Source: Parcubacteria group bacterium Gr01-1014_31 (lineage in GTDB: Bacteria; Patescibacteriota; Patescibacteriia; Buchananbacterales; GWA2-38-13). Taken from it: a stretch of 64,000 nt of DNA. The stretch is taken from contig VMFR01000002.1 in the NCBI GenBank assembly GCA_007376135.1, forward strand, positions 221,870 to 285,869. The letters are read 5' to 3'. The first letter of the stretch is position 1. Every line of letters begins with the position of its first letter. Shown here piece by piece: positions 1 to 64,000 of the stretch. Below the pieces are notes generated by a model. That model had not been told where the DNA came from. It did no database searches and saw nothing but the letters and a program-made list of their open reading frames with translations. The translations under genes and the position numbers were made by a program.

Positions 1-9
1 TTTTGACGG

Positions 10-366
10 ATGCCCATGGCTTTGCTAGGGTACGTTCGCGCTGCGGTTTTGCACCTTTTACCATTTATTACGGAGGTACGCGTGGCGAAGTCACGTTCAC
101 CCTACGACCGGGCGGTTCTTGCCCGGCTGACCCAGGAGCTTGATATCGAGCTCCAAAGCATTTTTGCCGGGCTCTTGCAGGCCGCGGATCCTGACGAGGA
201 GGTGCTCGCTATCTTTGCAGGGATGCCGCCGCTCGTGCAGCAGATGCATTTTCGCAAGGCGATTTCCAAGCTCGGCGCGACGTTCACTCCGCAAGCCGGA
301 GAACCCGAACCGGAGGACGCCGAGTCCCCGGAAGAATCCAAAGAGGAGCACGATGAGGAACAGTAA
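10..366 (+). CDS. hypothetical protein with acidic (E/D/P-rich) C-terminal tail; may be a truncated 5' part at window edge
   Basis: ORF track 118 aa; followed by stem-loop plus T-run terminator at 390-415; no recognisable domain. Confidence 0.45.
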   Translation: MPMALLGYVRAAVLHLLPFITEVRVAKSRSPYDRAVLARLTQELDIELQSIFAGLLQAADPDEEVLAIFAGMPPLVQQMHFRKAISKLGATFTPQAGEPEPEDAESPEESKEEHDEEQ

Positions 367-389
367 CCATTCCTCTGCACTCCCCGCAG

Positions 390-415
390 CGTGGCCGCAA
401 GGCCACGTTTTTTTA
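390..415 (+). terminator. rho-independent terminator (CGTGGCC-gcaa-GGCCACG + T8)
   Basis: perfect 7-bp stem, 4-nt loop, TTTTTTTT tail immediately after stop of 10..366. Confidence 0.7.
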
Positions 416-640
416 TTTCCACTCCTCCGCAGCAAGAGAGTTAACGACCGCAGCGAGAAAGGCGTGGAAATAACCCCGCATCAAGGTTGCCGTGTTCAGC
501 GGTGGAGCCATTTTTTTACATCGCGCGGAACAAAAAAACAACCCAGTGCGCGGGGCGGATAGCCCCACTCCGTTGTGGGCGCAGCACTGGGCCGTAACCT
601 GCCTGCAACCTTAGTGCTGGGGTTAATTTTATCGGGATTA
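408..640. repeat. intergenic repeat element copy A (about 230 nt; homologous to 13851-14068 and partial copy 12566-12652)
   Basis: shared 5' block TTTTTTTATTTCC..CGCAGCAAGrGAGTT..CGACCGC..GAAATAACCCCGCA and 3' block TGGGCGCAGC..GTGCTGGGGTT; compensatory stem CCAC/GTGG here vs CCCGC/GCGGG in copy B. Confidence 0.6.
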
Positions 641-649
641 CCCCACTAC

Positions 650-1399
650 TCACGCCACGACGCCGAACATCAGGTACAGGTCGTAGGCGGTGTGGGACAG
701 CGCGACCACGCCGTACCCGCGCGCCACGTACAGCCCCGACAGCAGCAAACTGGACGTGAAGATGGAGATGAGGCCGCCGATGCCAACGGAACCCAGGTGT
801 AACAGCATGAACAGCACCGACGACACCAGCACCGCGCGGGTTGTGGCCGCCGGGTCGTCCCCCAGCGCGCTGCCGGGCTTGGCCCACAGGCGATACAGCA
901 TCGCCAGCAGCAACACCCGGAACAGCAGTTCTTCAAAAATGCCCGCGCCGACGGCGGCAACGATCTTTGCCCAGGCGGAGTCCAGGCCTTGGATGGCGAG
1001 CTGCTGGACCACTCCAGGGTTGGGCGTGAACGTGAAGAAGCGGGGCAAGCTGCGCGACAGCATCACATGCACGAGAATCGCGAGCACGATACCCAACACC
1101 GCCGCTTCCAGGAACATTCCCAGAACATACCGCGGCGTGATGCGTACCCGTTGCCGTTTGAGGTAGATGAGAAAACTGACGGCCAGTCCGCCCACCACGC
1201 CACTCAGCAGCCACGTGCCGTACGATAGCCCGAAGAAGCCGGCGATGGAGGCCAAGGCGATCCGCAACAGCGCGTCGGCGCCGTTCAGGGCGTTCCCCAG
1301 CGCGCCTTGCCAGATGCCGTACTCGTAGAGCGCCAAGAGCGGGAGCGTTGCAACCACACCGTAGCCAAAGCGTTTGGAATCCTGCGCGTAGCTGCTCAT
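650..1399 (-). CDS. CPBP family intramembrane glutamic endopeptidase (CAAX protease / Abi family)
   Basis: multi-TM protein with EELLFRxxL (EExxxR) and later FxxxH/H motifs typical of CPBP; ORF track 650..1504, start trimmed to internal Met (MSSYAQD). Confidence 0.75.
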   Translation of the reverse strand: MSSYAQDSKRFGYGVVATLPLLALYEYGIWQGALGNALNGADALLRIALASIAGFFGLSYGTWLLSGVVGGLAVSFLIYLKRQRVRITPRYVLGMFLEAAVLGIVLAILVHVMLSRSLPRFFTFTPNPGVVQQLAIQGLDSAWAKIVAAVGAGIFEELLFRVLLLAMLYRLWAKPGSALGDDPAATTRAVLVSSVLFMLLHLGSVGIGGLISIFTSSLLLSGLYVARGYGVVALSHTAYDLYLMFGVVA

Positions 1400-1875
1400 C
1401 GTGGTGCGGGGTAGACCACCAGCATCCGCCGTACCCGCAATGCCGTTCGCGACGGAACATCGGTACCGCGGAAGATGAACCAGATGCGGCGGAAGGTGGT
1501 CCATGGTATCCGCCGGACAAGGCCGCCATCAGGGTCATGGAGGGTCAGGGTTCCCTTCGCGACATTCGCAACCACGGCAAAGTGGCTTTCATCACCGGAA
1601 AACCAGTCGACGATGACCGGTATGCGGCGTATCACTACCCAGCGCCGCAGGTCGGCCAGTGTCGCGTGGTCTTTGATGTTCCCCGTTAGGCCGAGACCGC
1701 GTGCCGCGCCTAATAATCGTTCGGCCGTCACGCCGCGAGCGCGCGTGCACCGTGACTGTCGCGCCAATTCCGTTTCCGTTTTTTTGATGTCAAAATACGC
1801 CAGCACCATCCGAAGCGCGGTGGGGCCGCAGTAGCCGGGGGTTTGGCGGTAGACAGGCAGGCGGCGCATCGTCAT
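1396..1875 (-). CDS. peptidase C39-like domain protein (papain-like cysteine peptidase)
   Basis: motif YRQTPGYCGPTALRMVLAYFDI (Q...CG.A.L.M) typical of C39-like peptidases; start ATG overlaps stop of upstream M23 gene in ATGA arrangement; ORF track 1396..2010 trimmed. Confidence 0.65.
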   Translation of the reverse strand: MTMRRLPVYRQTPGYCGPTALRMVLAYFDIKKTETELARQSRCTRARGVTAERLLGAARGLGLTGNIKDHATLADLRRWVVIRRIPVIVDWFSGDESHFAVVANVAKGTLTLHDPDGGLVRRIPWTTFRRIWFIFRGTDVPSRTALRVRRMLVVYPAPR

Positions 1876-2981
1876 TGGTTGAAGCGTAACGTGCCGAGAA
1901 GGTCGCTGTACACGGCTGTTGGCAGCGTCGGATTTTGCGCCACCACGTAGAACACCGACCGGCCGGGATTGGCGCGCAGGTCGGTCACGATATGCCGCGC
2001 GTTTCTCCACGCTGGCTGGTACGGAAAATCCGGCACTTCCGGTTTTTTCTCAAGGTCGTAGCGGATGAGGTCGTAGCCGTTGATCTGGCCATCCTTGGTT
2101 TGGTGGATGGTGACCGTATCGAGCGTGAGGAAGGTATCGGCGGTGAACGTACGGATAAACACGTTGGAACGCGCGCGGGCAATACCCTTTCCGGTGAGCG
2201 TAAAAAGATTGAGCGATTGGATCTGCGGCACGTACTCCACGGCCCAGCCGGCGGGCAGCTGAAAACTCATGCCGTCGAACGTCGGGTGCGGGGCGGGCGT
2301 ACCATTGGCGCCGTAGCGGATCTCGCGGGCGGGTGGTAGCACATCCAATCCTTTCGCGAGGAAGAAATCCGTCGGGTTCAGATAGTCGCCCAGCGCTGCT
2401 TCAGTTTGGGCATAGCCAGCCAGTTTTTCTCCGTCGCCATCCCATAAATGAAAGTGGAGGTGCTTGCGCTCGCCGTCGGTTTCCGAAGATTTGTGGTCGC
2501 CGAGTATTGCGATCTGCTCGCCCGCCTTTACCTTGGTGCCCGTCGCTCTGGCGGAGTTCAGGTCCAGGTGGCCATAGAGGGCGGAAACCGTTCTTCCCGC
2601 CACCGTGTGGCGGATGATGAGCATGCCGCCGTAGCCATTCACCCGCCGCGCGGCAACCACCTCGCCGTCGGCGATGGCAAAGACCGGCACGTCTTTGGAA
2701 ATGTCCGCGTACTCAATATCGTCGCCCGTATGGTAGCCGCGGAAGCGGTCCTGTACATACTGGCCGTAGACTTTGAAGGTGCGCCGCTCGCGATAGCCGG
2801 CGATGGGCAGGACGACCGCGGTGCTGGGGATGGGCGAGGGTTGTGGCGTTGCGGTCGGCTGCAATGCAGGGGTTGCCGACGGTCCGGGGGTGACGGTTGG
2901 CGAAACGACCGTCTGCCGATTTGCCGGCACGCAACCGGCGGTAAAGATAACGATGAGGGCGGCAAGTATTATTTTTTTCAT
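1872..2981 (-). CDS. M23 family metallopeptidase, lipoprotein (signal peptide with lipobox TAGC)
   Basis: N-term MKKIILAALIVIFTAGC; M23 motifs YHTGDD (HxxxD) and HLHFHLW (HxH); Pro/Thr-rich linker. Confidence 0.85.
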   Translation of the reverse strand: MKKIILAALIVIFTAGCVPANRQTVVSPTVTPGPSATPALQPTATPQPSPIPSTAVVLPIAGYRERRTFKVYGQYVQDRFRGYHTGDDIEYADISKDVPVFAIADGEVVAARRVNGYGGMLIIRHTVAGRTVSALYGHLDLNSARATGTKVKAGEQIAILGDHKSSETDGERKHLHFHLWDGDGEKLAGYAQTEAALGDYLNPTDFFLAKGLDVLPPAREIRYGANGTPAPHPTFDGMSFQLPAGWAVEYVPQIQSLNLFTLTGKGIARARSNVFIRTFTADTFLTLDTVTIHQTKDGQINGYDLIRYDLEKKPEVPDFPYQPAWRNARHIVTDLRANPGRSVFYVVAQNPTLPTAVYSDLLGTLRFNQ

Positions 2982-3117
2982 ATCTTGAGACCGTGAAAAA
3001 ACATGGCTATTCTTCTAGCGGAGCGAAGCGGAGTCGAGAAGTGAGCAAATTTTTTTGCTTCTCGACAATCTCGAAGAATAAAATTTTGTTGTGGTGTTCA
3101 TTTTTCAACCACTCATC

Positions 3118-4836
3118 TTACTTGGGGGGAGGGGCTATGAGTTGCGGGAAACGTGTTGCCGGAATGGTCCAAAGCGTAAATTGCGGGTCGGCGGCAGTAC
3201 CGATGACCGCGGTGGGCGTGCTGGAGGCAAGCCCGAGCTGTTGGGCAAACCACTCCGCGCTTTCGGTTCTCTTCTCGGTCGTCCGCTCCAAGAGCGTGTT
3301 GCCGACGACCAGTAGCACCTGGGTGCCGGTGGCCTGCGGCACAAGCGCAGCAAATTGGCCTTCCTCCAGGGCGGTTTTCAGCCCGTCCGTGGAAATCGCG
3401 GTCCAGCCGTGGTAGAGCGTGCGCCGCAGAAAGTACCACAGCGGGGTCGGCCAGGCCAGGTCGGCGTCGTAGGCGATGACCAGCGGCTTCATGGTTTTGT
3501 CGCGGTCGCGCGCATAGCCGCGGTCAATAGCTTTTTGCAGTACGGGGTACTGGACGCTGGCAGCTTGCCGGGGTTTGAATCCATCTACTTGCTGTCGCAG
3601 GATGTCATCCAGCTGTTGGTAGCCGAAGCTGCCGCTGTCGCGCCGCAGGATGGAAAAACTCCACCGGTTACCTGATAGGTAGCTGTCGGAAAATGTATTG
3701 ACCCAGGTGTAATAGCCGTCGTAGCCGACCAGCAGGAATAGTCCAGCGACCAGCGCCGGGCGTCCCCATCCCGGCAGCCGCGGGAAAATTTCCGTCCCGG
3801 CAACGGCGACGGCAAGCAGGAGCCACGGCGCCAGCAGCACCAAAAAACGCGGGCTGGGACCGATGACCAACAGGAGCAGCGCGGTCCAAATGATTCCTAA
3901 GAGCACAAAGGCCGCAGGTTTTTGTCTCCAGACGAAGAGCAAAATGAAAATAGCGAGCGCGGCGGCGGCAATCAGTACGGGCGATGCCGTCTGCCAGAGC
4001 GTCGGCGCGAAATTCGCCAGGCGTTCCGCCATGGTTCCTATCTCCTTGCCCGGCAAATGCCGCCACGCGGGCACATCAATACCCAGTAGCGTGGACAGCT
4101 GCAGGTCAAAGTGCTTGCGGTCCAGGTACAGCGCGACGTTGTAGATGGTCAGCGGCAGCGTGACCAACCCCTGCAATCCTTGGCCGATCCAGAACGGCTT
4201 GGCGTAAAACGCGCGGCGTTCGAACAGGAGCAGGTAGGAAATGGCGAGCGGCAGAAAGAAAACGACCGTGTACTTGGACATGAGCGCCAGGCCGTACACC
4301 GTCCAGACGGCGTACCACAGCCGCGGCCGTTCCAGCGCGCACAGGAACAGGTAGACTGCCCACAGCAGCATCGCGAGCGTCACACTTTCCTGCAGGCCGA
4401 GCCGCGACGGCCATACGAGATAGAGTTCCGTCGCGCCCAGCGCGGCCGCGCAAAGTCCTGCAGCATTGCTCTTCAGTTTGCGGCCAAGCACATAGAGCAG
4501 GTAGATGACCGCAATGCCGGCGATGGCGGAGGGCATGCGCAACCCCCAAGCGTTCTCGCCAAACATTCGCAGCGAGAAATGCTGCAGCACGAACGTCAGC
4601 GGCGGGTGATCGTGGAAAGAGAGGTACGCCCACCAGGGCTGCACATCGTACCACTCGGCGGGCGTTCCTTGCGCCTGCGTGCCCAGGAAGTCCAGGTAGC
4701 CCAGCGACCGGATGCCGTAGAACGCTTCGTCGGTCACCACGTCGGCATGGCCCAGCTGCCAGAACCGCAAAAATCCGGCCACCAGGAGGATGGAGAGCAA
4801 AATGAGGGTCGAGCTTTTTGGCTTGACGCGGGTCAT
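3118..4836 (-). CDS. GT39/ArnT-like (PMT_2) membrane glycosyltransferase
   Basis: polytopic membrane protein, N-terminal LRFWQLG...VVTDEAFYG motif (DEx[RY]) typical of ArnT/PMT family; start placed at MTRVKPKS (ORF track extends to 5166 through GC-rich non-coding frame). Confidence 0.75.
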   Translation of the reverse strand: MTRVKPKSSTLILLSILLVAGFLRFWQLGHADVVTDEAFYGIRSLGYLDFLGTQAQGTPAEWYDVQPWWAYLSFHDHPPLTFVLQHFSLRMFGENAWGLRMPSAIAGIAVIYLLYVLGRKLKSNAAGLCAAALGATELYLVWPSRLGLQESVTLAMLLWAVYLFLCALERPRLWYAVWTVYGLALMSKYTVVFFLPLAISYLLLFERRAFYAKPFWIGQGLQGLVTLPLTIYNVALYLDRKHFDLQLSTLLGIDVPAWRHLPGKEIGTMAERLANFAPTLWQTASPVLIAAAALAIFILLFVWRQKPAAFVLLGIIWTALLLLVIGPSPRFLVLLAPWLLLAVAVAGTEIFPRLPGWGRPALVAGLFLLVGYDGYYTWVNTFSDSYLSGNRWSFSILRRDSGSFGYQQLDDILRQQVDGFKPRQAASVQYPVLQKAIDRGYARDRDKTMKPLVIAYDADLAWPTPLWYFLRRTLYHGWTAISTDGLKTALEEGQFAALVPQATGTQVLLVVGNTLLERTTEKRTESAEWFAQQLGLASSTPTAVIGTAADPQFTLWTIPATRFPQLIAPPPK

Positions 4837-4978
4837 GCGAGAGTAATGATAGCAACCGTTGCAGCTCTTGGCGAAAAAATCAGCAAGTGTTTCCCTTGAC
4901 AATTTCTGGTTTTTCCTGTAGTGTTGACTATTCGTGTCGTTTTTTTGACAACCCCAACCGTTCCAAGGATCAGATACC

Positions 4979-5836
4979 ATGCGAAACGCCATTTCGCTCC
5001 TTGTGTTACTAACGATGACGTCGTCTGCCGCCGGGCAGGATCCGCCACCGGCACCCTCCGCGCCATCGCCCGCGGTGCCTGAACCAGCGCCTCCCGTGTG
5101 GGATTGGCGCGACCCGTTGCTCTCCGACGGCCCCCGCTGGCAGCCGCACGGCCGCGTCTCCTTCACGCTCCAGCAGCGCTACCTTGCGCTGAGGGTTTCG
5201 CGGTCGCTACACGATTCGTGGCAACTGTGGACCGACGCGTCGTTCGACCTGCCCCAGGGATTTTACCTTGGTTTGTGGCACTACATGGGCTTGGACGACA
5301 ACGACCTGTCTTCCAACGGCGGTGACGAGCTTGATCCCTACCTGGGCTGGAAAGGAACGATCGCCAGTCTGGACTTTCGCTTGGAAACCATCTACTTCAA
5401 CCTCCACCCCGTGGAACACTGGTATCGCGGCGATACCTGGGCTCAATCCTCGGCCGTGTCCAAAAAGTTCGACCTGTCCGCGGACCACACGCTTCGTTTG
5501 GAGGTCCAAGTTGACTGGTTGTCCAAGGCCGACGATTTTTCCAATGGCGCGTTGGTCCTACTGCCCAATGCCACTCACGAGTGGCAAGCTCCGTTCGGTA
5601 TCAACACGCTCATGTTCAGCCAAAAAACCTGGCTGGCGTGGGATGATGGATTCGACGGTCCCGGCAATAGTTCCGATGGACTTTTCCTCCGCTACAACGC
5701 GGGACTGCACTGGGAGCTCAAACCGGATATCACCCTGATGTTTCCCGGCTTTACCGCGCTGATAGCGCTCACCGATCCTCACGACGGCCGTGAAAGCGCC
5801 GTGGCCCTGAATTTCGGCCTGAAGTTCAGTTTCTAG
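4979..5836 (+). CDS. secreted protein, putative outer-membrane beta-barrel (MipA/OmpV-like?)
   Basis: signal peptide MRNAISLLVLLTMTSSAAG; Pro-rich linker; C-terminus ...ALNFGLKFSF ends in Phe with alternating hydrophobics (OMP beta-signal). Confidence 0.55.
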   Translation: MRNAISLLVLLTMTSSAAGQDPPPAPSAPSPAVPEPAPPVWDWRDPLLSDGPRWQPHGRVSFTLQQRYLALRVSRSLHDSWQLWTDASFDLPQGFYLGLWHYMGLDDNDLSSNGGDELDPYLGWKGTIASLDFRLETIYFNLHPVEHWYRGDTWAQSSAVSKKFDLSADHTLRLEVQVDWLSKADDFSNGALVLLPNATHEWQAPFGINTLMFSQKTWLAWDDGFDGPGNSSDGLFLRYNAGLHWELKPDITLMFPGFTALIALTDPHDGRESAVALNFGLKFSF

Positions 5837-5866
5837 CGGCCACCGCACGTTACTTTAGTAATCCGC

Positions 5867-5899
5867 AAGAGCGCCCGCCGGCGCTCTTTCCTTTTTACC
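5867..5899 (+). terminator. rho-independent terminator (AAGAGCGCC-cgcc-GGCGCTCTT + T-rich tail)
   Basis: perfect 9-bp stem then TTCCTTTTTACC. Confidence 0.7.
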
Positions 5900-5928
5900 G
5901 TTGATTGTTATGATGACGGTTATTATCC

Positions 5929-7179
5929 ATGCAAACTTTTGTCCGCAAGAATCCGCTCGCCGTCATCTTTTTGACGGTTTTTGTTGACCTACTGGGGTAC
6001 GGCATCCTTATTCCGGTGGTGCCGCTGCTGCTGACCGACCCGGTCTCGCCGTACTACCTGTTGCCGGCCGGCTGGTCGGTCGGGCAGGGCTATTTTTTGT
6101 TGGGCGTGCTGCTCGCGACCTACCCGTTGGGGCAATTTTTTGCCGCTCCCATCCTGGGTCAATTGTCCGACCAGTTCGGCCGCAAGAGAATCCTTGCCGT
6201 GTCGCTGGCCGGCACGTGTCTGGGCTATGTGCTCTTCGCGGTCGGGGTCGTTTTGCACAACATACCCTTGCTGTTTGCGTCGCGCCTGCTGGACGGGTTG
6301 ACGGGCGGTAATTTCGCCGTCGCGATGGCGTCCATAGCCGATGTCAGCAAACCCGAGCACCGCGCCAAGAACTTCGGGCTCATCGGCGCGGCGTTCGGCC
6401 TCGGGTTCATCCTCGGGCCGTACTTGGGCGGCAAGCTGTCCGACCCGAATGTTCTCGTCTGGTTTTCCGCCTCGACGCCATTCTGGTTTGCCGCCGGTTT
6501 GAGCCTGCTCAACATCATCTCCATTCTTGCGTTCTTTCCCGAGACCCACCAGACGCGCGCTCCCTGGTCGGCCTTGGATTGGGGAAAGTCGGTGAAGAAT
6601 ATTTTTGCCGCGTTCAAAATACCGGGCGTGCAACTGCTGTTTGCAACGACGTTCCTCATCAACGCCGGTTTCACGTTCTTCATCACCTTCTTCAGCGTGT
6701 TTATGATCAAGCGGTTCGGGTTCCAGCAGGGCGAGATCGGGGATTTTTTCTCGTACATCGGCCTGTGGATCGTCATTACACAGGGAATCATCGTGCGGCA
6801 GCTCGCCGGTCGTTTCCCCGAGGCAAGCATTCTGAAGTTCAGCATTCCGGTGCTTGGCGTGGCGGTCCTGCTGCACTTTTTGCCGAACGGGTGGTCCGGG
6901 CTGCTGCTCGTTGCCCCGGTGCTGGCGGTTGCCAACGGACTGACCCAGGCCAATCTTTCCGCGCTCATCAGCCGTTCGGTGGGGCCCGAGGTCCAAGGCG
7001 AGGTAATGGGCATTACGTCCAGTTTGGCGGCGGTGGCGCAAACCGTCCCGCCGCTGCTGTCTGGGGTCATCGCCGCGGCGCTGTCCCCGGCCGCGCCCAT
7101 TGCGGTCGGCGCCCTGGTGCTGCTCCTGGCGGGTGTGCTGTTTACCCTGCACTACCGCCCCGCCGCGGTATCAACTTAA
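5929..7179 (+). CDS. MFS transporter (drug:H+ antiporter-like)
   Basis: 12 predicted TMs; MFS motif A GQLSDQFGRKRIL between TM2-3. Confidence 0.85.
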   Translation: MQTFVRKNPLAVIFLTVFVDLLGYGILIPVVPLLLTDPVSPYYLLPAGWSVGQGYFLLGVLLATYPLGQFFAAPILGQLSDQFGRKRILAVSLAGTCLGYVLFAVGVVLHNIPLLFASRLLDGLTGGNFAVAMASIADVSKPEHRAKNFGLIGAAFGLGFILGPYLGGKLSDPNVLVWFSASTPFWFAAGLSLLNIISILAFFPETHQTRAPWSALDWGKSVKNIFAAFKIPGVQLLFATTFLINAGFTFFITFFSVFMIKRFGFQQGEIGDFFSYIGLWIVITQGIIVRQLAGRFPEASILKFSIPVLGVAVLLHFLPNGWSGLLLVAPVLAVANGLTQANLSALISRSVGPEVQGEVMGITSSLAAVAQTVPPLLSGVIAAALSPAAPIAVGALVLLLAGVLFTLHYRPAAVST

Positions 7180-7190
7180 CGCGCAATCAA

Positions 7191-7267
7191 AACCATTCTC
7201 TAATTCCCCGTCATTCGACGGGCAGGCGCGCTCGCCCCGCCATCGGCGGGGAATTAGAGAATGGTTA
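7191..7267. repeat. perfect 20-bp inverted repeat (AACCATTCTCTAATTCCCCG ... CGGGGAATTAGAGAATGGTT) with 37-nt loop
   Basis: seen directly; followed by classical terminator 7277-7307 (ACCGGC-tctgattg-GCCGGT + T7) and a third hairpin GGGAGGATGG/CCATCCTCCC at about 7315-7344. Confidence 0.7.
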
Positions 7268-7276
7268 CGGTCAATA

Positions 7277-7307
7277 AAACCGGCTCTGATTGGCCGGTGT
7301 TTTTTTA
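7277..7307 (+). terminator. rho-independent terminator downstream of MFS gene
   Basis: AAAACCGGCtctgattgGCCGGTGTTTTTTT. Confidence 0.7.
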
Positions 7308-7713
7308 AAAAAAGGGGGAGGATGGGGGTGAGGACCATCCTCCCGAAACGAGAAAAGGAGTGAACCGAAAGGACGGAGCGCGTCAGGGGACGGTTTCAGC
7401 AACCGTAATGGTTTCCTCGATGACGAGGATACCTTCGACGGACGTGCCGTTGGTGGGCGGCGGGCCAGGGCCGGCCGCAGCATTTGCATTGGGTGATACA
7501 TCCACGATGTATCCACAGCGTTCTCATATATAGGCAAACCCCCAGTCATGGGTGAACATCATCCACCCTCGGCATTTGATACACCACATCGGGCATCACC
7601 TCCTCGGGTGTGATTGTCAATGAAGCGAAAAATAGACGCCAATCGACTGTTTCCATTGTATAACCAACACCGCCGGTCGGGAACGCCGGCGGTGTCAAGA
7701 GGTTGGTCTGTCG

Positions 7714-9501
7714 TCAAACGATGAACCCGCCGGCCTGCAGTTCCCACAGCTGGCGGTAGAGCCCGCCGGATGTCTTAACCAGCTCGGCGTGGGTGCCGAC
7801 TTCGTGGATCGCGCCGTCGCGTACGACGACGATCCGGTTCATCTTATTGATGGTGGACAGCCGGTGCGCGATGACGATGGTGGTTTTGCCTTCCATCAGT
7901 TTGGCGAGCGCCTGCTGGATGAGCTGCTCGGCGTGCGAGTCTAGGCTGGAGGTAGCTTCATCCAGGACCAGAATGGGGGCGTTCTTCAGGATGGCGCGGG
8001 CAATGGCCACGCGTTGGCGTTCCCCGCCCGATAGTTTGACCCCGCGTTCGCCCACGTACGTGTCATACCCGGCAGGCAATTGTGAGATGAATTCATCGCA
8101 GTGCGCGGCACTGGCCGCCGCCTTGACCTGCTCGATGGTGGCGTCGCGGTTGCCGTAGCGGATGTTTTCCAGCAGCGTCCGGTGGAAGAGGATGGGGTCC
8201 TGGGGCACGAAGGAGATCTGCGACCGCAGCGATTCCTGGGTCACATCGGCGATGTTCTGCCCGTCGATGAGGATCCTACCGTCCGTCACATCGTAGAAGC
8301 GGAACAGCAGGGCCACGAGCGTGGTTTTGCCCGCGCCCGAGGGGCCGACCAGCCCGACTTTTTCGCCCGGAGCGATGGAAAGGTCAAAACCTTTGATGAT
8401 CTGGCGCGTGGACGAGTAGTCGAAACGGACCTGCCGGAAATCCAGTGCGCCGCGGGAAACGCGCAGCGGCGTTGCCACCGGTTTGTTCTGTACATCGTGC
8501 GGCATATTGAGCACCTCTACCATTTCCTGGGCGTTGGCCAGTCCCTTGTAGAGGTCGCGGATGATGCGGCCGAAATCCCAGAGCCGGTGCAAGAGCTGCA
8601 GCAGGTAGGTTTGGATGAGGACGAAGTCGCCGATGGTCAGCTGTCCGCGCCGCCACCAGCGGACCGCAATGTAGAACATGGAGAACTCCAGCGCCAGCAT
8701 CAACAGCGACTGCAGCGCCCACATCAGGCCATCCAGGTCCCAGGTAAAGCGGGTGATCGCGCGCTGGCGTTCGGTCAGCTTGCCGAACTCCGTCTGTTCG
8801 TGCCCATGCGCGGTGAACAGCTTGATGTTGGCGTTGTTGGTGATGCTGTCGGCCAGCCGCGCGGTGACGGCCGTGTCGGCCGCGGCGCGCTGTTCTTCAA
8901 AGCGGAGCTTGTACAGTGTGAAGACGTAGTTGATCCCCAGGTACAACACCGTCCAGCCCAGTAGAATGCCGGCCAGCGCCGGGCTGCGTGCGCCCAGCAC
9001 CAGGAGGATGGCAATGATGCGGACGGCCAGCGGTCCCAGCTCCCAGTAGACGCGGTCGGACACGTTTTCGAACGAGTCCACCAGGCGGTTGACCTTGCGT
9101 ACCAGCGACCCGACGAAGCGGCTGATGAAGAATCCGTACGAATGGCCGTGCAGGTAGGCAAAGCACGAATTGGCGAGGTCGGCCATCACCCGCGGTTGAA
9201 GGAAATTGTTGCCGAATACGGCGACGCGCCACAGCCCCCAGGTGATGATGTTGAGCCAGAGGATATTGAAGAGGATGCCGACCAGTACGCCGGCGGTTGC
9301 GCCCTGGTGGTCGCCGGTTGAGAGTATGTCGAAGAACCGCTTGTAGGACAGCGGGATGATGGTTTCCAACACCACGGCCATCACCAGCGCGATCACCATA
9401 ACGGTGACCAGCGCCCGGTAGCGGCGGGCATGGTGCCAGAAGAGCTGGTAGGTCTGTCGAGTAACCGGTTGCATGGCGAAAAAACGCTCAGCCGCCGGCA
9501 C
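7714..9501 (-). CDS. ABC transporter, fused permease/ATP-binding (MsbA-like exporter)
   Basis: 6-TM N-domain; Walker A GPSGAGKTT, signature LSGGERQRVAIARA, Walker B ILVLDEATSSLD. Confidence 0.9.
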   Translation of the reverse strand: MPAAERFFAMQPVTRQTYQLFWHHARRYRALVTVMVIALVMAVVLETIIPLSYKRFFDILSTGDHQGATAGVLVGILFNILWLNIITWGLWRVAVFGNNFLQPRVMADLANSCFAYLHGHSYGFFISRFVGSLVRKVNRLVDSFENVSDRVYWELGPLAVRIIAILLVLGARSPALAGILLGWTVLYLGINYVFTLYKLRFEEQRAAADTAVTARLADSITNNANIKLFTAHGHEQTEFGKLTERQRAITRFTWDLDGLMWALQSLLMLALEFSMFYIAVRWWRRGQLTIGDFVLIQTYLLQLLHRLWDFGRIIRDLYKGLANAQEMVEVLNMPHDVQNKPVATPLRVSRGALDFRQVRFDYSSTRQIIKGFDLSIAPGEKVGLVGPSGAGKTTLVALLFRFYDVTDGRILIDGQNIADVTQESLRSQISFVPQDPILFHRTLLENIRYGNRDATIEQVKAAASAAHCDEFISQLPAGYDTYVGERGVKLSGGERQRVAIARAILKNAPILVLDEATSSLDSHAEQLIQQALAKLMEGKTTIVIAHRLSTINKMNRIVVVRDGAIHEVGTHAELVKTSGGLYRQLWELQAGGFIV

Positions 9502-9562
9502 GCGGCCGCAGGTCTACCCATATAGACGAACCGGAGCCGGCCGGCGTTACGGAACGCGCACG

Positions 9563-10051
9563 TCAGCCAATGTGCTGTTCGAGGCTGGCCAGGAGGCGCG
9601 TTTTACACGCGCCCCAGTTGAGCACCAGCAGTACGCCCAAGGTCGCCAGGTCGTAGGGCTGGTCCCATATACCCTGCAGCGTCAGGCCAAAGGCAAGCAG
9701 AGCGACCAGGTAGAGCCCGCCCCATGCCCGGGCGTGGTTCACGGGGTCGGGCAAAAGGCCCCGCTGCGCTCGGCTGCGGTAGTAGGCGAGCCGTTCTTCG
9801 GTATTCATGAACCGTTCGCTTATTCGCTGCTGGCTCACCGCCATCGTGTGGCTCAGCAATAAAAAAATTACGGTCCCGATGATGTTGACGGTGCTCAACG
9901 GCTCGCGCCAGTTGAACACGAACGGTCCTAAAAAAACGAACGCCCCGATCTGGCTCGAGAGGAACAGCAGCACGGCAAGGTTGGCCAGGTCCTTCCGCGC
10001 GAGCGCATCGATCCTGGCGGCAACGGCTGCCGGCAGCGGCAGCTTAGCCAT
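9563..10051 (-). CDS. hypothetical small membrane protein
   Basis: 4 predicted TMs; start MAKLPLP overlaps stop of upstream gene (ATGGCTAA 8-nt overlap). Confidence 0.5.
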   Translation of the reverse strand: MAKLPLPAAVAARIDALARKDLANLAVLLFLSSQIGAFVFLGPFVFNWREPLSTVNIIGTVIFLLLSHTMAVSQQRISERFMNTEERLAYYRSRAQRGLLPDPVNHARAWGGLYLVALLAFGLTLQGIWDQPYDLATLGVLLVLNWGACKTRLLASLEQHIG

Positions 10052-10397
10052 ACTGGATGGGCGGCTGGTAGGGCCGCACATTGGCGCGGGTGCGCGTCAG
10101 CCACTTCCACCAGCGCGCGCCGACAAGCCATCCGGCCACCAACGCGATTGCCTGCAGGGCCCAGGAGAAGATCGCATGGAATTGCAGCCACTGTTCGTAG
10201 GTGATGCCGAAGCGGTCGAAGTCTTGCGCCAACATCAGCGCGATGGGGATTTCCACCGCCGCGTGCGCGACAAAGCCGAGGAGCTGGAACAGTACCAGTA
10301 CCAAGGCGCGGTAGACGAGTCGTTGGTTGCGGCTGAAGCTGGGCGGCGGAGTTTCCATACCAGACCATTGTACCACTGCGGCGGCTGGCGTTGACAA
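10044..10397 (-). CDS. hypothetical small membrane protein (coupled to 9563..10051)
   Basis: 3 TMs, Trp-rich C-term; overlapping start/stop with downstream partner. Confidence 0.5.
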   Translation of the reverse strand: MSTPAAAVVQWSGMETPPPSFSRNQRLVYRALVLVLFQLLGFVAHAAVEIPIALMLAQDFDRFGITYEQWLQFHAIFSWALQAIALVAGWLVGARWWKWLTRTRANVRPYQPPIQYG

Positions 10398-10659
10398 TTC
10401 GGCCGTTTCATGCTACGTTGGCTCTTCATCCTATGCGTTGTCCATCAGGGAAAGGGAAGGCCATCCACCACGCCGGTTTTCACTCCGTCCTCCGTGAGGA
10501 GCGGCGGTGTCTGGTGCCCGCGTAGAGCTACACCATTCACTGCACCAGCTGCCGCCCCTCCCCACGGAGGAGGCGGATTTTTTAAAAAGGATCCGCCGGC
10601 GGTTCTTTTCGTTCCCCAACGTTCTGGCCTTTGAAAATTCGAAAGGAGAGTATTCCCCA

Positions 10660-11577
10660 ATGAACGGCAATGAAGTCAATACGCTCTTGCAAGCGCTCCC
10701 CTACATGCGCCACCACAATGGCGCGACCTTCGTGGTCAAGTGCGGCGGCGAGATCGCCCGCGATGCGACGTCCCTGGACGGGCTCAGCCGCGACCTGGCG
10801 CTGTGTATCCACGTGGGCATCCGCATCGTGCTGGTGCACGGCGGCGGCCCGCAGGCGTCCGAGTTGTCGGAACGCCTCGGCATGGAACCGGTCAAGGTCG
10901 CCGGACGGCGCATCACCGACCATGAGACGCTTGAGGTCGCCAAGATGGTGTTCGGCGGTTCCATCAACATCGACATTCTGTCGGCGCTGCGCCGCCACGG
11001 CCTGCAAGCCGTCGGACTGTCCGGCGTGGATGGCGGCATCGTGCATGCGGTCAAGCGTCCGCCGACGATGGTGGACGACCCGGAGAGCGGCGGCAAGCGC
11101 GAGGTGGACTTCGGTCTGGTCGGTGACATCACCGCGGTCAATGTCGGACTGTTGCAATACCTGATCAGCGGCGGTTATGTGCCCGTGGTCTCGTCGCTGG
11201 GCGGCGACGACGCCGGCCACATCTTCAACATCAACGCCGACACCGTGGCGGCGCAAGTCGCCGTCGCTCTCAAGGCCCACAAGCTCGTGATGCTGACCGA
11301 CGCGCCCGGCCTGATGGCCAACTTCCCCGACCCTGCGTCGTTGGTGCGGCACATCACGGTGCCGGGCTGCGAGCAGCTCCTGCACGACGGCAAGATCACC
11401 GGCGGCATGGTGCCCAAGGTCGAGACCCTGCTGGTCGCCGTGCGCGGGGGCGTTCCCCGCGCGCATATCCTGGACGGCAAGACGCCGCATGCGCTGCTGC
11501 TGGAGCTGTTCACCAAGGACGGCGCCGGCACGATGGTCACCTCCCGCGAGGAGGAGAAGCGCTACCTCGGCGAATGA
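10660..11577 (+). CDS. argB: acetylglutamate kinase
   Basis: VVKCGGE...VLVHGGGPQ...GRRITD motifs of the amino-acid kinase family/ArgB; RBS AAAGGAGA 7 nt upstream of ATG; ORF track start 10507 trimmed. Confidence 0.85.
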   Translation: MNGNEVNTLLQALPYMRHHNGATFVVKCGGEIARDATSLDGLSRDLALCIHVGIRIVLVHGGGPQASELSERLGMEPVKVAGRRITDHETLEVAKMVFGGSINIDILSALRRHGLQAVGLSGVDGGIVHAVKRPPTMVDDPESGGKREVDFGLVGDITAVNVGLLQYLISGGYVPVVSSLGGDDAGHIFNINADTVAAQVAVALKAHKLVMLTDAPGLMANFPDPASLVRHITVPGCEQLLHDGKITGGMVPKVETLLVAVRGGVPRAHILDGKTPHALLLELFTKDGAGTMVTSREEEKRYLGE

Positions 11578-11605
11578 GACAATCCAAACTCCGAAGGAGG
11601 AATCC

Positions 11606-12502
11606 ATGCAATTGAAGCGGCTGAGATTCGCCGTACCCAACGGGTCGCTCAAGGAAGTGACGCTCGCCCTGCTGCGCAAGATCGGCTATCCCTTGCCGAC
11701 CACGGTCGGCCGCGACAACCGGCTGGGCATCATCCACGACATCGTGTTCGAGGTCCGCGACCGCGAGAACATCGCGTCGTTGGTCTGCGCCGGGGTCTTT
11801 GACTGCGGCATCACCGGCACCGACCTGCGGCTCGGCGAGAACGCCGCGGCTGCCAACGTCAAGGTGCTGTGCACGCTGCAGTACAGCCGTCAAACCACCC
11901 GTCCCGTGGAGTACGTGCTGGCCGGCAGGACCGGTATCACGCGCCTCCAGTGGGAGGGGATGGAGAAGCGCCGTGTGGGCGCCGAACGGGTGGCGCTGGC
12001 CCGCCACATTCTCGGGGACCGGCTGCGGCCTGACGATGTGATCGTGCAACTTCCCGGCTGCGAGGAGATGGCCGTGCGCGACGGCCTGTGCGACGCGGTG
12101 CTCGTGATGACCGAGACGGGCAGCTCCATCAAGGCCAACAACATGGAGATCATCTATCCCGAGCTCCTGGTGTCCACGCCCGAGCTGCTCTACTGCCCCG
12201 GGATCACTGACGGCAGTTCGCTGCACCAGCAGATCGAGAACATCGGTCACGCGCTGCAGGCGATCCTCGGCGCCGAGGGCCAGATCATGGTGGTCTTCAA
12301 CATCCCCACCCCCCGGCTCCCCGAGCTCAAAGAACGGCTGCCCGCAGCCGTCTCTCCCACCATCAGTCAGACGCTGGACCCCGAGTGGCGCGCCGGCCAG
12401 GTGCTCATCCCTCGCCAGAGATTCGGCGAGGTGCTGCGGCTGCTGAAGGAAAGCGGCGCCAGCGAGATCTACATGCAGGACGTGGACGGCTACCTACCGT
12501 AA
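11606..12502 (+). CDS. hisG: ATP phosphoribosyltransferase, long form
   Basis: LRFAVPNGSLKE...ALLRKIG, DIVFEVRDRENIASLVCAGVFDCGITGTDL, ETGSSIKANNMEII match the HisG catalytic core; about 80-aa C-terminal regulatory extension; RBS GGAGG. Confidence 0.75.
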   Translation: MQLKRLRFAVPNGSLKEVTLALLRKIGYPLPTTVGRDNRLGIIHDIVFEVRDRENIASLVCAGVFDCGITGTDLRLGENAAAANVKVLCTLQYSRQTTRPVEYVLAGRTGITRLQWEGMEKRRVGAERVALARHILGDRLRPDDVIVQLPGCEEMAVRDGLCDAVLVMTETGSSIKANNMEIIYPELLVSTPELLYCPGITDGSSLHQQIENIGHALQAILGAEGQIMVVFNIPTPRLPELKERLPAAVSPTISQTLDPEWRAGQVLIPRQRFGEVLRLLKESGASEIYMQDVDGYLP

Positions 12503-12565
12503 GCGTTCTGTGCCACACCGCACCTTCCCACATACAAAACCCCCAGGGCAACCACCCCGGGGTTC

Positions 12566-12652
12566 TTTTTTATTTCCCGCCGCCCCGTCATTCGCCGCCG
12601 CTGAACAATTTTCAACCGTGCCGTTGATTGACCCTCCCAGGCGGCTGGGGTA
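12566..12652. repeat. partial copy C of the 408-640 / 13851-14068 repeat element, embedded in hisG terminator region
   Basis: TTCTTTTTTATTTCCCGCC... and ...GGCTGGGGTAGC ends shared with copies A/B. Confidence 0.45.
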
Positions 12653-12720
12653 GCATGACTGAGCACGTTGTGTTCGTTGACATTTTGTTCCGGTCCATAA
12701 GTTCTTTTTTGAGGTGTTCT

Positions 12721-13776
12721 ATGTCTTCAGCTGATTCTCGGCCGTTGGAAAGTTCCTCCGCCACCGGCAGTGCTCCCGGCGCGCCAACTTTGGCTGCGGC
12801 AGCCAAGCAAAGGGTCAGGGATCTGGTCGGGGTAACGAAGCAGTTCGCTCGCGAGCATCGCGGGCGGAGCTGGTTTCACCTGTGGTCGACGCTCGGCGTG
12901 ATGAGCTGCGCCTTCTTGGCAACCGCGCTGCCGTTCCCGTGGCTGGTGCGCGCCGGGTTCAGCGTCCTTGCTGCCCTGCTCCTGGTGCGGATGTTCGTCA
13001 TCTACCATGACCATAGCCACCGTACCATCCTGCGCGGTTCCCGACTGGTCAAGGTCATCATGTACGGGTTCGGGGTTCTCACCCTCAACCCGCCCAGCGC
13101 CTGGAAGTCCTCGCACGACTACCACCACAAGCACAACGCCAAAAATTTTGGCGTTAACATCGGATCATTTCCTCTCCTGACGACGCACGGCTATGCGCGG
13201 GCGACTAAGTGGGAGCGCTTCGCCTACGCCCTGGCCAGGCACCCGCTGACCATCGCCTGCGCCTACCTGACGGTCTTTCTCTATTCAATGTCGCTGAAGC
13301 CTCTGATCGTGGAACGAGCGAGCCGCCGTGACTGTGGCATCGCGGTCGCCTTGCATCTAGGCATCATCACGTTGCTTGCCGTGCTGGCGCCGTACGTCCT
13401 GCTCTTCACGTTCATGGTCCCCATGTGGATCGCTTCAGCTCTGGGAGCGTACCTGTTCTACTCGCAACACAATTTTCCCGGCGTGCAGCTGCGAGATCGC
13501 CCGGCGTGGGATTTCGTGTTCGCGGCGCTGTATTCCTCGAGCTACACGGCCATGGGGCCGGTCATGCAGTGGTTCACGGGCAACATCGGGTACCACCACG
13601 TGCACCACCTGAATGCGCACATCCCGTTCTACCGCCTACCCGAGGCAATGCGGGCAATTCGCGAGCTGCAAACGCCCTCTACCATTCGGCTCAACGTGAG
13701 CGACGTCTGCCGGTGTTTCCGGCTCAAGCTTTGGGACCCAGAGAAAGACATGATGGTATCGTTCGACGGCACCTAA
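12721..13776 (+). CDS. membrane fatty acid desaturase
   Basis: three His boxes HDHSH, HDYHHKH, HHVHH; TM segments; RBS GAGG; ORF track start 12628 trimmed. Confidence 0.85.
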   Translation: MSSADSRPLESSSATGSAPGAPTLAAAAKQRVRDLVGVTKQFAREHRGRSWFHLWSTLGVMSCAFLATALPFPWLVRAGFSVLAALLLVRMFVIYHDHSHRTILRGSRLVKVIMYGFGVLTLNPPSAWKSSHDYHHKHNAKNFGVNIGSFPLLTTHGYARATKWERFAYALARHPLTIACAYLTVFLYSMSLKPLIVERASRRDCGIAVALHLGIITLLAVLAPYVLLFTFMVPMWIASALGAYLFYSQHNFPGVQLRDRPAWDFVFAALYSSSYTAMGPVMQWFTGNIGYHHVHHLNAHIPFYRLPEAMRAIRELQTPSTIRLNVSDVCRCFRLKLWDPEKDMMVSFDGT

Positions 13777-13850
13777 CCAAAAAGGCATACCCATAGGTAT
13801 GCCCCGACCAACTCCAGTCCACCGCCCCCCTGCCAGACGGCAGTGGGGCA

Positions 13851-14068
13851 TTTTTTTATTTTCCCGCCATCGCAGCAAGGGAGTTTGCGACCGCCGGCGA
13901 GATATGCGGGAAAATAACCCCGCACCAATTTTGCCGTACAATCCACCTCGTGTTTTGAACTATGGTAGCATTGTCCCCCCAGTCGCGAAGCGCGCGTGCG
14001 AATAGCACTCTCCATTATGGGCGCAGCGCTTCGCCGGGACGTGAGTTCCAAAATTGGGTGCTGGGGTT
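13851..14068. repeat. intergenic repeat element copy B
   Basis: see 408..640; preceded by hairpin plus T-run terminator (CTGCC-agac-GGCAG..T7) of desaturase gene. Confidence 0.6.
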
Positions 14069-14073
14069 GCTAC

Positions 14074-14277
14074 CTACATAATGCGACAATCCGGGCAGAC
14101 GCACGGCGTTCCTTGGGCGACGGACTTTAGTGAGCACTCGGGGCACTGCTCCATCGGCTGGAGTGGCTTTCCCTGCAGTTCGCAATTCTTCGCCGCGCAG
14201 GAAATCGCGTCTTGTTCGTGCTGTTCCAGCGTCGCAATGCCGTGGCAGGAGCCCTGGCAGACAAAGACTTTGCCCAT
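14074..14277 (-). CDS. small Cys-rich protein (10 Cys/67 aa), putative metal-binding
   Basis: MGKVFVCQGSCHG...CAAKNCELQG...CPECS...CVCPDC; no recognised family; upstream palindrome cluster. Confidence 0.5.
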   Translation of the reverse strand: MGKVFVCQGSCHGIATLEQHEQDAISCAAKNCELQGKPLQPMEQCPECSLKSVAQGTPCVCPDCRIM

Positions 14278-14282
14278 AGTGG

Positions 14283-14395
14283 ATGTGCTAGGTACTAAGT
14301 GCTAAGCACTAAGTTGATGGTTTATAAGACCAGTAGTATACGACTGGTACTTAGTACGTAGCACTTTGAACTTAGCACTGGTTTAGAATTCCATT
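14283..14395. promoter_or_regulatory. palindrome-dense regulatory region (AGTGC-taa-GCACT; ACCAGTaGTATACgACTGGT; GTACTTAGTAC)
   Basis: seen directly in the 110-nt gap between the MBL gene stop and the Cys-rich gene start. Confidence 0.5.
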
Positions 14396-15033
14396 GGTTG
14401 GCCCAGTTCCAGCGGCTGGAAGCGGATGCCGGCCTGAGGAAGGAATGCGGTCAGCAAGCGGTGCTGCGGCAGCGCGGTTTTGAGCATGCCATCGTGGACG
14501 GGGAATGCTAGGCGCGGCTTGACGGCCATGGCGTAGGCGACGGCTTCCTTTATTTTCATCCACGGTCCCGCGATGGGCAGCGCGAGGATGCGCACGCCGG
14601 TCGGCGGCGGGGTAAAGGCGTCGCCCGGGTAGAACAGTTCCCCCGCGACGAGAATGCCGATGTTGTCCACCCGGTTCCAGTTCCCGTAAATTTCGGCATG
14701 GAGTTTCCCAACCCCGATGATGGGAACGTTTTTGACGGTAACGGTCTGACCGTCCTGCAAGGTGTCGGCAGCCAGGTCGGCCGCGGCCATCTGGTTTTTA
14801 ACCGCCTCCGTCGTGAAGACCGGAATGCCCGGGTTCTTTTCCAATACGGCTGAGAGCGCGGGCAGGTGGAAGTGGTCCTGGTGTTCGTGGGTGATGACCA
14901 CGGCGTCCAGCGGCGGCAGTTTCGCGGGGTCGGCTCCCATACCCGCGAACTCATGGTTGCCGGGGTCGGTCAGGATGCGCACGCCGTTGATCTCGATGAC
15001 CAGGCAGCAGTGGCCGAATTTGGTGACGTGCAT
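14383..15033 (-). CDS. MBL-fold metallo-hydrolase
   Basis: ITHEHQDH (HxHxDH) plus downstream H/D ligands. Confidence 0.85.
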   Translation of the reverse strand: MHVTKFGHCCLVIEINGVRILTDPGNHEFAGMGADPAKLPPLDAVVITHEHQDHFHLPALSAVLEKNPGIPVFTTEAVKNQMAAADLAADTLQDGQTVTVKNVPIIGVGKLHAEIYGNWNRVDNIGILVAGELFYPGDAFTPPPTGVRILALPIAGPWMKIKEAVAYAMAVKPRLAFPVHDGMLKTALPQHRLLTAFLPQAGIRFQPLELGQPMEF

Positions 15034-15122
15034 AGTAAGGCGCGTTATCTCTTAGGGCTCAACGAGCTGCATCTACCATTTGTGTCGCCGAATCATGGAA
15101 CAGAAAGCAAAGAGTAAAATTA

Positions 15123-15758
15123 TTATTGGCCTTGGATCCATTTTCCGATGTGATCCAGTGCCGCCGATGGGAACTGGTGGCCCAGGCCAGGGACAATGAT
15201 GATGTCTGGGGTGATGCGATAGTCGGCGAGGCGGCGGTTAGCATCGTCGATCTGCCGGAAATCGTCGCCTCGAGCCCAAGTATCGAGTTCGCCGACCACG
15301 GTGAGGATTTTCAGTTCCAGCGTTTGCGGCTGACTAAATATACCGAGCGGGTCGCAAAATGCGCCGAGGGGAATGGCGCCAGCAAAGAGGTCGGGATTTT
15401 GCATCGCGAATTCACAGGCGTTGTAACCACCGTTGGAAAATCCGGTGATAAAAATTTTGGCGGCAGGGTACTCATTTTTGAGCCGTTGGGCATCGATTGG
15501 TACGCTTTGTTCACTCCAGGTTTCTGGGACAATAATCCTAATGCCGAATTGTTTCTCCAGTGGCCGCCATGCGGTGCGCGTGCCTGCCGCTTCTCCCGGC
15601 TCGCCGCCGGTGGTCAGCACGAAAAGGATGGGTGCGTTCGGCGGCAGCGGATTTTTTCGGAGATTCGGAGGGCGCAGAGGTCCGCGCTGGATTGTCAGGG
15701 CGGCGACGACCGAGGCCGCAACGATAATAATGAAAAGCAGAGGAATGAAGCGGCGCAT
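15123..15758 (-). CDS. alpha/beta hydrolase (esterase/phospholipase-carboxylesterase family), N-terminal TM anchor
   Basis: GFSNGG (GxSxG nucleophile elbow); N-term hydrophobic segment. Confidence 0.75.
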   Translation of the reverse strand: MRRFIPLLFIIIVAASVVAALTIQRGPLRPPNLRKNPLPPNAPILFVLTTGGEPGEAAGTRTAWRPLEKQFGIRIIVPETWSEQSVPIDAQRLKNEYPAAKIFITGFSNGGYNACEFAMQNPDLFAGAIPLGAFCDPLGIFSQPQTLELKILTVVGELDTWARGDDFRQIDDANRRLADYRITPDIIIVPGLGHQFPSAALDHIGKWIQGQ

Positions 15759-15760
15759 AG

Positions 15761-16270
15761 TCAGAATTTCTCGGGTAGCGGGAGCTCGCGCGGCAGGTGA
15801 TTTGCGGCGGCGAAAAATCTTATCAGGTCGTCGTGCGGGAGCGCCAGAGTGGCGCGATTGTCATTGGGGTGGAATTGGTTGTAGGCATCGGCGGCCAGCG
15901 CGGCATCCAGAATGACCTGCACCACATTGTTTCGGTCATGCAGCACGCCGAACGGGCTGACCGATCCGGGGGTCAATCCCAGTAGCTCCCGCAGTTCGTC
16001 CGCTGTCGCGAATGACAGCCGTCCGCAGTTAAGAGTTTTTGCCAGCGCGCCGAGGTCCAGACGTTTGCGGCAGGGCGAAAGCAGTAAAAAGAATTTTTTT
16101 GCGGCGGTTTTCACCAATAGGCATTTGCTGGGAGTGCCGGGGATATCGCCGATGACCGTTTCGGCCTCGGCGCAGGTGTACACCGCGGGATGGTCGAAGC
16201 GTTGGTACCGCACGCCCAATTGATCCAACCGCGCGGTGACGGCCGCGGCGGCGTCAGGAACGTTGGGCAT
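15761..16270 (-). CDS. YbaK/ProX-type aminoacyl-tRNA deacylase domain protein
   Basis: KCLLVKT...LSPFGV motifs of YbaK family; start trimmed to MPNVPD (ORF track 15761..16585 runs into the upstream gene). Confidence 0.7.
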   Translation of the reverse strand: MPNVPDAAAAVTARLDQLGVRYQRFDHPAVYTCAEAETVIGDIPGTPSKCLLVKTAAKKFFLLLSPCRKRLDLGALAKTLNCGRLSFATADELRELLGLTPGSVSPFGVLHDRNNVVQVILDAALAADAYNQFHPNDNRATLALPHDDLIRFFAAANHLPRELPLPEKF

Positions 16271-17267
16271 GGGCCGGTGACGCCGACGCCAGGAGCCGCA
16301 GCGCGTCTTTGACCATGGCCGACGTGGTGGGCACCGCTCCCGCGCCGGGACCGGTGGCGCGGTAGGTGTTTTCCCCACCCTCGTAGACGATGACGCCGTT
16401 GACGATACCCGGGAGCACCAGTTGGCTGAACAGCGGGTTGCTTTCCAGCGCCTGGAAGCCGCCGCGGATATTCCATTCCCCCACCTGGTGGCGAAATCCG
16501 CCGATGGTATCGTCGCGCTGGGGCGCGCCGCGCGTGATGGACACGATGAAGCGGCGTTTGCCGGCTTCGCGGATGAGCAGATCAACTTCCGCGTCGGTGA
16601 TCTCGCGCACTTTCATGTCGCTGGCCTTCAGCCGTCGCTCCCGTTCGAAGTTGCTCAAATTAAAGAGGATGGCAGTCTTCATCACCACGTCTTCCTTGGC
16701 CTCCTGGTTAATGATCTCGAGCACGCCGTTGACCCCCGGTTCGGCGTAGCCGAGCCGCTGTACGTCGGCGATGGCCGCCCCCATCGGTTTGCCGGCGGCG
16801 ACCTCCGAGAGCAGGTAGTTGAGCGTACCGTTGATGACGCCGTGGATCTCCTGCGTCCAGGGGCCGACATGCCCTTCCATGTAGCGCAGCAGCCGCGTCC
16901 CCCCGCCGACCGTCGCGCTGTAGCCGATGCGGTGGCGGTAGGGTTCCAGTTCGGCAAAGTGGCTGGACAGTGAACCCTTCTCGCAGGTGACGACGGGGAT
17001 ATCGAGCTTGAGGAACGACAGCAGGTATTCGTACGCGGCGGTGCCGTCATCCAAGGTTGGGATGGCCAAGAAGGTAACATCCAGTCCCGAGGCGTAGTTA
17101 AGGTAGTTTTCCAGTCGGTCGATCTTGTTGGTCAGGTTCTTGTAGATACCATCGCTCTTGGCGACGAACGTTACTTCCCAGCCAAGGTTGAGCACTTTGC
17201 GATAGAGCTCGGCCCCGATGTTGCCGGCGCCGATGATGCCCACGTGGGGAGGTTTGGGGGCGCGCAT
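16254..17267 (-). CDS. hom: homoserine dehydrogenase (short form, no ACT domain)
   Basis: N-term GIIGAGNIG Rossmann; HGVINGTLNYLLSE and QRLGYAEPG match Hom catalytic motifs. Confidence 0.65.
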   Translation of the reverse strand: MRAPKPPHVGIIGAGNIGAELYRKVLNLGWEVTFVAKSDGIYKNLTNKIDRLENYLNYASGLDVTFLAIPTLDDGTAAYEYLLSFLKLDIPVVTCEKGSLSSHFAELEPYRHRIGYSATVGGGTRLLRYMEGHVGPWTQEIHGVINGTLNYLLSEVAAGKPMGAAIADVQRLGYAEPGVNGVLEIINQEAKEDVVMKTAILFNLSNFERERRLKASDMKVREITDAEVDLLIREAGKRRFIVSITRGAPQRDDTIGGFRHQVGEWNIRGGFQALESNPLFSQLVLPGIVNGVIVYEGGENTYRATGPGAGAVPTTSAMVKDALRLLASASPAHAQRS

Positions 17268-17272
17268 AGGCG

Positions 17273-17611
17273 TTAAAATTCGTCCAGTATCTTTTTGGCG
17301 TCGTCGAAGTCCATTTGTGACAGTTCGCCGCCTTTTACTTTCTGCCACAACTGCTGCCGGATCGAGGACTTCGTGCCCAGCGATAGGTGAGCTCCCGGCG
17401 GCAGGCGTTTGAGATGTGGCTCGATCAGATCGGCGATGGTGTCCGCTTCATCCGCGGACAGGTTCTGGCCTTCGTCGCCGCCGATACGAAAACGGCGCAA
17501 CTTTTCCAGCGCGCCGCGAAAACTCGGGTCCCGGTCCACGGGTACGTGCCCGCCCTCCCGGTACTGCCGGCCGGTTTTCACGCCGCCGAAGAGGTCGCCA
17601 AAGATACCCAT
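17273..17611 (-). CDS. hypothetical protein
   Basis: ORF track 112 aa, no known motif. Confidence 0.45.
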   Translation of the reverse strand: MGIFGDLFGGVKTGRQYREGGHVPVDRDPSFRGALEKLRRFRIGGDEGQNLSADEADTIADLIEPHLKRLPPGAHLSLGTKSSIRQQLWQKVKGGELSQMDFDDAKKILDEF

Positions 17612-17764
17612 ATATTCATCGATATTTCATCATAACCCTGGCAACGGTTTTACGCAACACTGGCATAAAAGACGGTCCTGCTGGCCGGATTTTTTAGCCC
17701 CGGTACGGTTTAGCGCCAGCCAAAGTACTGCCGGAACGGCCGGCAGTTTATTTTGAGAGGTAAC

Positions 17765-17797
17765 TCTAAAAAAACTCACCGACGAGTTGCCGGTGAG
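17765..17797 (-). terminator. rho-independent terminator for 17811..18293 (CTCACCG-gcaactcgt-CGGTGAG + T7 on minus strand)
   Basis: seen directly. Confidence 0.6.
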
Positions 17798-17810
17798 GTT
17801 CAGGGTCCCC

Positions 17811-18293
17811 CTACTCGAGATCGAGGCCTTCCTCCTCGAGGAGCTGCGTGAGGTCGATGTCCAGGAGGTCGTCCTCCTGGGGATCGGACAGGCAGGCCCA
17901 GAGGTTGGCGGGCAGCAGCTTGTGCCACTTCTCGCGCAACCACATGATCTCTGGCCCCTTGAGCGCGCCGGTGACCGGCCGGAACCAGGTGAAGACCCAG
18001 TCCGTGCCCGTCGAGATGTCGCCCCGATCATTCACGCCCGTAGCGTGATGAAAGGCGGCGAATCCGACGAGCCGTTCGGATCCCAAGACGATCTCGGGAC
18101 CATCCTTGGGGTGAAGGGAGAGTCTCCATGGGCCGGGTCCGGAGATCCAGCGCGCGGGAGGGCGTTTCTCCGTTTCGACTCCGAGGTGGGCGCGCAGGTC
18201 GCCGCTGGGCGTGAGGGTCCACGCGACGACGGTGTCCGCCCCCCGGGGGATGGGGGGAAGGTGGTTGGGGTACGTCATGACCGAAGCCTCCAT
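17811..18293 (-). CDS. hypothetical protein with acidic C-terminus
   Basis: protein-like composition vs G/R/P-rich antisense ORF 17787..18299; own terminator. Confidence 0.5.
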   Translation of the reverse strand: MEASVMTYPNHLPPIPRGADTVVAWTLTPSGDLRAHLGVETEKRPPARWISGPGPWRLSLHPKDGPEIVLGSERLVGFAAFHHATGVNDRGDISTGTDWVFTWFRPVTGALKGPEIMWLREKWHKLLPANLWACLSDPQEDDLLDIDLTQLLEEEGLDLE

Positions 18294-18622
18294 CTATGAG
18301 GAGGCCGGATACGACGCGCATCTCGGCGACACACCGAGATGAAAATCGCACGGCTGCATCCGGTCGCTCCGACGATTAGGTGGATGCAACAATGTTACCG
18401 GCCCGATTTCCGGCAACTACGAATAGCGCCCGAGCGGGCGAGCCTGAGGAGGCAACGGGAAGGTTGCAAGCTATCGATGCACCGTGGAACATCCCCAACG
18501 AACACTGTAAGGAGCGAAAATTGATTCTAACACAATCCCACGTAATGTCAAGGGATTGGACCATAAAATTTTGCAGCTAGCCCGCGGCGAGAGCTGTGGG
18601 TCTGCGTCCATGATTGGTACGT

Positions 18623-19048
18623 TCAGCGCCAGCCAAAGTGTCGCCGGAACGCGCGGTATTCTTCGCGCGAGAAAAAATCGTTCGGATGCCCTTTGCATTC
18701 TTTGGGGTCAAGCCAGCGGTATTCGCCGTGTTCGAACGAGAGGCGGATGCGGCCGCTTCGATAGCGCGCTTCATAAACGGTGATGAGCACCATGGTGTTG
18801 AACTTCGCCACCGGCCGGCGATACTGCAGCAGTGGGCCTCCGAGGCGGTAGCGGACGCTCCCGCCCAACTCTTCACGCACTTCCCGCGCCAGGATCTTTT
18901 CCAGCGGGACGCGGTCCTCGACGGCATCCACGCGGCCGCCCGGCAGGTCCCATTTTTTGCTGTTGGGCGTTTTCAGCAATAGAATTTTCCGCCCGCGGCG
19001 CAAGAGGATCTTAAAGGCGACCTGGTAGGAGGCAAAGGCGCGGGGCAT
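18623..19048 (-). CDS. NUDIX hydrolase
   Basis: Nudix box GGRVDAVEDRVPLEKILAREVREELGG. Confidence 0.85.
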   Translation of the reverse strand: MPRAFASYQVAFKILLRRGRKILLLKTPNSKKWDLPGGRVDAVEDRVPLEKILAREVREELGGSVRYRLGGPLLQYRRPVAKFNTMVLITVYEARYRSGRIRLSFEHGEYRWLDPKECKGHPNDFFSREEYRAFRRHFGWR

Positions 19049-19049
19049 A

Positions 19050-20183
19050 CTAGCGGCGGACGATCTTTTTGAGCCCCCATTTCGCCAGCAGCCACAGCTG
19101 CCGTATGCTGGCGTCGGTAAGGATACTGATTACCGTGGCGAGCCGTGGCTGTTCGGGGCTGAGCCGTAAACGCAGCCCGGAGCAGCGTCGCGACAGTTCC
19201 ATCGCCTGCGTGGCGAGCAGGTCCAGGTAGTGTTCCTCCGCGCTGTAGGCGGACTGCCCTTCGCCGCGCGCTGCGGCGCAGAAGCGTTCCAGAATAACAG
19301 CCAGCCCGATCTCGTCGTCGGAGAATTTCGCGCCCGCGTAGGGGTTGTCCCAGGCGCTCAAGACGCGCGCGCCGTTCTCGCACTCCAGCCGTTGCAGGTC
19401 GCCCTGCAATCCGCGGCGCAGGAAATGGAATTCATCGAAGGTCGCGCCTTCGCGCAGAAATACCGTGTCACCAAAGATGCCGCCGCCTTCGGCTTCAATG
19501 TTGAGCGACCGCAGCGGGGAGCGGCGCGGCAGGTTTTTCGACGACGGGCCAAACAGCATGGTGGCGTGCTGGTCGTTCTGGAATTTGAAGTTCGTCTGCG
19601 TCGCCTGCGTGCCGTCGGGCTGGGGCATGGTCCAGGCGCGCAGCGCGATCAACCGGCTGTTGGGGAAATAGCGGCGCAGCTTGGCGACGCCATGGTAGGC
19701 AAACGTGTGGTGGTGGTTGTCGGCGGCAATGACCTTGCCCAGCTGGCCGCTGGCGATGATTTGGCGTTTCAATTGTTCCTCGGGGTAAAAGACCTGCTGT
19801 TCGGCCGTGGCGACCAGGATTCCCGCAGCGCGGATCTTTTTAATAAGGGCGGTGGCCTTGCCTACCGGGCGGCCTAATGGCGTTTCGTGCAGCAGCGGCC
19901 TGCGGTAGTCCAGCAGTTCGGTCAAAATGTCGGCCATTTGCGCGGGCGGCACCACCACAGTGACCGCGTCCACGCCACCGGCTTGCAATGCCGCGCGCCA
20001 ATCTTCCACCACGGGAAAACCGGCCGCACGCACGGCCGTTTGGCGTTCCGCGTTGCGCGTCGCAACGCCCACGATCTGGAGCACGCCGCGCTGTTGCAGT
20101 TCGCGGAAGACGGGGAGGTAGAGCGTCTGTGTTCGCACCCCGGCGCCGATGTGGAGAATTTTGGTTTGCGGAGCGGTTGCCAT
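19050..20183 (-). CDS. Gfo/Idh/MocA family NAD(P)-dependent oxidoreductase
   Basis: N-term KILHIGAGVRTQ...IVGVATRN Rossmann pattern; start trimmed to MATAPQTK. Confidence 0.65.
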   Translation of the reverse strand: MATAPQTKILHIGAGVRTQTLYLPVFRELQQRGVLQIVGVATRNAERQTAVRAAGFPVVEDWRAALQAGGVDAVTVVVPPAQMADILTELLDYRRPLLHETPLGRPVGKATALIKKIRAAGILVATAEQQVFYPEEQLKRQIIASGQLGKVIAADNHHHTFAYHGVAKLRRYFPNSRLIALRAWTMPQPDGTQATQTNFKFQNDQHATMLFGPSSKNLPRRSPLRSLNIEAEGGGIFGDTVFLREGATFDEFHFLRRGLQGDLQRLECENGARVLSAWDNPYAGAKFSDDEIGLAVILERFCAAARGEGQSAYSAEEHYLDLLATQAMELSRRCSGLRLRLSPEQPRLATVISILTDASIRQLWLLAKWGLKKIVRR

Positions 20184-20197
20184 ACTTGCGTCGCCGT

Positions 20198-20815
20198 TCA
20201 CCGTCCGGCGTTCGGCAGTTTCATCCATTTGTTGGCCGTCAGGTGCCATGCGGCAGGGTCGGCGGTTTGCACGCGGTCCCACAGTTCTTTGGCGGCTGGC
20301 ATGTAAAATTTTTCGTCGCGGATCTTTTGGCGGAAGTGTTGCCACTTGGCGGGCAGCTGCGAGCCGCGTTCCGCCAGTTCCTTGAGCTCGAGATCGATGT
20401 CGAGATTGTCGGCGTCCTTGACGATCTTTGCCTCGCGTGATTTCCGTCCCTCGTACTCCTCGTGCAGCGCGCGGAAGTCTTCCCAGGCCGTGCCGGTGAA
20501 CAGGTCGGTAGCGGCGCGGGGCTCGTCGGCCGCCACATACACTTTCTGCATGTAGCTCAAATCCGAGGTGCGGCTTTCCGCCAGGTCGTGCAACAAGGCC
20601 ATCTTCATCACTTTGGCCTCATCGCAGCCGCCCTCGCGGCGGGCGATCAGCAGGGCCAGAAAAACCACGCGCATGGTGTGCTCCAGCACCGAGGCGCATT
20701 CCATGCCCAGATGCTGCCGCCAGCCCCGCGGCATCGGGCCGAGCGACCCCAACTCAAAAAGGAATTCCAGATCACGGGCAGGGTTTGCCATAGCGTTTGG
20801 AGCGTACCACAACAA
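20198..20815 (-). CDS. HD domain phosphohydrolase (YfbR-like)
   Basis: H...HD...E...D pattern (HTMRVV...LLHDLAE...D). Confidence 0.75.
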   Translation of the reverse strand: MLWYAPNAMANPARDLEFLFELGSLGPMPRGWRQHLGMECASVLEHTMRVVFLALLIARREGGCDEAKVMKMALLHDLAESRTSDLSYMQKVYVAADEPRAATDLFTGTAWEDFRALHEEYEGRKSREAKIVKDADNLDIDLELKELAERGSQLPAKWQHFRQKIRDEKFYMPAAKELWDRVQTADPAAWHLTANKWMKLPNAGR

Positions 20816-20839
20816 CCAGTGCCGCTCAATATTGAATAT

Positions 20840-21868
20840 TCACTCAACCCGGCTGACCGGGGCGCCGAGGCGGTAATTGGCGAAGAACACGTCCGGCAGG
20901 TCGTCCACGCTCTTGGCCCAATTCGTTCCATAGAGGGCAGCGGCCACCTCGGGCGATGTGACCCAGCACAGCTCCCCGCCCCGCGCGACCGCGTAGATGC
21001 GCGGGTCAGTCTGCACTTTCACCAGCCGCACGCCTGGCCGATAGGTAACGTTGCCACCGATGGGCAGCTGCGCCAGAACGCCGGCATCCACCGTCGTGAC
21101 GCCGGAAAAATCCTTGTACCAGCTGAAGTAGACGCGGTCATTGGGAAAGACATACCGCTTGCCGTCCGCGCCGCAGTAGTAGACGGCTGAAAATTCCGGC
21201 GTTTTGATGAGCGTGCCGGACGCGCAGCCCGGGGTGCCGGACGGCGGGGAAAGCCGCTTGTCGTCGTTGATGGTCGGACTTGCCGCGGTTTGCTCATCGG
21301 GGCGGTAACGGGCCGCCATTTCCGACTGCCGCAGGCTTTCGTAGGGATTGATGGGGTTGCCGTCCGGCAACCATATTTCAAAATGCAAGTGTGCGCCGAC
21401 CTGTTCGGCGTTGCCCGAGTCCCCGGCAAATCCGACCACCTGGCCGCGGGCGACAACGGCGTCTTCCACGATGCCCGGCGCGAAGGCATATCCGGGTCCG
21501 CCGTTGCCGTCGTCGGTGCCCGGCGTGTCATTGTTCAAATGCAGGTAGCGGTACTGGTAGCCGTCCGCGTCTTGCAGGTACACGGCATAGCCCCAGGACG
21601 CTTCGGGGATGGTGAGGTAGCGCACGCGCGCGTCGGTGGCCGCGACCACGGGCGTGTGTTTGGCCGTCAGGATGTCCACCCCCTCGTGCGTGCGGCCATT
21701 GCTGCGCGGGTCGCCAAAATTATCCGAGTACGTGTACGCGCCGCTGACGGGAAAAACGATGTCGCGCACCGTTTCGGCGGCGCGCACCCGGGAATTACCG
21801 GCAAGCAGCAGGCATAAAAAAACGACGGTCGTAAGCAGCCGCCAGCGGTGTTGGTGCCTCCGCGCCAT
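20840..21868 (-). CDS. M23 family peptidase with signal peptide and C-terminal domain
   Basis: HEGVDIL, HLHFEIW motifs; N-term signal. Confidence 0.8.
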   Translation of the reverse strand: MARRHQHRWRLLTTVVFLCLLLAGNSRVRAAETVRDIVFPVSGAYTYSDNFGDPRSNGRTHEGVDILTAKHTPVVAATDARVRYLTIPEASWGYAVYLQDADGYQYRYLHLNNDTPGTDDGNGGPGYAFAPGIVEDAVVARGQVVGFAGDSGNAEQVGAHLHFEIWLPDGNPINPYESLRQSEMAARYRPDEQTAASPTINDDKRLSPPSGTPGCASGTLIKTPEFSAVYYCGADGKRYVFPNDRVYFSWYKDFSGVTTVDAGVLAQLPIGGNVTYRPGVRLVKVQTDPRIYAVARGGELCWVTSPEVAAALYGTNWAKSVDDLPDVFFANYRLGAPVSRVE

Positions 21869-21880
21869 ACGCTCCCTTGG

Positions 21881-22666
21881 CTACCGTAACCCCCACCAAA
21901 AAGTGACGACGACCGCCAAGGGGAATCCGAGGCAGGTGAAATACCAGGCAAGCTTTCCCAGCTGCGGATGTACCAGGTCGGCGAGGCGAACGAGCAGCAC
22001 AAATCCCAAAAACCAGCCGACCAGCAGTCCCGCGCCGGGAAGATGCGGCCGCTGGAGCGCGGCCGACGGCGCTCCGCCGCCCTTCACGTACCAGTTGACC
22101 CAGCCGTTCCATTTCATAATGCCCACGTGCAACGCGACGAAAACGAACATCAGGCGCACGCCCCAGTGCTGCGCGAACCACCAGAGTTTGCCGCCCATCG
22201 CCTTCATCATCGAGGCGTTGGAAATGGCGACCAGGACCACCAGCAGCATCGTCGCGGCCAGCCCGAAGGCGAAGGGCACTTTGCCGGTGGTGTAGAACCG
22301 AGCGACCGAAAAGTGGTCGCGGAGGAACAAGTACGACGCGGCCACGTGCGCCAGCGCGATGAACGCGCCGATCATACCCAGCTCTTTGCGGTATTTCAGG
22401 AAGCGGTCAAAGGCGGTGAAGTATTTCCCCAGCGGGCCTTGCAGTAGCACGATGCCAAACAGCACCGCGGCCACGCCCGCCAGCGCCTTGTTGGCGATGT
22501 AGAGGTTGTAGTAGCCGCGCCGGTACAGGAGGTAGGTGGAAAAAAGGGTAAACCACACCATGGCGTAGGCAAAGGCCCGGCTGTATTCTAGCTTTTCCTC
22601 GTTGCGCGCCGCCGGCGGAGCCGCGGGCGCGGGAATGGTTTGTTCCATACCTATGTATAGTAGCAT
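21881..22666 (-). CDS. polytopic membrane protein, ferric-reductase-like / MsrQ-like transmembrane domain (tentative)
   Basis: 6 TMs with conserved His in TM helices (ALAHVAASYL, ALHVGIMKW). Confidence 0.4.
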   Translation of the reverse strand: MLLYIGMEQTIPAPAAPPAARNEEKLEYSRAFAYAMVWFTLFSTYLLYRRGYYNLYIANKALAGVAAVLFGIVLLQGPLGKYFTAFDRFLKYRKELGMIGAFIALAHVAASYLFLRDHFSVARFYTTGKVPFAFGLAATMLLVVLVAISNASMMKAMGGKLWWFAQHWGVRLMFVFVALHVGIMKWNGWVNWYVKGGGAPSAALQRPHLPGAGLLVGWFLGFVLLVRLADLVHPQLGKLAWYFTCLGFPLAVVVTFWWGLR

Positions 22667-22736
22667 TTTTCCGTACTGGTGCTGTAGGGAACAAAAAAAC
22701 GGGATGCAGCTCCTGCATCCCGTTCGATGAGGAAAC

Positions 22737-24131
22737 TTAGCGGGAAGGACTGCGGTGGCGGGCCCGGGACCCTTCCGTCTGCCAGACCCGGCGGCCGCGG
22801 CGCGCGTTGCCGTGCGGACGGCTCAGGGTGGAACGGCCGTAGGTTCCGCCGTTCCCGGGGCGCTCTTCCGACCGTCGGGCGTGGCGCGGGGAGCCATAGC
22901 GGCTGCTGCCATGGCCGGCATCGGCGAATGGCGCACGCCGGGCCGGCGCGAAGCGGGGACGCGCGGGCATCGGACGCGCGGGCGCGAGTTCCGGCGGGGA
23001 CGACAGCGTCAAGGTGGTTCTGGTCAGTCGTTCGATATCGCGCACCTGGCCGCGCTGGTCGGGAGCGACGAATGTCACGGCGCGGCCGGTTTTCCCGGCG
23101 CGGGCCGTACGGCCGATGCGGTGCACGTAGTCCTCGGGGTCGTCGGGGATGTCGAAGTTGACCACCAGCTCGATGTCCTGCACGTCAATGCCCCGGGCGG
23201 CAATGTCGGTGGCGACCAAGATGCGGTACTTGCCGGATTTGAATCCCTCCATGGCCGCGCGGCGCTGGCTGAGCGAACGGTTGGAGTGCAGCTCGGTCAC
23301 CTGGTGGCCCATGCCGCCGATCGCGCGGCAGATGCGCTTGGCGCCGTGCTTGGTGCGGGAGAACACCAGGATGGTGCCGTGGTAGCGGGCAACCAAGGTG
23401 TCCAGCAGCCGCAGCTTGTCCTCTTTTTTGACCATAAAGAATTCCTGCTCCACATTCTTGACCAAGGTTCCCGCGCGCGCCACCTCGATCTGCAGGGGGA
23501 GTTGCATGAATTGCGTCGCGAGCTGCACGATCTCTTTGGGCATGGTGGCGGAGAACAACATGGTCTGGCGTTCGCGCGGCAGGGCCTGTAGCACCCGCTT
23601 GATCTGGGGTGCAAAGCCCATGTCCAGCATCCGGTCTGCCTCATCCAGCACCACGATCGTGTGGAGCCCAAGGTCAATGCTCTTCTGCTGGACGTGGTCC
23701 AGCAGCCGGCCAGGGGTGGCCACCACGACGTGCGGCTTGTTGCGCAGGGCCTGCAGCTGCGGTCCCATCGGCGCGCCGCCGATGAGCACCGACGTGCGCA
23801 ACCCCAACGCGCTGCCGATCTTTCGCAGCACTTCGTCCACCTGCAGCGCCAGCTCGCGGGTCGGCAACAGGACCAGGCCGCGCCCCTTGGATTGACCCAG
23901 GCGCTGGATCATCGGCACGCCGAACGCCAAGGTTTTGCCGGTGCCCGTCTGGGCGATACCAATGATGTCCTTGCCGCTGATGGCGACCGGGATTGCCTGG
24001 TGCTGGATGGGCGTGGGTGTGGTGAATCCTTGGCGGGTCAGGGCGGCGAGGAAATTTTCCGCGATACCCAGTCCCGCGAAACTGGTCGGGGTTGGGAGAT
24101 TAGTTGTGGCTTGGGGATGTTTGGCATGCAT
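22737..24131 (-). CDS. DEAD-box ATP-dependent RNA helicase with Arg-rich C-terminal tail
   Basis: Q-motif, GTGKT, DEAD, SAT, HRIGRTARAG. Confidence 0.9.
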   Translation of the reverse strand: MHAKHPQATTNLPTPTSFAGLGIAENFLAALTRQGFTTPTPIQHQAIPVAISGKDIIGIAQTGTGKTLAFGVPMIQRLGQSKGRGLVLLPTRELALQVDEVLRKIGSALGLRTSVLIGGAPMGPQLQALRNKPHVVVATPGRLLDHVQQKSIDLGLHTIVVLDEADRMLDMGFAPQIKRVLQALPRERQTMLFSATMPKEIVQLATQFMQLPLQIEVARAGTLVKNVEQEFFMVKKEDKLRLLDTLVARYHGTILVFSRTKHGAKRICRAIGGMGHQVTELHSNRSLSQRRAAMEGFKSGKYRILVATDIAARGIDVQDIELVVNFDIPDDPEDYVHRIGRTARAGKTGRAVTFVAPDQRGQVRDIERLTRTTLTLSSPPELAPARPMPARPRFAPARRAPFADAGHGSSRYGSPRHARRSEERPGNGGTYGRSTLSRPHGNARRGRRVWQTEGSRARHRSPSR

Positions 24132-24238
24132 AGTTCAGGGGGAAATACAGCAAATTGAGTATACCATATGCTTCCGGTTTCCAAACCGAAAAACAAAAAC
24201 ACCCCCGAGGCGGGGTGTTTTTGCCGAAGTCTGGGGAA

Positions 24239-24844
24239 CTACCGGGTAAAGGTGAAACTTTTTACCATTTCCTCAAAGATGGCCGCGTCCGCGGGGGCGC
24301 CGTCGGCGGAAGTAAAGATGAGGCGGTAGAGCTGGCTGCCTTTGGTGAACTGGTATTCAATGACCACGTAGCCGTTGCGCACGCCCGCATAGCGGTTCGC
24401 GGTTGAGCCGCCAACTGTGGTGCTGGTTTTTTCCAGGTCGACGGTGGCATCGGCGATGTCGGCGGGCGTTTTACCGGAGACTTCAATGACCAGCATCCCA
24501 AGGTACTCGCTGCCCAGCCCCGGCAAGGGATTGCGGTCGGCCATGAAGTAGTCGGTCACCGCCGGGTTGCTCGCAGCGATGTCGTTTTTCATCAGGTGTT
24601 GCCAGTACCATTTTTCCGGCCGGCGGATGCGGTACCCCATCGCGCCGTTCTCGTAATCGGCATAGGTGACGGGCGCGCCGCTGGCCGGGGAACTTGATGG
24701 CGTTGCGCTCACGGTCGGCGATGGCAGCGGTGTGGGTGCCGTGTTGATGTTGCCGTTCTCAATAACGGCGGGTTTCGGCGTACAGCCGGCGAGGAACAAC
24801 AGAGCAGTAATGATTATACCGAATCGAACGATGGGTGAATTCAT
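24239..24844 (-). CDS. hypothetical lipoprotein
   Basis: signal peptide with lipobox LAGC; Pro/Thr/Ser-rich linker. Confidence 0.6.
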   Translation of the reverse strand: MNSPIVRFGIIITALLFLAGCTPKPAVIENGNINTAPTPLPSPTVSATPSSSPASGAPVTYADYENGAMGYRIRRPEKWYWQHLMKNDIAASNPAVTDYFMADRNPLPGLGSEYLGMLVIEVSGKTPADIADATVDLEKTSTTVGGSTANRYAGVRNGYVVIEYQFTKGSQLYRLIFTSADGAPADAAIFEEMVKSFTFTR

Positions 24845-24851
24845 AAGACTA

Positions 24852-25478
24852 TTATTTTATCCAAAATCCAGAAACTTCAGCCAAGAATAATGTGGGTATG
24901 CTCATTAATGTTAGTAGCCAGAGAAAGAAAATGAATTTTAGTATTTTGTAATCTTTAAATTTTAATATTTGGGGTATTGATTCCTTATTGAGTATTGCCT
25001 GTTCAATTTCATCTCCTTCGATAAGCAATTGTTCTGCTCTGGCTGCATAGTCATAATATGATTTCCGGGTTGCAGCTATATGCCTAATTTTTGCGAGTAA
25101 AGTTTTTTGGTGATAATTTTTCAAAGTTTGAGATATGTCTCTGTATTTGATGAATGTCTCAATGGTGAATAGCAAGAAAGATAATGCGACTATGCGTGCC
25201 AATATTTGTATAAACCCTGAGGAGAATTCATCTTTCTTTGCGAATACAATTGTTAGCAGGACTCCGACGAAAGATATGATGGTAAGCTTTATTTTAAGTA
25301 AATAATCATCGAAACTTTTGGAATATTCCATTAAGGTTTTATAGATTTCTGTTTTTTCAATAAATTCTTGTTTTGTTATTTTCTGCCGTTCATCATCGCT
25401 AGCGGCTTCCATATAAATATTTGCTATACAATCAATCTTTTGGCCACCCCACCGGGTTCCCACATTGTCCCGCCTCAC
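24852..25478 (-). CDS. low-GC (about 30% GC) hypothetical 3-TM membrane protein, likely horizontally acquired
   Basis: strong compositional anomaly; Lys/Ile/Phe-rich; 2 TM + cytoplasmic coiled region + C-terminal TM; probable start at MEAASDD (about 25412). Confidence 0.55.
   Translation of the reverse strand: MRRDNVGTRWGGQKIDCIANIYMEAASDDERQKITKQEFIEKTEIYKTLMEYSKSFDDYLLKIKLTIISFVGVLLTIVFAKKDEFSSGFIQILARIVALSFLLFTIETFIKYRDISQTLKNYHQKTLLAKIRHIAATRKSYYDYAARAEQLLIEGDEIEQAILNKESIPQILKFKDYKILKFIFFLWLLTLMSIPTLFLAEVSGFWIK
25445..25466 (-). pseudogene. tRNA-Glu 3'-half fragment (decayed duplicate with 13-nt internal deletion)
   Basis: GCCCCACCGGG..TTCCCACATTG collinear with the intact tRNA at 25579-25650. 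Confidence 0.5.
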
Positions 25479-25561
25479 GGCGGGATGCTCATAATTGCTG
25501 CGAAATTTATTTCACTTCGTTCATAAATTTCGGCAATTATGGCAAAAGCTCGTCCGTATTG

Positions 25562-25668
25562 ATTCTGACAAATTTTTTTAGCCCCACCGGGAATCGAACC
25601 CGGGTTCCCACATTGAAAGCGTGGTGTCCTAGCCACTAGACGATGGGGCCAAAAAAATTTGTCAGAAT
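25562..25668. repeat. perfect 18-bp inverted repeat flanking the tRNA (ATTCTGACAAATTTTTTT ... AAAAAAATTTGTCAGAAT)
   Basis: seen directly; tRNA lies exactly in the loop. Confidence 0.8.
25579..25650 (-). tRNA. tRNA-Glu (anticodon UUC)
   Basis: cloverleaf reconstructed by hand: acceptor GGCCCCA/TGGGGCT, T-arm CCGGGTTCGATTCCCGG, anticodon loop CTTTCAA; discriminator A, CCA not encoded. Confidence 0.85.
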
Positions 25669-25911
25669 ATTAATTTGAGAAATGCCAGTTTGTGGAAGTT
25701 GAGGCCGCGGGCCGAAATCCCGCTATCTTGCGGGATGTGGTGTCTGCCCCGTCGGACCTGTTCCGTCGAATGGCGGGATGACGGGGTCCTAGCCACTACC
25801 CCGCCGCTGGCGGGGCAGGGACGATTCTGCCATAACACGCGTAGCGGGGAGTCCCGCTACCTGGCCTATGATACGGGAGAACGGGTGAATCGTCAATGCA
25901 ACGCTGCGCGC

Positions 25912-26661
25912 TCAATCCCGGCGCGTGAGAACGAAATTGCGGGTGCCAAACCACTGCGCCATGCGGTCGGTGTAGGTAACCCCGGCGCTATTGAGGGAAA
26001 GTTCGTAGGCGACCCACTGGCGCAGGTATTCGTCCTGTCGTTCTTTCGGCACAGCCTTGGACAACTCTTTCAGCGCGTAGAGATTGAAGAATTTTTCTTC
26101 CTGGATGGCGAGGCCGGCATCATTGAGCCAGGTTCGGAAATCGTTCTCGCGGACGAATGCTTGGTAGTCGGCTTCGTTGCCGCGCATCGCCCGCCAACGC
26201 CTGCGCCAGTCGCGGAAGCGTTCGCGCCACGGATAGTTGCCCTGCAGCCGTGCCAGGAAATGGCCGGCGTCGTAGTTGAGGTACATCACCGTGCCGGGCT
26301 GCAGCCAGCGGGCGCAGGTGCGCAGGTACCGCGGGCGCTGGTAGACGTGTTCCAGCACGCTGAACGAGACCACGACATCGAACCGTTCGTTAGCTGTAGG
26401 CGCGACATCGTAGACCGGCGTGGTGCGGATGTCGGCGTTGCAGCCCCTGAGAGCGGTTTTCGCGCGCGCGCAGGCGGCCGCATCGGGGTCCAGGCCGACG
26501 TAGCGCACTTGCGGGAACGCGCGCAGCAAAAGCGCGAAGTGGAGGCCGTCCCCGCAGCCCAGGTCCGCGATGCTCAGTCGCCCGCCGCGCTGGGTAATGA
26601 GCTGGGCGATACGGTCGAGGCAGTAGAGTTTTGCGGCGTTGCCGCCGGTCCAAATATCCAT
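25912..26661 (-). CDS. class I SAM-dependent methyltransferase
   Basis: motif I IADLGCGDG; Methyltransf_11/23-like post-I motifs. Confidence 0.8.
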   Translation of the reverse strand: MDIWTGGNAAKLYCLDRIAQLITQRGGRLSIADLGCGDGLHFALLLRAFPQVRYVGLDPDAAACARAKTALRGCNADIRTTPVYDVAPTANERFDVVVSFSVLEHVYQRPRYLRTCARWLQPGTVMYLNYDAGHFLARLQGNYPWRERFRDWRRRWRAMRGNEADYQAFVRENDFRTWLNDAGLAIQEEKFFNLYALKELSKAVPKERQDEYLRQWVAYELSLNSAGVTYTDRMAQWFGTRNFVLTRRD

Positions 26662-26735
26662 ATGGCCATTATAGGAGGAACCTGAGGCACAAACCAGCCG
26701 GCGCTTGGCGCGCCGGCTGGAAGTTTATGGGCTGG

Positions 26736-29090
26736 TTACCGGACCTCGTCGCCCATTGGATAGTAGTCCAGGTGCACGCGGCTGACATTGACGACGTGCG
26801 ACCGCGGCAGCGACAGTGCATCGTAGGCCGCCGGATCGGCGATGCGGCGCTTCACACCATTGTCCAGCAGATAGACGTCCGTTTCGCCGTCAACCTTCAC
26901 CAGCCGGACCTGGGGGTAGCTTTCCATGTCGATCTCGTTGATGACGACGACATTGCCCCAGTAGTTGCCCGGGTAGGAAACGAACACCGTAGGCGAAGGG
27001 AGGCCCAACTTTAGCCAGCGTTCCTGCGGGCGCTTGTAGAGGTAGTGGATCTGCGGGTCCGCGGGAGTTCGCACCAGCCGCGCGTCCGGGTAGCGGTCCA
27101 GCGTCGCCTGCGACACCTCGCGGACGTCGGGCCATTGGTAGCCGTAGGCGGCAAAGGAGGCCGGGCCGGCGATGAGGTGCTTTTGGCCGTTCAAAATGGC
27201 GTAGACGTCCGGGGTGCCTGCCACGCGCAGCAGCGCGGAAGCCTGGGTGTACAGCAGGTTGGAGCTGCCTAGCACCTGGCCACTGGACGGGTACGACGGC
27301 GCGATGGTCACGGTCGTTGGCCCAGACTTCGGCAGCCAGCGCCCGACGCCCTCGGTGTACAGCAGTTTGATCTCGCTGTCGGTCAGCGCGCGGCCAAAGA
27401 TGGTCAGCTCGTCCAGCGTGATGTCGCCGTTGACGATGCCGAACGACGCATTCTGCGTCCCGCCGACCAGGAACGCGTCGAGCAAACCGGCTGGCGTGGC
27501 CGACAGGGTCGCTGCTTCGCGCTTCAATCCGCGGTAAGCGTGGGTTTGGGCCGGCTCGCCATTGACGTACACTTTGCCGGCGCCCCCGTCGAAATCCCAC
27601 GAGACGGTCATGAACATCCACTGGCCGGCGGCTGGCGCTGCATTTTGTACGAAGTAGCGATAGTCCACGTCGTCGGCATCTTCCAGGCCGAAGTAGAGCT
27701 TGTTCTTCTCATTGAGGTAGACGTTGGCGATGCCCTTGGCGCCGGTTTTGCCGATGGTCAGGTATTTATCGTTGACCTGTTGGTAGGCGGCGTTATTGGT
27801 GAACAGTTGATGGTGGATGTCGTCGCTGTTGTCCCAGTTGGGTTTGAACCAGAACGCAATGGTGCCCGCGGACGGGTTGGCGTTGTCGCGCCCGTCGTAC
27901 TGCACGCGCGTTACGTCCGTCAGGGTCACACCTTCACTGCGGCGGCCGCCAGAGTTTTCCGTCACCGACGGCACCCCCAGGGCGATGCCCAGCGGGTCGC
28001 CAAGCGAAAAGTCCCCGTGCAGCCCCTGGTCGTAGCTGGCGTAGAACATCAGGTCATGGCGCGACGTCACGCCCAGGACGCGGCCGCTATTGTCGTAGGC
28101 GGCCGGCGTGCCGGCGCGATCGCGCGTCACGAAGCTCAACGCCGTCGTTTTCGCGTTGGCGGAAAACAGGTCCTTGGATTCCACTGAGAAATAGTAGGTG
28201 GTGTTGGGCTGCAGGCCGGTGATCTGCGCGGTGTGCGTGTAGTCGCGCGGTCCGCTGATGGTGATGGTACGGCCAAGCTTGTCGGTCGGGCCCCAGCGCA
28301 CCACGCCATTGGCCAGGGTGGTCGAGCGCCAGGAAATTTCCGCGGACGTATCCGCCAGCCCCGGGTCATTCCCGGACACCGGACGGATGGCGGTCAGCTC
28401 CAGCACGGGACGGTTCGCCGCGCTGGTCGTGCGGAAGCTCAACCCCTCGGATACGGCAGTGTTGCCGCCGCTGTCCTTGGATTTGACGCGGAAGTGGTAC
28501 GTCGTCAGGGGCTTCAGTCCCGTGATGAGCATTTCATGCACGGTGACGCGGGCGCCGTCCTGTTTTTTGCTGCCGTAGTTGGAGGTCAGGCCGTACTCCA
28601 CCAGACTGTCGGTGGCCTCATCGGTGCGCCACTGGACAAGCACCTCCGTGCCGCCCTGGTAGGGAACGGCAACGTCGGTCAAACCGGGCGCGTCGCGGTC
28701 AACGGCCTTGGTCGTTTTGAAGGTCTGGTCAAAACTGGCCGTTTCCTGGCCGGGGCTCGAGGAGATGACCCGGAAGTGGTAGGTGGTCTCCCCCCTCAGG
28801 CCGTTGAGGGTGACCTGGTGGCTGGAACGCTGTTCGCCCTCGTAGCCGACGGTGGAACCGTGCGCGGACGTCAGGCCGTACTCCACGCGTCCGGTCGAGG
28901 GGATGTTGGTCGACCAGCTGATAGTCGCCGTTGAGTCCAGGGCGCTGACCCGGATGTTCGCAACAATGAGCGCCAGTTGCCCATGGACAACAAAAGGAGC
29001 TACGGCAAACAGGATTGCCGCGCTCAATGAGATAATGAAATTCGGGGTGATTCGCTCCATACCATGAACTATAGGACGTAAAAAAGGCAT
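26736..29090 (-). CDS. secreted surface protein: 3x fibronectin type III (purple-acid-phosphatase-N-like) + LamG/concanavalin-like domain + tandem C-terminal repeat domains
   Basis: repeated TxxISWxT..VEYGLT..LxxLxPxTTYHFRV units; LamG-type ...LDELTIFGRALTDSEI; two about 60-aa repeats ending YPxxRLV; N-term signal/TM. Confidence 0.7.
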   Translation of the reverse strand: MPFLRPIVHGMERITPNFIISLSAAILFAVAPFVVHGQLALIVANIRVSALDSTATISWSTNIPSTGRVEYGLTSAHGSTVGYEGEQRSSHQVTLNGLRGETTYHFRVISSSPGQETASFDQTFKTTKAVDRDAPGLTDVAVPYQGGTEVLVQWRTDEATDSLVEYGLTSNYGSKKQDGARVTVHEMLITGLKPLTTYHFRVKSKDSGGNTAVSEGLSFRTTSAANRPVLELTAIRPVSGNDPGLADTSAEISWRSTTLANGVVRWGPTDKLGRTITISGPRDYTHTAQITGLQPNTTYYFSVESKDLFSANAKTTALSFVTRDRAGTPAAYDNSGRVLGVTSRHDLMFYASYDQGLHGDFSLGDPLGIALGVPSVTENSGGRRSEGVTLTDVTRVQYDGRDNANPSAGTIAFWFKPNWDNSDDIHHQLFTNNAAYQQVNDKYLTIGKTGAKGIANVYLNEKNKLYFGLEDADDVDYRYFVQNAAPAAGQWMFMTVSWDFDGGAGKVYVNGEPAQTHAYRGLKREAATLSATPAGLLDAFLVGGTQNASFGIVNGDITLDELTIFGRALTDSEIKLLYTEGVGRWLPKSGPTTVTIAPSYPSSGQVLGSSNLLYTQASALLRVAGTPDVYAILNGQKHLIAGPASFAAYGYQWPDVREVSQATLDRYPDARLVRTPADPQIHYLYKRPQERWLKLGLPSPTVFVSYPGNYWGNVVVINEIDMESYPQVRLVKVDGETDVYLLDNGVKRRIADPAAYDALSLPRSHVVNVSRVHLDYYPMGDEVR

Positions 29091-29116
29091 AATTTAGCTT
29101 ATTTTTACGATTTTTC

Positions 29117-29145
29117 ATATTACCATAAGTCAAAAGTTTTGTCAA
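29117..29145 (-). promoter_or_regulatory. sigma70-type promoter TTGACA-17-TAATAT (minus strand) for the FN3/LamG gene
   Basis: hexamers and 17-nt spacing read directly. Confidence 0.55.
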
Positions 29146-29224
29146 TAGAAACGAAAAAAGGACTGTTTGCTCCGCGAGCATACAGCCCTTTTGCGTTACC
29201 TTCCTTTGGGTTCCCAAGTCTTCC

Positions 29225-29389
29225 CTAGCGGACGACCGGCTTTCCCTGCAGTTCTTTCGGGATGAACTTCCTGCAGATCGGGCACGGACTCCGTCCTGGG
29301 TAGCGGACGCCATGTCCGCAGCATTGGGATGAAAAGAACTGTTTGAATTGGTCAACGAGGAAGGTGAACATTCCTAGCTTTTTTTGCAT
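29225..29389 (-). CDS. small Cys-rich protein (54 aa; CCGHG...CPIC)
   Basis: own promoter TTGACA-17-TATAGT (29430-29458), SD AAGGAG, and downstream imperfect 13-bp hairpin + T6 terminator (about 29180-29215). Confidence 0.55.
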   Translation of the reverse strand: MQKKLGMFTFLVDQFKQFFSSQCCGHGVRYPGRSPCPICRKFIPKELQGKPVVR

Positions 29390-29476
29390 GGGACTCCTTC
29401 CTGCAAAAGGGCATTTTTGTTTAAAAAGCACTATACCATTTATTAAAACTTTTGTCAATGCATCCGTGGTAAATGT

Positions 29477-29505
29477 TTGTTTCGTAGCAACTGACCCCGT
29501 ATAAT
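29477..29505 (+). promoter_or_regulatory. promoter TTGTTT-17-TATAAT for 29523..29747/VanW operon
   Basis: read directly. Confidence 0.5.
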
Positions 29506-29522
29506 GGATAGGTGTTTTCCCT

Positions 29523-29747
29523 ATGACGTCTTCCAAGCCCGCAAGTATCGTTAGTGGAACGGTTGTCGAAGTCGGACCCGAGAGCGTTTCGGTCCGCGCG
29601 GAGGGCGGTGTTTGGCTGGTGCCTCGCGCCTGCCTTCCCCAGACCATGCGGGCGGGCGACCGAGTGACGCTGTGCGCGCTGGCCGCTGATGCCGCGGACC
29701 GCGAAGAGTTGGCGAAAACGCTCCTCAACACGCTGCTGTCGAGTTGA
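29523..29747 (+). CDS. small hypothetical protein (74 aa), stop overlaps TTG start of VanW gene (TTGA)
   Basis: ORF track; promoter upstream; translational coupling. Confidence 0.5.
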   Translation: MTSSKPASIVSGTVVEVGPESVSVRAEGGVWLVPRACLPQTMRAGDRVTLCALAADAADREELAKTLLNTLLSS

Positions 29748-31603
29748 ATCTTTCTGTCATGGCCAGTCCGTATTATCTGGGTGGCGCCGCGGCGGGTCGG
29801 CCGCGCCGCATATGGCGGTGGTTTTTGGTTGCCTGCGTGCTTTCCGCCAGCGGCTTAATGGTCGGCGTGCTGGGCGCGTACCAGTGGCAGTACCGCGGGC
29901 GCGTGTATCCGGGGGTGTCGGTCGCCGGTCAGGTTGCCGGCGGATTGCCGCCCGCGGAGCTGACGGCGGCGTTGGCCGCGCGGCGCGATTCCCTTTTGAC
30001 GCACGGTTTGTGGCTTGACCTGGGCGGGGAGCTGGTGAATCTGCCGCTGGAGATCACTTCATCGGACCCGGACTTGGCGCGCGTGCCGGTGCAGTATGAC
30101 CTGGCCGATGCCGTTGCCCAAGCGTATGGCGTGGGCCGCGGCGGGACGCTGTGGTCGCAGTTGGTGGAACCTTTGCGCGTGCGGTGGTTCGGTCTTGACG
30201 TGCAGATGCGTTACGATCTTGACGAAGCCGTCGCGCAGGAACTGCTGCGGTCGGTGCTGAGCAGCCGGGAAACGCCGCCGCGTCCTGCGCGGTTGAGCGT
30301 TGAGGGCGGGGTGCTGCGCGTGTTGCCTGAACAAGATGGCGTACTGTTCGACTATGCCGCCGCGACGCGGGAGGTCAAAGACCACCTTGCCCGCATGGAT
30401 TCAGCGCCGATGCCAATGCGTCTGGTTGGCGCGCCCGCGCCGTTCAAGGTGGCACAGACAGCTGATGCTTTTGCGAAGGCCCAAGCCCTGACCCAGACCA
30501 CCACGCCGACCTTGGTGTACGGATCGCGGCGTTGGGAAGTCGGCCGCGGCCTGCTGCTGCAGTGGCTGCAATTCGAAGCAGGAAAGGACGGGCGCGTGCG
30601 TCTGGGTTTCAATGCCGCGGCCGTTGCCGAGTTCCTCGCGCCGGTTTCCGCGGTCATCAACGTTACGCCTCAGGATGCCAAATTCCGGCTGGAGAACGGA
30701 CGGGTTGTAGAGTTCCAGGTCAACCGTGACGGAAAGGAAGTGGATGTTCCTTCAACGACGGCGCGACTGGTGCAGGATTATTTGGAGGCGGGTTCCTCGG
30801 TGGTGCGGCTGGCCGTTGTGGTAGCACCGGCGAAATTCGCGACTGGCGACCTCAATGACCTGGGCATTCAGGAGCTGCTTGGTGTCGGGCGGTCGAATTT
30901 CGGGGGCAGTCCCAAGAACCGGCGCATCAACATCGCGCAGGGGGTCAAGTCGCTCAACGGCATTCTCATCGCGCCCGACGAGGAGTTCTCGCTGCTCAAG
31001 GCGCTCGGTCCGGTGGATGCGGAACACGGCTACCTGCCGGAACTGGTCATCAAGGGCGACCGCACCACGCCGGAGTTCGGGGGCGGGCTGTGCCAGATCG
31101 GTACGACGACCTTCCGGGCGGCGATCCGTTCAGGGCTCCCCATTACGCAGCGGCAGAGCCACAGTTTTCGCGTGCGGTACTACGACCCGCCGGGCATGGA
31201 CGCGACCATCTACGACCCGGCGCCGGATTTCCGTTTTAAAAACGACACTGGTCGCCACATCCTTTTTCTGGCGGAGATCGACGGCGACGAGCTGGTGTTC
31301 AGTTTCTACGGCACCAAGGATGGCCGCGTGGCCGAGGTGCCCGATAAAGCGGTGATTCTCAGTACGATACCTTCCGGTCCGGTACGCTACATTGAAACCG
31401 ACGATCTTAAGCCGGGAGAAAAAAAACTGGTCGAGAAGCCCGCTCCCGGCGGCACCGCCACCTTCCACTATAAAGTGACCTACCCCGACGGCCGCGTGAT
31501 GGAGCAGGATTTCAAAAGTACGTATCGTCCGTGGGCGGAAACCTGGCTGGTGGGTAGAACACCGACGGGTACGGAGGCCGTGCTGGGAGGCAGCACGCCC
31601 TGA
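29744..31603 (+). CDS. VanW family protein with N-terminal TM anchor
   Basis: GGGLCQIGTTTFRAAIRSGL...NDTGRHILF VanW-domain signature; possible alternative ATG start at 29759. Confidence 0.8.
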   Translation: MNLSVMASPYYLGGAAAGRPRRIWRWFLVACVLSASGLMVGVLGAYQWQYRGRVYPGVSVAGQVAGGLPPAELTAALAARRDSLLTHGLWLDLGGELVNLPLEITSSDPDLARVPVQYDLADAVAQAYGVGRGGTLWSQLVEPLRVRWFGLDVQMRYDLDEAVAQELLRSVLSSRETPPRPARLSVEGGVLRVLPEQDGVLFDYAAATREVKDHLARMDSAPMPMRLVGAPAPFKVAQTADAFAKAQALTQTTTPTLVYGSRRWEVGRGLLLQWLQFEAGKDGRVRLGFNAAAVAEFLAPVSAVINVTPQDAKFRLENGRVVEFQVNRDGKEVDVPSTTARLVQDYLEAGSSVVRLAVVVAPAKFATGDLNDLGIQELLGVGRSNFGGSPKNRRINIAQGVKSLNGILIAPDEEFSLLKALGPVDAEHGYLPELVIKGDRTTPEFGGGLCQIGTTTFRAAIRSGLPITQRQSHSFRVRYYDPPGMDATIYDPAPDFRFKNDTGRHILFLAEIDGDELVFSFYGTKDGRVAEVPDKAVILSTIPSGPVRYIETDDLKPGEKKLVEKPAPGGTATFHYKVTYPDGRVMEQDFKSTYRPWAETWLVGRTPTGTEAVLGGSTP

Positions 31604-31618
31604 TGAAATCGCGGCAAA

Positions 31619-31652
31619 CAAAAACGAGCAGCGAAAGCTGCTCGTTTTTTAA
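31619..31652 (+). terminator. rho-independent terminator (ACGAGCAGC-gaaa-GCTGCTCGT + T6)
   Basis: perfect 9-bp stem. Confidence 0.8.
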
Positions 31653-32104
31653 CGCTCGGACATCACGTTGTCGGACGGGCGGAATTTCACCAGCACACCA
31701 GGAATTTCAAGTACCTGCGCTCTCACTTGAGCTACCGTCGACAACCGTTTTTTACCGGGCAAACTCTGCAGACAAGGAAGTCACCCAAAGGCGCAGTCGA
31801 GCGGGCGCCAGACATGTCCTTACGGATGACTCCCCGCTTGTCGTGCCTGCAGAATACTGGACCGTGGGTGGAAAGGGGGTGGCTCCGACGAGGTCGGAGC
31901 GAACGTGAAAAGGACACGTTGCACACCTACGGCCCAAGATTCTACAGGCACCGCATTTCCTCCTAGGCACACAAGGCGCCCGAGGGTTGTCTACAGAGTT
32001 TGCGGGGTAAAAAAATATTTGCCTTTGGCAAAGGTCGAACGTAACTGTCAACAATAGCACAGGCGGAAAACCTTGTCAAGTAGGAGAGCTAAAAAATGCA
32101 AAAA

Positions 32105-32137
32105 AACCGCTCGGGTAAGCGATTTTTTTACGGTGAA
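32105..32137 (-). terminator. terminator for DUF167 gene (CGCTTACCCGAGCG + T7 on minus strand)
   Basis: seen directly. Confidence 0.5.
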
Positions 32138-32139
32138 GG

Positions 32140-32376
32140 CTAGGGCAGGTAGACGGAAACCAGTTTTTTCCTGCCGCGAAGGCCGCGAACGATTACCACC
32201 ATGCTCTTGGGGACGTCGAGAGTCTCGGCAACCAGCGCGATGACCGCCGTGTTGGCGGCGCCTTCCACCGGCTTTGCCGCGACGCGTATCTTCCAATTGG
32301 TGCCGTCGCGCGCGACCACCTCCGAACGTTTGGCGTTGGGCGTCACCGTGACGGACAGTCGGAGAGTGTCAGGCAT
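32140..32376 (-). CDS. DUF167/YggU (UPF0235) family protein
   Basis: LRLSVTVTPNAKRSEV...KPVEGAANTAVIALVAETLDVPKSMVVIVRG..SR.K.V matches YggU; start trimmed to MPDTLRL. Confidence 0.7.
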   Translation of the reverse strand: MPDTLRLSVTVTPNAKRSEVVARDGTNWKIRVAAKPVEGAANTAVIALVAETLDVPKSMVVIVRGLRGRKKLVSVYLP

Positions 32377-32458
32377 CGGTTGACAGTGTAGCGGTAATGC
32401 GCTACGCAGGCAATGTCCTTTTGAAACCCCGCCGCCCCTTCTTTCGTCGAGGTGTTCC

Positions 32459-32767
32459 GTGAAAGAACAGTTGCTTTTCTTCGTCACGCCGTTGAATGAC
32501 GTGACCCGCTTGGGTCGGCAGCAGCCGTATGTGGCCGTCGGGATCGTCTTTGATGACCAAGCGCGTCGGCTGACCATGCTCACCGGTCACGGTACCCGTC
32601 AGGGCTTGCGGTCCCAGACTGCGGGCACGCTCATGGAACTCCTTGATTTCCTGTCCGCCGAGCTGCAGCAGGCCCACGGATTTCCGATGCCCCCGGAAGT
32701 GCGGGAAAATTTTTTCGCCACCTTCCGCGACTTCACCCGCGGTCTCGTCCCCGACGCGCCGTCCTAG
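32459..32767 (+). CDS. hypothetical protein (GTG start)
   Basis: protein-like composition vs G-rich antisense ORF; SD GAGGTG; followed by hairpin CCCCC..GGGGG + T-rich tail at about 32797-32828. Confidence 0.45.
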   Translation: MKEQLLFFVTPLNDVTRLGRQQPYVAVGIVFDDQARRLTMLTGHGTRQGLRSQTAGTLMELLDFLSAELQQAHGFPMPPEVRENFFATFRDFTRGLVPDAPS

Positions 32768-32832
32768 CCCTCCCTTCTTTCCGTCCCCTCGTTCACCGCC
32801 CCCGCCATCACGGTTGGGGGCTTGTTTTAGGG

Positions 32833-32861
32833 TTGACATTTTTCAATATATTTGGTATATA
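32833..32861 (+). promoter_or_regulatory. consensus sigma70 promoter TTGACA-17-TATATA (second TTGACA at about 32893)
   Basis: read directly; 90 nt upstream of the 577-aa gene. Confidence 0.65.
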
Positions 32862-32953
32862 CAATTGCTGCGATTCCGCGTTCTCGGACCGCAGTGCCCT
32901 TTGACAATCAATGGTTGGTTGTCGCAAAAGTCAAAACATAAGGAGTACATGAA

Positions 32954-34687
32954 TTGGGAAAACATGAATACGAACCTGCAGTCGACGTGAAGCGTTTGCT
33001 CAGCGGCGTCGACGACCGCAGACGGGAAAAGTTGTGCAATCGGCTCTTCCGGTATGTTCAGGACAGTCGGAGCACGGCTGACCTCGAGGGTTGCGCGGTA
33101 GGCGTCGTTGAACCCTTTGAGCGGGCGTACTGGAACGATTTTTCACGTTCGGTCTTGGAAAACACTTCCCACATCATTGCACAAAATGGGGGGAAAGTAA
33201 TTGAACTTTCTCCTCCGCCATTGTCGCGGCCAGAAGCAGTTGAGACTGAGCGACGGTTGCGGGAGCGAATTTTCGGAATGGCGAAGCCGATTCTCCACCG
33301 AATTTATGATGACCTGTATGCGCGTAAGCGTTTAGAGGTTTTCCTCCGTTCCACCTACCTCGACATGGAGTCGCCCAGTTTCGAAGCCAAAGCATTGCTC
33401 GGAAACTCCGAGCGAATGCTGACCTATCTCAGGGGAGGGTTTCCAGCGGAAGAAATTCGGAAAGCCGCCCGGCATACGTTTATCCTGGAGTTCTACCGCT
33501 ACACCGGGCTCACGCTGGAGCGATCGTTGGGGCTTGCTCTCTTTTTGCTCGGACAATTCGAGATGCTTTCTCGTCAGCTCGTCGGCGTGAATTCTCCCCC
33601 GGATGCCCACTCCCGTGCTTCCATTCCCTGGCGGATTCTTCTCGGGAGTCTGGGGAGTCCGGCAGATCAGCGCGCTCCCCAGCGAGAGTGGTTCTCTCGG
33701 CTTCTCCATTCGGTGGAAGGGAATCCTGTGGTTGAGGAAGTTATCGACTCGATCTACAACCTCGCAACGTGTTCTCCTGACGGAGAAACGGTGGTGACCC
33801 ACAGTCAACCAGAGATGACACAACAACACTCGGCCGAGCAACTTGAGAAGCTGGTTGACGCGGAGTACCACGACAGCGAAGTTCTGCAGTGCAACACCCC
33901 AATTTTCCTCACCTCCGAAGAAGAGGCGATTTTTGCCCGTCTACGGCAATCCGGCCGGGCAGAATTCGAGCGGAATTTCGAGCAGGGTCGTGCCGCCCTG
34001 AGTTGGTTCTCCGCGCACGATGAGTTTCGGGGGGAACTTGAGTGGAAGCGGCGGGAGATCGTCGAGCGGCAGCATGGAAGCCGCCCCGGCATCCGGTTTC
34101 TCCGGGATAACGGTGTTGACCATTTCGAGGTCGATGTGCAGCCGTTGTGGCACATCGGGGTGCGATCCGTCGCCTTTCATCCGGAGGGGCGCGTGTTTCA
34201 CGATCCAGCGTTGCGGATCGCAATACGCAAAGAAACCCCTCACCTCATCGTCTTCCCGGCTTGCTTGGAGAATCTCCGTTTGGAGTTGGTCGATGTTCAT
34301 ATGCTGTATAACCTACAGTACGATGATTTGGACCAGCTGCGGCGTTTCCTGGAGTTTGTGATCATCAACATGATGCACCGCATCATGGTCCAGAGAGTGG
34401 AACTCCGATCCCGAGTCGTCAACGGTGTAGTGGTGCCACGCCCCACGGAGGTACGGAGGTTCGAAGTTGCGAGCCATACCCGAGGCCTACCGTCCGGTTC
34501 TCAGGCGAGTGAAGAAGCCAAGGCGTTGGCGTTCACGGAGAAGGGTATCATCCTCAATTCGGGGGAGACGTACGTTTCCGCTTACCCCAAGGGGGGTAAA
34601 GATGGGTCCGAGTTGGTCTACGACTGGCCGATCGAGCCGTGGGCGGTCTACACTGAGGATGATCTCTACGAAGATGGAGGTGGCTAA
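32954..34687 (+). CDS. hypothetical protein (577 aa), no recognisable domain; first gene of candidate system
   Basis: TTG start 8 nt after SD AAGGAG; mixed composition throughout; acidic C-terminus. Confidence 0.6.
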   Translation: MGKHEYEPAVDVKRLLSGVDDRRREKLCNRLFRYVQDSRSTADLEGCAVGVVEPFERAYWNDFSRSVLENTSHIIAQNGGKVIELSPPPLSRPEAVETERRLRERIFGMAKPILHRIYDDLYARKRLEVFLRSTYLDMESPSFEAKALLGNSERMLTYLRGGFPAEEIRKAARHTFILEFYRYTGLTLERSLGLALFLLGQFEMLSRQLVGVNSPPDAHSRASIPWRILLGSLGSPADQRAPQREWFSRLLHSVEGNPVVEEVIDSIYNLATCSPDGETVVTHSQPEMTQQHSAEQLEKLVDAEYHDSEVLQCNTPIFLTSEEEAIFARLRQSGRAEFERNFEQGRAALSWFSAHDEFRGELEWKRREIVERQHGSRPGIRFLRDNGVDHFEVDVQPLWHIGVRSVAFHPEGRVFHDPALRIAIRKETPHLIVFPACLENLRLELVDVHMLYNLQYDDLDQLRRFLEFVIINMMHRIMVQRVELRSRVVNGVVVPRPTEVRRFEVASHTRGLPSGSQASEEAKALAFTEKGIILNSGETYVSAYPKGGKDGSELVYDWPIEPWAVYTEDDLYEDGGG

Positions 34688-35067
34688 TGGAATTTGACCA
34701 CTTCGATCTTCGCGAGCTCTACCGGGAGTGGCGTGAACAACGGCCAACATTGACGAGCCGGCTGCAAAGGAGTTTTCCTGCATGGGTTTTCGAGGTGCGT
34801 TCTCAGTACCGCGAGCTCGCCCGCGCGCATCCGTCGCTTTTCCACGCCGCCTGCCATCAAGCCGAGGAAGCGGAAAGAGGCGTCGCTACACCCCCTGACC
34901 ACGGTATCCGTCAGGCTGTCCTGCAACGCCACGCTGTTGAGCTTGCACAGTGTTGGCTGCTGGCGCGCGATCAATACCCCACGTTTGGTGCATTTCTCGA
35001 GCGGGTGCTCCAGGAATGCCAAACCGAGCGCGCGCTGCAGCGATGGCTCAAGCACCTTCCGAGGTAA
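34687..35067 (+). CDS. hypothetical protein (126 aa), translationally coupled (TAATG) to upstream gene
   Basis: ORF track; start overlaps stop. Confidence 0.55.
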   Translation: MEFDHFDLRELYREWREQRPTLTSRLQRSFPAWVFEVRSQYRELARAHPSLFHAACHQAEEAERGVATPPDHGIRQAVLQRHAVELAQCWLLARDQYPTFGAFLERVLQECQTERALQRWLKHLPR

Positions 35068-35098
35068 GTCGGTCCAGAGATTGGGCCGACTTTTTTTA
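35067..35098 (+). terminator. stem-loop AGTCGG..CCGACT + T7
   Basis: seen directly after stop of 126-aa gene. Confidence 0.6.
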
Positions 35099-35185
35099 TT
35101 GACATACAGCGATTTTTATGGTAGAGATGGTTTCTTGTTTCTTTGATAACTGAATAATTGGCCCTTTAGTTTATGGAGGAAAGTC

Positions 35186-38100
35186 GTGAGAAAGATGAGC
35201 AAGAAAGAGAAAATCGCCCTCATTATGAGCATCGCCGATGTGGCGTTGCGAAACCAGTCGCTGCGGTGGATGCTCAAAGCCGGTGAAATCACCGAGGATG
35301 ATCTCGCGGTAGTTGATGCCCAAGAAGCGGCACGCCAGTACCCCGAGCTCCGGGAACGTTTTAAGACCGATCCCGGCCTGCGGGTACTGCTGGACGTTTT
35401 CCGCGACTACCCGATCTACTTGGCCCGTGCGTTGGTTCAGGCGGCGCCGGACGTGTTCTACTCGTACGGTTTTGCGTACCGAAACTCAGTCAAGTTGCGC
35501 GCCGACCTCGGCACAATCGGAGTTGACCCGATCCGTGGCTCCGGCGGTTCGGGAGCTGCGGTGTACCTTGAGCGTCTTCCCAAGGAAGTTCGACAAGACT
35601 TGGTCGCACTGCTCCAGGAATTCTACTTTCATGAGTGGCTCAAGGATTTCTCCGACAGCCCCGAAGATGCGCTGGCCCTGCTCGATTTGGCTCGCGGGGA
35701 AGCCACTAATGATTTGGCGCGCCAGGCGTTGTCCGGACTTCATGATGAGTGTCAGCAGGTGTTCCAGGGAGTTTTCCCCGACTTTGTCGAGGAATTCCAT
35801 GCATCCCGGTTTCCATCTTTCCACGTTCGTTGGTGGATCCACCATATCAGCGAGGTTCCCCGCGTACTCAATATGGGAGATACCGGGACCCAAAAGACCG
35901 CCTTTGCCGCGGTCGGGCTTCGTCACTATGGCTGCCAACGGGCGCTGATCGTCTGTCCGACCCGCGCGAGTCTCCAATGGCAACGCGAGATCCAGGGCTA
36001 TCTGCGAACGCCCGCCGACCGCGTGCTGTTGGTTGATAGTCCGCGGATGATCGCGGAAGCGGCCGTCGCCACGCCGTGGTACACCATCATCGGGTACAGT
36101 ACGCTGATCGCGCGCGGGGTGGTAGACCAACTGAAGGCCATCCCCTTTGATGGGTTGGTTTTGGATGAGTGCCACTACTGCAATCACGATTCGCATCGGG
36201 CGATAGCTGCCAGTCAGCTCGTCAACGAGCTTCCGCTCCGGCGATTTTTAGCGCTGTCCGCTACTCCCTGGGAGAACCATCCGCGAGAGATGGCAGCGCT
36301 CGCTACCATGCTGCGGCCGACCACGTTCGCTTCGCCAGAGGTCTTTCGTCAGTCGCGGCCGGAGCACCCTCGTTTTCTTCGTGAACTTTTCCGCGCGCAA
36401 GTGCTTCAAGTGGAGCTGCGCGAGCTGACTCGTCTCCCATCGATCACCCCGAGCCCTTGGGAGGATCTGTTCGGCGCCGAACTGATTGAACCGACGCCGG
36501 AGCAGCGCGCTGTGTACGATTTTGTACGCGAGCAAGAGGACGACGAGCTCCCCGCGACCGAAAAGATGAAACGGCTGCTGTGGGCGGCGATCCATCCGCA
36601 CAAGCTGAAGCCCCTTTACGCGTGGCCAGCTGCGCTGGTATCGCACTTCGATCATCCGGAGCTTTCGGCAAAGCTCGCCTGGTTGAAAAACCGAATCACC
36701 CTTGAGCTTGCTCGAGGCGCCAAGGTGGTCGTCGGCACTGGCATTTACGTCGCCGGCATTACCTGTCCCAACGACAACGGTGACGAGCAGTGGGTCGGCA
36801 ATCAATTGCGTCAGTGGTTTGGCGAGCATCGCGTGCTCATCCTCGACGGGAGTGTGCTGAAGAGTGCCGGCCATAGCGGTTTAGTCAAGCGCGAACGACT
36901 CATCGAACAATGGCGCAACGATCCGGAAACCAGGATTCTCCTCGTTTCGATACCGGCCTGTCCCGATGCGCTGAACCTCAGCGTTCCCAAGTTGTCTGGG
37001 ATTACCCGTCTTTTCGTCACCACCCTGTCTTATCCCTGGAAGCCGTGGAAGCAATTCCAAGGTCGTTTCTGGAGGCCAGGGCTCGGCGTGGAGATGGAGT
37101 ACCGGGTGCCGGTGCTTCGCGGGACAATCGACCACAGTCTACTACGGATGCTCCGCAGGAAGTGGGAGTTGCAGCAGATGTTCCGTGCCTTGGTACCGTT
37201 GACTGAAGAGGAATTCGCTCGACTTGATCAGGGCGAGTATCTCCGCTGGTTGGCGGATGAGCTGCGTTCCGACTACCAACGCGTTATCTTCATCGGTAAC
37301 AATTTCCGTGGTCAGGGAGAAGCTCATGCGATTGCCATGTTCGAGGCTGAGTATGCGTCGACTACAACCGCAGAGGCATATGCAAGCGCATTTCTTGCCT
37401 GCCATGACTGCGCCACTTCTGGGCATATCGCTCGGTTCATGCAACCAGCGATCGAGGCGATGCAACAGCAAGGAGGGCTTGTGGATTCCACCGGTGTCAC
37501 CATACTCGATGCTGGGTGTGGCCCACTCACCCTCGAGCGGCGTTTGGCGCAGCCAGTCTATGGTGTGGACATGAATCGCCATATGATTGAACTGGCCAAG
37601 CCAAAGTCGCCGTGTGGCGGCTGCAATGTCCACGTCGGTTTCCTCAGCCAGCTGCCAGCAGAATGGACCGGGCGATTCGAGTTGACGGTTGCCTCGCTCG
37701 TGCTCGACTGGACTTCGATCGAGAGCGAAGTCGGGAGAGAACCGGATCGTTTGACGGTGCTGCGGGAGTTAGTTCGCGTTACACATCCAGTCGCTGGCCA
37801 CGTCTGGATAACCGTGACGCATCGGTCGCTCACCTCGGAGCTGTTTCAAGGCTGGGTTGCCGCCCTGGAACAGCAGGGTTTCGAGATCGTACGTGATTTT
37901 ACGGCGTTGTTCCGATCAAAGGACCACGAACCTGGTCAGGTACCATTCGAATTCTGGTCGATCTGTTTTTCACCCAAGGGTAAACAGCTTACCTTGGTCG
38001 ATCCTCAAGCACTTCGTTTCACTTTCGAACAATCGCGCACGAAGAAGAAGCGATCTGCCGATGGAGACGACGATCAGCTGCGAAGCCCAAAAGTGCAACG

Positions 38101-38332
38101 CATGGTCAAGTACCAGAAATTCGAGGCCGTACATCGGTCAGGCGAAATCGTCCAGCAGTCGGATGCGATCGAGCGGGCCGTCTCGGGTGAGGTGGTTCGT
38201 TTGATGCGCAACCCTGATTTGCGGGGGTGGAAACCTCACCGCAAGCCAATCCTTGCCTGGGAACATCTGTGGCGCTCTTATGTGAAGCGTCCGGAGGTTG
38301 CCGAAGAACTCAGGCGGCGCGGGTTCCTGTGA
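35186..38332 (+). CDS. fusion protein: N-terminal unknown domain (about 230 aa) + SNF2-family helicase (SNF2_N + Helicase_C) + class I SAM methyltransferase (Methyltransf_11-like) + basic C-terminal tail
   Basis: motif I GDTGTQKT, Ia ALIVCPTRASLQW, II LVLDECHY (DExH), III LALSATPWEN, V RILLVSIPACPDALNL, VI QFQGRFWRPGLG; MTase motif I ILDAGCGPLT, post-I VYGVDMN, Methyltransf_11 tail; GTG start with SD GGAGG. Confidence 0.8.
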   Translation: MRKMSKKEKIALIMSIADVALRNQSLRWMLKAGEITEDDLAVVDAQEAARQYPELRERFKTDPGLRVLLDVFRDYPIYLARALVQAAPDVFYSYGFAYRNSVKLRADLGTIGVDPIRGSGGSGAAVYLERLPKEVRQDLVALLQEFYFHEWLKDFSDSPEDALALLDLARGEATNDLARQALSGLHDECQQVFQGVFPDFVEEFHASRFPSFHVRWWIHHISEVPRVLNMGDTGTQKTAFAAVGLRHYGCQRALIVCPTRASLQWQREIQGYLRTPADRVLLVDSPRMIAEAAVATPWYTIIGYSTLIARGVVDQLKAIPFDGLVLDECHYCNHDSHRAIAASQLVNELPLRRFLALSATPWENHPREMAALATMLRPTTFASPEVFRQSRPEHPRFLRELFRAQVLQVELRELTRLPSITPSPWEDLFGAELIEPTPEQRAVYDFVREQEDDELPATEKMKRLLWAAIHPHKLKPLYAWPAALVSHFDHPELSAKLAWLKNRITLELARGAKVVVGTGIYVAGITCPNDNGDEQWVGNQLRQWFGEHRVLILDGSVLKSAGHSGLVKRERLIEQWRNDPETRILLVSIPACPDALNLSVPKLSGITRLFVTTLSYPWKPWKQFQGRFWRPGLGVEMEYRVPVLRGTIDHSLLRMLRRKWELQQMFRALVPLTEEEFARLDQGEYLRWLADELRSDYQRVIFIGNNFRGQGEAHAIAMFEAEYASTTTAEAYASAFLACHDCATSGHIARFMQPAIEAMQQQGGLVDSTGVTILDAGCGPLTLERRLAQPVYGVDMNRHMIELAKPKSPCGGCNVHVGFLSQLPAEWTGRFELTVASLVLDWTSIESEVGREPDRLTVLRELVRVTHPVAGHVWITVTHRSLTSELFQGWVAALEQQGFEIVRDFTALFRSKDHEPGQVPFEFWSICFSPKGKQLTLVDPQALRFTFEQSRTKKKRSADGDDDQLRSPKVQRMVKYQKFEAVHRSGEIVQQSDAIERAVSGEVVRLMRNPDLRGWKPHRKPILAWEHLWRSYVKRPEVAEELRRRGFL

Positions 38333-38408
38333 TTTTCCGTGAGCTGGGCCGGTAAATCATCGCCGGTCCAGCCTTTCTCACTCAACACAACCTTCTGGAG
38401 GTACGCTC

Positions 38409-39002
38409 ATGGATGAACCGTTTTGGAGGCAGCAACCCCAGACCGTGGCACAGGCCATGCTGGGTAAGCTGCTCGTGGTCGGCGAGACGGAAGGCTGGGT
38501 GCTGCGCACCGAAGGATACCCTCGGGCGAAGAATGCCGCCGGCATTTACAAGCCGATGCTGGAAATGGCGCCTGGAGATGTCTACTGTCCGCGGACCCGG
38601 AATTCGATCCTCCTGCTGATCGTAACGCAGGATGGGGTCGACATCGGTGGCTGCGTCCTCATACGCGCTGCCGAGATTGGTGGTACGACGTTTGACGGTC
38701 CGGGCAAGGTCACCGAGGCTTTCGGGGTCACCGTGCCGCGGGTTTCCGGTACTGCTGAAATCGGGGAGGACGACGATACGGTGCTCGTCCACCTCGGGAC
38801 ATCTCGCGCTAAGGACCAGCCGAAGCCGTCGCGGCCGCGCTTGCGTGCCTATGCGGCCATCGGATGGGAAACCGTCAGGCGCAACATGCCTCGCATCGCA
38901 AAATGCTTCTTGAGTCAGCCCTTCGGTCGGTTCGAGGATTTTCTCGAACGGATTCTCGAGGGCTGTACCAGTGAGGTGGAACTGTTGAAGCGTCTCCGTT
39001 GA
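38409..39002 (+). CDS. mpg: 3-methyladenine DNA glycosylase (Mpg/AAG family)
   Basis: AQAMLGKLLVV..ETEGW..RTEGY..AAGIYKP..MAPGDVYCP..NSILLLIV..GGCVLIRAAE matches AAG-family core; SD GGAGG. Confidence 0.75.
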   Translation: MDEPFWRQQPQTVAQAMLGKLLVVGETEGWVLRTEGYPRAKNAAGIYKPMLEMAPGDVYCPRTRNSILLLIVTQDGVDIGGCVLIRAAEIGGTTFDGPGKVTEAFGVTVPRVSGTAEIGEDDDTVLVHLGTSRAKDQPKPSRPRLRAYAAIGWETVRRNMPRIAKCFLSQPFGRFEDFLERILEGCTSEVELLKRLR

Positions 39003-39078
39003 ACTTCGTTCTCTCTACTCCTGCGTCTGCAGGTGCCCCCAGCTGTCCAAGGATGGTTTGGGGGCTTTTTTTAAGTTT

Positions 39079-39122
39079 TCCATGGTACTATTCGCGCGAA
39101 TAGTACCATGGACTTTTTTATT
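39079..39122 (+). terminator. perfect 34-bp palindrome (TCCATGGTACTATTCGCG|CGCGAATAGTACCATGGA) + T6 between convergent genes
   Basis: seen directly. Confidence 0.75.
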
Positions 39123-39624
39123 CCCCCAGCCGTTCCACCAGTTTGAGTGCGGCTTTGCCGGTCGTCAAATCGACGAGCGCGAAGGTCGCTTTGTACCACA
39201 TGCCAGCCAGGGTGCCAGGATTGAGCACGGTGCAGCTGCTGATTTTTTCTTCCCACGGCTTGTGGGTGTGGCCGTGAAAGACATAGCGGTACTTGCCCGT
39301 TGCGGCCAGTTCCTTGGCTTCCTGCGGATAGTGGACGAACGCCAGCTGCACGCCGCCGATGACGGTTTCCCCAACATCGCCGTGCAGGGTGACATGCGGG
39401 AATTGCCGGCCCATGGCGGCAAAGCCGTCGCGGTCCACGTCGCAGTTGCCGTAAACGGCGTGGATTTGTTTGGGAAATCCGTGCGCCAGCAGCGCCAAGG
39501 TTTCAGGCGTGGTAATGTCGCCGCAGTGGATGAGCGCGTCAATGGGCAGCGCGGAAAAATAACGCAAGGCCAACTGCAAATTGGCCTCGTTGTCGTGGGT
39601 GTCGGAAATAATTGCAATTATCAT
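39118..39624 (-). CDS. metallophosphoesterase (YfcE/MJ0936 family)
   Basis: ISDTHDN, GD, GNCD, GHTH motifs. Confidence 0.85.
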   Translation of the reverse strand: MIIAIISDTHDNEANLQLALRYFSALPIDALIHCGDITTPETLALLAHGFPKQIHAVYGNCDVDRDGFAAMGRQFPHVTLHGDVGETVIGGVQLAFVHYPQEAKELAATGKYRYVFHGHTHKPWEEKISSCTVLNPGTLAGMWYKATFALVDLTTGKAALKLVERLGE

Positions 39625-39683
39625 TTTTTACCTCTCTAGGGAAGTACTTTCGGCCCCTTTTAAGGATGTCTTTCGGTACCTTT

Positions 39684-40538
39684 CTAAGAAAGGTACCGCC
39701 AAAGTCGCGCCCCGTGTCCAAATTTAGAGCATTGAGCCGTTCCTCGTCGGCTAATTTCGCTAACTCGGCCGTTGAGTGCGGGATGCGCAACGAGCGCTGC
39801 GAAGCCGGCCTTTCCGATCTTCCCCTCCCCCAGGTGCGCGTGGCGGTCCACATGCGCCCCGAAGTCGGCCTGCGAGTCATTAGCGTGGATGAGCACGAGC
39901 CGGTCCAGACCGATGGTGCGGTCAAATTTTTTCAAAGTTGCGCTCACTGCCCCAGCAGTCCGCAGGTCGTAGCCCGCCGTGAATGCGTGGCAGGTATCCA
40001 GGCAGACGCCGATCTTCCCGCGCCAGGCTGCGTTCATCTTTTCGACGTCCTTGATGTAGGCGGCAATTTCTTCAAAGGAATCACCCAAGACTGCGCCCGA
40101 ACCGGCGGCGAGCTCAATTAAAAAACGGGTCGTACCCGTATACCCGTCCAGCATTTTTATCAGCCCTTTCACCACCATCTGATGGGCAGCGGCGGCATCC
40201 ACGTCCTTGGCGCTGCCCAGATGGGTCATCAGCGCGGCGGCTCCAAGCTTTGACGCGCGTTCCAATTCTTCGCGGATGATCGCGATGGTGCCGTGGCGGA
40301 TGCGAATGTTCGCCGACGCGAAGTTGACGTAGTAGGGAGTGTGCACGTAGCAGGCCGCCTGCGCATACTTTCGCATTGCCGCGTGGAATTGCGAGAGTAT
40401 TTCGGGTGTCAGCTCCGGCGCTTTGCCGCCGCGCGGCGAACGGATGAACATTTGAAACACTTCGCAGCCGACCGCGGCCGCGTTGGCCGGTGCATTGAAC
40501 ACCCCGCCAGCGATGGAAACGTGGAGACCGAAACGCAT
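39684..40538 (-). CDS. nfo: endonuclease IV (AP endonuclease family 2)
   Basis: TIM-barrel xylose-isomerase-like motifs; start trimmed to MRFGLHVSIAGG (ORF track upstream extension is translation of the TTGAC repeat array). Confidence 0.85.
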   Translation of the reverse strand: MRFGLHVSIAGGVFNAPANAAAVGCEVFQMFIRSPRGGKAPELTPEILSQFHAAMRKYAQAACYVHTPYYVNFASANIRIRHGTIAIIREELERASKLGAAALMTHLGSAKDVDAAAAHQMVVKGLIKMLDGYTGTTRFLIELAAGSGAVLGDSFEEIAAYIKDVEKMNAAWRGKIGVCLDTCHAFTAGYDLRTAGAVSATLKKFDRTIGLDRLVLIHANDSQADFGAHVDRHAHLGEGKIGKAGFAALVAHPALNGRVSEISRRGTAQCSKFGHGARLWRYLS

Positions 40539-40549
40539 AGATGAGACAA

Positions 40550-40612
40550 TTGACTTTTGACCATTGACCGTTGACTTTTTCCGACGGTCAAATGTCAATG
40601 GTCAACGGTTAA
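40550..40612. promoter_or_regulatory. palindromic heptad array: 4x TTGAC(nn) ... centre ... 4x (nn)GTCAA/GTTAA, immediately upstream of nfo
   Basis: TTGACttTTGACcaTTGACcgTTGACtttttccgacgGTCAAatGTCAAtgGTCAAcgGTTAA. Confidence 0.6.
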
Positions 40613-40726
40613 TTGTTTACGACGGTTTTCTTGAGGTACTCCGTCACCTTACGGGAGGTGAGGCTTTGGTTACAACGATTGTAGCATGGGTGGTGGGGCT
40701 TGCCACGGTGGGGATTTCCTCGAGCT

Positions 40727-41458
40727 TTAGCGTTGGGGCAGCGTGTTCCACAAGGCGTCAAACATGGCCGTTTGCACTTGGGTCAGTTCGTCGCTCTCCA
40801 CGACCAGAGCAACTAAATCTTTGCGGAATGAAAACATCGCGATTTTATTGCCCCAGATGAAAATGTTGCCATGGTAGCGGTAACTTTCCGGGATGATTTT
40901 CACCACCCGCAGGTGTTGGGGCCCAAGCTGCTGGCGCTCCCGAGCTTTTGGCGATTCCCGTAAGATGACTTGTACGGAAATTTTTTTTTGCACACGTTTT
41001 TTTACGAATTCGGGAAAAATTTTATCCAGGGTCGTAAAAAGATCCTCCGCGGCGCCAAACGAGCGCACCTCGCGCGCCTCTGCCAGTATTTCCTCCAAAA
41101 TCAGCTTCATCCCCAGTGTGCCTTGGTAGAACCGCACGGTCGGGCGGTGCTTGGCGGCGCCGTAGAGCGCGCGCAGTTCCGGAAAAGCCTGCTCCAATAG
41201 CTCCACCTTATCTTTGGCCAGGACAATGACTTTCTGGGGATCCTCGGCGCCGTAGTATTGGATATTTTTCTTTTTGTACGTGGAAGCAAAACCCTGCTGG
41301 CACAGACGTTCCAATAGTTCATAGCATGTTGAGCGGGGTAATCCGGATTTTCGGCTGATTTTTTGTACCGACGCCGAACCCAATTCCAAACAAGCCAAGT
41401 ACACCTTGGCTTGTTTTTCCGTTAGCCCGAAGTCTTTGAGCGTTTGTTCGAGGTTCAT
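40727..41458 (-). CDS. TrmB family transcriptional regulator
   Basis: N-terminal HTH LGLTEKQAKVYLACLELGSASVQKISRKSGLPRSTCYELLERL + TrmB C-terminal domain. Confidence 0.8.
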   Translation of the reverse strand: MNLEQTLKDFGLTEKQAKVYLACLELGSASVQKISRKSGLPRSTCYELLERLCQQGFASTYKKKNIQYYGAEDPQKVIVLAKDKVELLEQAFPELRALYGAAKHRPTVRFYQGTLGMKLILEEILAEAREVRSFGAAEDLFTTLDKIFPEFVKKRVQKKISVQVILRESPKARERQQLGPQHLRVVKIIPESYRYHGNIFIWGNKIAMFSFRKDLVALVVESDELTQVQTAMFDALWNTLPQR

Positions 41459-41500
41459 AAGAGTGTAGTATCTTTACTCATCTTTTTCCCCCTCTCCCTA

Positions 41501-41523
41501 CCCTCTCCCACCGAGGGAGAGGG
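41501..41523. repeat. hairpin repeat CCCTCTCCC-accga-GGGAGAGGG (family also at about 44595-44620 and 45318-45340; variant TACCCTC-gtgg-TGAGGGTA at about 41718-41740)
   Basis: three perfect 9-bp-stem copies seen directly. Confidence 0.65.
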
Positions 41524-41775
41524 GACAGGACAAAAGCCAATGTGCGCCTTGAATCCGCTCGGGACGATTGAACATAATACTTTTGCATCAAATTGAGTCA
41601 ATTCTGTCGGTAAAACCGACAACATTTATCTAACTTAATAATAGCTTACTTTAGCAATTTTGTCAAGTATTAACATTATATATTGACGGTTTTATAGACT
41701 AATTTACCTAATTATGGTTTACTTCACCGTTACCCTCGTGGTGAGGGTAGGCACATTAACAAGGAGGAACAATTC

Positions 41776-42168
41776 ATGGCAGAGCCTAAGGCAGCCGAGT
41801 TTACTGTTGGCGGTCTCGTTTTCGCGCTAATCCCCTTCCTTAAGGAAGGGGAAATCCATATCGACTATGACGAGCTGCTAAAGCGCGCCAAAAAGCTTAG
41901 AGCCAGCGGCTCAAAAGGCTGCCGGTTCATTCGTGATCATCTGGAAGAAATTCCTGCTGAATTTCGTTGGGAGTTTGATCTGATTTTTCCAAGCTACCGC
42001 CGCCCCGGGTTCCCGTCGCGGTTGCAAGCGTACTTCGCCGAATTCTTTTGCGGGAACAGCGGTACTTGGGTCCAAGCTTGGCGTCCGCTCAGATCCGACT
42101 ATTTCGACTATGGCGGGCACGATCGACTGGTGCGCCGGGTCAGAATGAAAAAAGGGGGAAACAAATAG
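41776..42168 (+). CDS. small protein, paralog family member 1 (130 aa)
   Basis: shares F-T-[IV]-[GA]-G..[VY]-[GA]-L..[PF] ... EEIP.EFR.EF.L[IV]F ... W.Q.W ... [YH]DRLVR.V with 43788.., 44164.., 44733..; SD AAGGAGG. Confidence 0.6.
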   Translation: MAEPKAAEFTVGGLVFALIPFLKEGEIHIDYDELLKRAKKLRASGSKGCRFIRDHLEEIPAEFRWEFDLIFPSYRRPGFPSRLQAYFAEFFCGNSGTWVQAWRPLRSDYFDYGGHDRLVRRVRMKKGGNK

Positions 42169-42175
42169 TTAATTT

Positions 42176-42204
42176 GGGGGCGACGGCAATATTTGATCGC
42201 CCCC
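42176..42204 (+). repeat. conserved leader hairpin GGGGGCGA..TCGCCCCC (copies at 43629-43673 and 44543-44572) followed by TCCTACCAATGGCGACAAG
   Basis: three copies aligned by eye. Confidence 0.6.
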
Positions 42205-42285
42205 TCCTACCAATGGCGACAAGTAGAGCTTATCGTCAGCGGCGGGAGAAAATGTAAGTAGCCCTTTGACCAAAAAGGAGAATAC

Positions 42286-43110
42286 ATGGGAGAGACGGAA
42301 CAAGAGACACCGCCTCCGGTGCTGTCCACGCCGGTGGTGTACGGCCCTGTGGCGTCGCGGCGGTTGGGACGGTCGCTGGGCATCAATCTATTTACCCCGG
42401 CAAGTAAAGTCTGTACGTTCGATTGCGCGTACTGCCAGTGCGGTGCCGCCCAGCCGACGGCCACGGGCATCCTGTCGCTTGCCCGTATCAAGCGGGGACT
42501 ATCCGCCAGTTTCCGGAAATTGGTTCGGTTTGGAACGCCGATCCAGCACCTCACGTTTGCCGGTAACGGCGAGCCGACCATCCACCCTGATTTTCCCGAA
42601 ATCGTCGCCTACGTCCTGCGGTTACGCGACCGACTCCTGCCCGGAATACCGACCGCAATTTTCACGAATGGATCAGCACTCGGTACGTCGGCAATTCGGT
42701 CAGCGATCGCAAAATTGGATCGGCGGTTCCTGAAGTTGGACGCCGGTGATCCCCAAACGGCGCGGCGCGTCAATCGGAGCAAGAACTTTGCCGCGATCGT
42801 GCATTCCCTGGCGGCTGCGGCGAAGGAGATGCCGGTGGAAATTTCCACCGCCGTCATCACCGCACCTGCGAGGTTCGCCAACCTCAATTCTCTCCGAAAC
42901 CTTGGTTACGTTAGGGTTGTTCAGCGGATCAACCCGCAGCGGCTGTACCTCTACAGCATTGATCGGCCGCCCGCGGTGTCAGTCATTGAGCAGGCGTCGC
43001 CAGCAGTGTTGCTGCAGCTTGCCACCTACCTTCGGTCGCGACTCGATGTGCCAGTCCTGGTGCTCCGGTCACGGCGGACCAGGCCGTGGGCGCAGTGGAT
43101 TTGGGAGTAA
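42286..43110 (+). CDS. radical SAM protein (COG0731-like)
   Basis: CTFDCAYCQCG (Cx3Cx2C) preceded by VYGPVASRRLGRSLGINL. Confidence 0.8.
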   Translation: MGETEQETPPPVLSTPVVYGPVASRRLGRSLGINLFTPASKVCTFDCAYCQCGAAQPTATGILSLARIKRGLSASFRKLVRFGTPIQHLTFAGNGEPTIHPDFPEIVAYVLRLRDRLLPGIPTAIFTNGSALGTSAIRSAIAKLDRRFLKLDAGDPQTARRVNRSKNFAAIVHSLAAAAKEMPVEISTAVITAPARFANLNSLRNLGYVRVVQRINPQRLYLYSIDRPPAVSVIEQASPAVLLQLATYLRSRLDVPVLVLRSRRTRPWAQWIWE

Positions 43111-43127
43111 GGGAAAGGAGAAACCGC

Positions 43128-43550
43128 ATGGTGTGTGTTTCCCACGTCGCCATTTTCGTGAACAATCTCGATTTGATGGAGCGTTTCTACCAGGCGGTCT
43201 TCGGGATGTGGACGGTGTGGAAGGCGCCAAACGAGAAAGCCTACCTCACGACGGGCAACCGCGACATCTTCGCCCTACTGCACAAACCCGGCTACCGGCC
43301 GCGCCGTTACGATCTGGCGGGCATCCTCCAGGATCCGCGAGTGACGCCGAATTTCCCCCACTTTGGGGCGGTGGTTGAAACCCTTGACCATTTCACCGAA
43401 CTGATGGAACGGCTCGAGGCCACGGGAATCACCATCTACGGCCCCAAGGTCAGCCGCGATACCACCCGTTCATTCTACTTCCACGATCCGGAAGGAAACG
43501 CGGTCCAGGTTGTCTGTCCGACGCATGAGTACTTCCAACGCTCGAGGTAA
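43128..43550 (+). CDS. VOC (glyoxalase/bleomycin-resistance/dioxygenase) family protein
   Basis: HVAIFVNNLD...FYFHDPEGNAVQV; SD AAAGGAG; start trimmed. Confidence 0.75.
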   Translation: MVCVSHVAIFVNNLDLMERFYQAVFGMWTVWKAPNEKAYLTTGNRDIFALLHKPGYRPRRYDLAGILQDPRVTPNFPHFGAVVETLDHFTELMERLEATGITIYGPKVSRDTTRSFYFHDPEGNAVQVVCPTHEYFQRSR

Positions 43551-43787
43551 TTCACGGCGCACGTTCATCGTGGCCATCGTGGACAAGATCTTTCACGAGT
43601 AAACCCGGAATACCGGGTATGTACCATCGGGGGACGGCCGACGACACGAACGCGTGGCGATCACCGTCCCCCTCCTACCAATGGCGACAAGCTGTATTTG
43701 TCGTCAGCGGCGGGAGAAATGGATTCTCCCGTGCCCAAAGCCCGGCGTGAAAGGGTACGCACGTTGACAAGAAAGAAAGGAAAAAGC

Positions 43788-44138
43788 ATGGGTGATTCAA
43801 AAATTGTCACATTCACCCTCGGTAACCGCGTCTATGGGCTGGTACCCATTTTCCAGGAGGCCGAGACCTACGTCAGCGATAACACGATGGTGGAGCGCGC
43901 CCAAGAGCTTGGCGCTAACCTGGACGAAGAAGACGGTCAATTCTTCATGGAACACCGGGCAGAAATTCCCGCGGAGGTTCAGAGGTCTTTACTGGTTTTC
44001 ACGGGTTGGCGCCATCCGTCTAACCCGCAGAGCTTCGCCTACATGGGCTGGGTCGGCGATAAGTGGTACCAGGCATGGTATTTGCCAGAGCTCGTCGAGT
44101 GGTGCAAGTACGATCGGCTGGTGCACTGCATCTCGTAA
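43788..44138 (+). CDS. small protein, paralog family member 2 (116 aa); possible N-terminal extension from ATG 43719
   Basis: about 50% identical to member 3 over full length. Confidence 0.65.
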   Translation: MGDSKIVTFTLGNRVYGLVPIFQEAETYVSDNTMVERAQELGANLDEEDGQFFMEHRAEIPAEVQRSLLVFTGWRHPSNPQSFAYMGWVGDKWYQAWYLPELVEWCKYDRLVHCIS

Positions 44139-44163
44139 TCCTTTCTGAATAAGGAGAAGTGTC

Positions 44164-44520
44164 ATGGAGCAACCCGTGTGTCAGCAGTTCACCATTGCCG
44201 GCCACACCTACGGGCTCATGTCCTTCCATGAGGAAGGCGAAGGTTTGGTCAATGGGGACACGATGGTGGAGCGTGCCTTGAAGCGTGACGCCAACCTGGG
44301 CGAAGAGGACGGCGCCTTAATTTTGGAGCACCAGGACGAAATTCCCCAGAAATTCCGGGGGGAATTCTACCTGGTCTTCGCGGCCTGGCATCATCCGTCC
44401 CGCCCGCAGCGCGTCGCGTGTCTCCGCTGGAACGGCTTCCGCTGGTGCCAGGACTGGTACTGGCTCGGCAGCAGCTGGGGCGGGTATGATCGGCTGGTGC
44501 GTAAAGTCAGTATGAAATAA
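44164..44520 (+). CDS. small protein, paralog family member 3 (118 aa)
   Basis: SD AAGGAGA; Trp-rich C-terminal half conserved with member 2. Confidence 0.65.
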   Translation: MEQPVCQQFTIAGHTYGLMSFHEEGEGLVNGDTMVERALKRDANLGEEDGALILEHQDEIPQKFRGEFYLVFAAWHHPSRPQRVACLRWNGFRWCQDWYWLGSSWGGYDRLVRKVSMK

Positions 44521-44732
44521 AGGGGAGATGAATAGTTCATTTGGGGGCGACAGCAAATACTTGATCGCCCCCTCCTACCATTGCGTTGCAATACCCAATT
44601 TTCCCTCTCCCCTTGATGGGAGAGGGTAGGGTGAGGGTGGAAATGCAGCGCAGCGGCGGGAGGAAATGGATTTTCCCGCGCCAAATGCCCGGCGCAAGTG
44701 AGCAAGTTCTTTGACTAAGGAAGGAGAAAGTT

Positions 44733-45233
44733 GTGTCCCAGTTCGATGTATTGCGGGACGCGCTCTACAGCGCTCTTCATAGTACGGACATTCCTTTCCG
44801 CGAAGACAAAGCTGAAGAAGGTTGGATCCTTGTGGAGGATGTTCCCGAGTTCGAGGTTCCCGTCGATTGTGAATCCGTTCCATTTTTCGAGAGTGGACGG
44901 CGAAGTATCTCGGGCAAGGAGATACTCCGGCGAGCCAAGGAGAATGGGGCGAACTTCGGCCAGCGGCATGCTGAACGCATCTTGTTGCACCAGCCAGGGA
45001 TTCTTGAAAGGATCTCCCGGGCGTGGAGGCGACCGCCGTGGTGGAGGAGATGGTTGGCGGCCGACCAACTACTCATTTTCCCCGGAACGATCTGGTACGT
45101 CATCGGAAGGGGCTACATGATTCCGTGCCTCTTCCGAGATGGCCCGAGTTGGCGTCTCACGTTCCAAGATCTTTCAGGGATCTATATTTCGAACTGTCGT
45201 CTGCTTCGTCCACGTTCCTGCGCCAAGCCATAG
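44733..45233 (+). CDS. small protein, divergent paralog family member 4 (166 aa, GTG start)
   Basis: ILRRAKENGANFGQRHAERILLHQPGI resembles MVERALKRDANLGEEDGALILEHQDEI; SD AAGGAAGGAG. Confidence 0.5.
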   Translation: MSQFDVLRDALYSALHSTDIPFREDKAEEGWILVEDVPEFEVPVDCESVPFFESGRRSISGKEILRRAKENGANFGQRHAERILLHQPGILERISRAWRRPPWWRRWLAADQLLIFPGTIWYVIGRGYMIPCLFRDGPSWRLTFQDLSGIYISNCRLLRPRSCAKP

Positions 45234-45378
45234 CGCAGTACGTGCATCCGGTCAATACATAAACCCTCGATTTTCCGAACAAGGAGATCGAGGGTTTTTC
45301 TTTTTGTAGAATTTTCGGCCCTCACCCTCTCCCTTGAGGGAGAGGGTATGAAATTATAACTCCCTAAGAAGCTACCAG

Positions 45379-46665
45379 CTACAAGCTGGTGATGGTGATT
45401 TTGAGGTACTCCATGACCTTGCGCGACACCAGGACGTTTTCGACGTAGGAGCGAAATTCCGGGCTCTTGGTTCGTTCGCGGATTTCCGGGTTGCCCTCGT
45501 AGGCGGAAAATTCGCGGGCCACGGCCGCATCCACCTCGGCGTCGGAGGCCGTTACCTGCTGCTGTTTGGCAATGAGGCGCGAGATGAGCGCGCCTTTGAC
45601 ACGCTTGATGGCCTGCGGCGTGAGATCCAGGAGAAGCTGCGCGCGGTCCTTTTTGATGCTGGCCAGATACTCGTCAAAGCCGATGCCTTGGTTGCCGACG
45701 TTGTGTTCAAGCTCCGCAGCCATGGTCTTGGTTTCGGTCGTGACCAGCAGGTCGGGGATGTCGGAGAATTTGCTCTTGGCGATGAGTTCGTCCATGACGG
45801 CGCCTTCCAGCCGGTCGTCTTCGCGCTTGGCGGCTTCCTGCAGGAGGCTGGCGCGCAGTTTTTCCTTCAGGTCGGAAAGCGATGCAAATTTACCCAGGCT
45901 TTTGGCGAACTCGTCGGTCAGTTCGGGCGGCGTCAGTTCGTAAACCCCCAGCACTTTGACGCGGAATTCCACGGTTTTGCCGGCGACCGCGCGGTTGTGG
46001 TAGTCGTCGGGCAGCTTGAGTGGGAAGGCTTTTTCCTGATTGGCGGCGAGCCCGATGACCTGCTCTTCAAATCCCGGCAAAAAGCGGTTTTCGCCCAGGA
46101 CCAGCGGCAGCCGTTCGGATTGGCCATGCTCCACCGGTACGCTTTCGTGGAAGGTATCCAATCGAATCTCCACCTTGTCCTTGGCGCGCGCGGGGCGCGT
46201 GACTAGCACTTCCGTGCGGCGCATCGTCCGCAGGTCTTCCAGGGTCTTTGTCACATCGGCATCCGCGACCGTTGGCGCACGGCGCTCCACCTTGATGCGC
46301 GAAAGGTCGCTCAACTGCACCTCGGGCAGTAGGTTGACGGTGGCGCGGTAGACGACCGGGTTGCCGGGCGCGAGCTTGGTGATTCCGATCTGCGGCGAGC
46401 CGACGGATTCCAATTTGGCTTGCGCGAGCGCTTGCGGGTAGGTGCGTTTGACCGCCGCTTCTAAGGCCTCTTCCCACAGCTTGGCCTCGCCGATCTTTTC
46501 TACCATCACTTCATATGGAGCTTTGCCCGCCCGGAACCCGGGGATGGTTAGGTGCGCGGAAACAACGGCTGCGGCGCGATGGAGGAACGGTGCGTACTCG
46601 TCCGCGGTGAGCGTGACGGTCAGCTCCGCCTGCCCGCGCGGCAGTTTTTTTGCAGCGACGTCCAT
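45379..46665 (-). CDS. tig: trigger factor
   Basis: IPGFRAGKAPYEV motif, PPIase and C-terminal domains, 428 aa. Confidence 0.9.
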   Translation of the reverse strand: MDVAAKKLPRGQAELTVTLTADEYAPFLHRAAAVVSAHLTIPGFRAGKAPYEVMVEKIGEAKLWEEALEAAVKRTYPQALAQAKLESVGSPQIGITKLAPGNPVVYRATVNLLPEVQLSDLSRIKVERRAPTVADADVTKTLEDLRTMRRTEVLVTRPARAKDKVEIRLDTFHESVPVEHGQSERLPLVLGENRFLPGFEEQVIGLAANQEKAFPLKLPDDYHNRAVAGKTVEFRVKVLGVYELTPPELTDEFAKSLGKFASLSDLKEKLRASLLQEAAKREDDRLEGAVMDELIAKSKFSDIPDLLVTTETKTMAAELEHNVGNQGIGFDEYLASIKKDRAQLLLDLTPQAIKRVKGALISRLIAKQQQVTASDAEVDAAVAREFSAYEGNPEIRERTKSPEFRSYVENVLVSRKVMEYLKITITSL

Positions 46666-46669
46666 GGGA

Positions 46670-48742
46670 TTAGCGGAACAGCGTGAACAGGGGCAGCAGC
46701 ACCAGCGTCAAGGTGGACAGCAGTTTAATGAGTACGTGCAAACTGGGTCCGGCGGTATCTTTGAACGGGTCGCCGACGGTATCGCCAACGACGGTTGCCT
46801 TGTGGACGTCGGAACCCTTGCCGCCGTAGACGCCGGTTTCCACATACTTTTTGGCGTTGTCCCACGCGCCGCCGCCGTTATTCAAGACCAGCGCCAGCAA
46901 GACGCCGGCGATGGTACCGACCATCAGTGTGCCACCGACGGCTTCCGGCCCCAGCAGCACGCCCACCAGCGTGGGGACTGCGACGGCGACGATGCCGGGC
47001 AGGACCATTTGTTTGAGGGCGCCTTTGGTGGCAATGTCCACACAGCGAGCGTAGTTGGGCTTGCTGGTCCCGGCCATGATGCCGGGATTTTCTTTGAACT
47101 GGTCGCGCACGTCGTTGATGATGTAGTACGCACCTTTGCCGACCGCGCGGATGGCCAGCGACGCGAACAGGAAGACCAGCATTCCGCCCATCAGCGCTCC
47201 GACGAACACCACGGGTTTGGCCAGGTCGATGGACTCCAGCCCGGCGGCTTCCAGGTACGCCGAGAACAACAGGAACGCCGCCAATGCCGCCGACCCGACC
47301 GCGTAGCCTTTGGTCAGCGCTTTGGTGGTGTTTCCCACGGCGTCGAGCTTGTCGGTCGTGTTACGCACATCTTCGGAAGCGTTGGACATTTCCACGATGC
47401 CGCCGGCGTTGTCCGTGATGGGGCCAAAGGTGTCCATCGCCAGCACATAGCCGACCGTGGACAGCATTCCCATCGTCGCGAGAGCGGTGCCGAACAGTCC
47501 ACCGCCATCCAATCCGGTGAGGCCACCCAGCCAGTGGGAGGTCAGGAGCGCGATGCCGACCACGACGACCGGGGCGAAGGTATTTTCCAGGGCGACGGCA
47601 AAACCGGTGATGATGTTGGTGGCCGCACCCGTCCGCGACGCTTCCACGATGGATTTGACCGGGCGGTAGCGGTGGCTGGTGTAGTACTGGGTGATGAACA
47701 GGAACGCCAGCGAGGTGAGCAGCCCCAGCAGCCCGCAGGCAGCAAACAGCAGCCACGCCTTCGGGGCGGTGTCCGTGTAGAGCAGCAGGCGCGCGGCGGC
47801 GGCAAAGCCGACGAACGCCAACGCCGCAGTGACCAAAAAGCCGCGGTTGAGCGACTTCATCGGGTCCTCGTCGCCTTTGACCTTGACGGTGAACACGCCG
47901 ATCATCGAAGCCACCAGGCCCAGCGCGTGGGCCACCAGCGCAAAGATGATGCCGCCCAGCCCGAAGACCTCGTACATCGCAATGCCGATGATCATGGCGC
48001 CCAGGCTCTCGGCGACGCTGCTTTCAAAGAGGTCGGCGCCGCGGCCCGCGCAGTCGCCGACGTTGTCGCCGACGAGGTCCGCGACCACGGCCGGGTTGCG
48101 CAGGTCGTCTTCCGGAATTCCGGCCTCCACTTTGCCGACCAGGTCCGCGCCGACGTCGGCGGCCTTGGTGTAGATGCCGCCGCCCAGTTGCGCGAATAGA
48201 GCGACCAAGCTGGCGCCAAAGCCAAAGCCGACCAGCTGCATCGGAACAGCGGTCGGGTTTTGCAGGCCGCCGAACAGGTAGAACAGGCCGGCGACGCCCA
48301 GCAGCGACAGGGAAACGACCAAAAATCCGGCGACCGCGCCGCCGCGCAGCGCCAGCTGCAGCGCGCGGTTCACGCCGACCTTGGCGCCTGCGGCCGTGCG
48401 GAGGTTGGCCCGGACCGCGATGGCCATGCCGAAGTACCCCGAGAGCGCCGACAGGACCGCGCCGGCGACAAACGCCCCGACGGTCTTCAGGCCGATTGCC
48501 ATTTCACCGCGCGCGCCGTACAGCACGTAGATGACCAGCGCCAGGATGCCGATGATGATGGCAATCGTGGTGTTCTGCCGCTTGAGGTACGCACCCGCGC
48601 CTTGCTTGATGGCGAGCGCCACCGACTGCATTTCCGCGGTACCGGTGTCCGCCTTAAGGACCTGACGGGAGAGCACGTAGGCCACGGCCACGCCGGCGAG
48701 GCCAACCACGAACACGAGGGTCAACATAGGGTAAAGAATCAA
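46670..48742 (-). CDS. hppA: membrane-bound H+(or Na+)-translocating pyrophosphatase
   Basis: about 16 TM, characteristic GGG..DNVGDxAG and KxxAxGxxxGxxLxGxxAVA motifs. Confidence 0.9.
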   Translation of the reverse strand: MILYPMLTLVFVVGLAGVAVAYVLSRQVLKADTGTAEMQSVALAIKQGAGAYLKRQNTTIAIIIGILALVIYVLYGARGEMAIGLKTVGAFVAGAVLSALSGYFGMAIAVRANLRTAAGAKVGVNRALQLALRGGAVAGFLVVSLSLLGVAGLFYLFGGLQNPTAVPMQLVGFGFGASLVALFAQLGGGIYTKAADVGADLVGKVEAGIPEDDLRNPAVVADLVGDNVGDCAGRGADLFESSVAESLGAMIIGIAMYEVFGLGGIIFALVAHALGLVASMIGVFTVKVKGDEDPMKSLNRGFLVTAALAFVGFAAAARLLLYTDTAPKAWLLFAACGLLGLLTSLAFLFITQYYTSHRYRPVKSIVEASRTGAATNIITGFAVALENTFAPVVVVGIALLTSHWLGGLTGLDGGGLFGTALATMGMLSTVGYVLAMDTFGPITDNAGGIVEMSNASEDVRNTTDKLDAVGNTTKALTKGYAVGSAALAAFLLFSAYLEAAGLESIDLAKPVVFVGALMGGMLVFLFASLAIRAVGKGAYYIINDVRDQFKENPGIMAGTSKPNYARCVDIATKGALKQMVLPGIVAVAVPTLVGVLLGPEAVGGTLMVGTIAGVLLALVLNNGGGAWDNAKKYVETGVYGGKGSDVHKATVVGDTVGDPFKDTAGPSLHVLIKLLSTLTLVLLPLFTLFR

Positions 48743-48752
48743 ACGTCAAAAA

Positions 48753-50075
48753 TTACGCGGTGGGAGCGGCCGGCTCTTCCGGCTTTGCTGCCGGTTCCGC
48801 CGGAACGGCCGCCGGGGCTTCGGCCGGGGCCTGGTCGACGGCACCGTCCGGGGTGGCCGACGCTTCGGGCGCGACGGTGCCGCCTTCCGCCAGTTTGCCC
48901 GACGAGATGATATCGATCTTGTAGCCGGTGAGTTTGGCCGCCAGCCGAACGTTCTGTCCCCCGCGGCCGATGGCCAGGCTCAGCTGGTCCTCCGGCACGG
49001 TGACCACCGCCGTGCGCGCTTCTTCGTTCACCTGGATGCTGGTGACCTTGGCGGGCGACAGGGCGTTGGCCAAAAATTCGTTGGGGTTGGCGTTGTACTG
49101 GATGATGTCGATTTTTTCGCCGCGCAGTTCGGCGATGATGGTCTGCACCCGAGCGCCGCGCTGACCGATGCAGGAGCCGATCGGGTCGATATTCTCGTCC
49201 TCGGTCCAGACGGCGACCTTGGTGCGCGAACCGGCTTCGCGGGCGATGCCCTTGATCTGCACCGTGCCGTTGGCAATCTCCGGGATCTCGGTGTGGAAGA
49301 GGGTGTCCACGATCTGCGCGTGGGACCGCGAGACGACGATCTCCGGTCCGCGGGTCCCCTTGGTCACGGAGATGATGTAGACTTTGATGCGTTCGCCGGG
49401 GATGTAGGGTTCGCGTTCGATCTGCTCTTCGGGCGGCAGCAACGCGGCCACGCGGCCCAGGTCGATCAGCACCATGCGCCCTTCGCGGCGCTGCACGGTG
49501 CCGACGACGATGGAGCCCTCGCGTCCCTTCAGTTCGTTGTAGACCATTTCCCGTTCCGCTTCGCGGATCTTCTGGGTGATGACCTGCTTGGCGGTTTGCG
49601 CGGCCATGCGGCCGAACGCGCCGGGAGTCGGCAGCTCCTGTACCAGTTCTTCGCCGACGTTGATGTCATCCTTGATCTTGCGGGCATCGGAAAGCTGGAT
49701 CTCGGTTTTCGGGTTGAAGCGCGGCTTGTCGGCTTCGTCCCCGGCGGGCAGGGTGCCATCAGCTGTTGCCGCGGGCGGGGTGGCGGGCAACGGTACGCCT
49801 TCGGCCGCCGCCGCTTGGGCGGCCTCCTGCAGCTCCGGCGGCAGGTCCTCGACGACCGTTTTGATGTCATGGACCGTCATTTTGCCGGTTTCCACGTCGA
49901 ATTTGACCTTGATGTTCTGCATCCGGTTGCCGTAGTCCTTTCGGTAGGCCGCGCCGAGCGCCGACTCGATGGTTTCAATGACGGCGTCGTAGGAGATGTT
50001 CTTCTCCTCGCAGATCTGTTTGATCGCCGCGGAAATCGCGGAGCGCTGTTCTACATCCATACGCATGGGTGCCAA
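48753..50075 (-). CDS. nusA: transcription termination/antitermination factor NusA
   Basis: N-terminal RNAP-binding domain, S1, KH1/KH2 (GSRTKVAVWTEDENIDPIGSCIGQRGARVQ). Confidence 0.9.
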   Translation of the reverse strand: MAPMRMDVEQRSAISAAIKQICEEKNISYDAVIETIESALGAAYRKDYGNRMQNIKVKFDVETGKMTVHDIKTVVEDLPPELQEAAQAAAAEGVPLPATPPAATADGTLPAGDEADKPRFNPKTEIQLSDARKIKDDINVGEELVQELPTPGAFGRMAAQTAKQVITQKIREAEREMVYNELKGREGSIVVGTVQRREGRMVLIDLGRVAALLPPEEQIEREPYIPGERIKVYIISVTKGTRGPEIVVSRSHAQIVDTLFHTEIPEIANGTVQIKGIAREAGSRTKVAVWTEDENIDPIGSCIGQRGARVQTIIAELRGEKIDIIQYNANPNEFLANALSPAKVTSIQVNEEARTAVVTVPEDQLSLAIGRGGQNVRLAAKLTGYKIDIISSGKLAEGGTVAPEASATPDGAVDQAPAEAPAAVPAEPAAKPEEPAAPTA

Positions 50076-50215
50076 GATTAAAAGGCAAAATTTTAAGTAG
50101 CCGTAAGGCTACCTTAAGTACAGTCTACGGGAATCCCGTAGCAGCTGTCAAGCACGTGTTCATCTTTGGCGCTGCCCCGACGCTCGACGGCGGTGCTGGC
50201 CGGGATCTGCCGTTG

Positions 50216-50578
50216 TTAGCCGGTGATGTTCTCTAAATGGATGATCTGCGGAGGTCCCTGGGTGGGGGTGGTGATACTGACCACGTCGATGCGGAAACTG
50301 GCGGGGGCGTGCAGCAGCCGCGCCAGGTAGGCGTTGACTGCGGCCAGCATTTTGCGCTGTTTGTCCGCCGTGACGGCGTCTTCGGGAAAGCCAAGGCCGC
50401 CGGGCGCGCGCGTTTTCACTTCGACGAACACCAGGCAGTCGCCGTCGCGGCAGACCAGGTCCAGCTCCCCCTCGCGGGTGCGAAAATTGCGAGCCACTGT
50501 CCGGTAACCTTTACGGCGTAAAAATTTTTCGGCCAGTCGCTCACCGCGCTGGCCCAGGAAATTTCCGATACGGCCCAT
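50216..50578 (-). CDS. YraN family (UPF0102) endonuclease
   Basis: GERLAEKFLRRKGY...ELDLVCRDGDCLVFVEVKTR; start trimmed. Confidence 0.8.
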   Translation of the reverse strand: MGRIGNFLGQRGERLAEKFLRRKGYRTVARNFRTREGELDLVCRDGDCLVFVEVKTRAPGGLGFPEDAVTADKQRKMLAAVNAYLARLLHAPASFRIDVVSITTPTQGPPQIIHLENITG

Positions 50579-50650
50579 CTCATGAAAGCGTAAAGCGTAA
50601 AATGGGGATCCCTCGACACTGTCCCGCGGCCGCGGAACTCCGCTCAGGAT

Positions 50651-50683
50651 GAAAAACCACGGCCTCAAGGCCGTGGTTTTTCA
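50651..50683. terminator. bidirectional terminator AAAAACCACGGCC-tcaa-GGCCGTGGTTTTT
   Basis: perfect 8-bp stem flanked by A5/T5. Confidence 0.8.
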
Positions 50684-51085
50684 CTTGGGCAAGTATCTTT
50701 CTTTTAGCAGGCGCTGTTCGCGCGCGGCGCGGCGCTGCGGCAGGCTCCCCCATTCTTTGCGGGCGATCGCGATGAGCCACCAGGCGGTGACCAGGACCCA
50801 GACGAGCAGCACGAGGCGGAGAGAGAGGATGGGCACGCCCAACCAGGCGACGAGCGTGAACAGGGCGCCGATGATGCCCATGGTCAGCAGCGGGATGCCG
50901 AGGCGCTTCAGTCCGGCGCGCAGGAGCGGGTCGGCGGTTTTCGCGGCGCGGCGCTGCAGGATGATGGCCGCCGCCAGACAGGCTGCGACGGCGATGGGCA
51001 GCAGCAGGCGACCGGCCGGTCCGAGCGGCTCGGGCCGCAGGTTCAAAAGATAATCGAAGTTAAGATAGTAGGAGATCTGGTTCAT
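50681..51085 (-). CDS. hypothetical membrane protein (3 TM)
   Basis: ORF track. Confidence 0.5.
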   Translation of the reverse strand: MNQISYYLNFDYLLNLRPEPLGPAGRLLLPIAVAACLAAAIILQRRAAKTADPLLRAGLKRLGIPLLTMGIIGALFTLVAWLGVPILSLRLVLLVWVLVTAWWLIAIARKEWGSLPQRRAAREQRLLKERYLPK

Positions 51086-51112
51086 AGAGGTCCTATCGTA
51101 CCTGCGCCCGCG

Positions 51113-51676
51113 CTATCGCGTCAATATCAGGCCGTAATGGTACTTGCCCGCCACGAAGGCTTCCAGCAGTTTGAACCCGGCGGCTTGGGCGTGCGTCGCG
51201 GCGGCTTTGGGCGTCAGGCGCGCTGACGCGGGCGGGCCGAATGGTGAAACACCCGGCTGCCAGTCCACCAAGGCAAGCCGCGCGCCGGGTTTCATGATGC
51301 GCCGGGCTTCGCGCAGCAGGGCGGCCCGGTCGGTGGATTGGAACAGGACGTTGACCACCAGTGCGGCATCCACATTCTCATTCGGAATGGGCGTAGCACC
51401 GGCAACTTCGAGATTAGACCAGATCGGTTTGACGTTGCTCGCGCCGTCTAAACGGGCTTTTTTGGCCAGCTCGGCGAGCGTGGATTTGAGAATGTCGACC
51501 GCGTACACCAGCCCGCGGGGGCCGACCAGTTTTGCCACGTGCAGCGTGAAGAGCCCGTGCCCGCCGCAGCCGAGATCCGCGACGCGCATTCCTTCGCGCA
51601 GGTTCAGCCGAGACATGACGTCCGCGACGTCGATCATCGAATTACTAGCGGCAACATAGGTCATAGGTCTGTCCAC
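51113..51676 (-). CDS. class I SAM-dependent methyltransferase
   Basis: motif I VADLGCGGHG. Confidence 0.8.
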   Translation of the reverse strand: MDRPMTYVAASNSMIDVADVMSRLNLREGMRVADLGCGGHGLFTLHVAKLVGPRGLVYAVDILKSTLAELAKKARLDGASNVKPIWSNLEVAGATPIPNENVDAALVVNVLFQSTDRAALLREARRIMKPGARLALVDWQPGVSPFGPPASARLTPKAAATHAQAAGFKLLEAFVAGKYHYGLILTR

Positions 51677-51718
51677 TCACAGTGTAGCAGTTCTGGCGGC
51701 CGCGCCGAAAGGCCGCCC

Positions 51719-52345
51719 TCACGCCGAGGCGAGCGCGGCGATCGGCCGATAAGAGCGGCGGTGCAGGGGGCAGCTGCCCAGGCGTTGCAGCGCCGCCCGA
51801 TGCTCGGGAGTGCCGTAGCCGCGATGGCGGTCAAATCCATAGCCGGCGTAGCGGCGGTGGAGGGCCGTCATCAGCCGGTCGCGGGTCACCTTGGCGATGA
51901 TGGACGCGGCCGCGACGGAGAATATCCGCGCGTCGCCGTCCACGACTTGCCGATGCGGGGTAGAGAAGGAAAATCCGCGGCCATCGACCAGGAGAAAATC
52001 GGCGCGCGTGGGGAGCGCGGCGGCGGCGCGCGTGAGCGCCTGCTGGTTGGCGGCGCTGAGCCCGAAGGCGTCGATCTCGCCGGCGGACACCGCGCCGACC
52101 GCCCACGGCAGCATGGCGGTCAGCTTCCCATACGCGCGTTCCCGCTGGCGTTCGCTCAATGTTTTGGAATCGCGCACCAGCCATGCGATGCGTTTGCATG
52201 ACTGCAGCAGCCCGGGGGAGATCGCGACGGCGCCGGCGATCAACGGGCCGGCCCAGGCGCCGCGGCCGACCTCATCCAACCCCGCGACGACCCTGACGCC
52301 GGCGGCAAACATTTCTTTTTCGTTTGAGAAGTTGGGGCGGATCAT
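51719..52345 (-). CDS. rnhB: ribonuclease HII
   Basis: GLDEVGRGAWAGPL active-site motif. Confidence 0.9.
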   Translation of the reverse strand: MIRPNFSNEKEMFAAGVRVVAGLDEVGRGAWAGPLIAGAVAISPGLLQSCKRIAWLVRDSKTLSERQRERAYGKLTAMLPWAVGAVSAGEIDAFGLSAANQQALTRAAAALPTRADFLLVDGRGFSFSTPHRQVVDGDARIFSVAAASIIAKVTRDRLMTALHRRYAGYGFDRHRGYGTPEHRAALQRLGSCPLHRRSYRPIAALASA

Positions 52346-52742
52346 TTGGCTGGGATAAGGTGGGGATAGTCTTGGTATAACACTTTGAAAGGTTGTGGGA
52401 AACGTGTACGGTAAGCGCGGAGTACTGCAAAAATATCAGTGGATAGATAATTTTTTGCTTATTTAAGCCATTAATTGTATTGACGGAGAGGCGAGGTACC
52501 GCTACCGTTCTCACAGAGCTATGCTAATCTCTCCTCCGTCACCAAACTCCGGCGCGCAATCCCCGCTCAAGGTACGGCAACAATTGGAACGTTTCCCCAC
52601 CCGCGACCTGGCGTCGCTATCGGCCAGGGCATGGGATCAGTTGCCGCTGCCGGCCGAAACCCAGGAAATGCTTCTGCGTTCGCTGCAGTAGGCAACGCGA
52701 TAAAAGAAAAACCCCCGAGGTCGGGGGTTTTGTATTGTTGGT

Positions 52743-53672
52743 TTATCGTTCCGGCCAACGGTAGCCCGGTACGGTCAGGAAGCGATGGGCTTCCAGCGCC
52801 GCTAGCGCTCCATCGCCGGCGGAAATAACTGTCTGCTTATAGGCGACATCCGTCACGTCACCGGCCGCGAATGCTCCCGGAATATTGGTGCGCTGCCGGG
52901 CGTCGACCAGGATCTCATGGGCATCGTTAGTTGCGAACGGCGCCACCAGCGCCGGGTCGGTATCCGAGCCGATCTCCAGGAACAAACCGTTGACCGCCAG
53001 CTCGCGGGTCGCGCCGGCCTGGTCGCGAACAGTCACGCCGTTGACGAACCGCTCACCGTGCACGGCCGTCACCTCGCTGTTTGGCACCAGCTGCACCGCG
53101 CTGGCCTTGAGTTTGGCGACCGTGATCTCGTCGGCGCGGAACGTGTCGCGCCGGTGAATAAGGTAGACGGGTTTGGCGATCTCGGCCAGTTCCAATGCCG
53201 CTTCGACGGCCGCGTTCCCGCCGCCGACGATGGCAATGGGCTTGCCCTTGAACAGCGGACCGTCGCAGGTGGCGCAGGTGGATACCCCGCGACCGAAGAA
53301 TTTATTCTCGCCGGGCACGTTGAGCCGCCGCGGGACCTTGCCAGCGGTGATGATGAGCGCGCGGCCGGAAATGGTTTCGCCGTTCTCCAGGGCGACGTGA
53401 AAGGTTCCGCCCGGCGTAATGACCCTCACTTTTGTCGCCGCCATCGGGGTGCCGAGCGCGGTCACCTGCGCTTTGAACTGTTCCATCAGCTCCAATCCGG
53501 GCATTGCCTTCGCGCCCGGGTAGTTCTCCACCCAGTTGGAGAGAGCCGTTGCCCCGCCCGTTTCCGGACTGACCACGATGCTCTGCAGCTGCTTGCGCAT
53601 GCTGTAGATGGCCGCGGTCAACCCCGCGGCGCCCGCGCCGATGATGATGACATCGTAGGTTTTCCCCGCCAT
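52743..53672 (-). CDS. trxB: thioredoxin-disulfide reductase
   Basis: FAD motif DVIIIGAGAAG, redox CATCDG, NADPH motif; start trimmed to MAGKTYD. Confidence 0.9.
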   Translation of the reverse strand: MAGKTYDVIIIGAGAAGLTAAIYSMRKQLQSIVVSPETGGATALSNWVENYPGAKAMPGLELMEQFKAQVTALGTPMAATKVRVITPGGTFHVALENGETISGRALIITAGKVPRRLNVPGENKFFGRGVSTCATCDGPLFKGKPIAIVGGGNAAVEAALELAEIAKPVYLIHRRDTFRADEITVAKLKASAVQLVPNSEVTAVHGERFVNGVTVRDQAGATRELAVNGLFLEIGSDTDPALVAPFATNDAHEILVDARQRTNIPGAFAAGDVTDVAYKQTVISAGDGALAALEAHRFLTVPGYRWPER

Positions 53673-53785
53673 ACCCGGTAGGACAATGGTCAAATGGGTA
53701 ATTTTTTCCTGCTCCTCGCTATGGGTTCCCCCCAACTTTTGGCATCCCGCGCCCGTCCGTTGTCCTACCGGGCAGAGGGGTGAGA

Positions 53786-54100
53786 TTAGAGGCCGCCAAG
53801 CTTGGCGCGCAAGGCTTCTTTGCTTTGCAAACCGATGAACTGGGCGACGGGCGCGCCGCCCTTGAACGCGATCAGCGTCGGGATGCTCATGATCTGGTAG
53901 CGGCCGCCGACGGTGGGATGCTCGTCGACGTTGACTGACACGAAGGTGACGTTTTTCATCTCCTCCGCGAGCTCTTCCAGGATGGGGTGCTGCACGCGGC
54001 ACGGCGCGCACCATGGCGCCCAAAAGTCCACCAGTACCACGCCGGGGGCTTTTAGAACTTCAGCTTCGAAATTTTGGTCGCCGACTTCACGAAGTGCCAT
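53786..54100 (-). CDS. trxA: thioredoxin
   Basis: WAPWCAPCR active site. Confidence 0.9.
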   Translation of the reverse strand: MALREVGDQNFEAEVLKAPGVVLVDFWAPWCAPCRVQHPILEELAEEMKNVTFVSVNVDEHPTVGGRYQIMSIPTLIAFKGGAPVAQFIGLQSKEALRAKLGGL

Positions 54101-54268
54101 AGCGTTGCAATAAAGTTACGAATCGTACCTGTGCAGTATACTCAAGACCGTATCGCCTGTCTACTTTCAAGGAAAAATATTTTTTTTGGCGCCGCCCGCC
54201 GGGAAAAAATCCGCGAATTACGCCTTGTTTTTGCGGTTTTTTCGTGATAGGATGGCGGTGATTATCGT

Positions 54269-55015
54269 ATGCAAACCCTCGTGACCGGGGCAACATCGGG
54301 CATCGGGCGGGCCTTGGCGGGGCTGCTGACCGTGCGGGGCGACCGGGTGTTCGGCGTTGCGCGCAAAGCCGAGGCGCTGGCGGATGTGCAGGCCCAGCTG
54401 GGCAAGAATTTTTCGTTCGTTGCCGCGGACCTGGCGTCACCGGAGGCGGCCGATACCGTGGTGCGCGCCCTGGCCGTCGCAGGATTTACGCCGGACGCGG
54501 TGGTGCTCAACGCCGGCATTTACCCGCATGACAGCGACAAAGAATTCGATGCCGCCGTGGCAGCTCAGGTCCTGGCGGTCAACAGTACCGGCGCGCTGGC
54601 GCTGGTCGGCGCGCTTCTGCCGCAGCTGCTGCAGCGCGGCGGGCAGTTCGTCGCCGTCTCTTCCCTCTTTGCCCGGCGGCCCGATCCCCTGGGCGTCGGC
54701 TACGCGGCCAGCAAGGCGGCGCTGACCATGGCGTTCCGTTCGCTGGCGTTGCGGTACCGTAACCGCAGTGTCCGCTTCAAGGTCATCCAGTTCGGCCCCA
54801 TCGCGACCGAGGGTTTTGCCGGGGTCGAGCGGCGCCGCGTGCGATTCGCGCCGCATCTGCGCACCGCCGGCCAGGCGGCCGCGGCCATCGTGCGGACCAT
54901 GGCCGGTAACCGTACGGTGGTGACCTACCCGGGGCTCGTCGCCTGGGCGCTGCGGGTGACCGCGTTCCTGCCCGATCCCGCGTTCGATGCCATCACGCGG
55001 CCGTTCCGCCGCTAG
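54269..55015 (+). CDS. SDR family oxidoreductase
   Basis: TGATSGIGRA, YAASKAA. Confidence 0.85.
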   Translation: MQTLVTGATSGIGRALAGLLTVRGDRVFGVARKAEALADVQAQLGKNFSFVAADLASPEAADTVVRALAVAGFTPDAVVLNAGIYPHDSDKEFDAAVAAQVLAVNSTGALALVGALLPQLLQRGGQFVAVSSLFARRPDPLGVGYAASKAALTMAFRSLALRYRNRSVRFKVIQFGPIATEGFAGVERRRVRFAPHLRTAGQAAAAIVRTMAGNRTVVTYPGLVAWALRVTAFLPDPAFDAITRPFRR

Positions 55016-55020
55016 TACTT

Positions 55021-55788
55021 ATGGAGCTTGCCCGCCACACGACGCTCGTTGAGCCGCCCACGGGGCCGGAACTTTCGGTCGTGGTGTTGTGCTACCGCGC
55101 CGAAGAATTGGCGCGCGAGTTCGTGGCGCAGCTGACCCGCGAGCTTCGGGAGGCGCACCTTGATTATGAATTGGTGCTGGTCGCGAATTTCCATGCCGGC
55201 AGCGATGACCGCACGCCCCGGATCGTGCGCGAATTGGCGGCGGCCAACCCTCGCATCAAGGTGGTCGCGCGCGTCAAAGAAGGCATGATGGGCTGGGATA
55301 TGCGCGCCGGCCTCGAGGCGGCGACGGGTCGGCATCTCGCGGTCATCGACGGCGACGGCCAAATGCCCTCCAGCGATATCGTCAAGGTGTACCAAGTGCT
55401 GCAGGTGGGTGGCTATGATCTGGTAAAAACTTTCCGCGCGCAGCGGCACGACGGGTGGTACCGCGCCACGATTTCCCGATTCTACAACCTGCTCTTCCGC
55501 GTGCTGTTCCCCGCGTCGGCCAGTTTCCGCGACATCAATTCCAAACCCAAGGTGATGGCGCGCCGCGCTTACCAGGCGATGCAGTTGTTATCGAATGACT
55601 GGTTCACGGATGCGGAGATCATGCTGGAGGCTTTGCGGTTGAAACTGAAGGTCGGGGAGGTTTCCACCATCTTTTATAAGAACGAGCGGCGGGCGTCGTT
55701 CGTGCCGCCGTCGGCGATCTGGGAATTTTTGCGCAATCTGCTGTACTACCGTTTCCGCCGCCGGGTGCCGCCCCCTTCCCAGCGTTAA
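55021..55788 (+). CDS. family 2 glycosyltransferase (Dpm1/GtrB-like)
   Basis: VVVLCYRAEE, DGDGQ (DxD). Confidence 0.8.
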   Translation: MELARHTTLVEPPTGPELSVVVLCYRAEELAREFVAQLTRELREAHLDYELVLVANFHAGSDDRTPRIVRELAAANPRIKVVARVKEGMMGWDMRAGLEAATGRHLAVIDGDGQMPSSDIVKVYQVLQVGGYDLVKTFRAQRHDGWYRATISRFYNLLFRVLFPASASFRDINSKPKVMARRAYQAMQLLSNDWFTDAEIMLEALRLKLKVGEVSTIFYKNERRASFVPPSAIWEFLRNLLYYRFRRRVPPPSQR

Positions 55789-55798
55789 CCTTCGCCTC

Positions 55799-58171
55799 AT
55801 GGGTGTTGTTGCCCGAGCGCGTTCCCTGGGGTGGCTGGCACTCCCCTTGGTGACGGTCATCGCCGTTTTTTCCCCGGTGCTGTTTTTCGGCCGGGTGTTC
55901 GCGGACGGCGACGCGGTGCTGCAATTTTATCCTATTCTGACCTGGCTGCAGCGCGCGCTGCGCGCGGGTCAGTCCGTAGATTTCAACCCGCACGTGCTGG
56001 CCGGGTTTCCGACCGCCGCCAGCACCTTGGGCGGCCTGCGGTCGCCTTTGCAGCAGTGGCTGTTTGGGACGTTCGACGTCATCACCGTCTACGCCTGGCT
56101 GACGGGAGCGAGTTTTTTGCTGACCGCGCTGTGCACCTACGGTTTGGCGCGGGCGCTTGGGTTCGGCCGTCCGGCGGCGGCACTGCCGGCGCTGGTCGTT
56201 CCACTGTCTCCGGCGCTGCTCGGGTTTGCCGGCAACATCACCGTCAGCGTCACGTACTGGACATTCCCCGCGCTCTTGCTGTGCGTGTGGCACCTACATC
56301 GCTCGTCGGTGCGGCAGGCGCGCTGGTGGGTATCGGTTGCCGGCGGCGCGCTGATCTTCGCGCACAGTCTGCAGGTCGGTCACTTGCAGTGGCCGTTAGT
56401 GTACGGCACTGCGGCGTTCGCGTTCGCCGTAGCACTTTTCTGGCGGGAGCGGCGTTGGCAGACGCTCGCGGGAACGACGGCGCTGTTTGCGGCCGCGGCC
56501 GTCCTGGCGCTGCCGCTGCTGTTGCCGACCTTGGCGTTCGCGCGGCTTTCGGCGCGGCTGCATTCGGGCGCGAGCGGCGAGGGCGGGCTGCGGTTACTGG
56601 ATCTTTCCAGCTGGCTGTTGCCGCGCGTCGTGCTGCCGCGGCTGACCTCCACTCCCGGCTTCTTGTACGCCGGTGCGCTGCCGTTCCTATTGGCGGTGGT
56701 CGGTCTGCGGTTGCGCGACTGGCGGGTACGCGTCGCCTGGTGGGGGTTGTTGGGGAGTCTGCTCCTGGCCTGGTCGGGTTCGCCCCTCGCGTGGTTCGTG
56801 AACCGGCTGCCCGTATTCTCCTTATTCCGCGCGTCGGCGCGTTGGATGTACGTTGGCAACGTCGCGACGGCGTTCTTGGCGGCCGCGGGGTTGGATTTTA
56901 TCATCGCCCATGCGAATGGGGCCTGGCGACCGTTGGCGCAGCGCGTGAGTTCGTGGACCATGCGCGCCGTGGCGGTGCTGGCAGGGCTGTCCGCCGTCTG
57001 GCTGGCAGCCGCGGCGCCGTTGCGTACGGCGGCGTTCGCCTTGTTCGACCGTTACTGGTACGCGCGCACCACGGGGCTGCCGGTCTCTCACTATCACCAG
57101 GTGCTTGATGGGATGCTTTCGCAGTTTGCCAGCGGCGTCACCATTTGGTCATTTCCCACTGCGTTGGGAATCGTTTCTCTGGCGGCAGCCGCGTGGCTTT
57201 TGCGCCGTGTGGCCGACGGCAGGATCGGTGGCGCCGTTTTTGCCGCCCTGGCGCTGGCGCTGACCGCTGGAAATCTCGCGCCGCTGGCGTTCTCGGCGCT
57301 GCCGACCGCCGACGCGCGCGTGCTGCGTGTTGCACCGGGCTGGTCAGTGCCGCCCGGCGAACGCTTTTTTTCTTTTCTCCCCGGTTCCTCAGTGTATCAG
57401 CAGCTTGATGTCCCTTTTGGTTACGCGCCGGACGATAACATCGCGCTCCATCGCGCATTGGGGTCGGCCAACCTCCAGCTGCTGGATGGCAGCGACGGCC
57501 TGGACTACTACGACAACATCATGGACCGCCGCAGCGCCCGCGTGTTGTCCTATTTGGGTTCGAACCGCGGCACCACGGGTGAGCAATTGGCCACGCTGGA
57601 TGTCAGCTTTGAAGAAAAGCGTGCGCTCTTCCTGGAGCGGTTGCCGATGCTTGCCGCGTTGAACGTCGGCACCGTCGTGAGCCTGTATCCGCTGTCGCAC
57701 CCCGACCTGGCCCTCGTCGCAACTTTGGACGTAACCACTCGCCAGCTCCCGCTCTACGTCTACCGGTTAACGACCGTGCAGCCGCGTTTCTATTTTGCTC
57801 CCGCGGTGCAGGCGACGCCCGCGGTTGATGCTACGGATGCCTGGCAGGCATTTTTGGACCACCAGCCGCGGCTGTCCAACGCCGTCCTCTTGGAGTGCGC
57901 GGACTGCCCGATGTCCACGGCGACCGGTACGGTGCAGGTACTGGAAGCGTCAACCGCGCGGTACCGGTTCGCGGTGCGCGCCGCTGCGGAGGCGTGGTTC
58001 ATCTTCGGTTATGCCAACCTGCCGGGCTGGACGGCGGCGCTGGACGGCGTTCCGGCGGCGCACTATCCTGCCAACTACCTGCTGCAAGCGGTTCGGGTGC
58101 CGCAGGGCGACCATCAGCTTGAATTCACATATTCCCTGGATCGCGCCTGGCGCGATATCCTCACCCAGTAG
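55799..58171 (+). CDS. large polytopic membrane protein (YfhO/GT-C-like), putative glycosyltransferase
   Basis: about 14 TMs + periplasmic C-terminal domain. Confidence 0.5.
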   Translation: MGVVARARSLGWLALPLVTVIAVFSPVLFFGRVFADGDAVLQFYPILTWLQRALRAGQSVDFNPHVLAGFPTAASTLGGLRSPLQQWLFGTFDVITVYAWLTGASFLLTALCTYGLARALGFGRPAAALPALVVPLSPALLGFAGNITVSVTYWTFPALLLCVWHLHRSSVRQARWWVSVAGGALIFAHSLQVGHLQWPLVYGTAAFAFAVALFWRERRWQTLAGTTALFAAAAVLALPLLLPTLAFARLSARLHSGASGEGGLRLLDLSSWLLPRVVLPRLTSTPGFLYAGALPFLLAVVGLRLRDWRVRVAWWGLLGSLLLAWSGSPLAWFVNRLPVFSLFRASARWMYVGNVATAFLAAAGLDFIIAHANGAWRPLAQRVSSWTMRAVAVLAGLSAVWLAAAAPLRTAAFALFDRYWYARTTGLPVSHYHQVLDGMLSQFASGVTIWSFPTALGIVSLAAAAWLLRRVADGRIGGAVFAALALALTAGNLAPLAFSALPTADARVLRVAPGWSVPPGERFFSFLPGSSVYQQLDVPFGYAPDDNIALHRALGSANLQLLDGSDGLDYYDNIMDRRSARVLSYLGSNRGTTGEQLATLDVSFEEKRALFLERLPMLAALNVGTVVSLYPLSHPDLALVATLDVTTRQLPLYVYRLTTVQPRFYFAPAVQATPAVDATDAWQAFLDHQPRLSNAVLLECADCPMSTATGTVQVLEASTARYRFAVRAAAEAWFIFGYANLPGWTAALDGVPAAHYPANYLLQAVRVPQGDHQLEFTYSLDRAWRDILTQ

Positions 58172-58180
58172 TAGCCGCGT

Positions 58181-60250
58181 ATGTTCAATGTCCGCGCATT
58201 TCTCGGAACGTTTCGCTGGCCGCCGGCGCTTGCGGCGTTGGCTGCAACGACCTTGGGGTATTTTGCCGCTTCCCGCTTCCTGCAGGACCGCGTGCTGCCC
58301 GTGGACCGGTGGGCGGTCGCGCACAAGCTCTCCACATTCGAGGTTTTGCCCGAGCCTTGGGAGATGCCGCTATTTTTGGCGGGTTACCTGGCGATCCCGT
58401 TGATCGCCTTGGTCTTGTACTATCCGATCTCGTCGGCCTTCACGCGGGTGCGGCGCTGGCCGCGGCCGAGCGTCCGGCTCCGGCTGGGAATGCTCGCAGC
58501 AGTTGCCGTGCTGGCCGTTGCTCTGGGGTGGCGATTTTCGCCCCTGATCTCCGAGCGCGCGGCGTTCGTCGCCGGCTACCTGGAGCGCGTCGGCGTGTGG
58601 CATGCTTTGTGGCTCTTGACCACGAAACGGCTGTACGCCGTGCGGCTGGCGCTGGGGGTGAGTGTGGCGGTGTTCCTCTTCTTATCTTGGCGCTGGCGGC
58701 AGGCGAGTTTTCATTGGCTGAAGCGGCACGCCGACCCGCGGTGGATCGGCAGGCTGGAACCGCTGCTGCTGCTCCTGTTGGCCGTCATTATTTTCGATCC
58801 GTCATTCCCGTATGAGCAGCGACATGCCAACCATGTCATTGGCACCGTCAACGACGTGCTTGCCGGCAAGCCGTTCCTGTATGAGACCACCAATCAGTAC
58901 GGGATATTGAATACTTACGCGCTGGTCGCGCTGTTCCGAATCGTACCACTCGGCTACCAAACACTTTCCTTGGTCCTGTCCATCACCTACTTTTTTTTCT
59001 TCGCCTTCAGCTATGTATTGCTGAAGCGCTGGCTACGCTCACGCTCGCTGGCCTTGCTCGGTACGGTAACCGCGATCGGCACCTATTATCTCCTGCAAGC
59101 CGGACCGTTCCTTTCCTCGGTCCACTACCCGGGTACGACCCCGTACCGCCAGGGGTGGTATGTGCTGGTTGCCGCGGCGGTGCTGTGGGCGAGCCGCCGG
59201 CCGCAGCTTCCCTGGTGGCGTCGCGACTTGCCGCTGCAGCTCGCGGCGGTGGCGGCCGTGTGGAACCTGGATTCCGGTTTGGCCATCGCGGCGGCGGCTG
59301 TGGCGGCTGCAGCCACCGTGCAACTTTCCAGCCTGAGTTTGAGGGCGCTGCTGAAAAATCTTTGTGTTGTCGGCCTCCGGCAGGCGGCGTACCTGGCGCT
59401 AGGTTTTTCCGCGGTGGCGGTCGGCAACTTCTGGTACTACGGGGCGTGGCCGAACTTCTCCCTCTACCGCGATGCCATGGCCGTCTACCGGACGGGCATC
59501 AGCAAATTGCCCATGCCGGCGATCGGGATGTTCGAGTGGTATGTGCTGACCTACCTGGCCGCCGGAGTCCTGGCGCTGCGGCGCTGGGCCGCCGGGCGGA
59601 AGGTGGACGCAACATTTCTTTTCCTTTTGGTGTACGGCGCGCTATCGGTCACCTACTATGTCGGCAATTCAGCCTGGAGCTATTTGTACCCGATCAGCAC
59701 GCCGTTGGTGTTCGTGCTGCTGTACCTGGTTTCCGACCTTTATTTGTTTGCCGCCTATACCCGCGGTCCGCATGAACCCGTTGCCGCGCGGGCGTTCGTC
59801 GCGCTCGTTGCCTTCGTCGCGCTGATCGTCGCTGCGAAGCTGCCCGTGCTTTTCAGCACGCGCAACTACCAGGACATTCCCCGGCGGTTGCATCCAGAAG
59901 CGAGCGCCGACACCCCCGAACTGTTGGCGGATGCCCGGCGGATCGCCGCCGAGTTCCCGTCCGGCAGCCGGCCGCCGCTGGTGCACGCCAACGACGGCCA
60001 GCTTTTATTGATCTCCCGCCGCACCAACTGGTTCCCCATCTACGATCAGCTGGATGTGGTGTTCGATTGGAACCTGCAGCGGCTGACCGACCAGGTGCAC
60101 CGCGAGCGCCCCGAGTACCTGCTCATCGGCAATGAGGATTTTCCCTACCGGCCGTACTTCATGGCGGCGATCGACGGCCAGTATGCGCCGGCGGAATCGT
60201 GGGCAACGCTGCAGATCTACCGGCCTGTTCGCGCTCCCGGGCGGGATTGA
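58181..60250 (+). CDS. polytopic membrane protein (GT-C-like), hypothetical
   Basis: ORF track, many TMs. Confidence 0.5.
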   Translation: MFNVRAFLGTFRWPPALAALAATTLGYFAASRFLQDRVLPVDRWAVAHKLSTFEVLPEPWEMPLFLAGYLAIPLIALVLYYPISSAFTRVRRWPRPSVRLRLGMLAAVAVLAVALGWRFSPLISERAAFVAGYLERVGVWHALWLLTTKRLYAVRLALGVSVAVFLFLSWRWRQASFHWLKRHADPRWIGRLEPLLLLLLAVIIFDPSFPYEQRHANHVIGTVNDVLAGKPFLYETTNQYGILNTYALVALFRIVPLGYQTLSLVLSITYFFFFAFSYVLLKRWLRSRSLALLGTVTAIGTYYLLQAGPFLSSVHYPGTTPYRQGWYVLVAAAVLWASRRPQLPWWRRDLPLQLAAVAAVWNLDSGLAIAAAAVAAAATVQLSSLSLRALLKNLCVVGLRQAAYLALGFSAVAVGNFWYYGAWPNFSLYRDAMAVYRTGISKLPMPAIGMFEWYVLTYLAAGVLALRRWAAGRKVDATFLFLLVYGALSVTYYVGNSAWSYLYPISTPLVFVLLYLVSDLYLFAAYTRGPHEPVAARAFVALVAFVALIVAAKLPVLFSTRNYQDIPRRLHPEASADTPELLADARRIAAEFPSGSRPPLVHANDGQLLLISRRTNWFPIYDQLDVVFDWNLQRLTDQVHRERPEYLLIGNEDFPYRPYFMAAIDGQYAPAESWATLQIYRPVRAPGRD

Positions 60251-60333
60251 CCCTGGCGATTGCGGCACGCTACAGTAGCTAGAGCGCCCCCCTCCTTCGC
60301 GGTGCGGGGGCTTGGTCATCTATCCCTCGCTTT

Positions 60334-61683
60334 GTGTTTGCCCACACGCATCAACGGCTGCGATTCGCGTTGCAACATCCGTTCGCGCGGCATTCCGCCA
60401 TTCTGCAGACTGCCGGCATCATCAGCAAAGGCGTTGGCATCCTGACGGGTATACTGTTTGCCAACCTGTTGGGGCCGGAAGATTACGGCCTCTACGCGCT
60501 GGCAACGGCTTTGGCGGCGTTCCTTAATGTCTTTCAGGAATTCGGTATGGGTCATGCCATCGTGAACCTGCTGGCGCGCGCCGAGGCTAGGAGCGACCGT
60601 ACGGAAGCGCGGGACGTGCTGGCGTACTTTTTGAAAACCACGGTGGCCATCGGCGCGACGGCGGGCGTGGCGGGGATGCTGGTGGCGCCGTTCCTGGGAG
60701 AGCGCTGGTACCACGATCCGATGGTGGGCTGGTACGCAGCGCTGGGGGTACTGACGTTTGCGCTGACGTTCTTTGTTCCTCTGGTGACGACCCTGCAGCA
60801 GATCCGTCGCGAGCTGGTCCCCCTCGCCGTCTTGGAGACGGGCAGCAAGATCATCGGCGCCGCAGTGACCGTCGCCTGGGTGTTGTTGGGCGGTGGGGTG
60901 ATGGCGATCATCGGCGGCCAGTTTCTCCTGATGGCGGGGGCCAGTATCGCCGCGGCGTTCATCTACCGCCGTTACGTGCGCGCCGGGACCGCGGTCGGCC
61001 TGGGCGATCTGTGGCGCACCCGGGTGCCGTGGCCAAAGATCTCCTACTATTTCCGTTTCGGTTTTTTGATCGCCATCAGCAAGAATATTTTGAAGATCAA
61101 TCAGACCGTGCCGCTGCTGATGCTGGGCGCGGTGTTGCCGACGACCTCCGGGCTGGGGTTCTTCAAGGTCGCGTTCACCTACGTCGGGCTGCCGTTAGTC
61201 GTTGCCGACCCCATTGCGCGTCTGCTCAACGACCAGTTCCCCAAGACCGAGGTGGCCGGGAACAGTAAGCTGTTTAAGCGGTTCTACCAGATCACCGGTT
61301 TGACCCTCCTGATGGAATTGGTGGTGCTGCTGCCGGCGATCGTGCTGGCGCCCGTGCTCATCAACGCGCTGTTCCCCGCCTACGGGCCCGCGCTGCCGTT
61401 CATCATGGCGCTCTCTCCCTATCCGCTCCTGGTGGCCGGCGGGGTCGGGTTGGCGGCGATGTTTCGCACCCTCAACCGGATGCGGGTGAACGTCGCCATC
61501 CAGGTCTTCACGCTCCTGACGCTCCTGCCGCTGTCGTGGTATCTCATCAACGCGTCGGCCATCCGCGGGCTGGTCATTGCGACGCTGCTGTTCACGTTCG
61601 TCCCCAACTTTTTGAGCTTTGCCTATTTTTGGTGGCTGCGGAGGCGGCTGGTAGCGCCGCCGTTCCCCGCCGTTCCGGCGTAA
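60334..61683 (+). CDS. oligosaccharide flippase / polysaccharide biosynthesis protein (MOP superfamily)
   Basis: about 12-14 TM with Wzx-like spacing. Confidence 0.6.
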   Translation: MFAHTHQRLRFALQHPFARHSAILQTAGIISKGVGILTGILFANLLGPEDYGLYALATALAAFLNVFQEFGMGHAIVNLLARAEARSDRTEARDVLAYFLKTTVAIGATAGVAGMLVAPFLGERWYHDPMVGWYAALGVLTFALTFFVPLVTTLQQIRRELVPLAVLETGSKIIGAAVTVAWVLLGGGVMAIIGGQFLLMAGASIAAAFIYRRYVRAGTAVGLGDLWRTRVPWPKISYYFRFGFLIAISKNILKINQTVPLLMLGAVLPTTSGLGFFKVAFTYVGLPLVVADPIARLLNDQFPKTEVAGNSKLFKRFYQITGLTLLMELVVLLPAIVLAPVLINALFPAYGPALPFIMALSPYPLLVAGGVGLAAMFRTLNRMRVNVAIQVFTLLTLLPLSWYLINASAIRGLVIATLLFTFVPNFLSFAYFWWLRRRLVAPPFPAVPA

Positions 61684-61696
61684 CCAACATTGCGAT

Positions 61697-63427
61697 ATGA
61701 AAATCCTTGGCATTCATTTGGATACGCACGACAGCGGTGCCGCTATTGTGGAGGACGGCCGCGTGTTGGCGGCGGCCAACGAAGAGCGTTTTTCCCGTAC
61801 AAAGATGGATGGTGCGCCGCCCCGCCAGTCCATGGCTGCGGTGTTCGCGGTCGCGAATGTTGCGCCGCGTGAGCTGGATGTGGTCGCGTTCTCCGGCCTG
61901 CGGCCGGGGCCGCGCAAGTACTGGTATAACTTCATTCAGCAGGCGCAGCGGGTCACCTTTACGCGCGGCCGCTACCTGCGCTCCTTCTATACGTTGAAGA
62001 GCCGCGACCGCGGAAGGCTGTTGCGCCAGACGGGCGTCGCGGCCGTACTGGAGACGTGGCGCGTGGGGAAAGCCACGCAGCAGCTGATCGACGAGCTGCG
62101 CCGGCAGGGGTTTGCCGGCGAAGTCACGTTCGTCGACCACGACGAAGCGCACGCCGCCACCGCCTATTTCACCTCCGGCTTTGCCGATTGCTTTGTCGCC
62201 ATCATCGAAGGTTCCAGCTTTACCAATACGTGCTCGTTCTGGCGCGGTGCGAACGGTCGGCTGCAGAAAGTCGGCGCGGTACCCTTACCGCACAGCCCGG
62301 GCCGTTACTACGAGGTGGTGACGCGGATACTGGGGTTCCATCCCAAGAAGCACGGCGGCAAGATCACGGGGCTGGCGGCATTCGGCGATCCCGCGAAACT
62401 CGCTCCCGTGGTGAACCGGTTGTTGTGGGCCGAGGGCACCACGATGAAAGTCAGCCCGGAGCTGTTCGTGCTCCATGAGGAGTACTTCGCACGGGGGAAA
62501 AAACTGCCGGCGGTGTTTTCTGGCCACACCCGCGAGGATATTGCGGCGGCGTTCCAGCGCCGGCTGGAGGACGTCTGCGTCAGCATGCTTTCCGCGTGGC
62601 AAAAGCAGATGCCTTTTGAGCGCCTGGCGCTGTCGGGTGGCGTGGTTGCCAACGTCAAGCTGAATTTGGAGTTCCTGCGGCAGCTGCCGCTCAAGGAAGT
62701 GTTCGTGCATCCCGGTATGGGCGACGTGGGTCAGGCCTTAGGGGCGGCGTTGGGAGCCCTGGCGCAAAAGCATCCGTTGACTCCGCAGGCAATTCCGCAC
62801 GTGTACCTCGGCCCGGCGTTCGATGAGCGGCGCTGCACGGCCGCGTTGACGGCAGCTCGGCTTTCCTTCCGGCGCGAGGGCGACGTGGCTGCCTGGACCG
62901 CCGCGCGCCTGGCCGAGAACAAGGTCGTTGGTTTTTTCCAGGGCGCGATGGAGTACGGGCCGCGCGCACTGGGCAACCGTTCCATTCTGTATCCGGCGAC
63001 CGATCCCGAGGTGAACGATTGGCTGAACAAGCGGCTCAAGCGCAGCGAGTTCATGCCGTTCGCGCCGGTTACCCTGATGGAGAGGGCTGCCGACTGCTAT
63101 GAATTGACCGATCGCTGCCGAGCTGCGGCCACCTTCATGACCATTGCGCTGCCGGCGACGAAGTTCATGCGCGACAAAATGCCCGCGGCCGTGCACGTGG
63201 ATGGCACCTGCCGGCCCCAGCTGGTCAGCCGGGAAGGCAACGCGGTGTACTACGACGTCCTGCAGCGTTATGCGCAACTGACCGGACTGCCGAGTCTCGT
63301 GAACACCAGCTTCAATATGCATGAGGAGCCGATCGTGTGCACGCCCGAAGAGGCCATTAGCGCGTACCTGCAGAGCGAACTGGATGTGCTGGTGCTGGGT
63401 AATTTGGTGGTGGAAAAAACCGCGTAA
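61697..63427 (+). CDS. carbamoyltransferase (NodU/CmcH family)
   Basis: MKILGIHLDTHDSGAAIVEDGRVLAAANEERFSR N-terminal signature. Confidence 0.85.
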   Translation: MKILGIHLDTHDSGAAIVEDGRVLAAANEERFSRTKMDGAPPRQSMAAVFAVANVAPRELDVVAFSGLRPGPRKYWYNFIQQAQRVTFTRGRYLRSFYTLKSRDRGRLLRQTGVAAVLETWRVGKATQQLIDELRRQGFAGEVTFVDHDEAHAATAYFTSGFADCFVAIIEGSSFTNTCSFWRGANGRLQKVGAVPLPHSPGRYYEVVTRILGFHPKKHGGKITGLAAFGDPAKLAPVVNRLLWAEGTTMKVSPELFVLHEEYFARGKKLPAVFSGHTREDIAAAFQRRLEDVCVSMLSAWQKQMPFERLALSGGVVANVKLNLEFLRQLPLKEVFVHPGMGDVGQALGAALGALAQKHPLTPQAIPHVYLGPAFDERRCTAALTAARLSFRREGDVAAWTAARLAENKVVGFFQGAMEYGPRALGNRSILYPATDPEVNDWLNKRLKRSEFMPFAPVTLMERAADCYELTDRCRAAATFMTIALPATKFMRDKMPAAVHVDGTCRPQLVSREGNAVYYDVLQRYAQLTGLPSLVNTSFNMHEEPIVCTPEEAISAYLQSELDVLVLGNLVVEKTA

Positions 63428-63546
63428 CGGGGTATGCCCGATAGTACAATGGATTTATGAGGAAGCCAGAAGCTGGGCCTTGTAATTATTATGGTATAAG
63501 GCGGGCACGATTTATTCGCCCATGGTACTACCGGGTATGCGGGTGG

Positions 63547-64000
63547 TGATTTTGGCCGACCAATTCGCCCCCGCGCTCGGCGGGGCCCTGGGCGTGTGCT
63601 ACCAGCATGCCGTCGGTCTTTCCCGCCGCGGCCATCAGGTCACCGTGTTGACGGCCAACGGACAGCCCACGGCCGGGGTTGCAGTCAATGTGGTTACAGC
63701 GCCGTTCCATCCTCGCTGGGGCGCATACTTGGGGTTGCATCATCCCTCCGCCGTGCGGCAGGTGGCCGCGGCTTTGCGTCGGCTCAAGCCGGACATTGTC
63801 CATGCGCACAATATCTACCAGGCGCTTTCCTATCGCTGTCTGGAGGCAGCGCGTCGGTCTGCGCCGAAAGTTTTTCTGACCACCCACGACGTGCAGAGTT
63901 TTGCCTACGCCAAACTGACCCATTTCATTGATCCCGCGCGCAGAGACTGCCCGTTCCGGCCGAAGTATCGGACGTCGTGGCTCGTGAATTTGCGCACGGC
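63547..64000 (+). CDS. family 4 glycosyltransferase, N-terminal part (runs off window)
   Basis: MRVVILADQFAPALGG...GHQVTVLT (Glyco_transf_4 N-domain); no stop before window end. Confidence 0.7.

Follow-up and report, generated by a model that had tools for sequence, protein, structure and literature searches.

A conserved four-gene cassette of CPR bacteria encoding an SNF2-methyltransferase fusion and an AAG/MPG-like protein

Among the described systems closest to the locus studied here, DISARM encodes an SNF2-family ATPase (the DrmD helicase) and a methyltransferase (DrmMI/MII) together in a multi-gene accessory cassette, along with DrmA, DrmB (DUF1998) and DrmC (PLD). The Dpd system of 7-deazaguanine DNA modification (DpdA/B/C) includes an SNF2-like helicase, DpdE, and suggests, as a general idea, an SNF2-like motor on DNA paired with an enzyme that flips or otherwise handles bases. 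A set of four genes (A-B-C-D) which resembles both in these respects was found in a Parcubacteria (CPR) MAG, within a window of 64,000 nucleotides (the whole stretch of DNA analyzed). It is a genuine cassette, conserved in some CPR/Patescibacteria and matching no described system; its 1048-aa protein C is annotated in this genome as hypothetical.

Unlike DISARM, the cassette has its ATPase and methyltransferase on one polypeptide (C), its methyltransferase belongs to class I (Methyltransf_11 type) and not to the N6A or C5 DNA methyltransferases, DrmA, DrmB and DrmC are lacking, and C scores 22.9 bits on the DrmD profile against a cut-off of 610. DpdE was the best PADLOC match (32 bits), but the matches span only about 150 residues of the N-lobe of the ATPase of C, and the cassette has neither a TGT-like DpdA nor preQ0 genes. 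Searches of PADLOC, NCBIfam, PDB, phage and plasmid sequences gave no match which would make the cassette a member of DISARM, BREX, Dpd or any other known system.

Organization of the cassette and its transcription signals

The cassette lies in housekeeping surroundings on ordinary chromosome (trigger factor, NusA, H+-PPase), with genes for endonuclease IV and a metallophosphoesterase just 3' of it and a convergent gene at 39118–39624. The G+C content is 0.56–0.58 across the cassette region versus about 0.60–0.62 in the flanking 2-kb blocks. The features of the locus are as follows.

32798–32828, plus strand: intrinsic terminator of the gene upstream of A (GCCCCC...GGGGGC, then a T-run), read from the sequence
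32833–32861, plus strand: promoter-like site before A (TTGACA-N17-TATATA)
32954–34687, plus strand: gene A (577 aa), start codon TTG with AAGGAG 8 nt upstream
34687–35067, plus strand: gene B (126 aa), its ATG overlapping the TAA stop of A by one base (TAATG)
35066–35092, plus strand: intrinsic terminator 3' of B (12-pair hairpin stem, then a T-run)
35099–35127, plus strand: weak promoter-like site before C (TTGACA-N17-TAGAGA, with TG one base 5' of the -10 hexamer), read from the sequence
35186–38332, plus strand: gene C (1048 aa)
35186–35875, plus strand: N-terminal domain of C (residues 1–230), all-helical and family-specific, ending in an invariant HVRWW
35858–37225, plus strand: SNF2-type ATPase of C (about residues 225–680), both RecA lobes
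37478–37975, plus strand: class I SAM-dependent methyltransferase of C (about residues 765–930), small-molecule/rRNA type
37976–38332, plus strand: C-terminal extension of C (residues 931–1048), partly basic, matching no known domain
38409–39002, plus strand: gene D (197 aa)
39035–39112, plus strand: two tandem terminators 3' of D (39035–39072 and 39079–39112)

The promoter before A, the coupling of B to A, the hairpin after B and the promoter-like stretch before C had all been described in the original prediction, and each was found. The site before A is the single match to TTGACA-N17-TATAWW in the window (0.01 expected from shuffled sequence) and is omitted by a strict consensus scanner because its -10 hexamer ends in A. 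The site before C, with its TTGACA box at 35099–35104, is likewise missing from the list of the strict scanner and is best termed promoter-like, no more. B is translationally coupled to A via the TAATG overlap at 34687. The strong terminator at 35066–35092 parts A-B from C-D, and A and B are a transcription unit of their own.

A pair of similar terminators brackets the cassette, that at 32798–32828 being the left copy, and a 26-nt direct repeat (32814–32839 versus 39058–39083) is identical at 21 of its 26 positions. The first terminator after D consists of GCCCCC...GGGGGC followed by T7. The second is a 34-nt palindrome whose two 17-nt arms are perfectly complementary, followed by a T-run, and probably also serves the convergent gene.

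The motor-methyltransferase protein C and its neighbor D

Protein C had been read as an SNF2 helicase joined to a small-molecule-type class I methyltransferase distinct from the amino-DNA type, and profile searches bore this out. Residues 246–391 match Pfam SNF2-rel_dom (E 1.4e-12) and residues 774–868 match Methyltransf_11 (E 4.9e-6), each exceeding the gathering score; the methyltransferase also matches Methyltransf_25 and Methyltransf_31, and phrog_62 matches the ATPase (E 1.3e-26). The C-family profile aligns with both lobes of the Sulfolobus Rad54-like SNF2 ATPase (SsoRad54, PDB 1z63; E 2.4e-11, residues 250–605), so that both RecA lobes are aligned. Together with the eukaryotic remodellers INO80, ISWI and Fft3, this ATPase makes up the nearest relatives of the motor domain with a solved structure. 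C differs from these in its new N-domain and fused methyltransferase, in that Pfam Helicase_C was not detected in it, and in its P-loop, GDTGT(Y/Q)KT, which has Tyr or Gln in place of the usual Gly before Lys.

Across 31 homologues of C (39–51% identity), ATPase motifs I (G231/T233/K237), II (D327, E328), III (SATP), V and VI (R627, R630) are invariant or nearly so. As for a possible degeneration of the methyltransferase, its motif I and post-I residues (the SAM-binding D775, G777, G779 and D795, and N797) are invariant in the same set, in which the [DNS]PP[YFWH] motif occurs in none of the 31. The nearest PDB sequences are 3sm3, ToxA (8rdl) and 4nec, the closest relatives being small-molecule methyltransferases. 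At one locus (L002) a SAM synthetase gene lies immediately upstream of C.

D comprises an AAG/MPG-like head (about residues 1–130), a linker and a tail (about residues 140–197, nt 38826–38999). Residues 5–108 match Pur_DNA_glyco (PF02245) above the gathering score (E 6.8e-9), covering profile positions 2–130 of 181 and hence only about two thirds of the fold, and the same profile is matched by nine of the 16 D orthologues. The D profile fails to reach the AAG chains in PDB by sequence, so that its placement in the fold depends on the Pfam and TIGR profiles (28.9 bits on TIGR00567 versus a cut-off of 116). On these profiles D is assigned to the AAG/MPG fold family as a shortened and derived member.

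When residues were mapped onto human AAG (1EWN/1F4R), D was found to keep the aromatic residues of the pocket that correspond to Y127 and Y157 (16/16 orthologues), the GPG(K/R) segment and mostly R182, but Y159 is replaced by Pro, the intercalating Tyr162 by Arg (11/16), the His136 loop is deleted in all orthologues, and a putative C-terminal docking domain is added. The position of the catalytic Glu125 holds Glu in only five of the 16, with Q, K, R, T, S or V in the rest; the copy in the window keeps it as E35. For this reason excision can be excluded as the function that is conserved in D, and D seems closer to a base reader than to a glycosylase proper. The earlier label of 3-methyladenine DNA glycosylase is the one part of the original description that needs softening, and the modify-and-excise logic built upon it is weakened.

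Conservation and the tail domain common to B and D

The cassette was compared over about 25 related loci, seeded from C homologues. Of the distinct loci in which C is full-length and the DNA beyond it readable, all 18 have D directly downstream of C on the same strand, and the flanking genes vary between all C-D loci (ribosomal protein L19, ATP synthase, MetK, sugar-nucleotide genes, Cas12a-Cas1-Cas2); with regard to conservation of the neighborhood, the gene order repeats in unrelated genomic contexts. In two independent lineages (L019/L024; L025) C is short, ending after the ATPase, and both the methyltransferase and D are missing; D co-varies strictly with the methyltransferase domain of C. 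The conserved core of the cassette is C followed by D, and the cassette is modular.

The C family is rare: 5.8 billion proteins yielded about 32 clusters of it, and 185,579 species genomes yielded 11 loci. This sporadic distribution points to an accessory function. Searches for relatives on phages, plasmids or viral contigs found none, and no nuclease, toxin or other effector was found. Given these results and the ordinary chromosome around the locus, the defence role to which the original prediction pointed is plausible, no more; the interpretation in that prediction is partly supported and its descriptive part accurate.

A consists of a helical N-domain (about residues 1–373) and an alpha/beta C-domain (about residues 380–577), with the conserved C-terminal motif VRPHxRRLPxGxxASxxA...GxxLPxGxTFV, and B of a small N-terminal head followed by a tail (about residues 61–124, nt 34867–35058). 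As had been stated for A, neither protein matched a Pfam, NCBIfam or PHROG family in profile searches, and no housekeeping family was found among their profile and database matches. The A family (about 77 clusters) is well-folded; structural comparison gave no match, and its alignment holds no conserved catalytic constellation, D389 being the sole nearly invariant residue. Some A-family members stand without B, C or D within about 5–8 kb, so that A, contrary to what had been supposed, is not strictly a component of the system.

The tail, a C-terminal domain of ~60 aa, is common to B and D (E 1e-8 between the two at L003). A tail HMM found B and D to be its sole carriers in the window, and in the sampled loci it matched solely genes adjoining C, a sample which, being seeded from C homologues, cannot gauge tail-domain or D-like genes away from C. 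At other loci, proteins adjoining C that consist of HTH repeats, DUF4379 zinc-finger repeats or INT_rpt repeats carry the tail at their N-terminus, the tail-bearing partners including HTH_29/HTH_17, DUF4379 (x3–7) and INT_rpt (x6) proteins; the tail is therefore probably a docking module. Two features had escaped notice in the original prediction, namely the domain common to B and D and the strictness with which D and the methyltransferase domain of C co-vary.

That A-B and C-D are two unrelated units, adjacent here without functional meaning, would fit the strong terminator and separate promoter-like site between B and C, the absence of A from many C-D loci, and the A-family genes found on their own at L029–L032, of which that at L029 adjoins an HTH_17+Fic pair and a type I R-M system. 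It is nevertheless considered unlikely, as A and B adjoin C in seven independent loci and in four arrangements (A-B-C-D, B-A-C-D, divergent B-A / C-D, and A-C-D-B-A), a full-length A near a C gene is always directly beside a B gene, and the tail domain is shared.

Proposed working and its alternatives

It is proposed tentatively, at somewhat less than an even chance, that the cassette is a modular accessory nucleic-acid-targeting machine, sporadic in CPR/Patescibacteria, with a role in DNA marking or attack or in epigenetic control. SNF2 ATPases are double-strand DNA translocases, and C would be brought to DNA and then move along it using ATP. Its methyltransferase would write a non-canonical methyl mark on the DNA, most plausibly a ring-nitrogen methylpurine because the domain is neither an amino- nor a C5-DNA methyltransferase. 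The AAG-derived pocket of D would flip out and recognize the methylated base, which copies with the catalytic Glu, such as that of the window, may also excise. Partner proteins appear to be recruited via the tail domain. What this domain binds is most likely the N-domain or the ATPase of C, since a tail-domain protein still adjoins the form of C that lacks the methyltransferase. A may be an optional accessory (sensor, scaffold or regulator), and B may link it to the motor. The role is the step with the least support; it would probably lie in DNA marking or attack in genetic conflict (defence or exclusion) or in epigenetic control. We infer that a role in DNA marking or defence is probable, defence taken by itself being plausible.

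A housekeeping or stress-related DNA repair function, in which an SNF2 translocase, like RapA or Mfd, would clear or scan DNA and bring an AAG-type glycosylase to alkylated bases while its methyltransferase domain acts as a SAM sensor or modifies a protein, is likewise held to be unlikely. The family of D and the catalytic Glu of the window's copy agree with it, as do the downstream endonuclease IV and metallophosphoesterase genes, the chromosomal context and the absence of a toxic effector. However, endonuclease IV does not adjoin the cassette in the other loci examined, the Glu is gone in 11 of the 16 D orthologues with the pocket remodelled, so rare a family is a misfit for core repair, the SAM-binding residues are invariant, and interchangeable DNA-binding adaptors suit targeting better than damage scanning.

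A target other than DNA, with C remodelling an RNA-protein complex or RNA polymerase and methylating RNA or protein, and D binding RNA via a formyltransferase-C-like fold, appears quite improbable. The methyltransferase is of small-molecule, rRNA or protein type, rRNA m1G and protein lysine methyltransferases are found among the relatives of Methyltransf_11, and C has weak NCBIfam matches to RapA and a pilus-regulating Snf2 protein; against this stand the double-strand DNA substrate of SNF2 motors in general, the associated heads, arrays of HTH, zinc-finger or integrase repeats such as typically bind DNA, and the DNA glycosylases as the nearest family of D. Divergent membership of DISARM, BREX, Dpd, Zorya or MADS is highly improbable and is contradicted by membership tests, as the weak PADLOC/NCBIfam matches (DpdE, DrmD, ZorD, and mad2 at E 1.2e-5) lie far below cut-offs and are confined to the generic SNF2 N-lobe or generic methyltransferase core, the amino-methyltransferase motif is absent from C, and A, B and D match none of the partner genes, much as first proposed.

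C has a distant relative in P0034, an uncharacterized metagenomic protein of 1540 aa which is collinear with C residues 209–913 (SNF2, linker, Methyltransf_11), with 24% identity over 750 columns (pairwise E 8e-24). The P-loop of P0034 is of the canonical GLGKS form and Helicase_C is detectable in it, neither of which holds for C. Eight HTH repeats of 68 aa, in tandem and matching in type those of the tail protein at L015, are joined directly to the N-terminus of P0034. The targeting repeats are thus part of the protein itself, whereas the C loci appear to recruit theirs via a tail domain, and this arrangement supports DNA-targeting heads.

Organization of the cassette and conservation of its core

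The cassette consists of four genes, A to D. The reading frames, the TAATG overlap, the promoter-like site and the terminator that had been predicted originally are all present in the window, where the features are arranged as follows:

32833-32861, plus strand: promoter-like TTGACA-N17-TATATA site 5' of A
32954-34687, plus strand: gene A, 577 aa, TTG start with AAGGAG 8 nt before it
34687-35067, plus strand: gene B, 126 aa, its ATG overlapping the TAA stop of A (TAATG)
35066-35092, plus strand: terminator 3' of B, 12-pair stem
35186-38332, plus strand: gene C, 1048 aa, GTG start behind GGAGG
38409-39002, plus strand: gene D, 197 aa
39079-39112, plus strand: palindromic terminator 3' of D, 34 nt, two perfectly complementary 17-nt arms

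As terminators lie behind both B and D, the genes form two transcription units, A-B and C-D. The pattern TTGACA-N17-TATAWW has one match in the 64 kb against 0.01 expected, while a strict promoter scanner rejected the site at 32833-32861 because its -10 hexamer ends in A. Public gene callers differ on the start of A (577 aa vs. 469 aa in the ENA call, P0001); homologues align from residue ~6 on, which supports the long TTG-initiated form (32954). The sequence of C, start codon choice aside, is on public record as a 'hypothetical protein' from Parcubacteria group bacterium Gr01-1014_31. Similar terminators (GCCCCC...GGTTGGGGGCTT(G/T)TTTTA) at 32798-32839 and 39035-39083 bracket the four genes almost exactly, forming a 26-nt direct repeat with 21/26 positions identical and 6244 nt apart. 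The pair may mark an insertion site that was duplicated, or the terminator sequences may simply have converged.

Among 5.8 billion proteins, about 32 are full-length relatives of C. Where a source is named, it is a Patescibacteria-type MAG or an unnamed bacterium (Sungbacteria, Uhrbacteria, 'bacterium'). Scans of genomes and metagenomes contributed further loci, from MAGs that carry the labels Andersenbacteria, Patescibacteria and Saccharibacteria, with several further C loci being labelled 'Gammaproteobacteria' by automated labels alone. When HMMs of A, B, C and D were run over every locus, D was identified directly behind C on the same strand at each of the 18 distinct loci where C is full-length and the DNA beyond it can be read, and the genes flanking C-D were different at every locus. 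In two independent lineages (loci L019/L024 and locus L025) a short C ends after its ATPase, lacking the methyltransferase, and D is also missing, a tail-domain zinc-finger protein standing in its place. The methyltransferase domain and D therefore appear to come and go together, and this co-variation, as read from sequence comparison, is the strongest functional link found. At another locus (L020, 2524-5183) the C homologue is divided between two ORFs with HMM positions 323-541 absent, D and a small tail protein being kept; this split C probably reflects a pseudogene or a fault in the assembly.

Motor, methyltransferase and AAG-like partner

The SNF2 reading of C holds, with a score of 47.8 bits against the SNF2-related domain PF00176 (gathering score 24.9) and with ATPase motifs I, II, III, V and VI invariant or nearly so among 31 homologues of 39-51% identity. 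Residues G231, T233, K237, D327 and E328, the SATP motif, R627 and R630 are invariant in the 31 sequences, and the P-loop has the unusual form GDTGT(Y/Q)KT. The family profile aligns to both lobes of SsoRad54 (1z63, E 2.4e-11) and also to INO80, ISWI and Fft3. In Pfam no match of C to Helicase_C (PF00271) was obtained at E<=1; the C-terminal RecA lobe is visible only through the profile alignment and motifs V and VI, and is therefore divergent.

The methyltransferase part of C matches Pfam Methyltransf_11/25/31 (27.5 bits against PF08241, gathering score 21.2), its SAM-binding residues D775, G777, G779, D795 and N797 are invariant in the 31 homologues, and in the family profile it aligns with small-molecule methyltransferases. 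The motif of amino (N6A/N4C) DNA methyltransferases, (D/N/S)PP(Y/F/W), occurs in 0/31 family members, in agreement with the earlier assignment to a class I, non-amino type. By the conservation of these residues, the active sites of C are intact.

The description of D as a 3-methyladenine glycosylase was upheld in part. The window's D scores 35.8 bits against PF02245 (Pur_DNA_glyco; gathering score 27), covering only profile positions 2-130 of 181, and this family is matched by 9/16 D orthologues (best E 3.6e-11). Against NCBIfam, D remains below cut-off for TIGR00567 (28.9 bits, cut-off 116) and for the PRK00802 models (17-22 bits, cut-offs 182-249). The D family profile did not reach AAG chains in the PDB, and its match there to uL10 (E 0.0085) was rejected as spurious. 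The 16 orthologues were aligned to human AAG, with the human numbering checked against PDB chains.

Human AAG positions and their equivalents in 16 D orthologues
E125 (catalytic): Glu in five (including E35 of the window's D), Gln in five, Lys in two, then Arg, Thr, Ser and Val
Y127: aromatic in 16/16
Y157: aromatic in 16/16
H136: loop deleted in 16/16
Y159: Pro in 13/16
Y162: Arg in 11/16

The E125Q form of human AAG is catalytically dead and still binds lesion DNA (PDB 1EWN), which suggests that many D proteins may be natural 'E125Q-like' binders. D is thus probably AAG-like rather than a dedicated glycosylase, and its conserved function is more likely to be base recognition than excision; excision by the window's D, which has the Glu, is possible. 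The 'modify-and-excise' logic put forward earlier is weakened, as the catalytic Glu is conserved in only 5/16, and is kept as a hypothesis.

The tail domain, its putative adaptors and protein A

B and D share homology over their final ~55-60 residues (at locus L003, for instance, with a BLAST E of 1e-8). An HMM of this tail domain, with the consensus gIG..L.r.MP.I.k.y....F..FLn.lL..C.tE.eLr..L, matches every B and every full-size D. Within the 64-kb window the domain is carried by B and D only, and none was detected inside C or A at E<=10. It is also found at the N-terminus of larger proteins encoded beside C, namely a 617-aa protein with HTH repeats (HTH_29/HTH_17), a 447-aa protein with six INT_rpt units, and proteins with arrays of 3-7 DUF4379 treble-clef zinc-finger units. 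The tail is probably a docking domain which joins exchangeable nucleic-acid-binding heads to the motor. As the short C keeps a tail protein, docking would probably take place on the N-domain or the ATPase of C.

The distant metagenomic relative P0034 (1540 aa) is collinear with C over SNF2, linker and methyltransferase. Eight tandem HTH repeats of 68 aa are fused to its N-terminus, and the tail protein of locus L015 has repeats of this type. Such arrays of ~68-aa repeats are either fused to an SNF2-methyltransferase (P0034) or placed on a tail-domain adaptor (L015), and may form an extended sequence-reading DNA-binding array. About 6-8 tandem ~68-aa repeats with the consensus PEGW...HPEWF...HYSPEL were counted in P0034 residues 1-560 and at L015 7393-9243. 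The head of B was compared with one repeat copy from P0034/L015, with no match.

No match to A or B was found in Pfam, NCBIfam, PHROGs or PADLOC, and sequence profiles of A, B and D gave no meaningful matches in the PDB. A word-index homology search for A, from the single sequence and then from a 4-sequence alignment, returned only A itself; exhaustive phmmer over 1.84 billion proteins gave 77 cluster representatives (E<=1e-3), each a standalone protein of about 470-640 aa. With matches from the representative search as the homologues for structure prediction, A and the N-domain of C have confident predicted folds which appear to lack structural relatives; Foldseek of A against BFVD gave nothing at E<=0.001, and hhalign did not relate the N-domain of A to that of C.

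Full-length A adjoins B and C at seven independent loci in four arrangements. For two distant members that were sampled (loci L029-31 and L032), neither B nor C nor D lies within about 5-8 kb; one of the two adjoins an HTH_17+Fic pair as well as a type I R-M system. B-type proteins are also found behind D at the A-less loci L002 and L006. As A lies beside B and C in only some loci and the two sampled distant members stand alone, it is an optional accessory outside the core. A second family, encoded upstream of C in divergent orientation, has only the C-terminal motif of ~50 aa in common with A (VRPHxRRLPxGxxAS...TFV), and this motif may be a separate small functional module. Its members (458-470 aa) are:

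L013 4389-5792, minus strand
L017 2612-3985, minus strand
L017 4039-5448, minus strand

In L006 and L024 a 621-aa protein is encoded upstream of C; both were considered as A homologues and are unrelated.

Known systems, possible mechanism and surroundings

PADLOC and NCBIfam gave only partial sub-threshold matches to DpdE, DrmD, ZorD and mad2, within generic cores, and no partner genes of DISARM, BREX, Dpd or Zorya were found in the cassette. In the case of DISARM, C scores only 22.9 bits against the DrmD equivalog NF038317 (cut-off 610), the PADLOC DrmD match extends over about 70-145 residues at E 0.013-0.044, and A, B and D have no Drm match in PADLOC (DrmA, DrmB/DUF1998 and DrmC sought). 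Unlike BREX, the NPPY-type motif is absent, and PglZ, BrxC and PglX of PADLOC were matched by none of the four proteins. For Dpd, partial DpdE matches (<=32 bits) fall on the ATPase N-lobe of C, with none in PADLOC to DpdA (TGT-like), DpdB or DpdC. A literature search returned no description of this gene combination. The view of an undescribed system is supported by the conserved C-D core, the methyltransferase-D co-variation, the putative docking domain, the modular adaptors and the active sites of C. Phage GenBank records, PLSDB plasmids and IMG/VR yielded generic SNF2 matches only and 0 family members, which lends no support to an origin in phages or mobile elements.

A defence role is hypothesized. 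At L002 (a Candidatus Sungbacteria MAG), genes for a Cas12a-like protein (called 856 aa), Cas1 and Cas2 are located at 11453-15909, directly behind C-D-B; the B-type gene overlaps the called cas12 start, and a SAM synthetase gene is directly upstream of C. The Cas genes there, HicB/NYN at L008 and MazE at L009 are anecdotal context, and the window cassette's own neighbourhood is housekeeping.

The best mechanistic reading is that of a motor-coupled methyl writer with an AAG-derived reader, aimed by docking adaptors. Of this reading, the gene linkage, domain content and residue conservation were observed; that DNA is the substrate, what kind of mark is made, that adaptors dock to C and what the cassette does for the cell are inferred. 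The SNF2 translocase would carry the non-amino class I methyltransferase along DNA, where it would deliberately place ring-nitrogen methylpurines (m3A, m7G or m1A type); the AAG-derived D, with catalysis largely given up, would read the mark and in some lineages excise it, and interchangeable DNA-binding adaptors with the common new docking domain would choose the target. In this full form, as a writer-reader for a non-canonical DNA methyl mark with adaptors picking the target, the proposal is considered unlikely.

The cassette joins four features not found together in any described system, namely a DNA motor fused to a methyltransferase of non-DNA type, an obligatory partner derived from an alkylation-repair glycosylase with its catalytic residue mostly lost, a new domain which would plug different DNA-binding arrays into the motor, and two families or domains (A and the N-domain of C) whose predicted folds appear to be without structural relatives. 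CPR/Patescibacteria have tiny genomes with mostly uncharacterized accessory genes and, to our knowledge, few recognized defence or epigenetic systems. Were the writer-reader true, bacteria would have a first dedicated enzymatic 'alkylation-type' DNA mark paired with a reader of its own, and CPR organisms a new logic of immunity or epigenetics. Should the methyltransferase act on DNA, it would write a mark of a new kind, the AAG fold would have a new use as reader, and the HTH and zinc-finger repeats would offer programmable-looking targeting modules. Even with a mundane role, directly testable hypotheses for about 100 'hypothetical' proteins follow from the strict linkage of C to D and from the network of tail-domain proteins.

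The remaining window is ordinary chromosome (VanW-like, purple-acid-phosphatase/fn3, endonuclease IV, metallophosphoesterase, TrmB regulator, trigger factor, H+-PPase, NusA and tRNA-Glu), including the following:

24239-24844, minus strand: ORF without Pfam family
24852-25478, minus strand: ORF without Pfam family
25578-25651, minus strand: tRNA-Glu
25912-26661, minus strand: standalone class I methyltransferase, 249 aa, Methyltransf_23/11/12
31748-31775 / 31987-32014: inverted repeat, 28 nt, 89% complementary, 211 nt between arms
39118-39624, minus strand: Metallophos_2 phosphoesterase
39684-40598, minus strand: endonuclease IV (AP endonuclease)

The last two genes are convergent with D, just 3' of it, and suggestively fit base-excision chemistry; the pairing is not repeated at other loci. 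G+C falls to 0.49 at 24001-26000 compared with about 0.62 elsewhere, and this segment, which holds the tRNA-Glu and both ORFs without a Pfam family, may be a small island or integration site. The inverted repeat is situated in a poorly coding stretch between the VanW-like and small PF1765-like genes. The standalone methyltransferase is about 6 kb upstream of the cassette, and a similar one is found near the module at L006.

What the first reader, a model, noticed from the sequence alone, without database searches (positions are those of the whole stretch)
35186..38332. SNF2 helicase fused to a Methyltransf_11-type (non-DNA-amino) methyltransferase
The domain architecture read from motifs (GDTGTQKT / DECH / SATPWEN / QFQGRFWRPG, then ILDAGCGPLT...VYGVDMN...LVLDW) is unusual. 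Known SNF2-MTase fusions carry N6A/N4C DNA MTase domains, whereas here the MTase resembles small-molecule/protein/RNA methyltransferases. The protein also has a 100-aa Lys/Arg-rich C-terminal tail (KKKRSADGDDDQLRSPK...).
Basis: partly seen in the sequence, partly recalled or inferred. Interest (0 to 1): 0.7.

Follow-up and report, generated by a model that had tools for sequence, protein, structure and literature searches.

The report
SNF2 motor–methyltransferase with glycosylase-like partner
A real, conserved gene in tiny "CPR" bacteria fuses a DNA-tracking motor to a methyltransferase of the small-molecule type, and it always sits next to a gene for a crippled copy of a DNA-repair glycosylase; no described system matches this pairing, and what it methylates is still unknown.

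Summary
ORF 35186..38332 (+) encodes a 1048-aa protein, called C here. It has six parts: an N-terminal helical domain, a complete two-lobe SNF2 ATPase, a helical bridge, a class I SAM methyltransferase (MTase) of the Methyltransf_11/25 type, a basic disordered linker, and a small folded C-terminal domain. No (D/N/S)PP(Y/F/W) motif and no DNA-MTase family match occurs in any of 31 relatives. The window comes from a Parcubacteria MAG, and about 30 full-length relatives (39-50% identity) occur patchily in CPR/Patescibacteria.

C is always followed (17 of 17 informative loci) by gene D (38409..39002). D has a shortened AAG/MPG glycosylase fold whose catalytic Glu is not conserved, plus a ~48-aa helical module. 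The same module occurs in neighbour B and in other recurrent neighbours: Zn-ribbon (DUF4379) and HTH-repeat proteins. The two variants that lack the MTase domain also lack D.

Best reading (inferred, not shown): an ATP-driven, adaptor-recruited DNA-modification module of the conflict/epigenetic type. In it, the AAG-like partner binds or flips the purine that a non-canonical MTase methylates. The substrate is untested, and RNA, protein or a SAM-sensor role are not excluded. Nothing similar was found in the literature searched.

The parts
32954..34687 (+). Gene A: 577-aa protein of unknown fold, an accessory neighbour. Its conserved C-terminal block is VRPHxRRLPxGxxASxEA...TFVRAHYR.
   Evidence: No hit in Pfam, NCBIfam, PADLOC, PHROGs or the PDB. 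77 cluster representatives, almost all 440-640 aa or fragments. Found next to C in window, L001, L004, L005 (two copies) and L008, with distant A-like genes in L007 and L011.
34687..35067 (+). Gene B: 126-aa protein. Its start overlaps A's stop by 1 nt, and it ends in the ~48-aa helical 'tail module' shared with D.
   Evidence: Homologous to L001 9458-9835. The module HMM hits B-like ~125-aa proteins in window, L004, L005, L008, L012, L014 and L016.
35066..35092 (+). Terminator-like hairpin (12-bp stem plus T run) between B and C. It suggests that A-B and C-D are separate transcription units.
   Evidence: This is a consensus scan only.
35186..35785 (+). C residues 1-200: all-helical N-terminal domain with no detectable known relative. 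Invariant residues include the YLARAL motif, P88, G95 and G109.
   Evidence: Model secondary structure, alignments A1 and A6, and a profile search of the PDB that found nothing meaningful.
35798..36415 (+). C residues ~205-410: SNF2 ATPase lobe 1, with Walker A GDTGTQKT, DECH and SATPWEN.
   Evidence: Pfam SNF2-rel_dom E 1.4e-12; phrog_62 E 1.3e-26; invariant motifs; Foldseek matches to CSB/Rad26, ISW1, RapA and ZorD.
36719..37120 (+). C residues ~512-645: SNF2 ATPase lobe 2. It is divergent, with no Pfam Helicase_C hit. Motif VI-like sequence is QFxGRFxRxGQ.
   Evidence: Structure model and ~520-column Foldseek alignments spanning both lobes; invariant Q623, F624, R627 and R630.
37127..37480 (+). 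C residues ~648-765: helical bridge between the motor and the MTase. It is also conserved in P0033.
37481..37981 (+). C residues ~766-932: class I SAM-dependent methyltransferase of the Methyltransf_11/25/31 type. Motif I is ILDAGCGP, with the acidic D795 at the end of beta2. There is no DPPY-type motif.
38018..38119 (+). C residues 945-978: Lys/Arg-rich disordered linker.
   Evidence: pLDDT below 50 for 954-970; K+R 29%.
38120..38332 (+). C residues 979-1048: small folded basic C-terminal domain (two short strands plus three helices; conserved F979, A994, R1005 and W1029-R1030), followed by the stop codon.
38409..38798 (+). Gene D residues 1-130: shortened AAG/MPG-fold domain. The catalytic Glu is not conserved, the His136 segment is deleted, and Tyr159/Tyr162 are replaced.
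   Evidence: Pfam PF02245 E 6.8e-9, and 11 of 14 members hit it. Model pLDDT 84. The top Foldseek hit is human AAG 3qi5, E 8e-6, probability 1.0.
38862..38999 (+). Gene D residues 152-197: the ~48-aa helical 'tail module', shared with B, the DUF4379 proteins and the HTH-repeat proteins.
   Evidence: with the shuffle control.
39079..39112 (+). Terminator-like hairpin (15-bp stem plus T run) after D, marking the end of the C-D unit.
   Evidence: This is a consensus scan only.

Best explanation
C and D form a two-gene module that is inherited together.

Shown: C is a complete SNF2-type ATPase covalently linked, through a conserved helical bridge, to a class I SAM methyltransferase with an intact SAM-binding site. 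D is an AAG/MPG-fold protein that has lost the canonical glycosylase catalytic residues and carries a ~48-aa helical module. That module also occurs in B and in the other recurrent neighbours, which are Zn-ribbon and HTH-repeat proteins.

Inferred: C is a hub. Its motor translocates on double-stranded DNA, as SNF2 ATPases do. Module-bearing adaptor proteins bind particular DNA features and dock onto the N-terminal/SNF2 part of C. D, using the base-flipping AAG scaffold without hydrolysis, selects or reads the purine that the tethered MTase methylates. That methylation is at a position other than the exocyclic amino groups targeted by DPPY-type enzymes.

The patchy, horizontally spread distribution suggests an accessory conflict or epigenetic-marking function (self-marking or invader-marking) rather than housekeeping. 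A, present in a subset of loci, would be an effector or regulator.
For: - **Architecture and intact catalytic motifs of both enzymes:**
- **Not a DNA amino- or C5-MTase:**
- **Strict linkage:** D lies immediately downstream of C on the same strand in 17 of 17 unique loci that have a full-length C and downstream DNA.
- **Co-inheritance:** C and D pairwise identities co-vary (r = 0.73, Mantel p about 2e-4).
- **MTase and D go together:** the only two MTase-less variants, L013 (=L022) and L023, also lack D.
- **D has the AAG fold:**
- **D is probably not a hydrolase:** the column matching Glu125 is E in only 4 of 13, and 5 of 13 have no acidic residue there or two residues upstream. The His136 segment is deleted.
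- **Shared module:** it is found in D, B, the DUF4379 proteins, and L009's HTH-repeat and 435-aa proteins. The MTase-less variants keep a module-bearing neighbour. In the shuffle control, 1 hit below E 0.02 appeared in 10 shuffles, against 5 weak hits observed, all on neighbours of C.
- **SAM supply:** SAM synthetase sits next to C in 2 loci.
- **Accessory distribution:** only 11 loci among 185,579 species genomes, none in viral contigs, and one locus beside Cas12a-Cas1-Cas2 and an integrase.
Against: - No methyl acceptor has been tested, and class I MTases of this type usually act on small molecules, proteins or RNA.
- In AAG the flipped base is buried in the glycosylase's own pocket, so handing it to a separate MTase active site is sterically unproven.
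- No nuclease or other obvious effector is part of the core pair.
- Most flanking genes are housekeeping, so there is no clear defence island.
- The AAG fold is shared with the tRNA-binding C-domain of formyltransferases, which are also hit, so D could bind RNA.
- The module could simply be a DNA-binding helical motif rather than a docking element.
- No complex was modelled.
Confidence: 0.4

Rival explanations
1. Methylate-and-excise restriction. The motor-borne MTase puts lesion-type methyl groups (for example 3-methyladenine or 7-methylguanine) on foreign DNA. D is an active alkylpurine glycosylase that removes them. The resulting abasic sites are then cut by AP endonuclease.
For: D belongs to the MPG/AAG family by sequence and fold. 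The window's own D keeps a Glu at the catalytic column. Endonuclease IV lies 0.7 kb downstream of D in the window and about 3 kb downstream in L012. D and the MTase domain are gained and lost together.
Against: The catalytic Glu column is E in only 4 of 13 members, and 5 of 13 have no acid at that position or two residues upstream. His136 and the Tyr159/Tyr162 equivalents are missing. The Nfo linkage is seen in only 2 loci, which also share Tig and YggU, so it looks like ordinary shared synteny. Such a system would also need a way to spare self DNA, and none is evident.
Confidence: 0.15
2. The methyl acceptor is not DNA. C is a RapA/CSB-like transcription- or nucleoid-associated remodeller whose MTase modifies a protein (RNA polymerase or a DNA-binding protein) or nascent RNA. 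D uses the formyltransferase-C-like fold to bind RNA.
For: The best structural matches of the motor include CSB/Rad26 on Pol II, Mot1 and RapA. The MTase resembles non-DNA class I enzymes such as CpaM, BioC, ChlM and ToxA. D also matches the ArnA and Met-tRNA formyltransferase C-domains.
Against: Similarity to RapA is far below family thresholds (14.5 bits against a cut-off of 576). All SNF2 cores look alike to Foldseek. The sequence-level family of D is MPG, not the formyltransferase C-domain. The distribution is far too sparse for a core transcription factor.
Confidence: 0.2
3. The MTase-like domain does not catalyse methyl transfer but is a SAM sensor that gates the translocase. The precedent is the SAM dependence of type I/III restriction enzymes (established knowledge).
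For: Only the SAM-binding half of the domain resembles known families. No substrate-binding motif can be recognised.
Against: Many residues outside the SAM site are invariant across 31 sequences: W827, F831, W874, W890 and F923-W924-S925. This argues for a conserved second binding surface or active site. The strict co-loss of the domain with D suggests a shared chemical task.
Confidence: 0.1
4. Alkylation-damage surveillance. D senses alkylated purines without excising them and recruits the SNF2 motor to clear or signal lesions, so the module is a repair accessory rather than a conflict system.
For: AAG fold with degenerate catalysis. CSB-like motor. Neighbours are mostly housekeeping and include UvrA in L001 and Nfo in the window.
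Against: This does not explain the obligatory MTase. The module is present in only a handful of CPR genomes. The adaptor set (Zn-ribbon and HTH-repeat proteins) is more typical of variable conflict systems.
Confidence: 0.1

Closest known systems
DISARM (DrmD SNF2 helicase plus DrmMI/DrmMII methyltransferase, with DrmA/B/C)
   Same: An SNF2 ATPase is genetically coupled to a methyltransferase in an accessory module. DrmD models give weak N-lobe hits.
   Different: In DISARM the MTase is a separate N6-adenine or C5-cytosine DNA MTase, and DrmA, DrmB (DUF1998) and usually a PLD nuclease are required (established knowledge). Here the MTase is fused and of the Methyltransf_11 type. No DrmA/B/C genes are present. 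The DrmD score is 22.9 bits against a cut-off of 610.
Large phage/plasmid methylase-helicase fusion proteins (the phrog_62 family, for example BFVD A0A8S5MVF3 'DNA methylase')
   Same: One polypeptide combines an SNF2 motor and a methyltransferase. phrog_62 is the best sequence match for lobe 1 (E 1.3e-26). Long but poor structural alignments exist.
   Different: From my own knowledge, those proteins carry DPPY-type amino-MTase domains. The match here is confined to residues 218-516. No phage, plasmid or viral-contig record encodes a relative of the whole protein.
P0033-type proteins (HTH repeats - SNF2 - Helicase_C - Methyltransf_11, 1540 aa)
   Same: Collinear homology runs from SNF2 lobe 1 through the bridge to the class I MTase (residues 209-913 against 722-1398, E 8e-24). 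This is the same supra-domain architecture.
   Different: P0033 has a canonical Helicase_C lobe 2 and a long N-terminal HTH region. It has no AAG-like neighbour and sits in a different genomic context. It is also uncharacterised.
Alkyladenine/methylpurine DNA glycosylase (human AAG, bacterial MPG; Pfam PF02245), compared with gene D
   Same: Same fold and detectable sequence family. The GCVLIRA.E strand and the PG.xY segment are retained.
   Different: D is about 50 residues shorter in the catalytic domain and lacks the His136 segment. The Tyr159/Tyr162 equivalents are Pro and Arg. The catalytic Glu is not conserved. D also carries an extra C-terminal helical module.
RapA/HepA and CSB/Rad26 (SNF2 ATPases acting on RNA polymerase)
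   Same: Among the top structural neighbours of the motor core.
   Different: There is no family-level sequence match (RapA 14.5 bits against a cut-off of 576). The N-terminal domains are different. Neither RapA nor CSB has an MTase.
Dpd system DpdE (SNF2-like helicase of the 7-deazaguanine DNA modification/restriction cluster)
   Same: Best PADLOC hits (E 8e-9 to 4e-6), and a DNA-modification context.
   Different: The hits cover only lobe 1 (residues about 230-390). No dpdA/B/C or other dpd genes are nearby.

Membership tests
SNF2/SWI2 family ATPase | Walker A (motif I), DExH (motif II) and motif III in lobe 1 | tested here: met
   GDTGTQKT, DECH and SATPWEN are present. G231, T233, K237, D327, E328, A359, T360 and P361 are invariant in 31 sequences. 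Pfam SNF2-rel_dom E 1.4e-12.
SNF2/SWI2 family ATPase | A second RecA-like lobe with motif V/VI arginines (Helicase_C) | tested here: met
   Met by structure only, not by the Pfam profile. There is no Pfam Helicase_C hit. The model has the second lobe, and Foldseek aligns about 520 columns across both lobes of CSB, ISW1, RapA and ZorD. Q623, R627 and R630 are invariant.
SNF2/SWI2 family ATPase | dsDNA-stimulated ATPase and translocation | not testable with these tools
   Needs biochemistry.
Class I SAM-dependent methyltransferase (Methyltransf_11/25) | Rossmann-like 7-stranded fold, a GxGxG motif I, and an acidic residue at the end of beta2 | tested here: met
   Pfam PF08241 27.5 bits, above the 21.2 cut-off. 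D775, G777, G779 and D795 are invariant. Seven strands span residues 773-929 in the model. PDB profile hits are to class I MTases.
Class I SAM-dependent methyltransferase (Methyltransf_11/25) | Methyl transfer to a defined acceptor | not testable with these tools
   Every named NCBIfam family scores far below its cut-off (best 24.9 bits against 342), so no acceptor can be assigned.
N6-adenine / N4-cytosine DNA amino-methyltransferase | Motif IV (D/N/S)PP(Y/F/W) and a match to an N6_Mtase, N6_N4_Mtase or MethyltransfD12 profile | tested here: not met
   The motif is absent from all 31 family members. No such family is hit in Pfam or NCBIfam. The residues after beta4 read SLVLDW.
C5-cytosine DNA methyltransferase | PCQ catalytic motif, ENV motif, and the Pfam DNA_methylase profile | tested here: not met
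   No conserved PCQ or ENV motif, and no profile hit.
MPG/AAG alkylpurine DNA glycosylase (gene D) | MPG fold and family-level sequence match | tested here: met
   PF02245 35.8 bits, above the 27 cut-off, and 11 of 14 members hit it. Foldseek matches 3qi5 at probability 1.0.
MPG/AAG alkylpurine DNA glycosylase (gene D) | Catalytic Glu (human E125) and the pocket/wedge residues H136, Y159 and Y162 | tested here: not met
   The Glu column is E in 4 of 13. The H136 segment is deleted. The Y159/Y162 equivalents are Pro and Arg in most members. Residue numbering for human AAG is from my own knowledge.
DISARM | DrmA plus DrmB (DUF1998) core with DrmD/DrmMI or DrmE/DrmMII, and a DrmD equivalog score | tested here: not met
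   DrmD scores 22.9 bits against a cut-off of 610. No DrmA/B/C-like neighbours occur in any locus.
RapA (RNA polymerase-associated SNF2) | Equivalog-level match including the RapA N-terminal domains | tested here: not met
   14.5 bits against a cut-off of 576. The N-terminal domain profile finds no relative in the PDB.
Dpd system (DpdE) | Full-length DpdE match and dpdA/B/C neighbours | tested here: not met
   Only lobe 1 matches, and no dpd genes are nearby.

The most novel reading that the evidence does not exclude
C is a motor-driven writer of a non-canonical DNA purine methylation (ring nitrogen N1, N3 or N7 rather than an exocyclic amine). D is its dedicated AAG-fold reader or base presenter. 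Interchangeable adaptor proteins, carrying a common 48-aa module, steer the writer. This would be a previously unknown DNA-marking or immune chemistry, so far confined to CPR bacteria.
Probability: 0.15. Interest if true: 0.85.

Novelty: new variant of a known kind. Interest (0 to 1): 0.6.

Why it matters
SNF2 motors coupled to methyltransferases are known from DISARM-like defence and from phage/plasmid anti-restriction proteins. In those the methyltransferase is a standard DNA amino- or C5-enzyme.

Here the enzyme is of a type not known to act on DNA, and it is locked genetically to a catalytically degenerate alkylpurine-glycosylase fold. If the acceptor is DNA, the system would add a new base modification and a new writer/reader logic to bacterial epigenetics and immunity. 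It would also offer a compact ATP-driven base-modifying machine as a possible tool. If the acceptor is protein or RNA, it would be a rare bacterial example of a remodeller carrying its own modifying enzyme.

Either way the finding defines a testable, uncharacterised gene module. It also defines a shared adaptor motif in the poorly understood CPR bacteria.

Tried and rejected
**Family assignments rejected**
- DNA amino-MTase or C5-MTase: no motif in 31 sequences and no profile hit.
- DISARM, Dpd, Zorya or RapA membership: only sub-threshold lobe-1 hits and no partner genes.

**Origin**
- Viral or plasmid origin: no relative in IMG/VR contigs. Phage and plasmid records match the SNF2 part only. 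BFVD gives only SNF2 helicases.

**Domains and proteins I could not assign**
- Protein A: Pfam, NCBIfam, PADLOC and PHROGs on the window copy, Pfam on 31 members, and a PDB profile search all found nothing.
- C's N-terminal domain: the PDB profile search gave only a spurious designed-repeat hit.
- A recurrent 580-650-aa protein upstream of C in L010, L014 and L020: I guessed it was IS110-like, but it has no Pfam hit, so I dropped the idea.

**Searches that gave nothing useful**
- A D-family profile against PDB sequences gave nothing. The link to AAG rests on Pfam and on fold comparison.
- The afdb50 fold library was unavailable.
- Literature searches for SNF2 with Methyltransf_11, with glycosylase or defence terms, and with Patescibacteria found no description of this family.

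**Not done**


Full report
**1. The observation**

ORF 35186..38332 (+) is present and encodes 1048 aa. A GGAGG sequence lies 6 nt upstream of the GTG start. The identical public protein (1045 aa, annotated from the ATG three codons downstream) is 'hypothetical protein G01um101431_767' of a Parcubacteria group MAG.

Pfam gives SNF2-rel_dom at residues 246-391 (E 1.4e-12) and Methyltransf_11 at 774-868 (27.5 bits, cut-off 21.2). Methyltransf_25 and Methyltransf_31 fall just below their cut-offs, and there is no Helicase_C hit. Thirty-one full-length relatives (39-50% identity, 1013-1066 aa) align end to end. Invariant residues include Walker A G231/T233/K237, D327-E328, A359-T360-P361, Q623/F624/R627/R630, and MTase D775/G777/G779/D795/N797. 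The ORF is therefore a real, constrained gene.

**2. Anatomy of the protein (C)**

An AlphaFold model built on the family alignment is confident (pLDDT 84.5, pTM 0.76). It shows six parts:
- An all-helical N-terminal domain (1-195).
- RecA lobe 1 (about 215-410), followed by a helical insertion (438-510).
- RecA lobe 2 (512-645).
- A helical bridge (648-765).
- A seven-stranded Rossmann MTase (about 770-930).
- A disordered basic linker (about 945-978) and a small folded domain (979-1044).

Foldseek aligns about 520 columns of the motor with CSB/Rad26, ISW1, Mot1, RapA and ZorD at E 1e-15 to 1e-13. Lobe 2 is therefore present even though the sequence profile misses it. The best sequence match for lobe 1 is phrog_62 'DNA helicase' (E 1.3e-26). 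The last 104 residues are basic (K+R 23%, pI 10.4), but they are a linker plus a domain, not a uniform tail. The N-terminal domain has no detectable relative.

**3. The methyltransferase**

A profile of the MTase region finds only generic class I enzymes in the PDB: 3sm3 (E 4.6e-7), ToxA, 3l8d, a glucose O-MTase and similar. NCBIfam gives sub-threshold matches to CpaM (13 of 13 members), BioC and ChlM. No DNA-MTase family is hit. No (D/N/S)PP(Y/F/W), PCQ or ENV motif is conserved in any of the 31 sequences.

Residues outside the SAM site are also invariant: W827, F831, W874, W890 and F923-W924-S925. This suggests a conserved acceptor site of unknown specificity.

**4.

Gene D (38409..39002, 197 aa) lies 76 nt downstream of C. 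It hits Pfam MPG (E 6.8e-9, above the cut-off), and 11 of 14 family members do so. Its model (pLDDT 84, pTM 0.82) has human alkyladenine DNA glycosylase as its top PDB match (3qi5, E 8e-6, probability 1.0). The structurally related ArnA and Met-tRNA formyltransferase C-domains follow.

Alignment with true MPGs (P0050, P0051) shows three departures:
- A 7-residue deletion removes the AAH (His136) segment.
- The YVYxIYG segment is replaced by YCPRxRN.
- The catalytic Glu column is E in 4 of 13 members, Q in 5 of 13, and R, S, V or T in the rest. Five of 13 have no acidic residue there or two residues upstream.

D is therefore an AAG-fold protein that is probably not a canonical hydrolase.

**5. 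Synteny**

I collected loci from genome, metagenome and assembly collections. D lies immediately downstream of C on the same strand in all 17 unique loci that have a full-length C and downstream DNA. C-C and D-D pairwise identities are correlated (r = 0.73; Mantel permutation p about 2e-4).

Two independent variants, L013 (=L022) and L023, encode a 707-aa-type protein that stops after lobe 2. They lack both the MTase and D, and are followed by a DUF4379 Zn-ribbon protein. In the window, strong terminator-like hairpins follow B (35066..35092) and D (39079..39112). This suggests two transcription units, A-B and C-D.

**6. Accessory genes and a shared module**

A (577 aa) and B (126 aa, start overlapping A's stop) have homologues upstream of C in L001 and L004. 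They also occur in other arrangements in L005 and L008, with distant A-like genes in L007 and L011. A belongs to a family of 77 cluster representatives with no recognisable domain.

The C-terminal ~48 residues of D form a helical module (model helices 153-196) that is homologous to the C-terminus of B. An HMM of this module finds it in several other neighbours:
- B-like ~125-aa proteins in at least 8 loci.
- The N-terminus of a 606-aa HTH-repeat protein after D in L009 (E 5e-16; Pfam HTH_29 and HTH_17).
- A 435-aa protein upstream of C in L009.
- More weakly (E 1e-3 to 1.4e-2), the N-termini of all four complete DUF4379 proteins next to C.

In the shuffle control, 10 shuffles of the same 406 sequences gave one hit below E 0.02 in total. 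By eye the DUF4379 N-termini read TLAKYxxxLLAxY...TFxxFxxWV...ExxLRNWL, matching the module consensus. Every recurrent neighbour class except A thus carries the module, including the neighbours of the MTase-less variants. I infer that it is an adaptor that addresses the N-terminal/SNF2 part of C. A common DNA-binding role is the alternative.

**7. Distribution and context**

Only 11 loci were found among the representative genomes of 185,579 species, and 8 in the metagenome collection. These scans use conserved peptide patterns, so some divergent copies may have been missed. None was found in viral contigs or in phage or plasmid records.

Named hosts are Parcubacteria, Sungbacteria, Uhrbacteria, Andersenbacteria and 'Patescibacteria'. 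Several TPA MAGs are labelled Gammaproteobacteria or Saccharibacteria. I did not verify those labels and I doubt the Gammaproteobacteria ones.

Flanks are mostly housekeeping and differ from locus to locus (UvrA and L19; the ATP synthase operon; sugar-nucleotide genes). Exceptions: SAM synthetase is adjacent in two loci, Cas12a-Cas1-Cas2 plus an integrase in one, and a HATPase_c_3 protein in another. The window and L012 share Nfo, trigger factor and YggU near the module.

A distant protein, P0033 (1540 aa), shows collinear homology from lobe 1 to the MTase (E 8e-24). It has a canonical Helicase_C lobe and N-terminal HTH repeats, but no D-like neighbour. The SNF2-bridge-class I MTase architecture is therefore older and wider than this family.

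**8. Interpretation**

Shown:
- The architecture, with intact ATPase and SAM-binding motifs.
- A non-DNA-type MTase.
- An obligatory, co-inherited AAG-fold partner with degenerate catalytic residues.
- A shared module in the partner proteins.
- A sparse, patchy distribution.

Inferred (confidence about 0.4): an adaptor-recruited, ATP-driven DNA-modification module of the conflict or epigenetic-marking type. In it, D binds or flips the purine that the MTase methylates at a non-canonical position.

Rivals:
- Methylate-and-excise restriction with an active D (0.15). The non-conserved Glu weakens it.
- A protein or RNA acceptor in a RapA/CSB-like role (0.2).
- The MTase domain as a SAM sensor (0.1).
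- Alkylation-damage surveillance (0.1).

None can be excluded without biochemistry.

**9. Comparison with known systems, and novelty**

The module works most like SNF2-plus-MTase accessory systems, namely DISARM and the phage/plasmid methylase-helicase fusions. It fails the membership tests of DISARM, Dpd and RapA. It also fails those of the DNA amino- and C5-MTases. D meets the fold test of MPG/AAG but not the catalytic-residue test.

Full-text searches found no description of this family or of an SNF2-MTase/AAG-like pairing. I rate it a new variant of a known kind, with interest 0.6. The more radical reading is a new DNA purine methylation with a dedicated AAG-fold reader. I give that a probability of about 0.15 and high interest if true.

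Noticed in passing
window 25578..25651 (-) and 24001..26000: The only RNA gene in the window is a tRNA-Glu (UUC). It lies beside a stretch of 49% GC, against about 60% elsewhere. That stretch holds three ORFs with no Pfam family (24239..24844, 24852..25478, 25675..26685). It may be a small acquired islet.
   Followed up: partly
window 39118..39624 (-), 39684..40598 (-), 45379..46665 (-), 32140..32583 (-); L012 13691..16081: Three genes flank the module in the window: endonuclease IV (AP_endonuc_2), trigger factor and a YggU/DUF167-like ORF. A metallophosphoesterase also lies just downstream of D. Nfo, Tig and YggU also lie within 5 kb of the module in the most divergent locus, L012. This is either shared ancestral synteny or a weak link to base-excision repair.
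   Followed up: partly
window 31603..32954: About 1.3 kb upstream of gene A has no convincing long ORF except the DUF167-like one on the minus strand. Rfam finds nothing there.
   Followed up: partly
L013 7944..11449 (=L022) and L023 74..3142: Natural variants of the SNF2 protein end after lobe 2 (707 aa in L013). They have no MTase and no D gene, and are followed by a DUF4379 treble-clef Zn-ribbon protein that carries the shared module at its N-terminus.
   Followed up: yes
L010 3609..5552, L014 484..2280, L020 3459..5201: A recurrent 580-650-aa protein family lies directly upstream of C in three loci that lack A. It has no Pfam hit. A GIG...KGQxxQRxRGEP segment reminded me of IS110-type transposases, but this is unsupported.
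   Followed up: partly
L016 4913..15909: In a Candidatus Sungbacteria contig the C-D pair is preceded by SAM synthetase. It is followed by a B-like gene, Cas12a (Cpf1), Cas1, Cas2 and a phage-type integrase.
   Followed up: no
L009 7426..9246 and 2020..3327: A 606-aa protein made of several HTH units (HTH_29, HTH_17) and a 435-aa protein flank C-D. Both start with the 48-aa module. P0033 likewise has N-terminal HTH repeats fused to its SNF2-MTase.
   Followed up: partly
window 56000..62000: The AT skew is strongly negative (-0.22 to -0.36) across a run of large plus-strand ORFs (55799..58171, 58181..60250, 60334..61683).
   Followed up: no
L005, L010, L011, L012, L014 (record titles): Several TPA MAGs carrying the module are titled 'uncultured Gammaproteobacteria bacterium'. 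L012 shares CPR-like synteny with the window, so these labels are probably binning or naming artefacts.
   Followed up: no

Follow-up and report, generated by a model that had tools for sequence, protein, structure and literature searches.

The DNA that we analysed (the window) is a stretch of 64,000 nucleotides from contig VMFR01000002.1 of Parcubacteria group bacterium Gr01-1014_31. Within it, four related genes (m1–m4) stand on the + strand as an array together with three related spacers of 115–215 nt (leaders 1–3) and two enzyme genes. The array begins with m1 (41776–42168; a divergent family member of 130 aa), which is followed by leader 1 (42169–42285), a gene for a 274-aa radical SAM protein (42286–43110), a gene for a 140-aa VOC/glyoxalase-fold enzyme (43128–43550), leader 2 (43625–43787), m2 (43788–44138; 116 aa, counted from an ATG with its own SD), m3 (44164–44520; 118 aa, the most typical family member), leader 3 (44521–44732) and m4 (44733–45233; a divergent member of 166 aa with a GTG start). 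A TrmB-family transcription regulator (PF01978, E 1.8e-15) is encoded divergently from the array on the − strand (40727–41458). Downstream of m4, an intrinsic terminator with a 15-bp stem and a T tract (45261–45297) is the sole strong one on the + strand of the region; the genes m1, radical SAM, VOC, m2, m3 and m4 probably form one operon that ends there, and the whole block is now probably controlled by TrmB as a single unit. As the preliminary description of this locus had remarked, the 5′ end of the region is AT-rich (GC content 0.40 compared with 0.61), and GC-rich, REP-like hairpins of the CCCTCTCCC/GGGAGAGGG type recur: copy A (CCCTCTCCC TA CCCTCTCCC .. GGGAGAGGG) at 41489–41527, copy B inside the core of leader 3 at 44603–44640 and copy C at 45313–45348. 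The 64 kb contain three copies each of this hairpin and of the leader, all inside 41489–45348. A 17-nt palindrome, TGTCGGTAAAACCGACA, lies at 41605–41621 in the AT-rich intergenic region between the TrmB gene and m1.

The four small proteins had been described as a same-strand family, and this proved correct: the open reading frames are present at the lengths given, and their paralogy is supported by sequence identity (43% between m3 and m2 and 39% between m3 and m1), by a family HMM and by tblastn. m4, which carries a 46-aa N-terminal extension and one internal insertion, is divergent, yet it passes the family HMM at E < 1e-5 and matches family genes of another locus (L001) by tblastn at 2e-8. 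A scan of the 64 kb with the family HMM returned m1–m4 as the only four family ORFs, and m3 is a 100% match to a hypothetical protein of Parcubacteria Gr01-1014_31. By profile search, the family comprises 1174 cluster representatives (50% identity clusters) at E < 1e-3, many of them with 2–4 tandem domains; its domains are ∼110 aa long and occur mostly in Parcubacteria/CPR. No match to m1–m4 was found in Pfam, NCBIfam, PHROGs or PADLOC, and because the family has no Pfam model, it is not the known housekeeping DUF that the preliminary description had allowed for; sequence similarity to Pfam DUF1566 or FGE-sulfatase was likewise not detectable. The AlphaFold (AF2) model of m3 has a C-type-lectin fold at a pLDDT of 94.7, and the family domain is predicted to be a minimal C-type-lectin fold carrying a variable region (VR) at its C terminus. 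The VR is the C-terminal ∼40 residues, with the motif W.HP..P..VA...W.G..W.Q.W.WL...W....RLVR, and is the same W-rich C terminus that had been noted from the sequence at the outset.

The nature of the family emerges from a related Parcubacteria locus (L026), in which two family genes lie beside a bAvd gene (PF22296), a reverse transcriptase (RT) gene (PF00078) and a 122-nt template repeat (TR) that constitutes a third copy of the 3′ ends of both family genes. All mismatches between the TR and the VRs fall at TR adenines (17/17 for VR1 and 18/18 for VR2). Because the TR, Avd and RT occur together there and the mismatches are confined to adenines, the family is a variable-protein family of a diversity-generating retroelement (DGR), a link that the preliminary description had not considered. 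At this locus, the Avd/RT pair copies the TR into both family genes at their 3′ ends, making errors only at adenines, and the ligand-binding face of the family protein may be rewritten by such copying. The family-wide column entropy was 3.46 bits at columns corresponding to AAY codons of the TR, compared with 1.66 bits at codons without A at positions 1 and 2 and 1.91 bits in the rest of the domain. The fraction of NNY codons in the VR was 0.93 at L026, 0.79 in m3 and 0.56–0.68 in m1, m2 and m4, against ∼0.55 elsewhere in the genes. An RT was within reach in 1 of 10 distinct family loci, several of which are on short contigs.

The window itself holds none of this machinery. tblastn with the RT and Avd proteins of L026 across the window at E ≤ 10 gave noise only, a further ∼5 kb of sequence to the right of the window contained no RT or Avd, and there was no TR-like repeat within the 64 kb, and hence no cognate TR for m1–m4. 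Because RT, Avd and TR are all missing from the window, m1–m4 would be remote or retired DGR targets: either a DGR at another place in the genome diversifies them, or they have been retired and now drift by ordinary mutation. The VR-equivalent segments of m1 (∼41995–42135), m2 (∼44007–44129) and m3 (44386–44502) differ from one another at many positions, which cannot all be TR adenines, so that no single common TR is possible. In m3, 23 of 29 VR codons are NNY (0.79), compared with 40 of 74 (0.54) elsewhere in the gene, whereas m1, m2 and m4 have no such excess. Judged by its codons, m3 thus appears to have retained a partial DGR signature; for m1, m2 and m4, retirement is more likely than remote targeting.

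We then turn to the three leaders, each of which had been described as a shared structured element preceding its gene. That three related spacers exist at these places was borne out: nhmmer and a covariance model each found exactly three copies in the window, and the core motifs occur 3 times against ∼0.2–1.2 expected by chance. The details did not all hold. The GGGGGCGAC..GATCGCCCCC hairpin is confined to leaders 1 and 3, leader 2 having a longer hairpin with another stem (GGGGGACGG..CCGTCCCCC); TCCTACCAATGGCGACAAG is found only in leaders 1 and 2, its place in leader 3 being taken by a 60-nt insertion; and the supposed SD plus ATG is not a conserved start: in leader 1 a stop codon follows the ATG at once (ATG-TAA), in leader 3 an ORF of 11 codons begins with it, and in leader 2 it shares the frame of m2. 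The true gene starts each have an AAGGAG-type SD of their own. Leader 1 consists of hairpin P1 (42176–42204) and a P2/P3 core (42205–42247) and is truncated after GGGAGAAAATG. In leader 2, the longer hairpin P1′ (43629–43672) is followed by the core (43668–43722) and two more hairpins up to the SD of m2, and in leader 3, P1 (44543–44572) is followed by a core split by REP-like copy B and then by GGGAGGAAATGG and two hairpins up to the SD of m4.

Comparison of m1 with m3 showed ∼50–60% identity in the coding sequence but 70–93% identity from the IMH-like end (the last 60 nt of m1) through P1 of leaders 1 and 3; conservation is much stronger in P1 and the IMH-like gene end than in the coding part. 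P1 has a GC-rich stem of 8–9 bp and a loop of 6–13 nt and begins 7 nt (m1) or 22 nt (m3) past the stop codon. A hairpin directly 3′ of the stop codon was also found at array-terminal family genes of L001, L019, L024, L026 and L023, and the IMH plus hairpin stretch is conserved between the genomes of L023 and L026. No hairpin of the P1 type follows m2 or m4, and neither a family gene nor a remnant of one precedes the hairpin of leader 2. We propose that the three leaders derive from a single spacer between genes of the family array, which was duplicated along with these genes; the earlier view of a duplicated module is upheld to this extent, the genes being true paralogs and the spacers homologous. 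The first element of the leader would then be a GC-rich hairpin just past the end of a VR-encoding gene, in the place of the recognition hairpin of DGR targets. Such targets have a GC-rich hairpin 4–34 bp past the VR, with a 7–10-bp stem and a 4-nt GRNA loop (Guo et al. 2011, PMC3240598). P1 agrees with this hairpin/cruciform in stem and position for m1 and m3, and the stem sequence is changeable with pairing kept, as in leader 2. It differs in its loop of more than 4 nt, in the position of one of the three copies, which has no VR before it, and in the further conserved hairpins beyond P1. We count against the DGR reading the lack of a TR and RT for the window genes, the impossibility of a single TR for m1–m3, the presence of an RT at just 1 of the 10 family loci, the mismatching P1 loop, the placement of leader 2 and the hairpinless m2 and m4. 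It is conceivable, if quite improbable, that the IMH-like end, P1 and the P2/P3 core form an extended multi-hairpin module by which a remote CPR DGR recognizes its targets, acting in trans on an array that sits within a metabolic operon under TrmB control; the stand-alone copy before m2 would then mark a place at which whole variable-protein genes are shuffled by cDNA or recombination events. In that case, diversification by CPR DGRs would extend from residues to the architecture of gene arrays, by way of a cis-element unlike the canonical 4-nt-loop hairpin.

The leaders could instead be a new cis-regulatory RNA (a riboswitch or translational switch), in which P2 (UCCUACC/GGCGGGA) and a downstream hairpin (GGGAGAA/UUCUCCC) compete to control the next gene. 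Their predicted folds are more stable than those of shuffled sequence (z of −2.9, −2.9 and −5.5), leaders 1 and 3 are predicted to share the same P1/P2/P3 architecture, the insertion of leader 3 is tolerated in an apical loop, and the P1 stem of leader 2 is kept through symmetric changes. However, the leaders had no match in Rfam at E ≤ 10 beyond a chance one to a miRNA or whalefall-1 on the REP-like hairpin, 0 of 18 consensus pairs were compensatory among the three sequences available for comparison, and searches of 18 further loci and the remainder of the window with the covariance model and nhmmer yielded no copy. Furthermore, the downstream genes are unrelated (radical SAM versus family genes), the 3′ half is missing from leader 1, and leaders 1 and 3 run unbroken from the 3′ end of the upstream gene, as would be expected of a 3′ element more than of a 5′ leader. 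We therefore consider a regulatory RNA unlikely. Still less probable is that the leaders and CCCTCTCCC hairpins are REP- or MITE-like repeats spread by a Y1/RAYT-type transposase and functionless for the adjacent genes. The GC-rich palindromic elements do resemble REPs, one copy is an insertion inside leader 3, and at another locus (L009) an IS200-like Y1 transposase adjoins the TrmB ortholog; but the region contains no transposase, the leader has neither terminal inverted repeats nor target duplications, and its only three copies in 64 kb all lie within 2.6 kb, in one orientation, beside family genes.

The preliminary description had also suggested, as one possible reading, radical SAM-dependent modification or sensing coupled to the small proteins; on this model, the enzyme would act as in a RiPP or maturase system, and every module would bring a regulatory leader of its own. 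The identities of the two enzyme genes were confirmed by PF04055 and PF00903 (E 1.1e-12), in this genome they adjoin the family genes on the same strand, probably as part of a single operon, and leader 1 lies directly before the radical SAM gene. However, the radical SAM and VOC genes were found in 0 of 10 distinct family loci from other genomes, the family being scattered elsewhere without the radical SAM gene, an outcome that the preliminary description had listed as refuting, and conversely neither a family gene nor a leader occurred near radical SAM orthologs (∼59% identity) in either of two distinct contexts (L009; L010–L012), including directly upstream of the ortholog in L009 and L010, where no such leader was present. 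The protein has only the core domain (PF04055 at residues 40–189 of 274, with CxxxCxxC at residues 45–52) and no SPASM or RRE domain (SPASM-family models ≤22 bits), and its >5400 homologs lie mostly outside the context of family arrays. The small proteins are lectin-like domains of 110 aa with a confidently predicted fold rather than precursor peptides, and compared with RiPP-like radical SAM cassettes, the window lacks conserved co-occurrence, a SPASM/twitch or RRE domain and a short leader-core precursor. The coupling model, which we hold to be highly improbable, is largely refuted by the absent co-occurrence, and the radical SAM angle that gave the locus its unusual look is not upheld. The radical SAM protein is of the COG0731-like family, labelled 'wyosine synthetase' by JGI; its scores against TYW1, MoaA and viperin are far below cut-offs, and the VOC enzyme gave weak Fos-type matches only, also far below cut-offs. 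The window protein is of the same type as the stand-alone COG0731-type radical SAM proteins, without a conserved link to the small-protein family, and its pairing with TrmB recurs in L009, where the orthologs of the two genes stand directly side by side in divergent orientation. The TGTCGGTAAAACCGACA palindrome recurs at 5868–5884 of L009, immediately upstream of the TrmB ortholog there; in the window, it is a probable operator through which TrmB would act on the operon promoter. The radical SAM gene is a passenger or an original operon gene and not a partner of the family; TrmB and radical SAM are probably an older divergent pair around which family genes were added by local duplication or recombination. 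Overall, we think it likely that the family consists of DGR variable proteins, that the window copies are remote or retired targets with co-duplicated spacers as leaders and that neither the radical SAM nor the VOC gene is linked to them.

Variable proteins of DGRs that adopt a C-type-lectin fold are already known, and the m1–m4 family is a further instance. Like Mtd (Bordetella phage BPP-1), TvpA (Treponema denticola), AvpA (Nanoarchaeota) and TaqVP (Thermus aquaticus), the family has a C-type-lectin fold (predicted in its case) with a C-terminal VR, its L026 genes are targeted by TR/Avd/RT, and an IMH-like end and a hairpin follow the VR. It differs from them in its far smaller protein, a bare ∼110-aa domain that is often encoded in tandem gene arrays or fused into proteins with 2–4 domains, in its lack of detectable sequence similarity to them and in the absence of a retroelement from the window. 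The survey of CPR/Patescibacteria cellular DGRs by Paul et al. 2017 reportedly required that the VR adjoin the RT. The same requirement was made in the survey that described 'clade 2' cellular DGRs from CPR/Patescibacteria, the host lineage of the window, whose targets, like the present family, lack transmembrane and other recognizable domains (Roux et al. 2021, PMC8144416). Because the surveys required a VR beside an RT, arrays with no RT for tens of kb would have gone unrecorded. The results provide a function-level assignment for a sizeable CPR family that lacks annotation in the four databases searched: its members are predicted to be binding modules with a minimal C-type-lectin fold that DGR hypermutation has shaped. 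The results also indicate that arrays of DGR-type variable-protein genes persist far from any retroelement, where surveys of RT–VR adjacency miss them. In CPR episymbionts, such arrays may allow the recognition of ligands or hosts to vary.

Six plus-strand genes lie between a minus-strand TrmB-family regulator gene (40727-41458) and the minus-strand trigger factor gene, tig (45379-46665): m1 (41776-42168, 130 aa), a radical SAM gene (42286-43110, PF04055), a VOC gene (43128-43550, PF00903), m2 (43788-44138, 116 aa), m3 (44164-44520, 118 aa), and m4 (44733-45233, 166 aa). The paralogy of the four small genes, proposed in the preliminary description, was borne out: m3 shares 43% identity with m2 and 39% with m1, the divergent m4 passes the family HMM, and the 64 kb contain no family ORFs other than m1-m4. 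The m3 protein matches a hypothetical protein recorded for Parcubacteria group bacterium Gr01-1014_31 at 100% identity. No model in Pfam, NCBIfam, PHROGs, or PADLOC matched m1-m4, and the family HMM had no match among PDB sequences. Among 1.8 billion cluster representatives, a profile search returned 1174 relatives at E<1e-3, many of which have variable N-terminal extensions or carry the ~110-aa domain in 2-4 tandem copies. The AlphaFold model of m3 (74 homologs; pLDDT 94.7) has the topology beta-beta-alpha-alpha-beta-beta-beta-beta. Searches for related loci with a narrow back-translated pattern yielded one locus in the genome collection and three in the metagenome collection. The lone family match among 185,579 species-representative genomes (L014, 1402-1614) lies on a contig binned as 'uncultured Gammaproteobacteria', a binning that may be wrong. 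Overall, representative genome assemblies seem to contain almost no members of the family, which is known mostly from metagenome contigs.

The family is linked to diversity-generating retroelements (DGRs) by L026, a Parcubacteria contig (NYZP01000024.1) with family genes at 6001-6480 and 6599-7141. The last 122 nt of both genes recur in a third copy at 7534-7655 (translated, ..HPDNPENVAYVNWNGNRWVQNWNWLDNDWNDNDRVLRRK), after which come bAvd (PF22296) and a reverse transcriptase (RT; PF00078). This copy differs from the two gene ends by 17 and 18 mismatches, all at adenines of the third copy. Mismatches confined to adenines are the DGR signature, which identifies the third copy as the template repeat (TR) and the W-rich C-terminal segment shared by the family proteins as the variable region (VR). 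In an alignment of 74 family members, entropy is 3.46 bits at the columns of TR AAY codons, compared with 1.66 bits at columns without A in codon positions 1-2 and 1.91 bits in the remaining domain. It follows that the motif W.HPS.PQ...W...W.Q.WY....YDRLV, singled out in the preliminary description, represents the constant scaffold of a DGR VR. The DGR reading of L026 fits published work. Some family proteins, among them P0123 (L013, 2666-4219), P0124, and P0127, are fusions of 2-4 complete lectin-like domains with a VR-like segment in each; the L013 fusion gene has housekeeping surroundings, with no RT within 6 kb.

It had also been suggested that the small proteins, their leaders, and the radical SAM gene form a duplicated module, possibly for radical SAM-dependent modification or sensing. 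The underlying observation holds in part; the radical SAM interpretation is not supported: a radical SAM or VOC gene was present in 0 of 10 distinct family loci from other genomes. Orthologs of the radical SAM gene (~59% identical) are located beside a divergent TrmB gene in L009 and amid housekeeping genes in L010, and both loci lack family genes, VOC genes, and leaders. The protein itself consists of the core domain only and belongs to a family of >5400 homologs; a reading as viperin was rejected because the similarity is generic to the core (39.6 bits against a cut-off of 180). A 17-nt palindrome, TGTCGGTAAAACCGACA (41605-41621; form TGTCGG(T/C)AAAACCGACA), is found upstream of TrmB both in the window and in L009 (5868-5884) and is probably the TrmB operator. 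The promoter-like stretch TTTTGTCAAG adjoins it, and L009 has both elements in the interval separating TrmB from the radical SAM ortholog; m1 is thus placed between the radical SAM gene and a promoter/operator that is older. The gene caller extended the TrmB start of L009 into the palindrome, and an IS200-like Y1 transposase (PF01797) directly adjoins TrmB in that locus. The same locus has its own TR/VR-like pair (1864-1991 and 2354-2481, minus strand; 128 nt, 87.5% identical), located at the 3' end of an unrelated gene of 276 aa. On the coding strand, template adenines account for 13 of the 16 mismatches within this pair.

Because the sole strong plus-strand terminator of the gene block is at 45261-45297 and no promoter-like site was found inside the leaders, the genes from m1 through radical SAM, VOC, m2, and m3 to m4 likely constitute one operon, which would start in the AT-rich region at 41560-41775. 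Just past TrmB, at 40609-40662 on the minus strand, the final 17 codons of tig recur as a relic (counterpart 45379-45432); the relic's product, LTSRKVTEYLKKTVVNN, matches the real trigger factor C-terminus, LVSRKVMEYLKITITSL, at 11 of 17 residues, with the stop codons in register. Direct repeats of the tig 3' end therefore flank the 4.7-kb TrmB-m4 block, the arrangement expected of an island integrated at the 3' end of a gene; no integrase is present. The block has a GC content of 0.55, compared with 0.61 for the window. Between the endonuclease IV gene and this relic is an inverted repeat at 40546-40616 (arms of 30 nt, 83% complementary, separated by 11 nt). Elsewhere in the window, a ~110-nt segment containing a terminator-like hairpin and a T tract occurs twice, 13.4 kb apart (382-493 and 13825-13937; 71-83% identical), and a ~50-nt segment occurs three times within 28170-28807 (spacing ~282-303 nt; 68-72% identical), the latter probably a repeated domain within a coding region.

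The three leaders described before the radical SAM gene, m2, and m4 do exist, and in exactly three copies, although their details are looser than first noted. Both nhmmer and a covariance model placed them at 42166-42290, 43620-43789, and 44533-44736, and neither found a further copy in the window or in 18 loci. The shared first hairpin, P1 (GGGGGCGAC..GATCGCCCCC), holds for leaders 1 and 3, whereas the hairpin of leader 2 is longer and its stem differs. Common to all three are CCCCCTCCTACCA and CAGCGGCGGGAG(A/G)AA, and leaders 2 and 3 share an additional 53 nt at 74% identity. The reported Shine-Dalgarno sequence plus ATG is not a conserved start, because in leader 1 TAA comes right after it, and in leader 3 it opens an ORF of 11 codons. 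The predicted folds are more stable than those of shuffled sequence (z -2.9, -2.9, and -5.5); RNAalifold detected no compensatory pairs in the consensus structure, and no Rfam family matched the leaders in a scan of the region. The m2 frame is open throughout leader 2, as far upstream as the stop codon of VOC (43551-44138), and an in-frame ATG at 43719 would lengthen m2 by 23 residues (MDSPVPKARRERVRTLTRKKGKS); the equivalent frames are closed in leaders 1 and 3. One long palindrome (CCCTCACCC TA CCCTCTCCC loop GGGAGAGGG TA GGGTGAGGG) is present in three partial copies, at 41489-41527, 44603-44640, and 45313-45348, and nowhere else in the 64 kb. Two of these lie on either side of the gene block, and the third forms an insertion in the apical loop of leader 3; all three look like REPs.

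Comparison of m1 with m3 bears on the origin of the leaders. The two coding sequences are ~50-60% identical, and identity is 70-93% from the IMH-like end (GATCGRCTGGTGCG) across the stop codon and P1 up to CCCCCTCCTACCA; thus, the element in leaders 1 and 3 continues the 3' end of the upstream gene. In other genomes, a hairpin distinct from the terminator also directly follows the array-terminal family genes (L001, L019, L023, L024, and L026), and between L023 and L026 the IMH-plus-hairpin stretch is more strongly conserved than the VR. DGR targets require a GC-rich hairpin 4-34 bp past the VR, whose stem sequence is free to vary (PMC3240598). P1 resembles this hairpin in position and stem but differs in its loop, which is 6-13 nt rather than one following the 4-nt GRNA rule. 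Leader 2 sits after VOC and not after a family gene, and a search upstream of it for a decayed family-gene end did no better than with shuffled sequence. In the simplest account, the leader is a spacer from an ancestral family-gene junction, which leader 3 still is, and its copies would have become separated when the array was joined to the radical SAM-VOC pair.

With regard to the present status of the window's copies, tblastn detected no RT or Avd in the window, no TR-like repeat was found there, and RT, Avd, and TR are all absent from the ~5 kb past its right end. Further, the VRs of m1, m2, and m3 diverge too far for one common TR. NNY codon bias is a trace of AAY-templated mutagenesis; the NNY fraction in the VR is 0.93 in L026 and 0.79 in m3, but only 0.56-0.68 in m1, m2, and m4, compared with ~0.55 elsewhere in the genes. 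Overall, the region represents an orphan array of variable proteins of the DGR type, in which we infer m1, m2, and m4 to be retired copies and m3 may be a present or recent target of a remote DGR.
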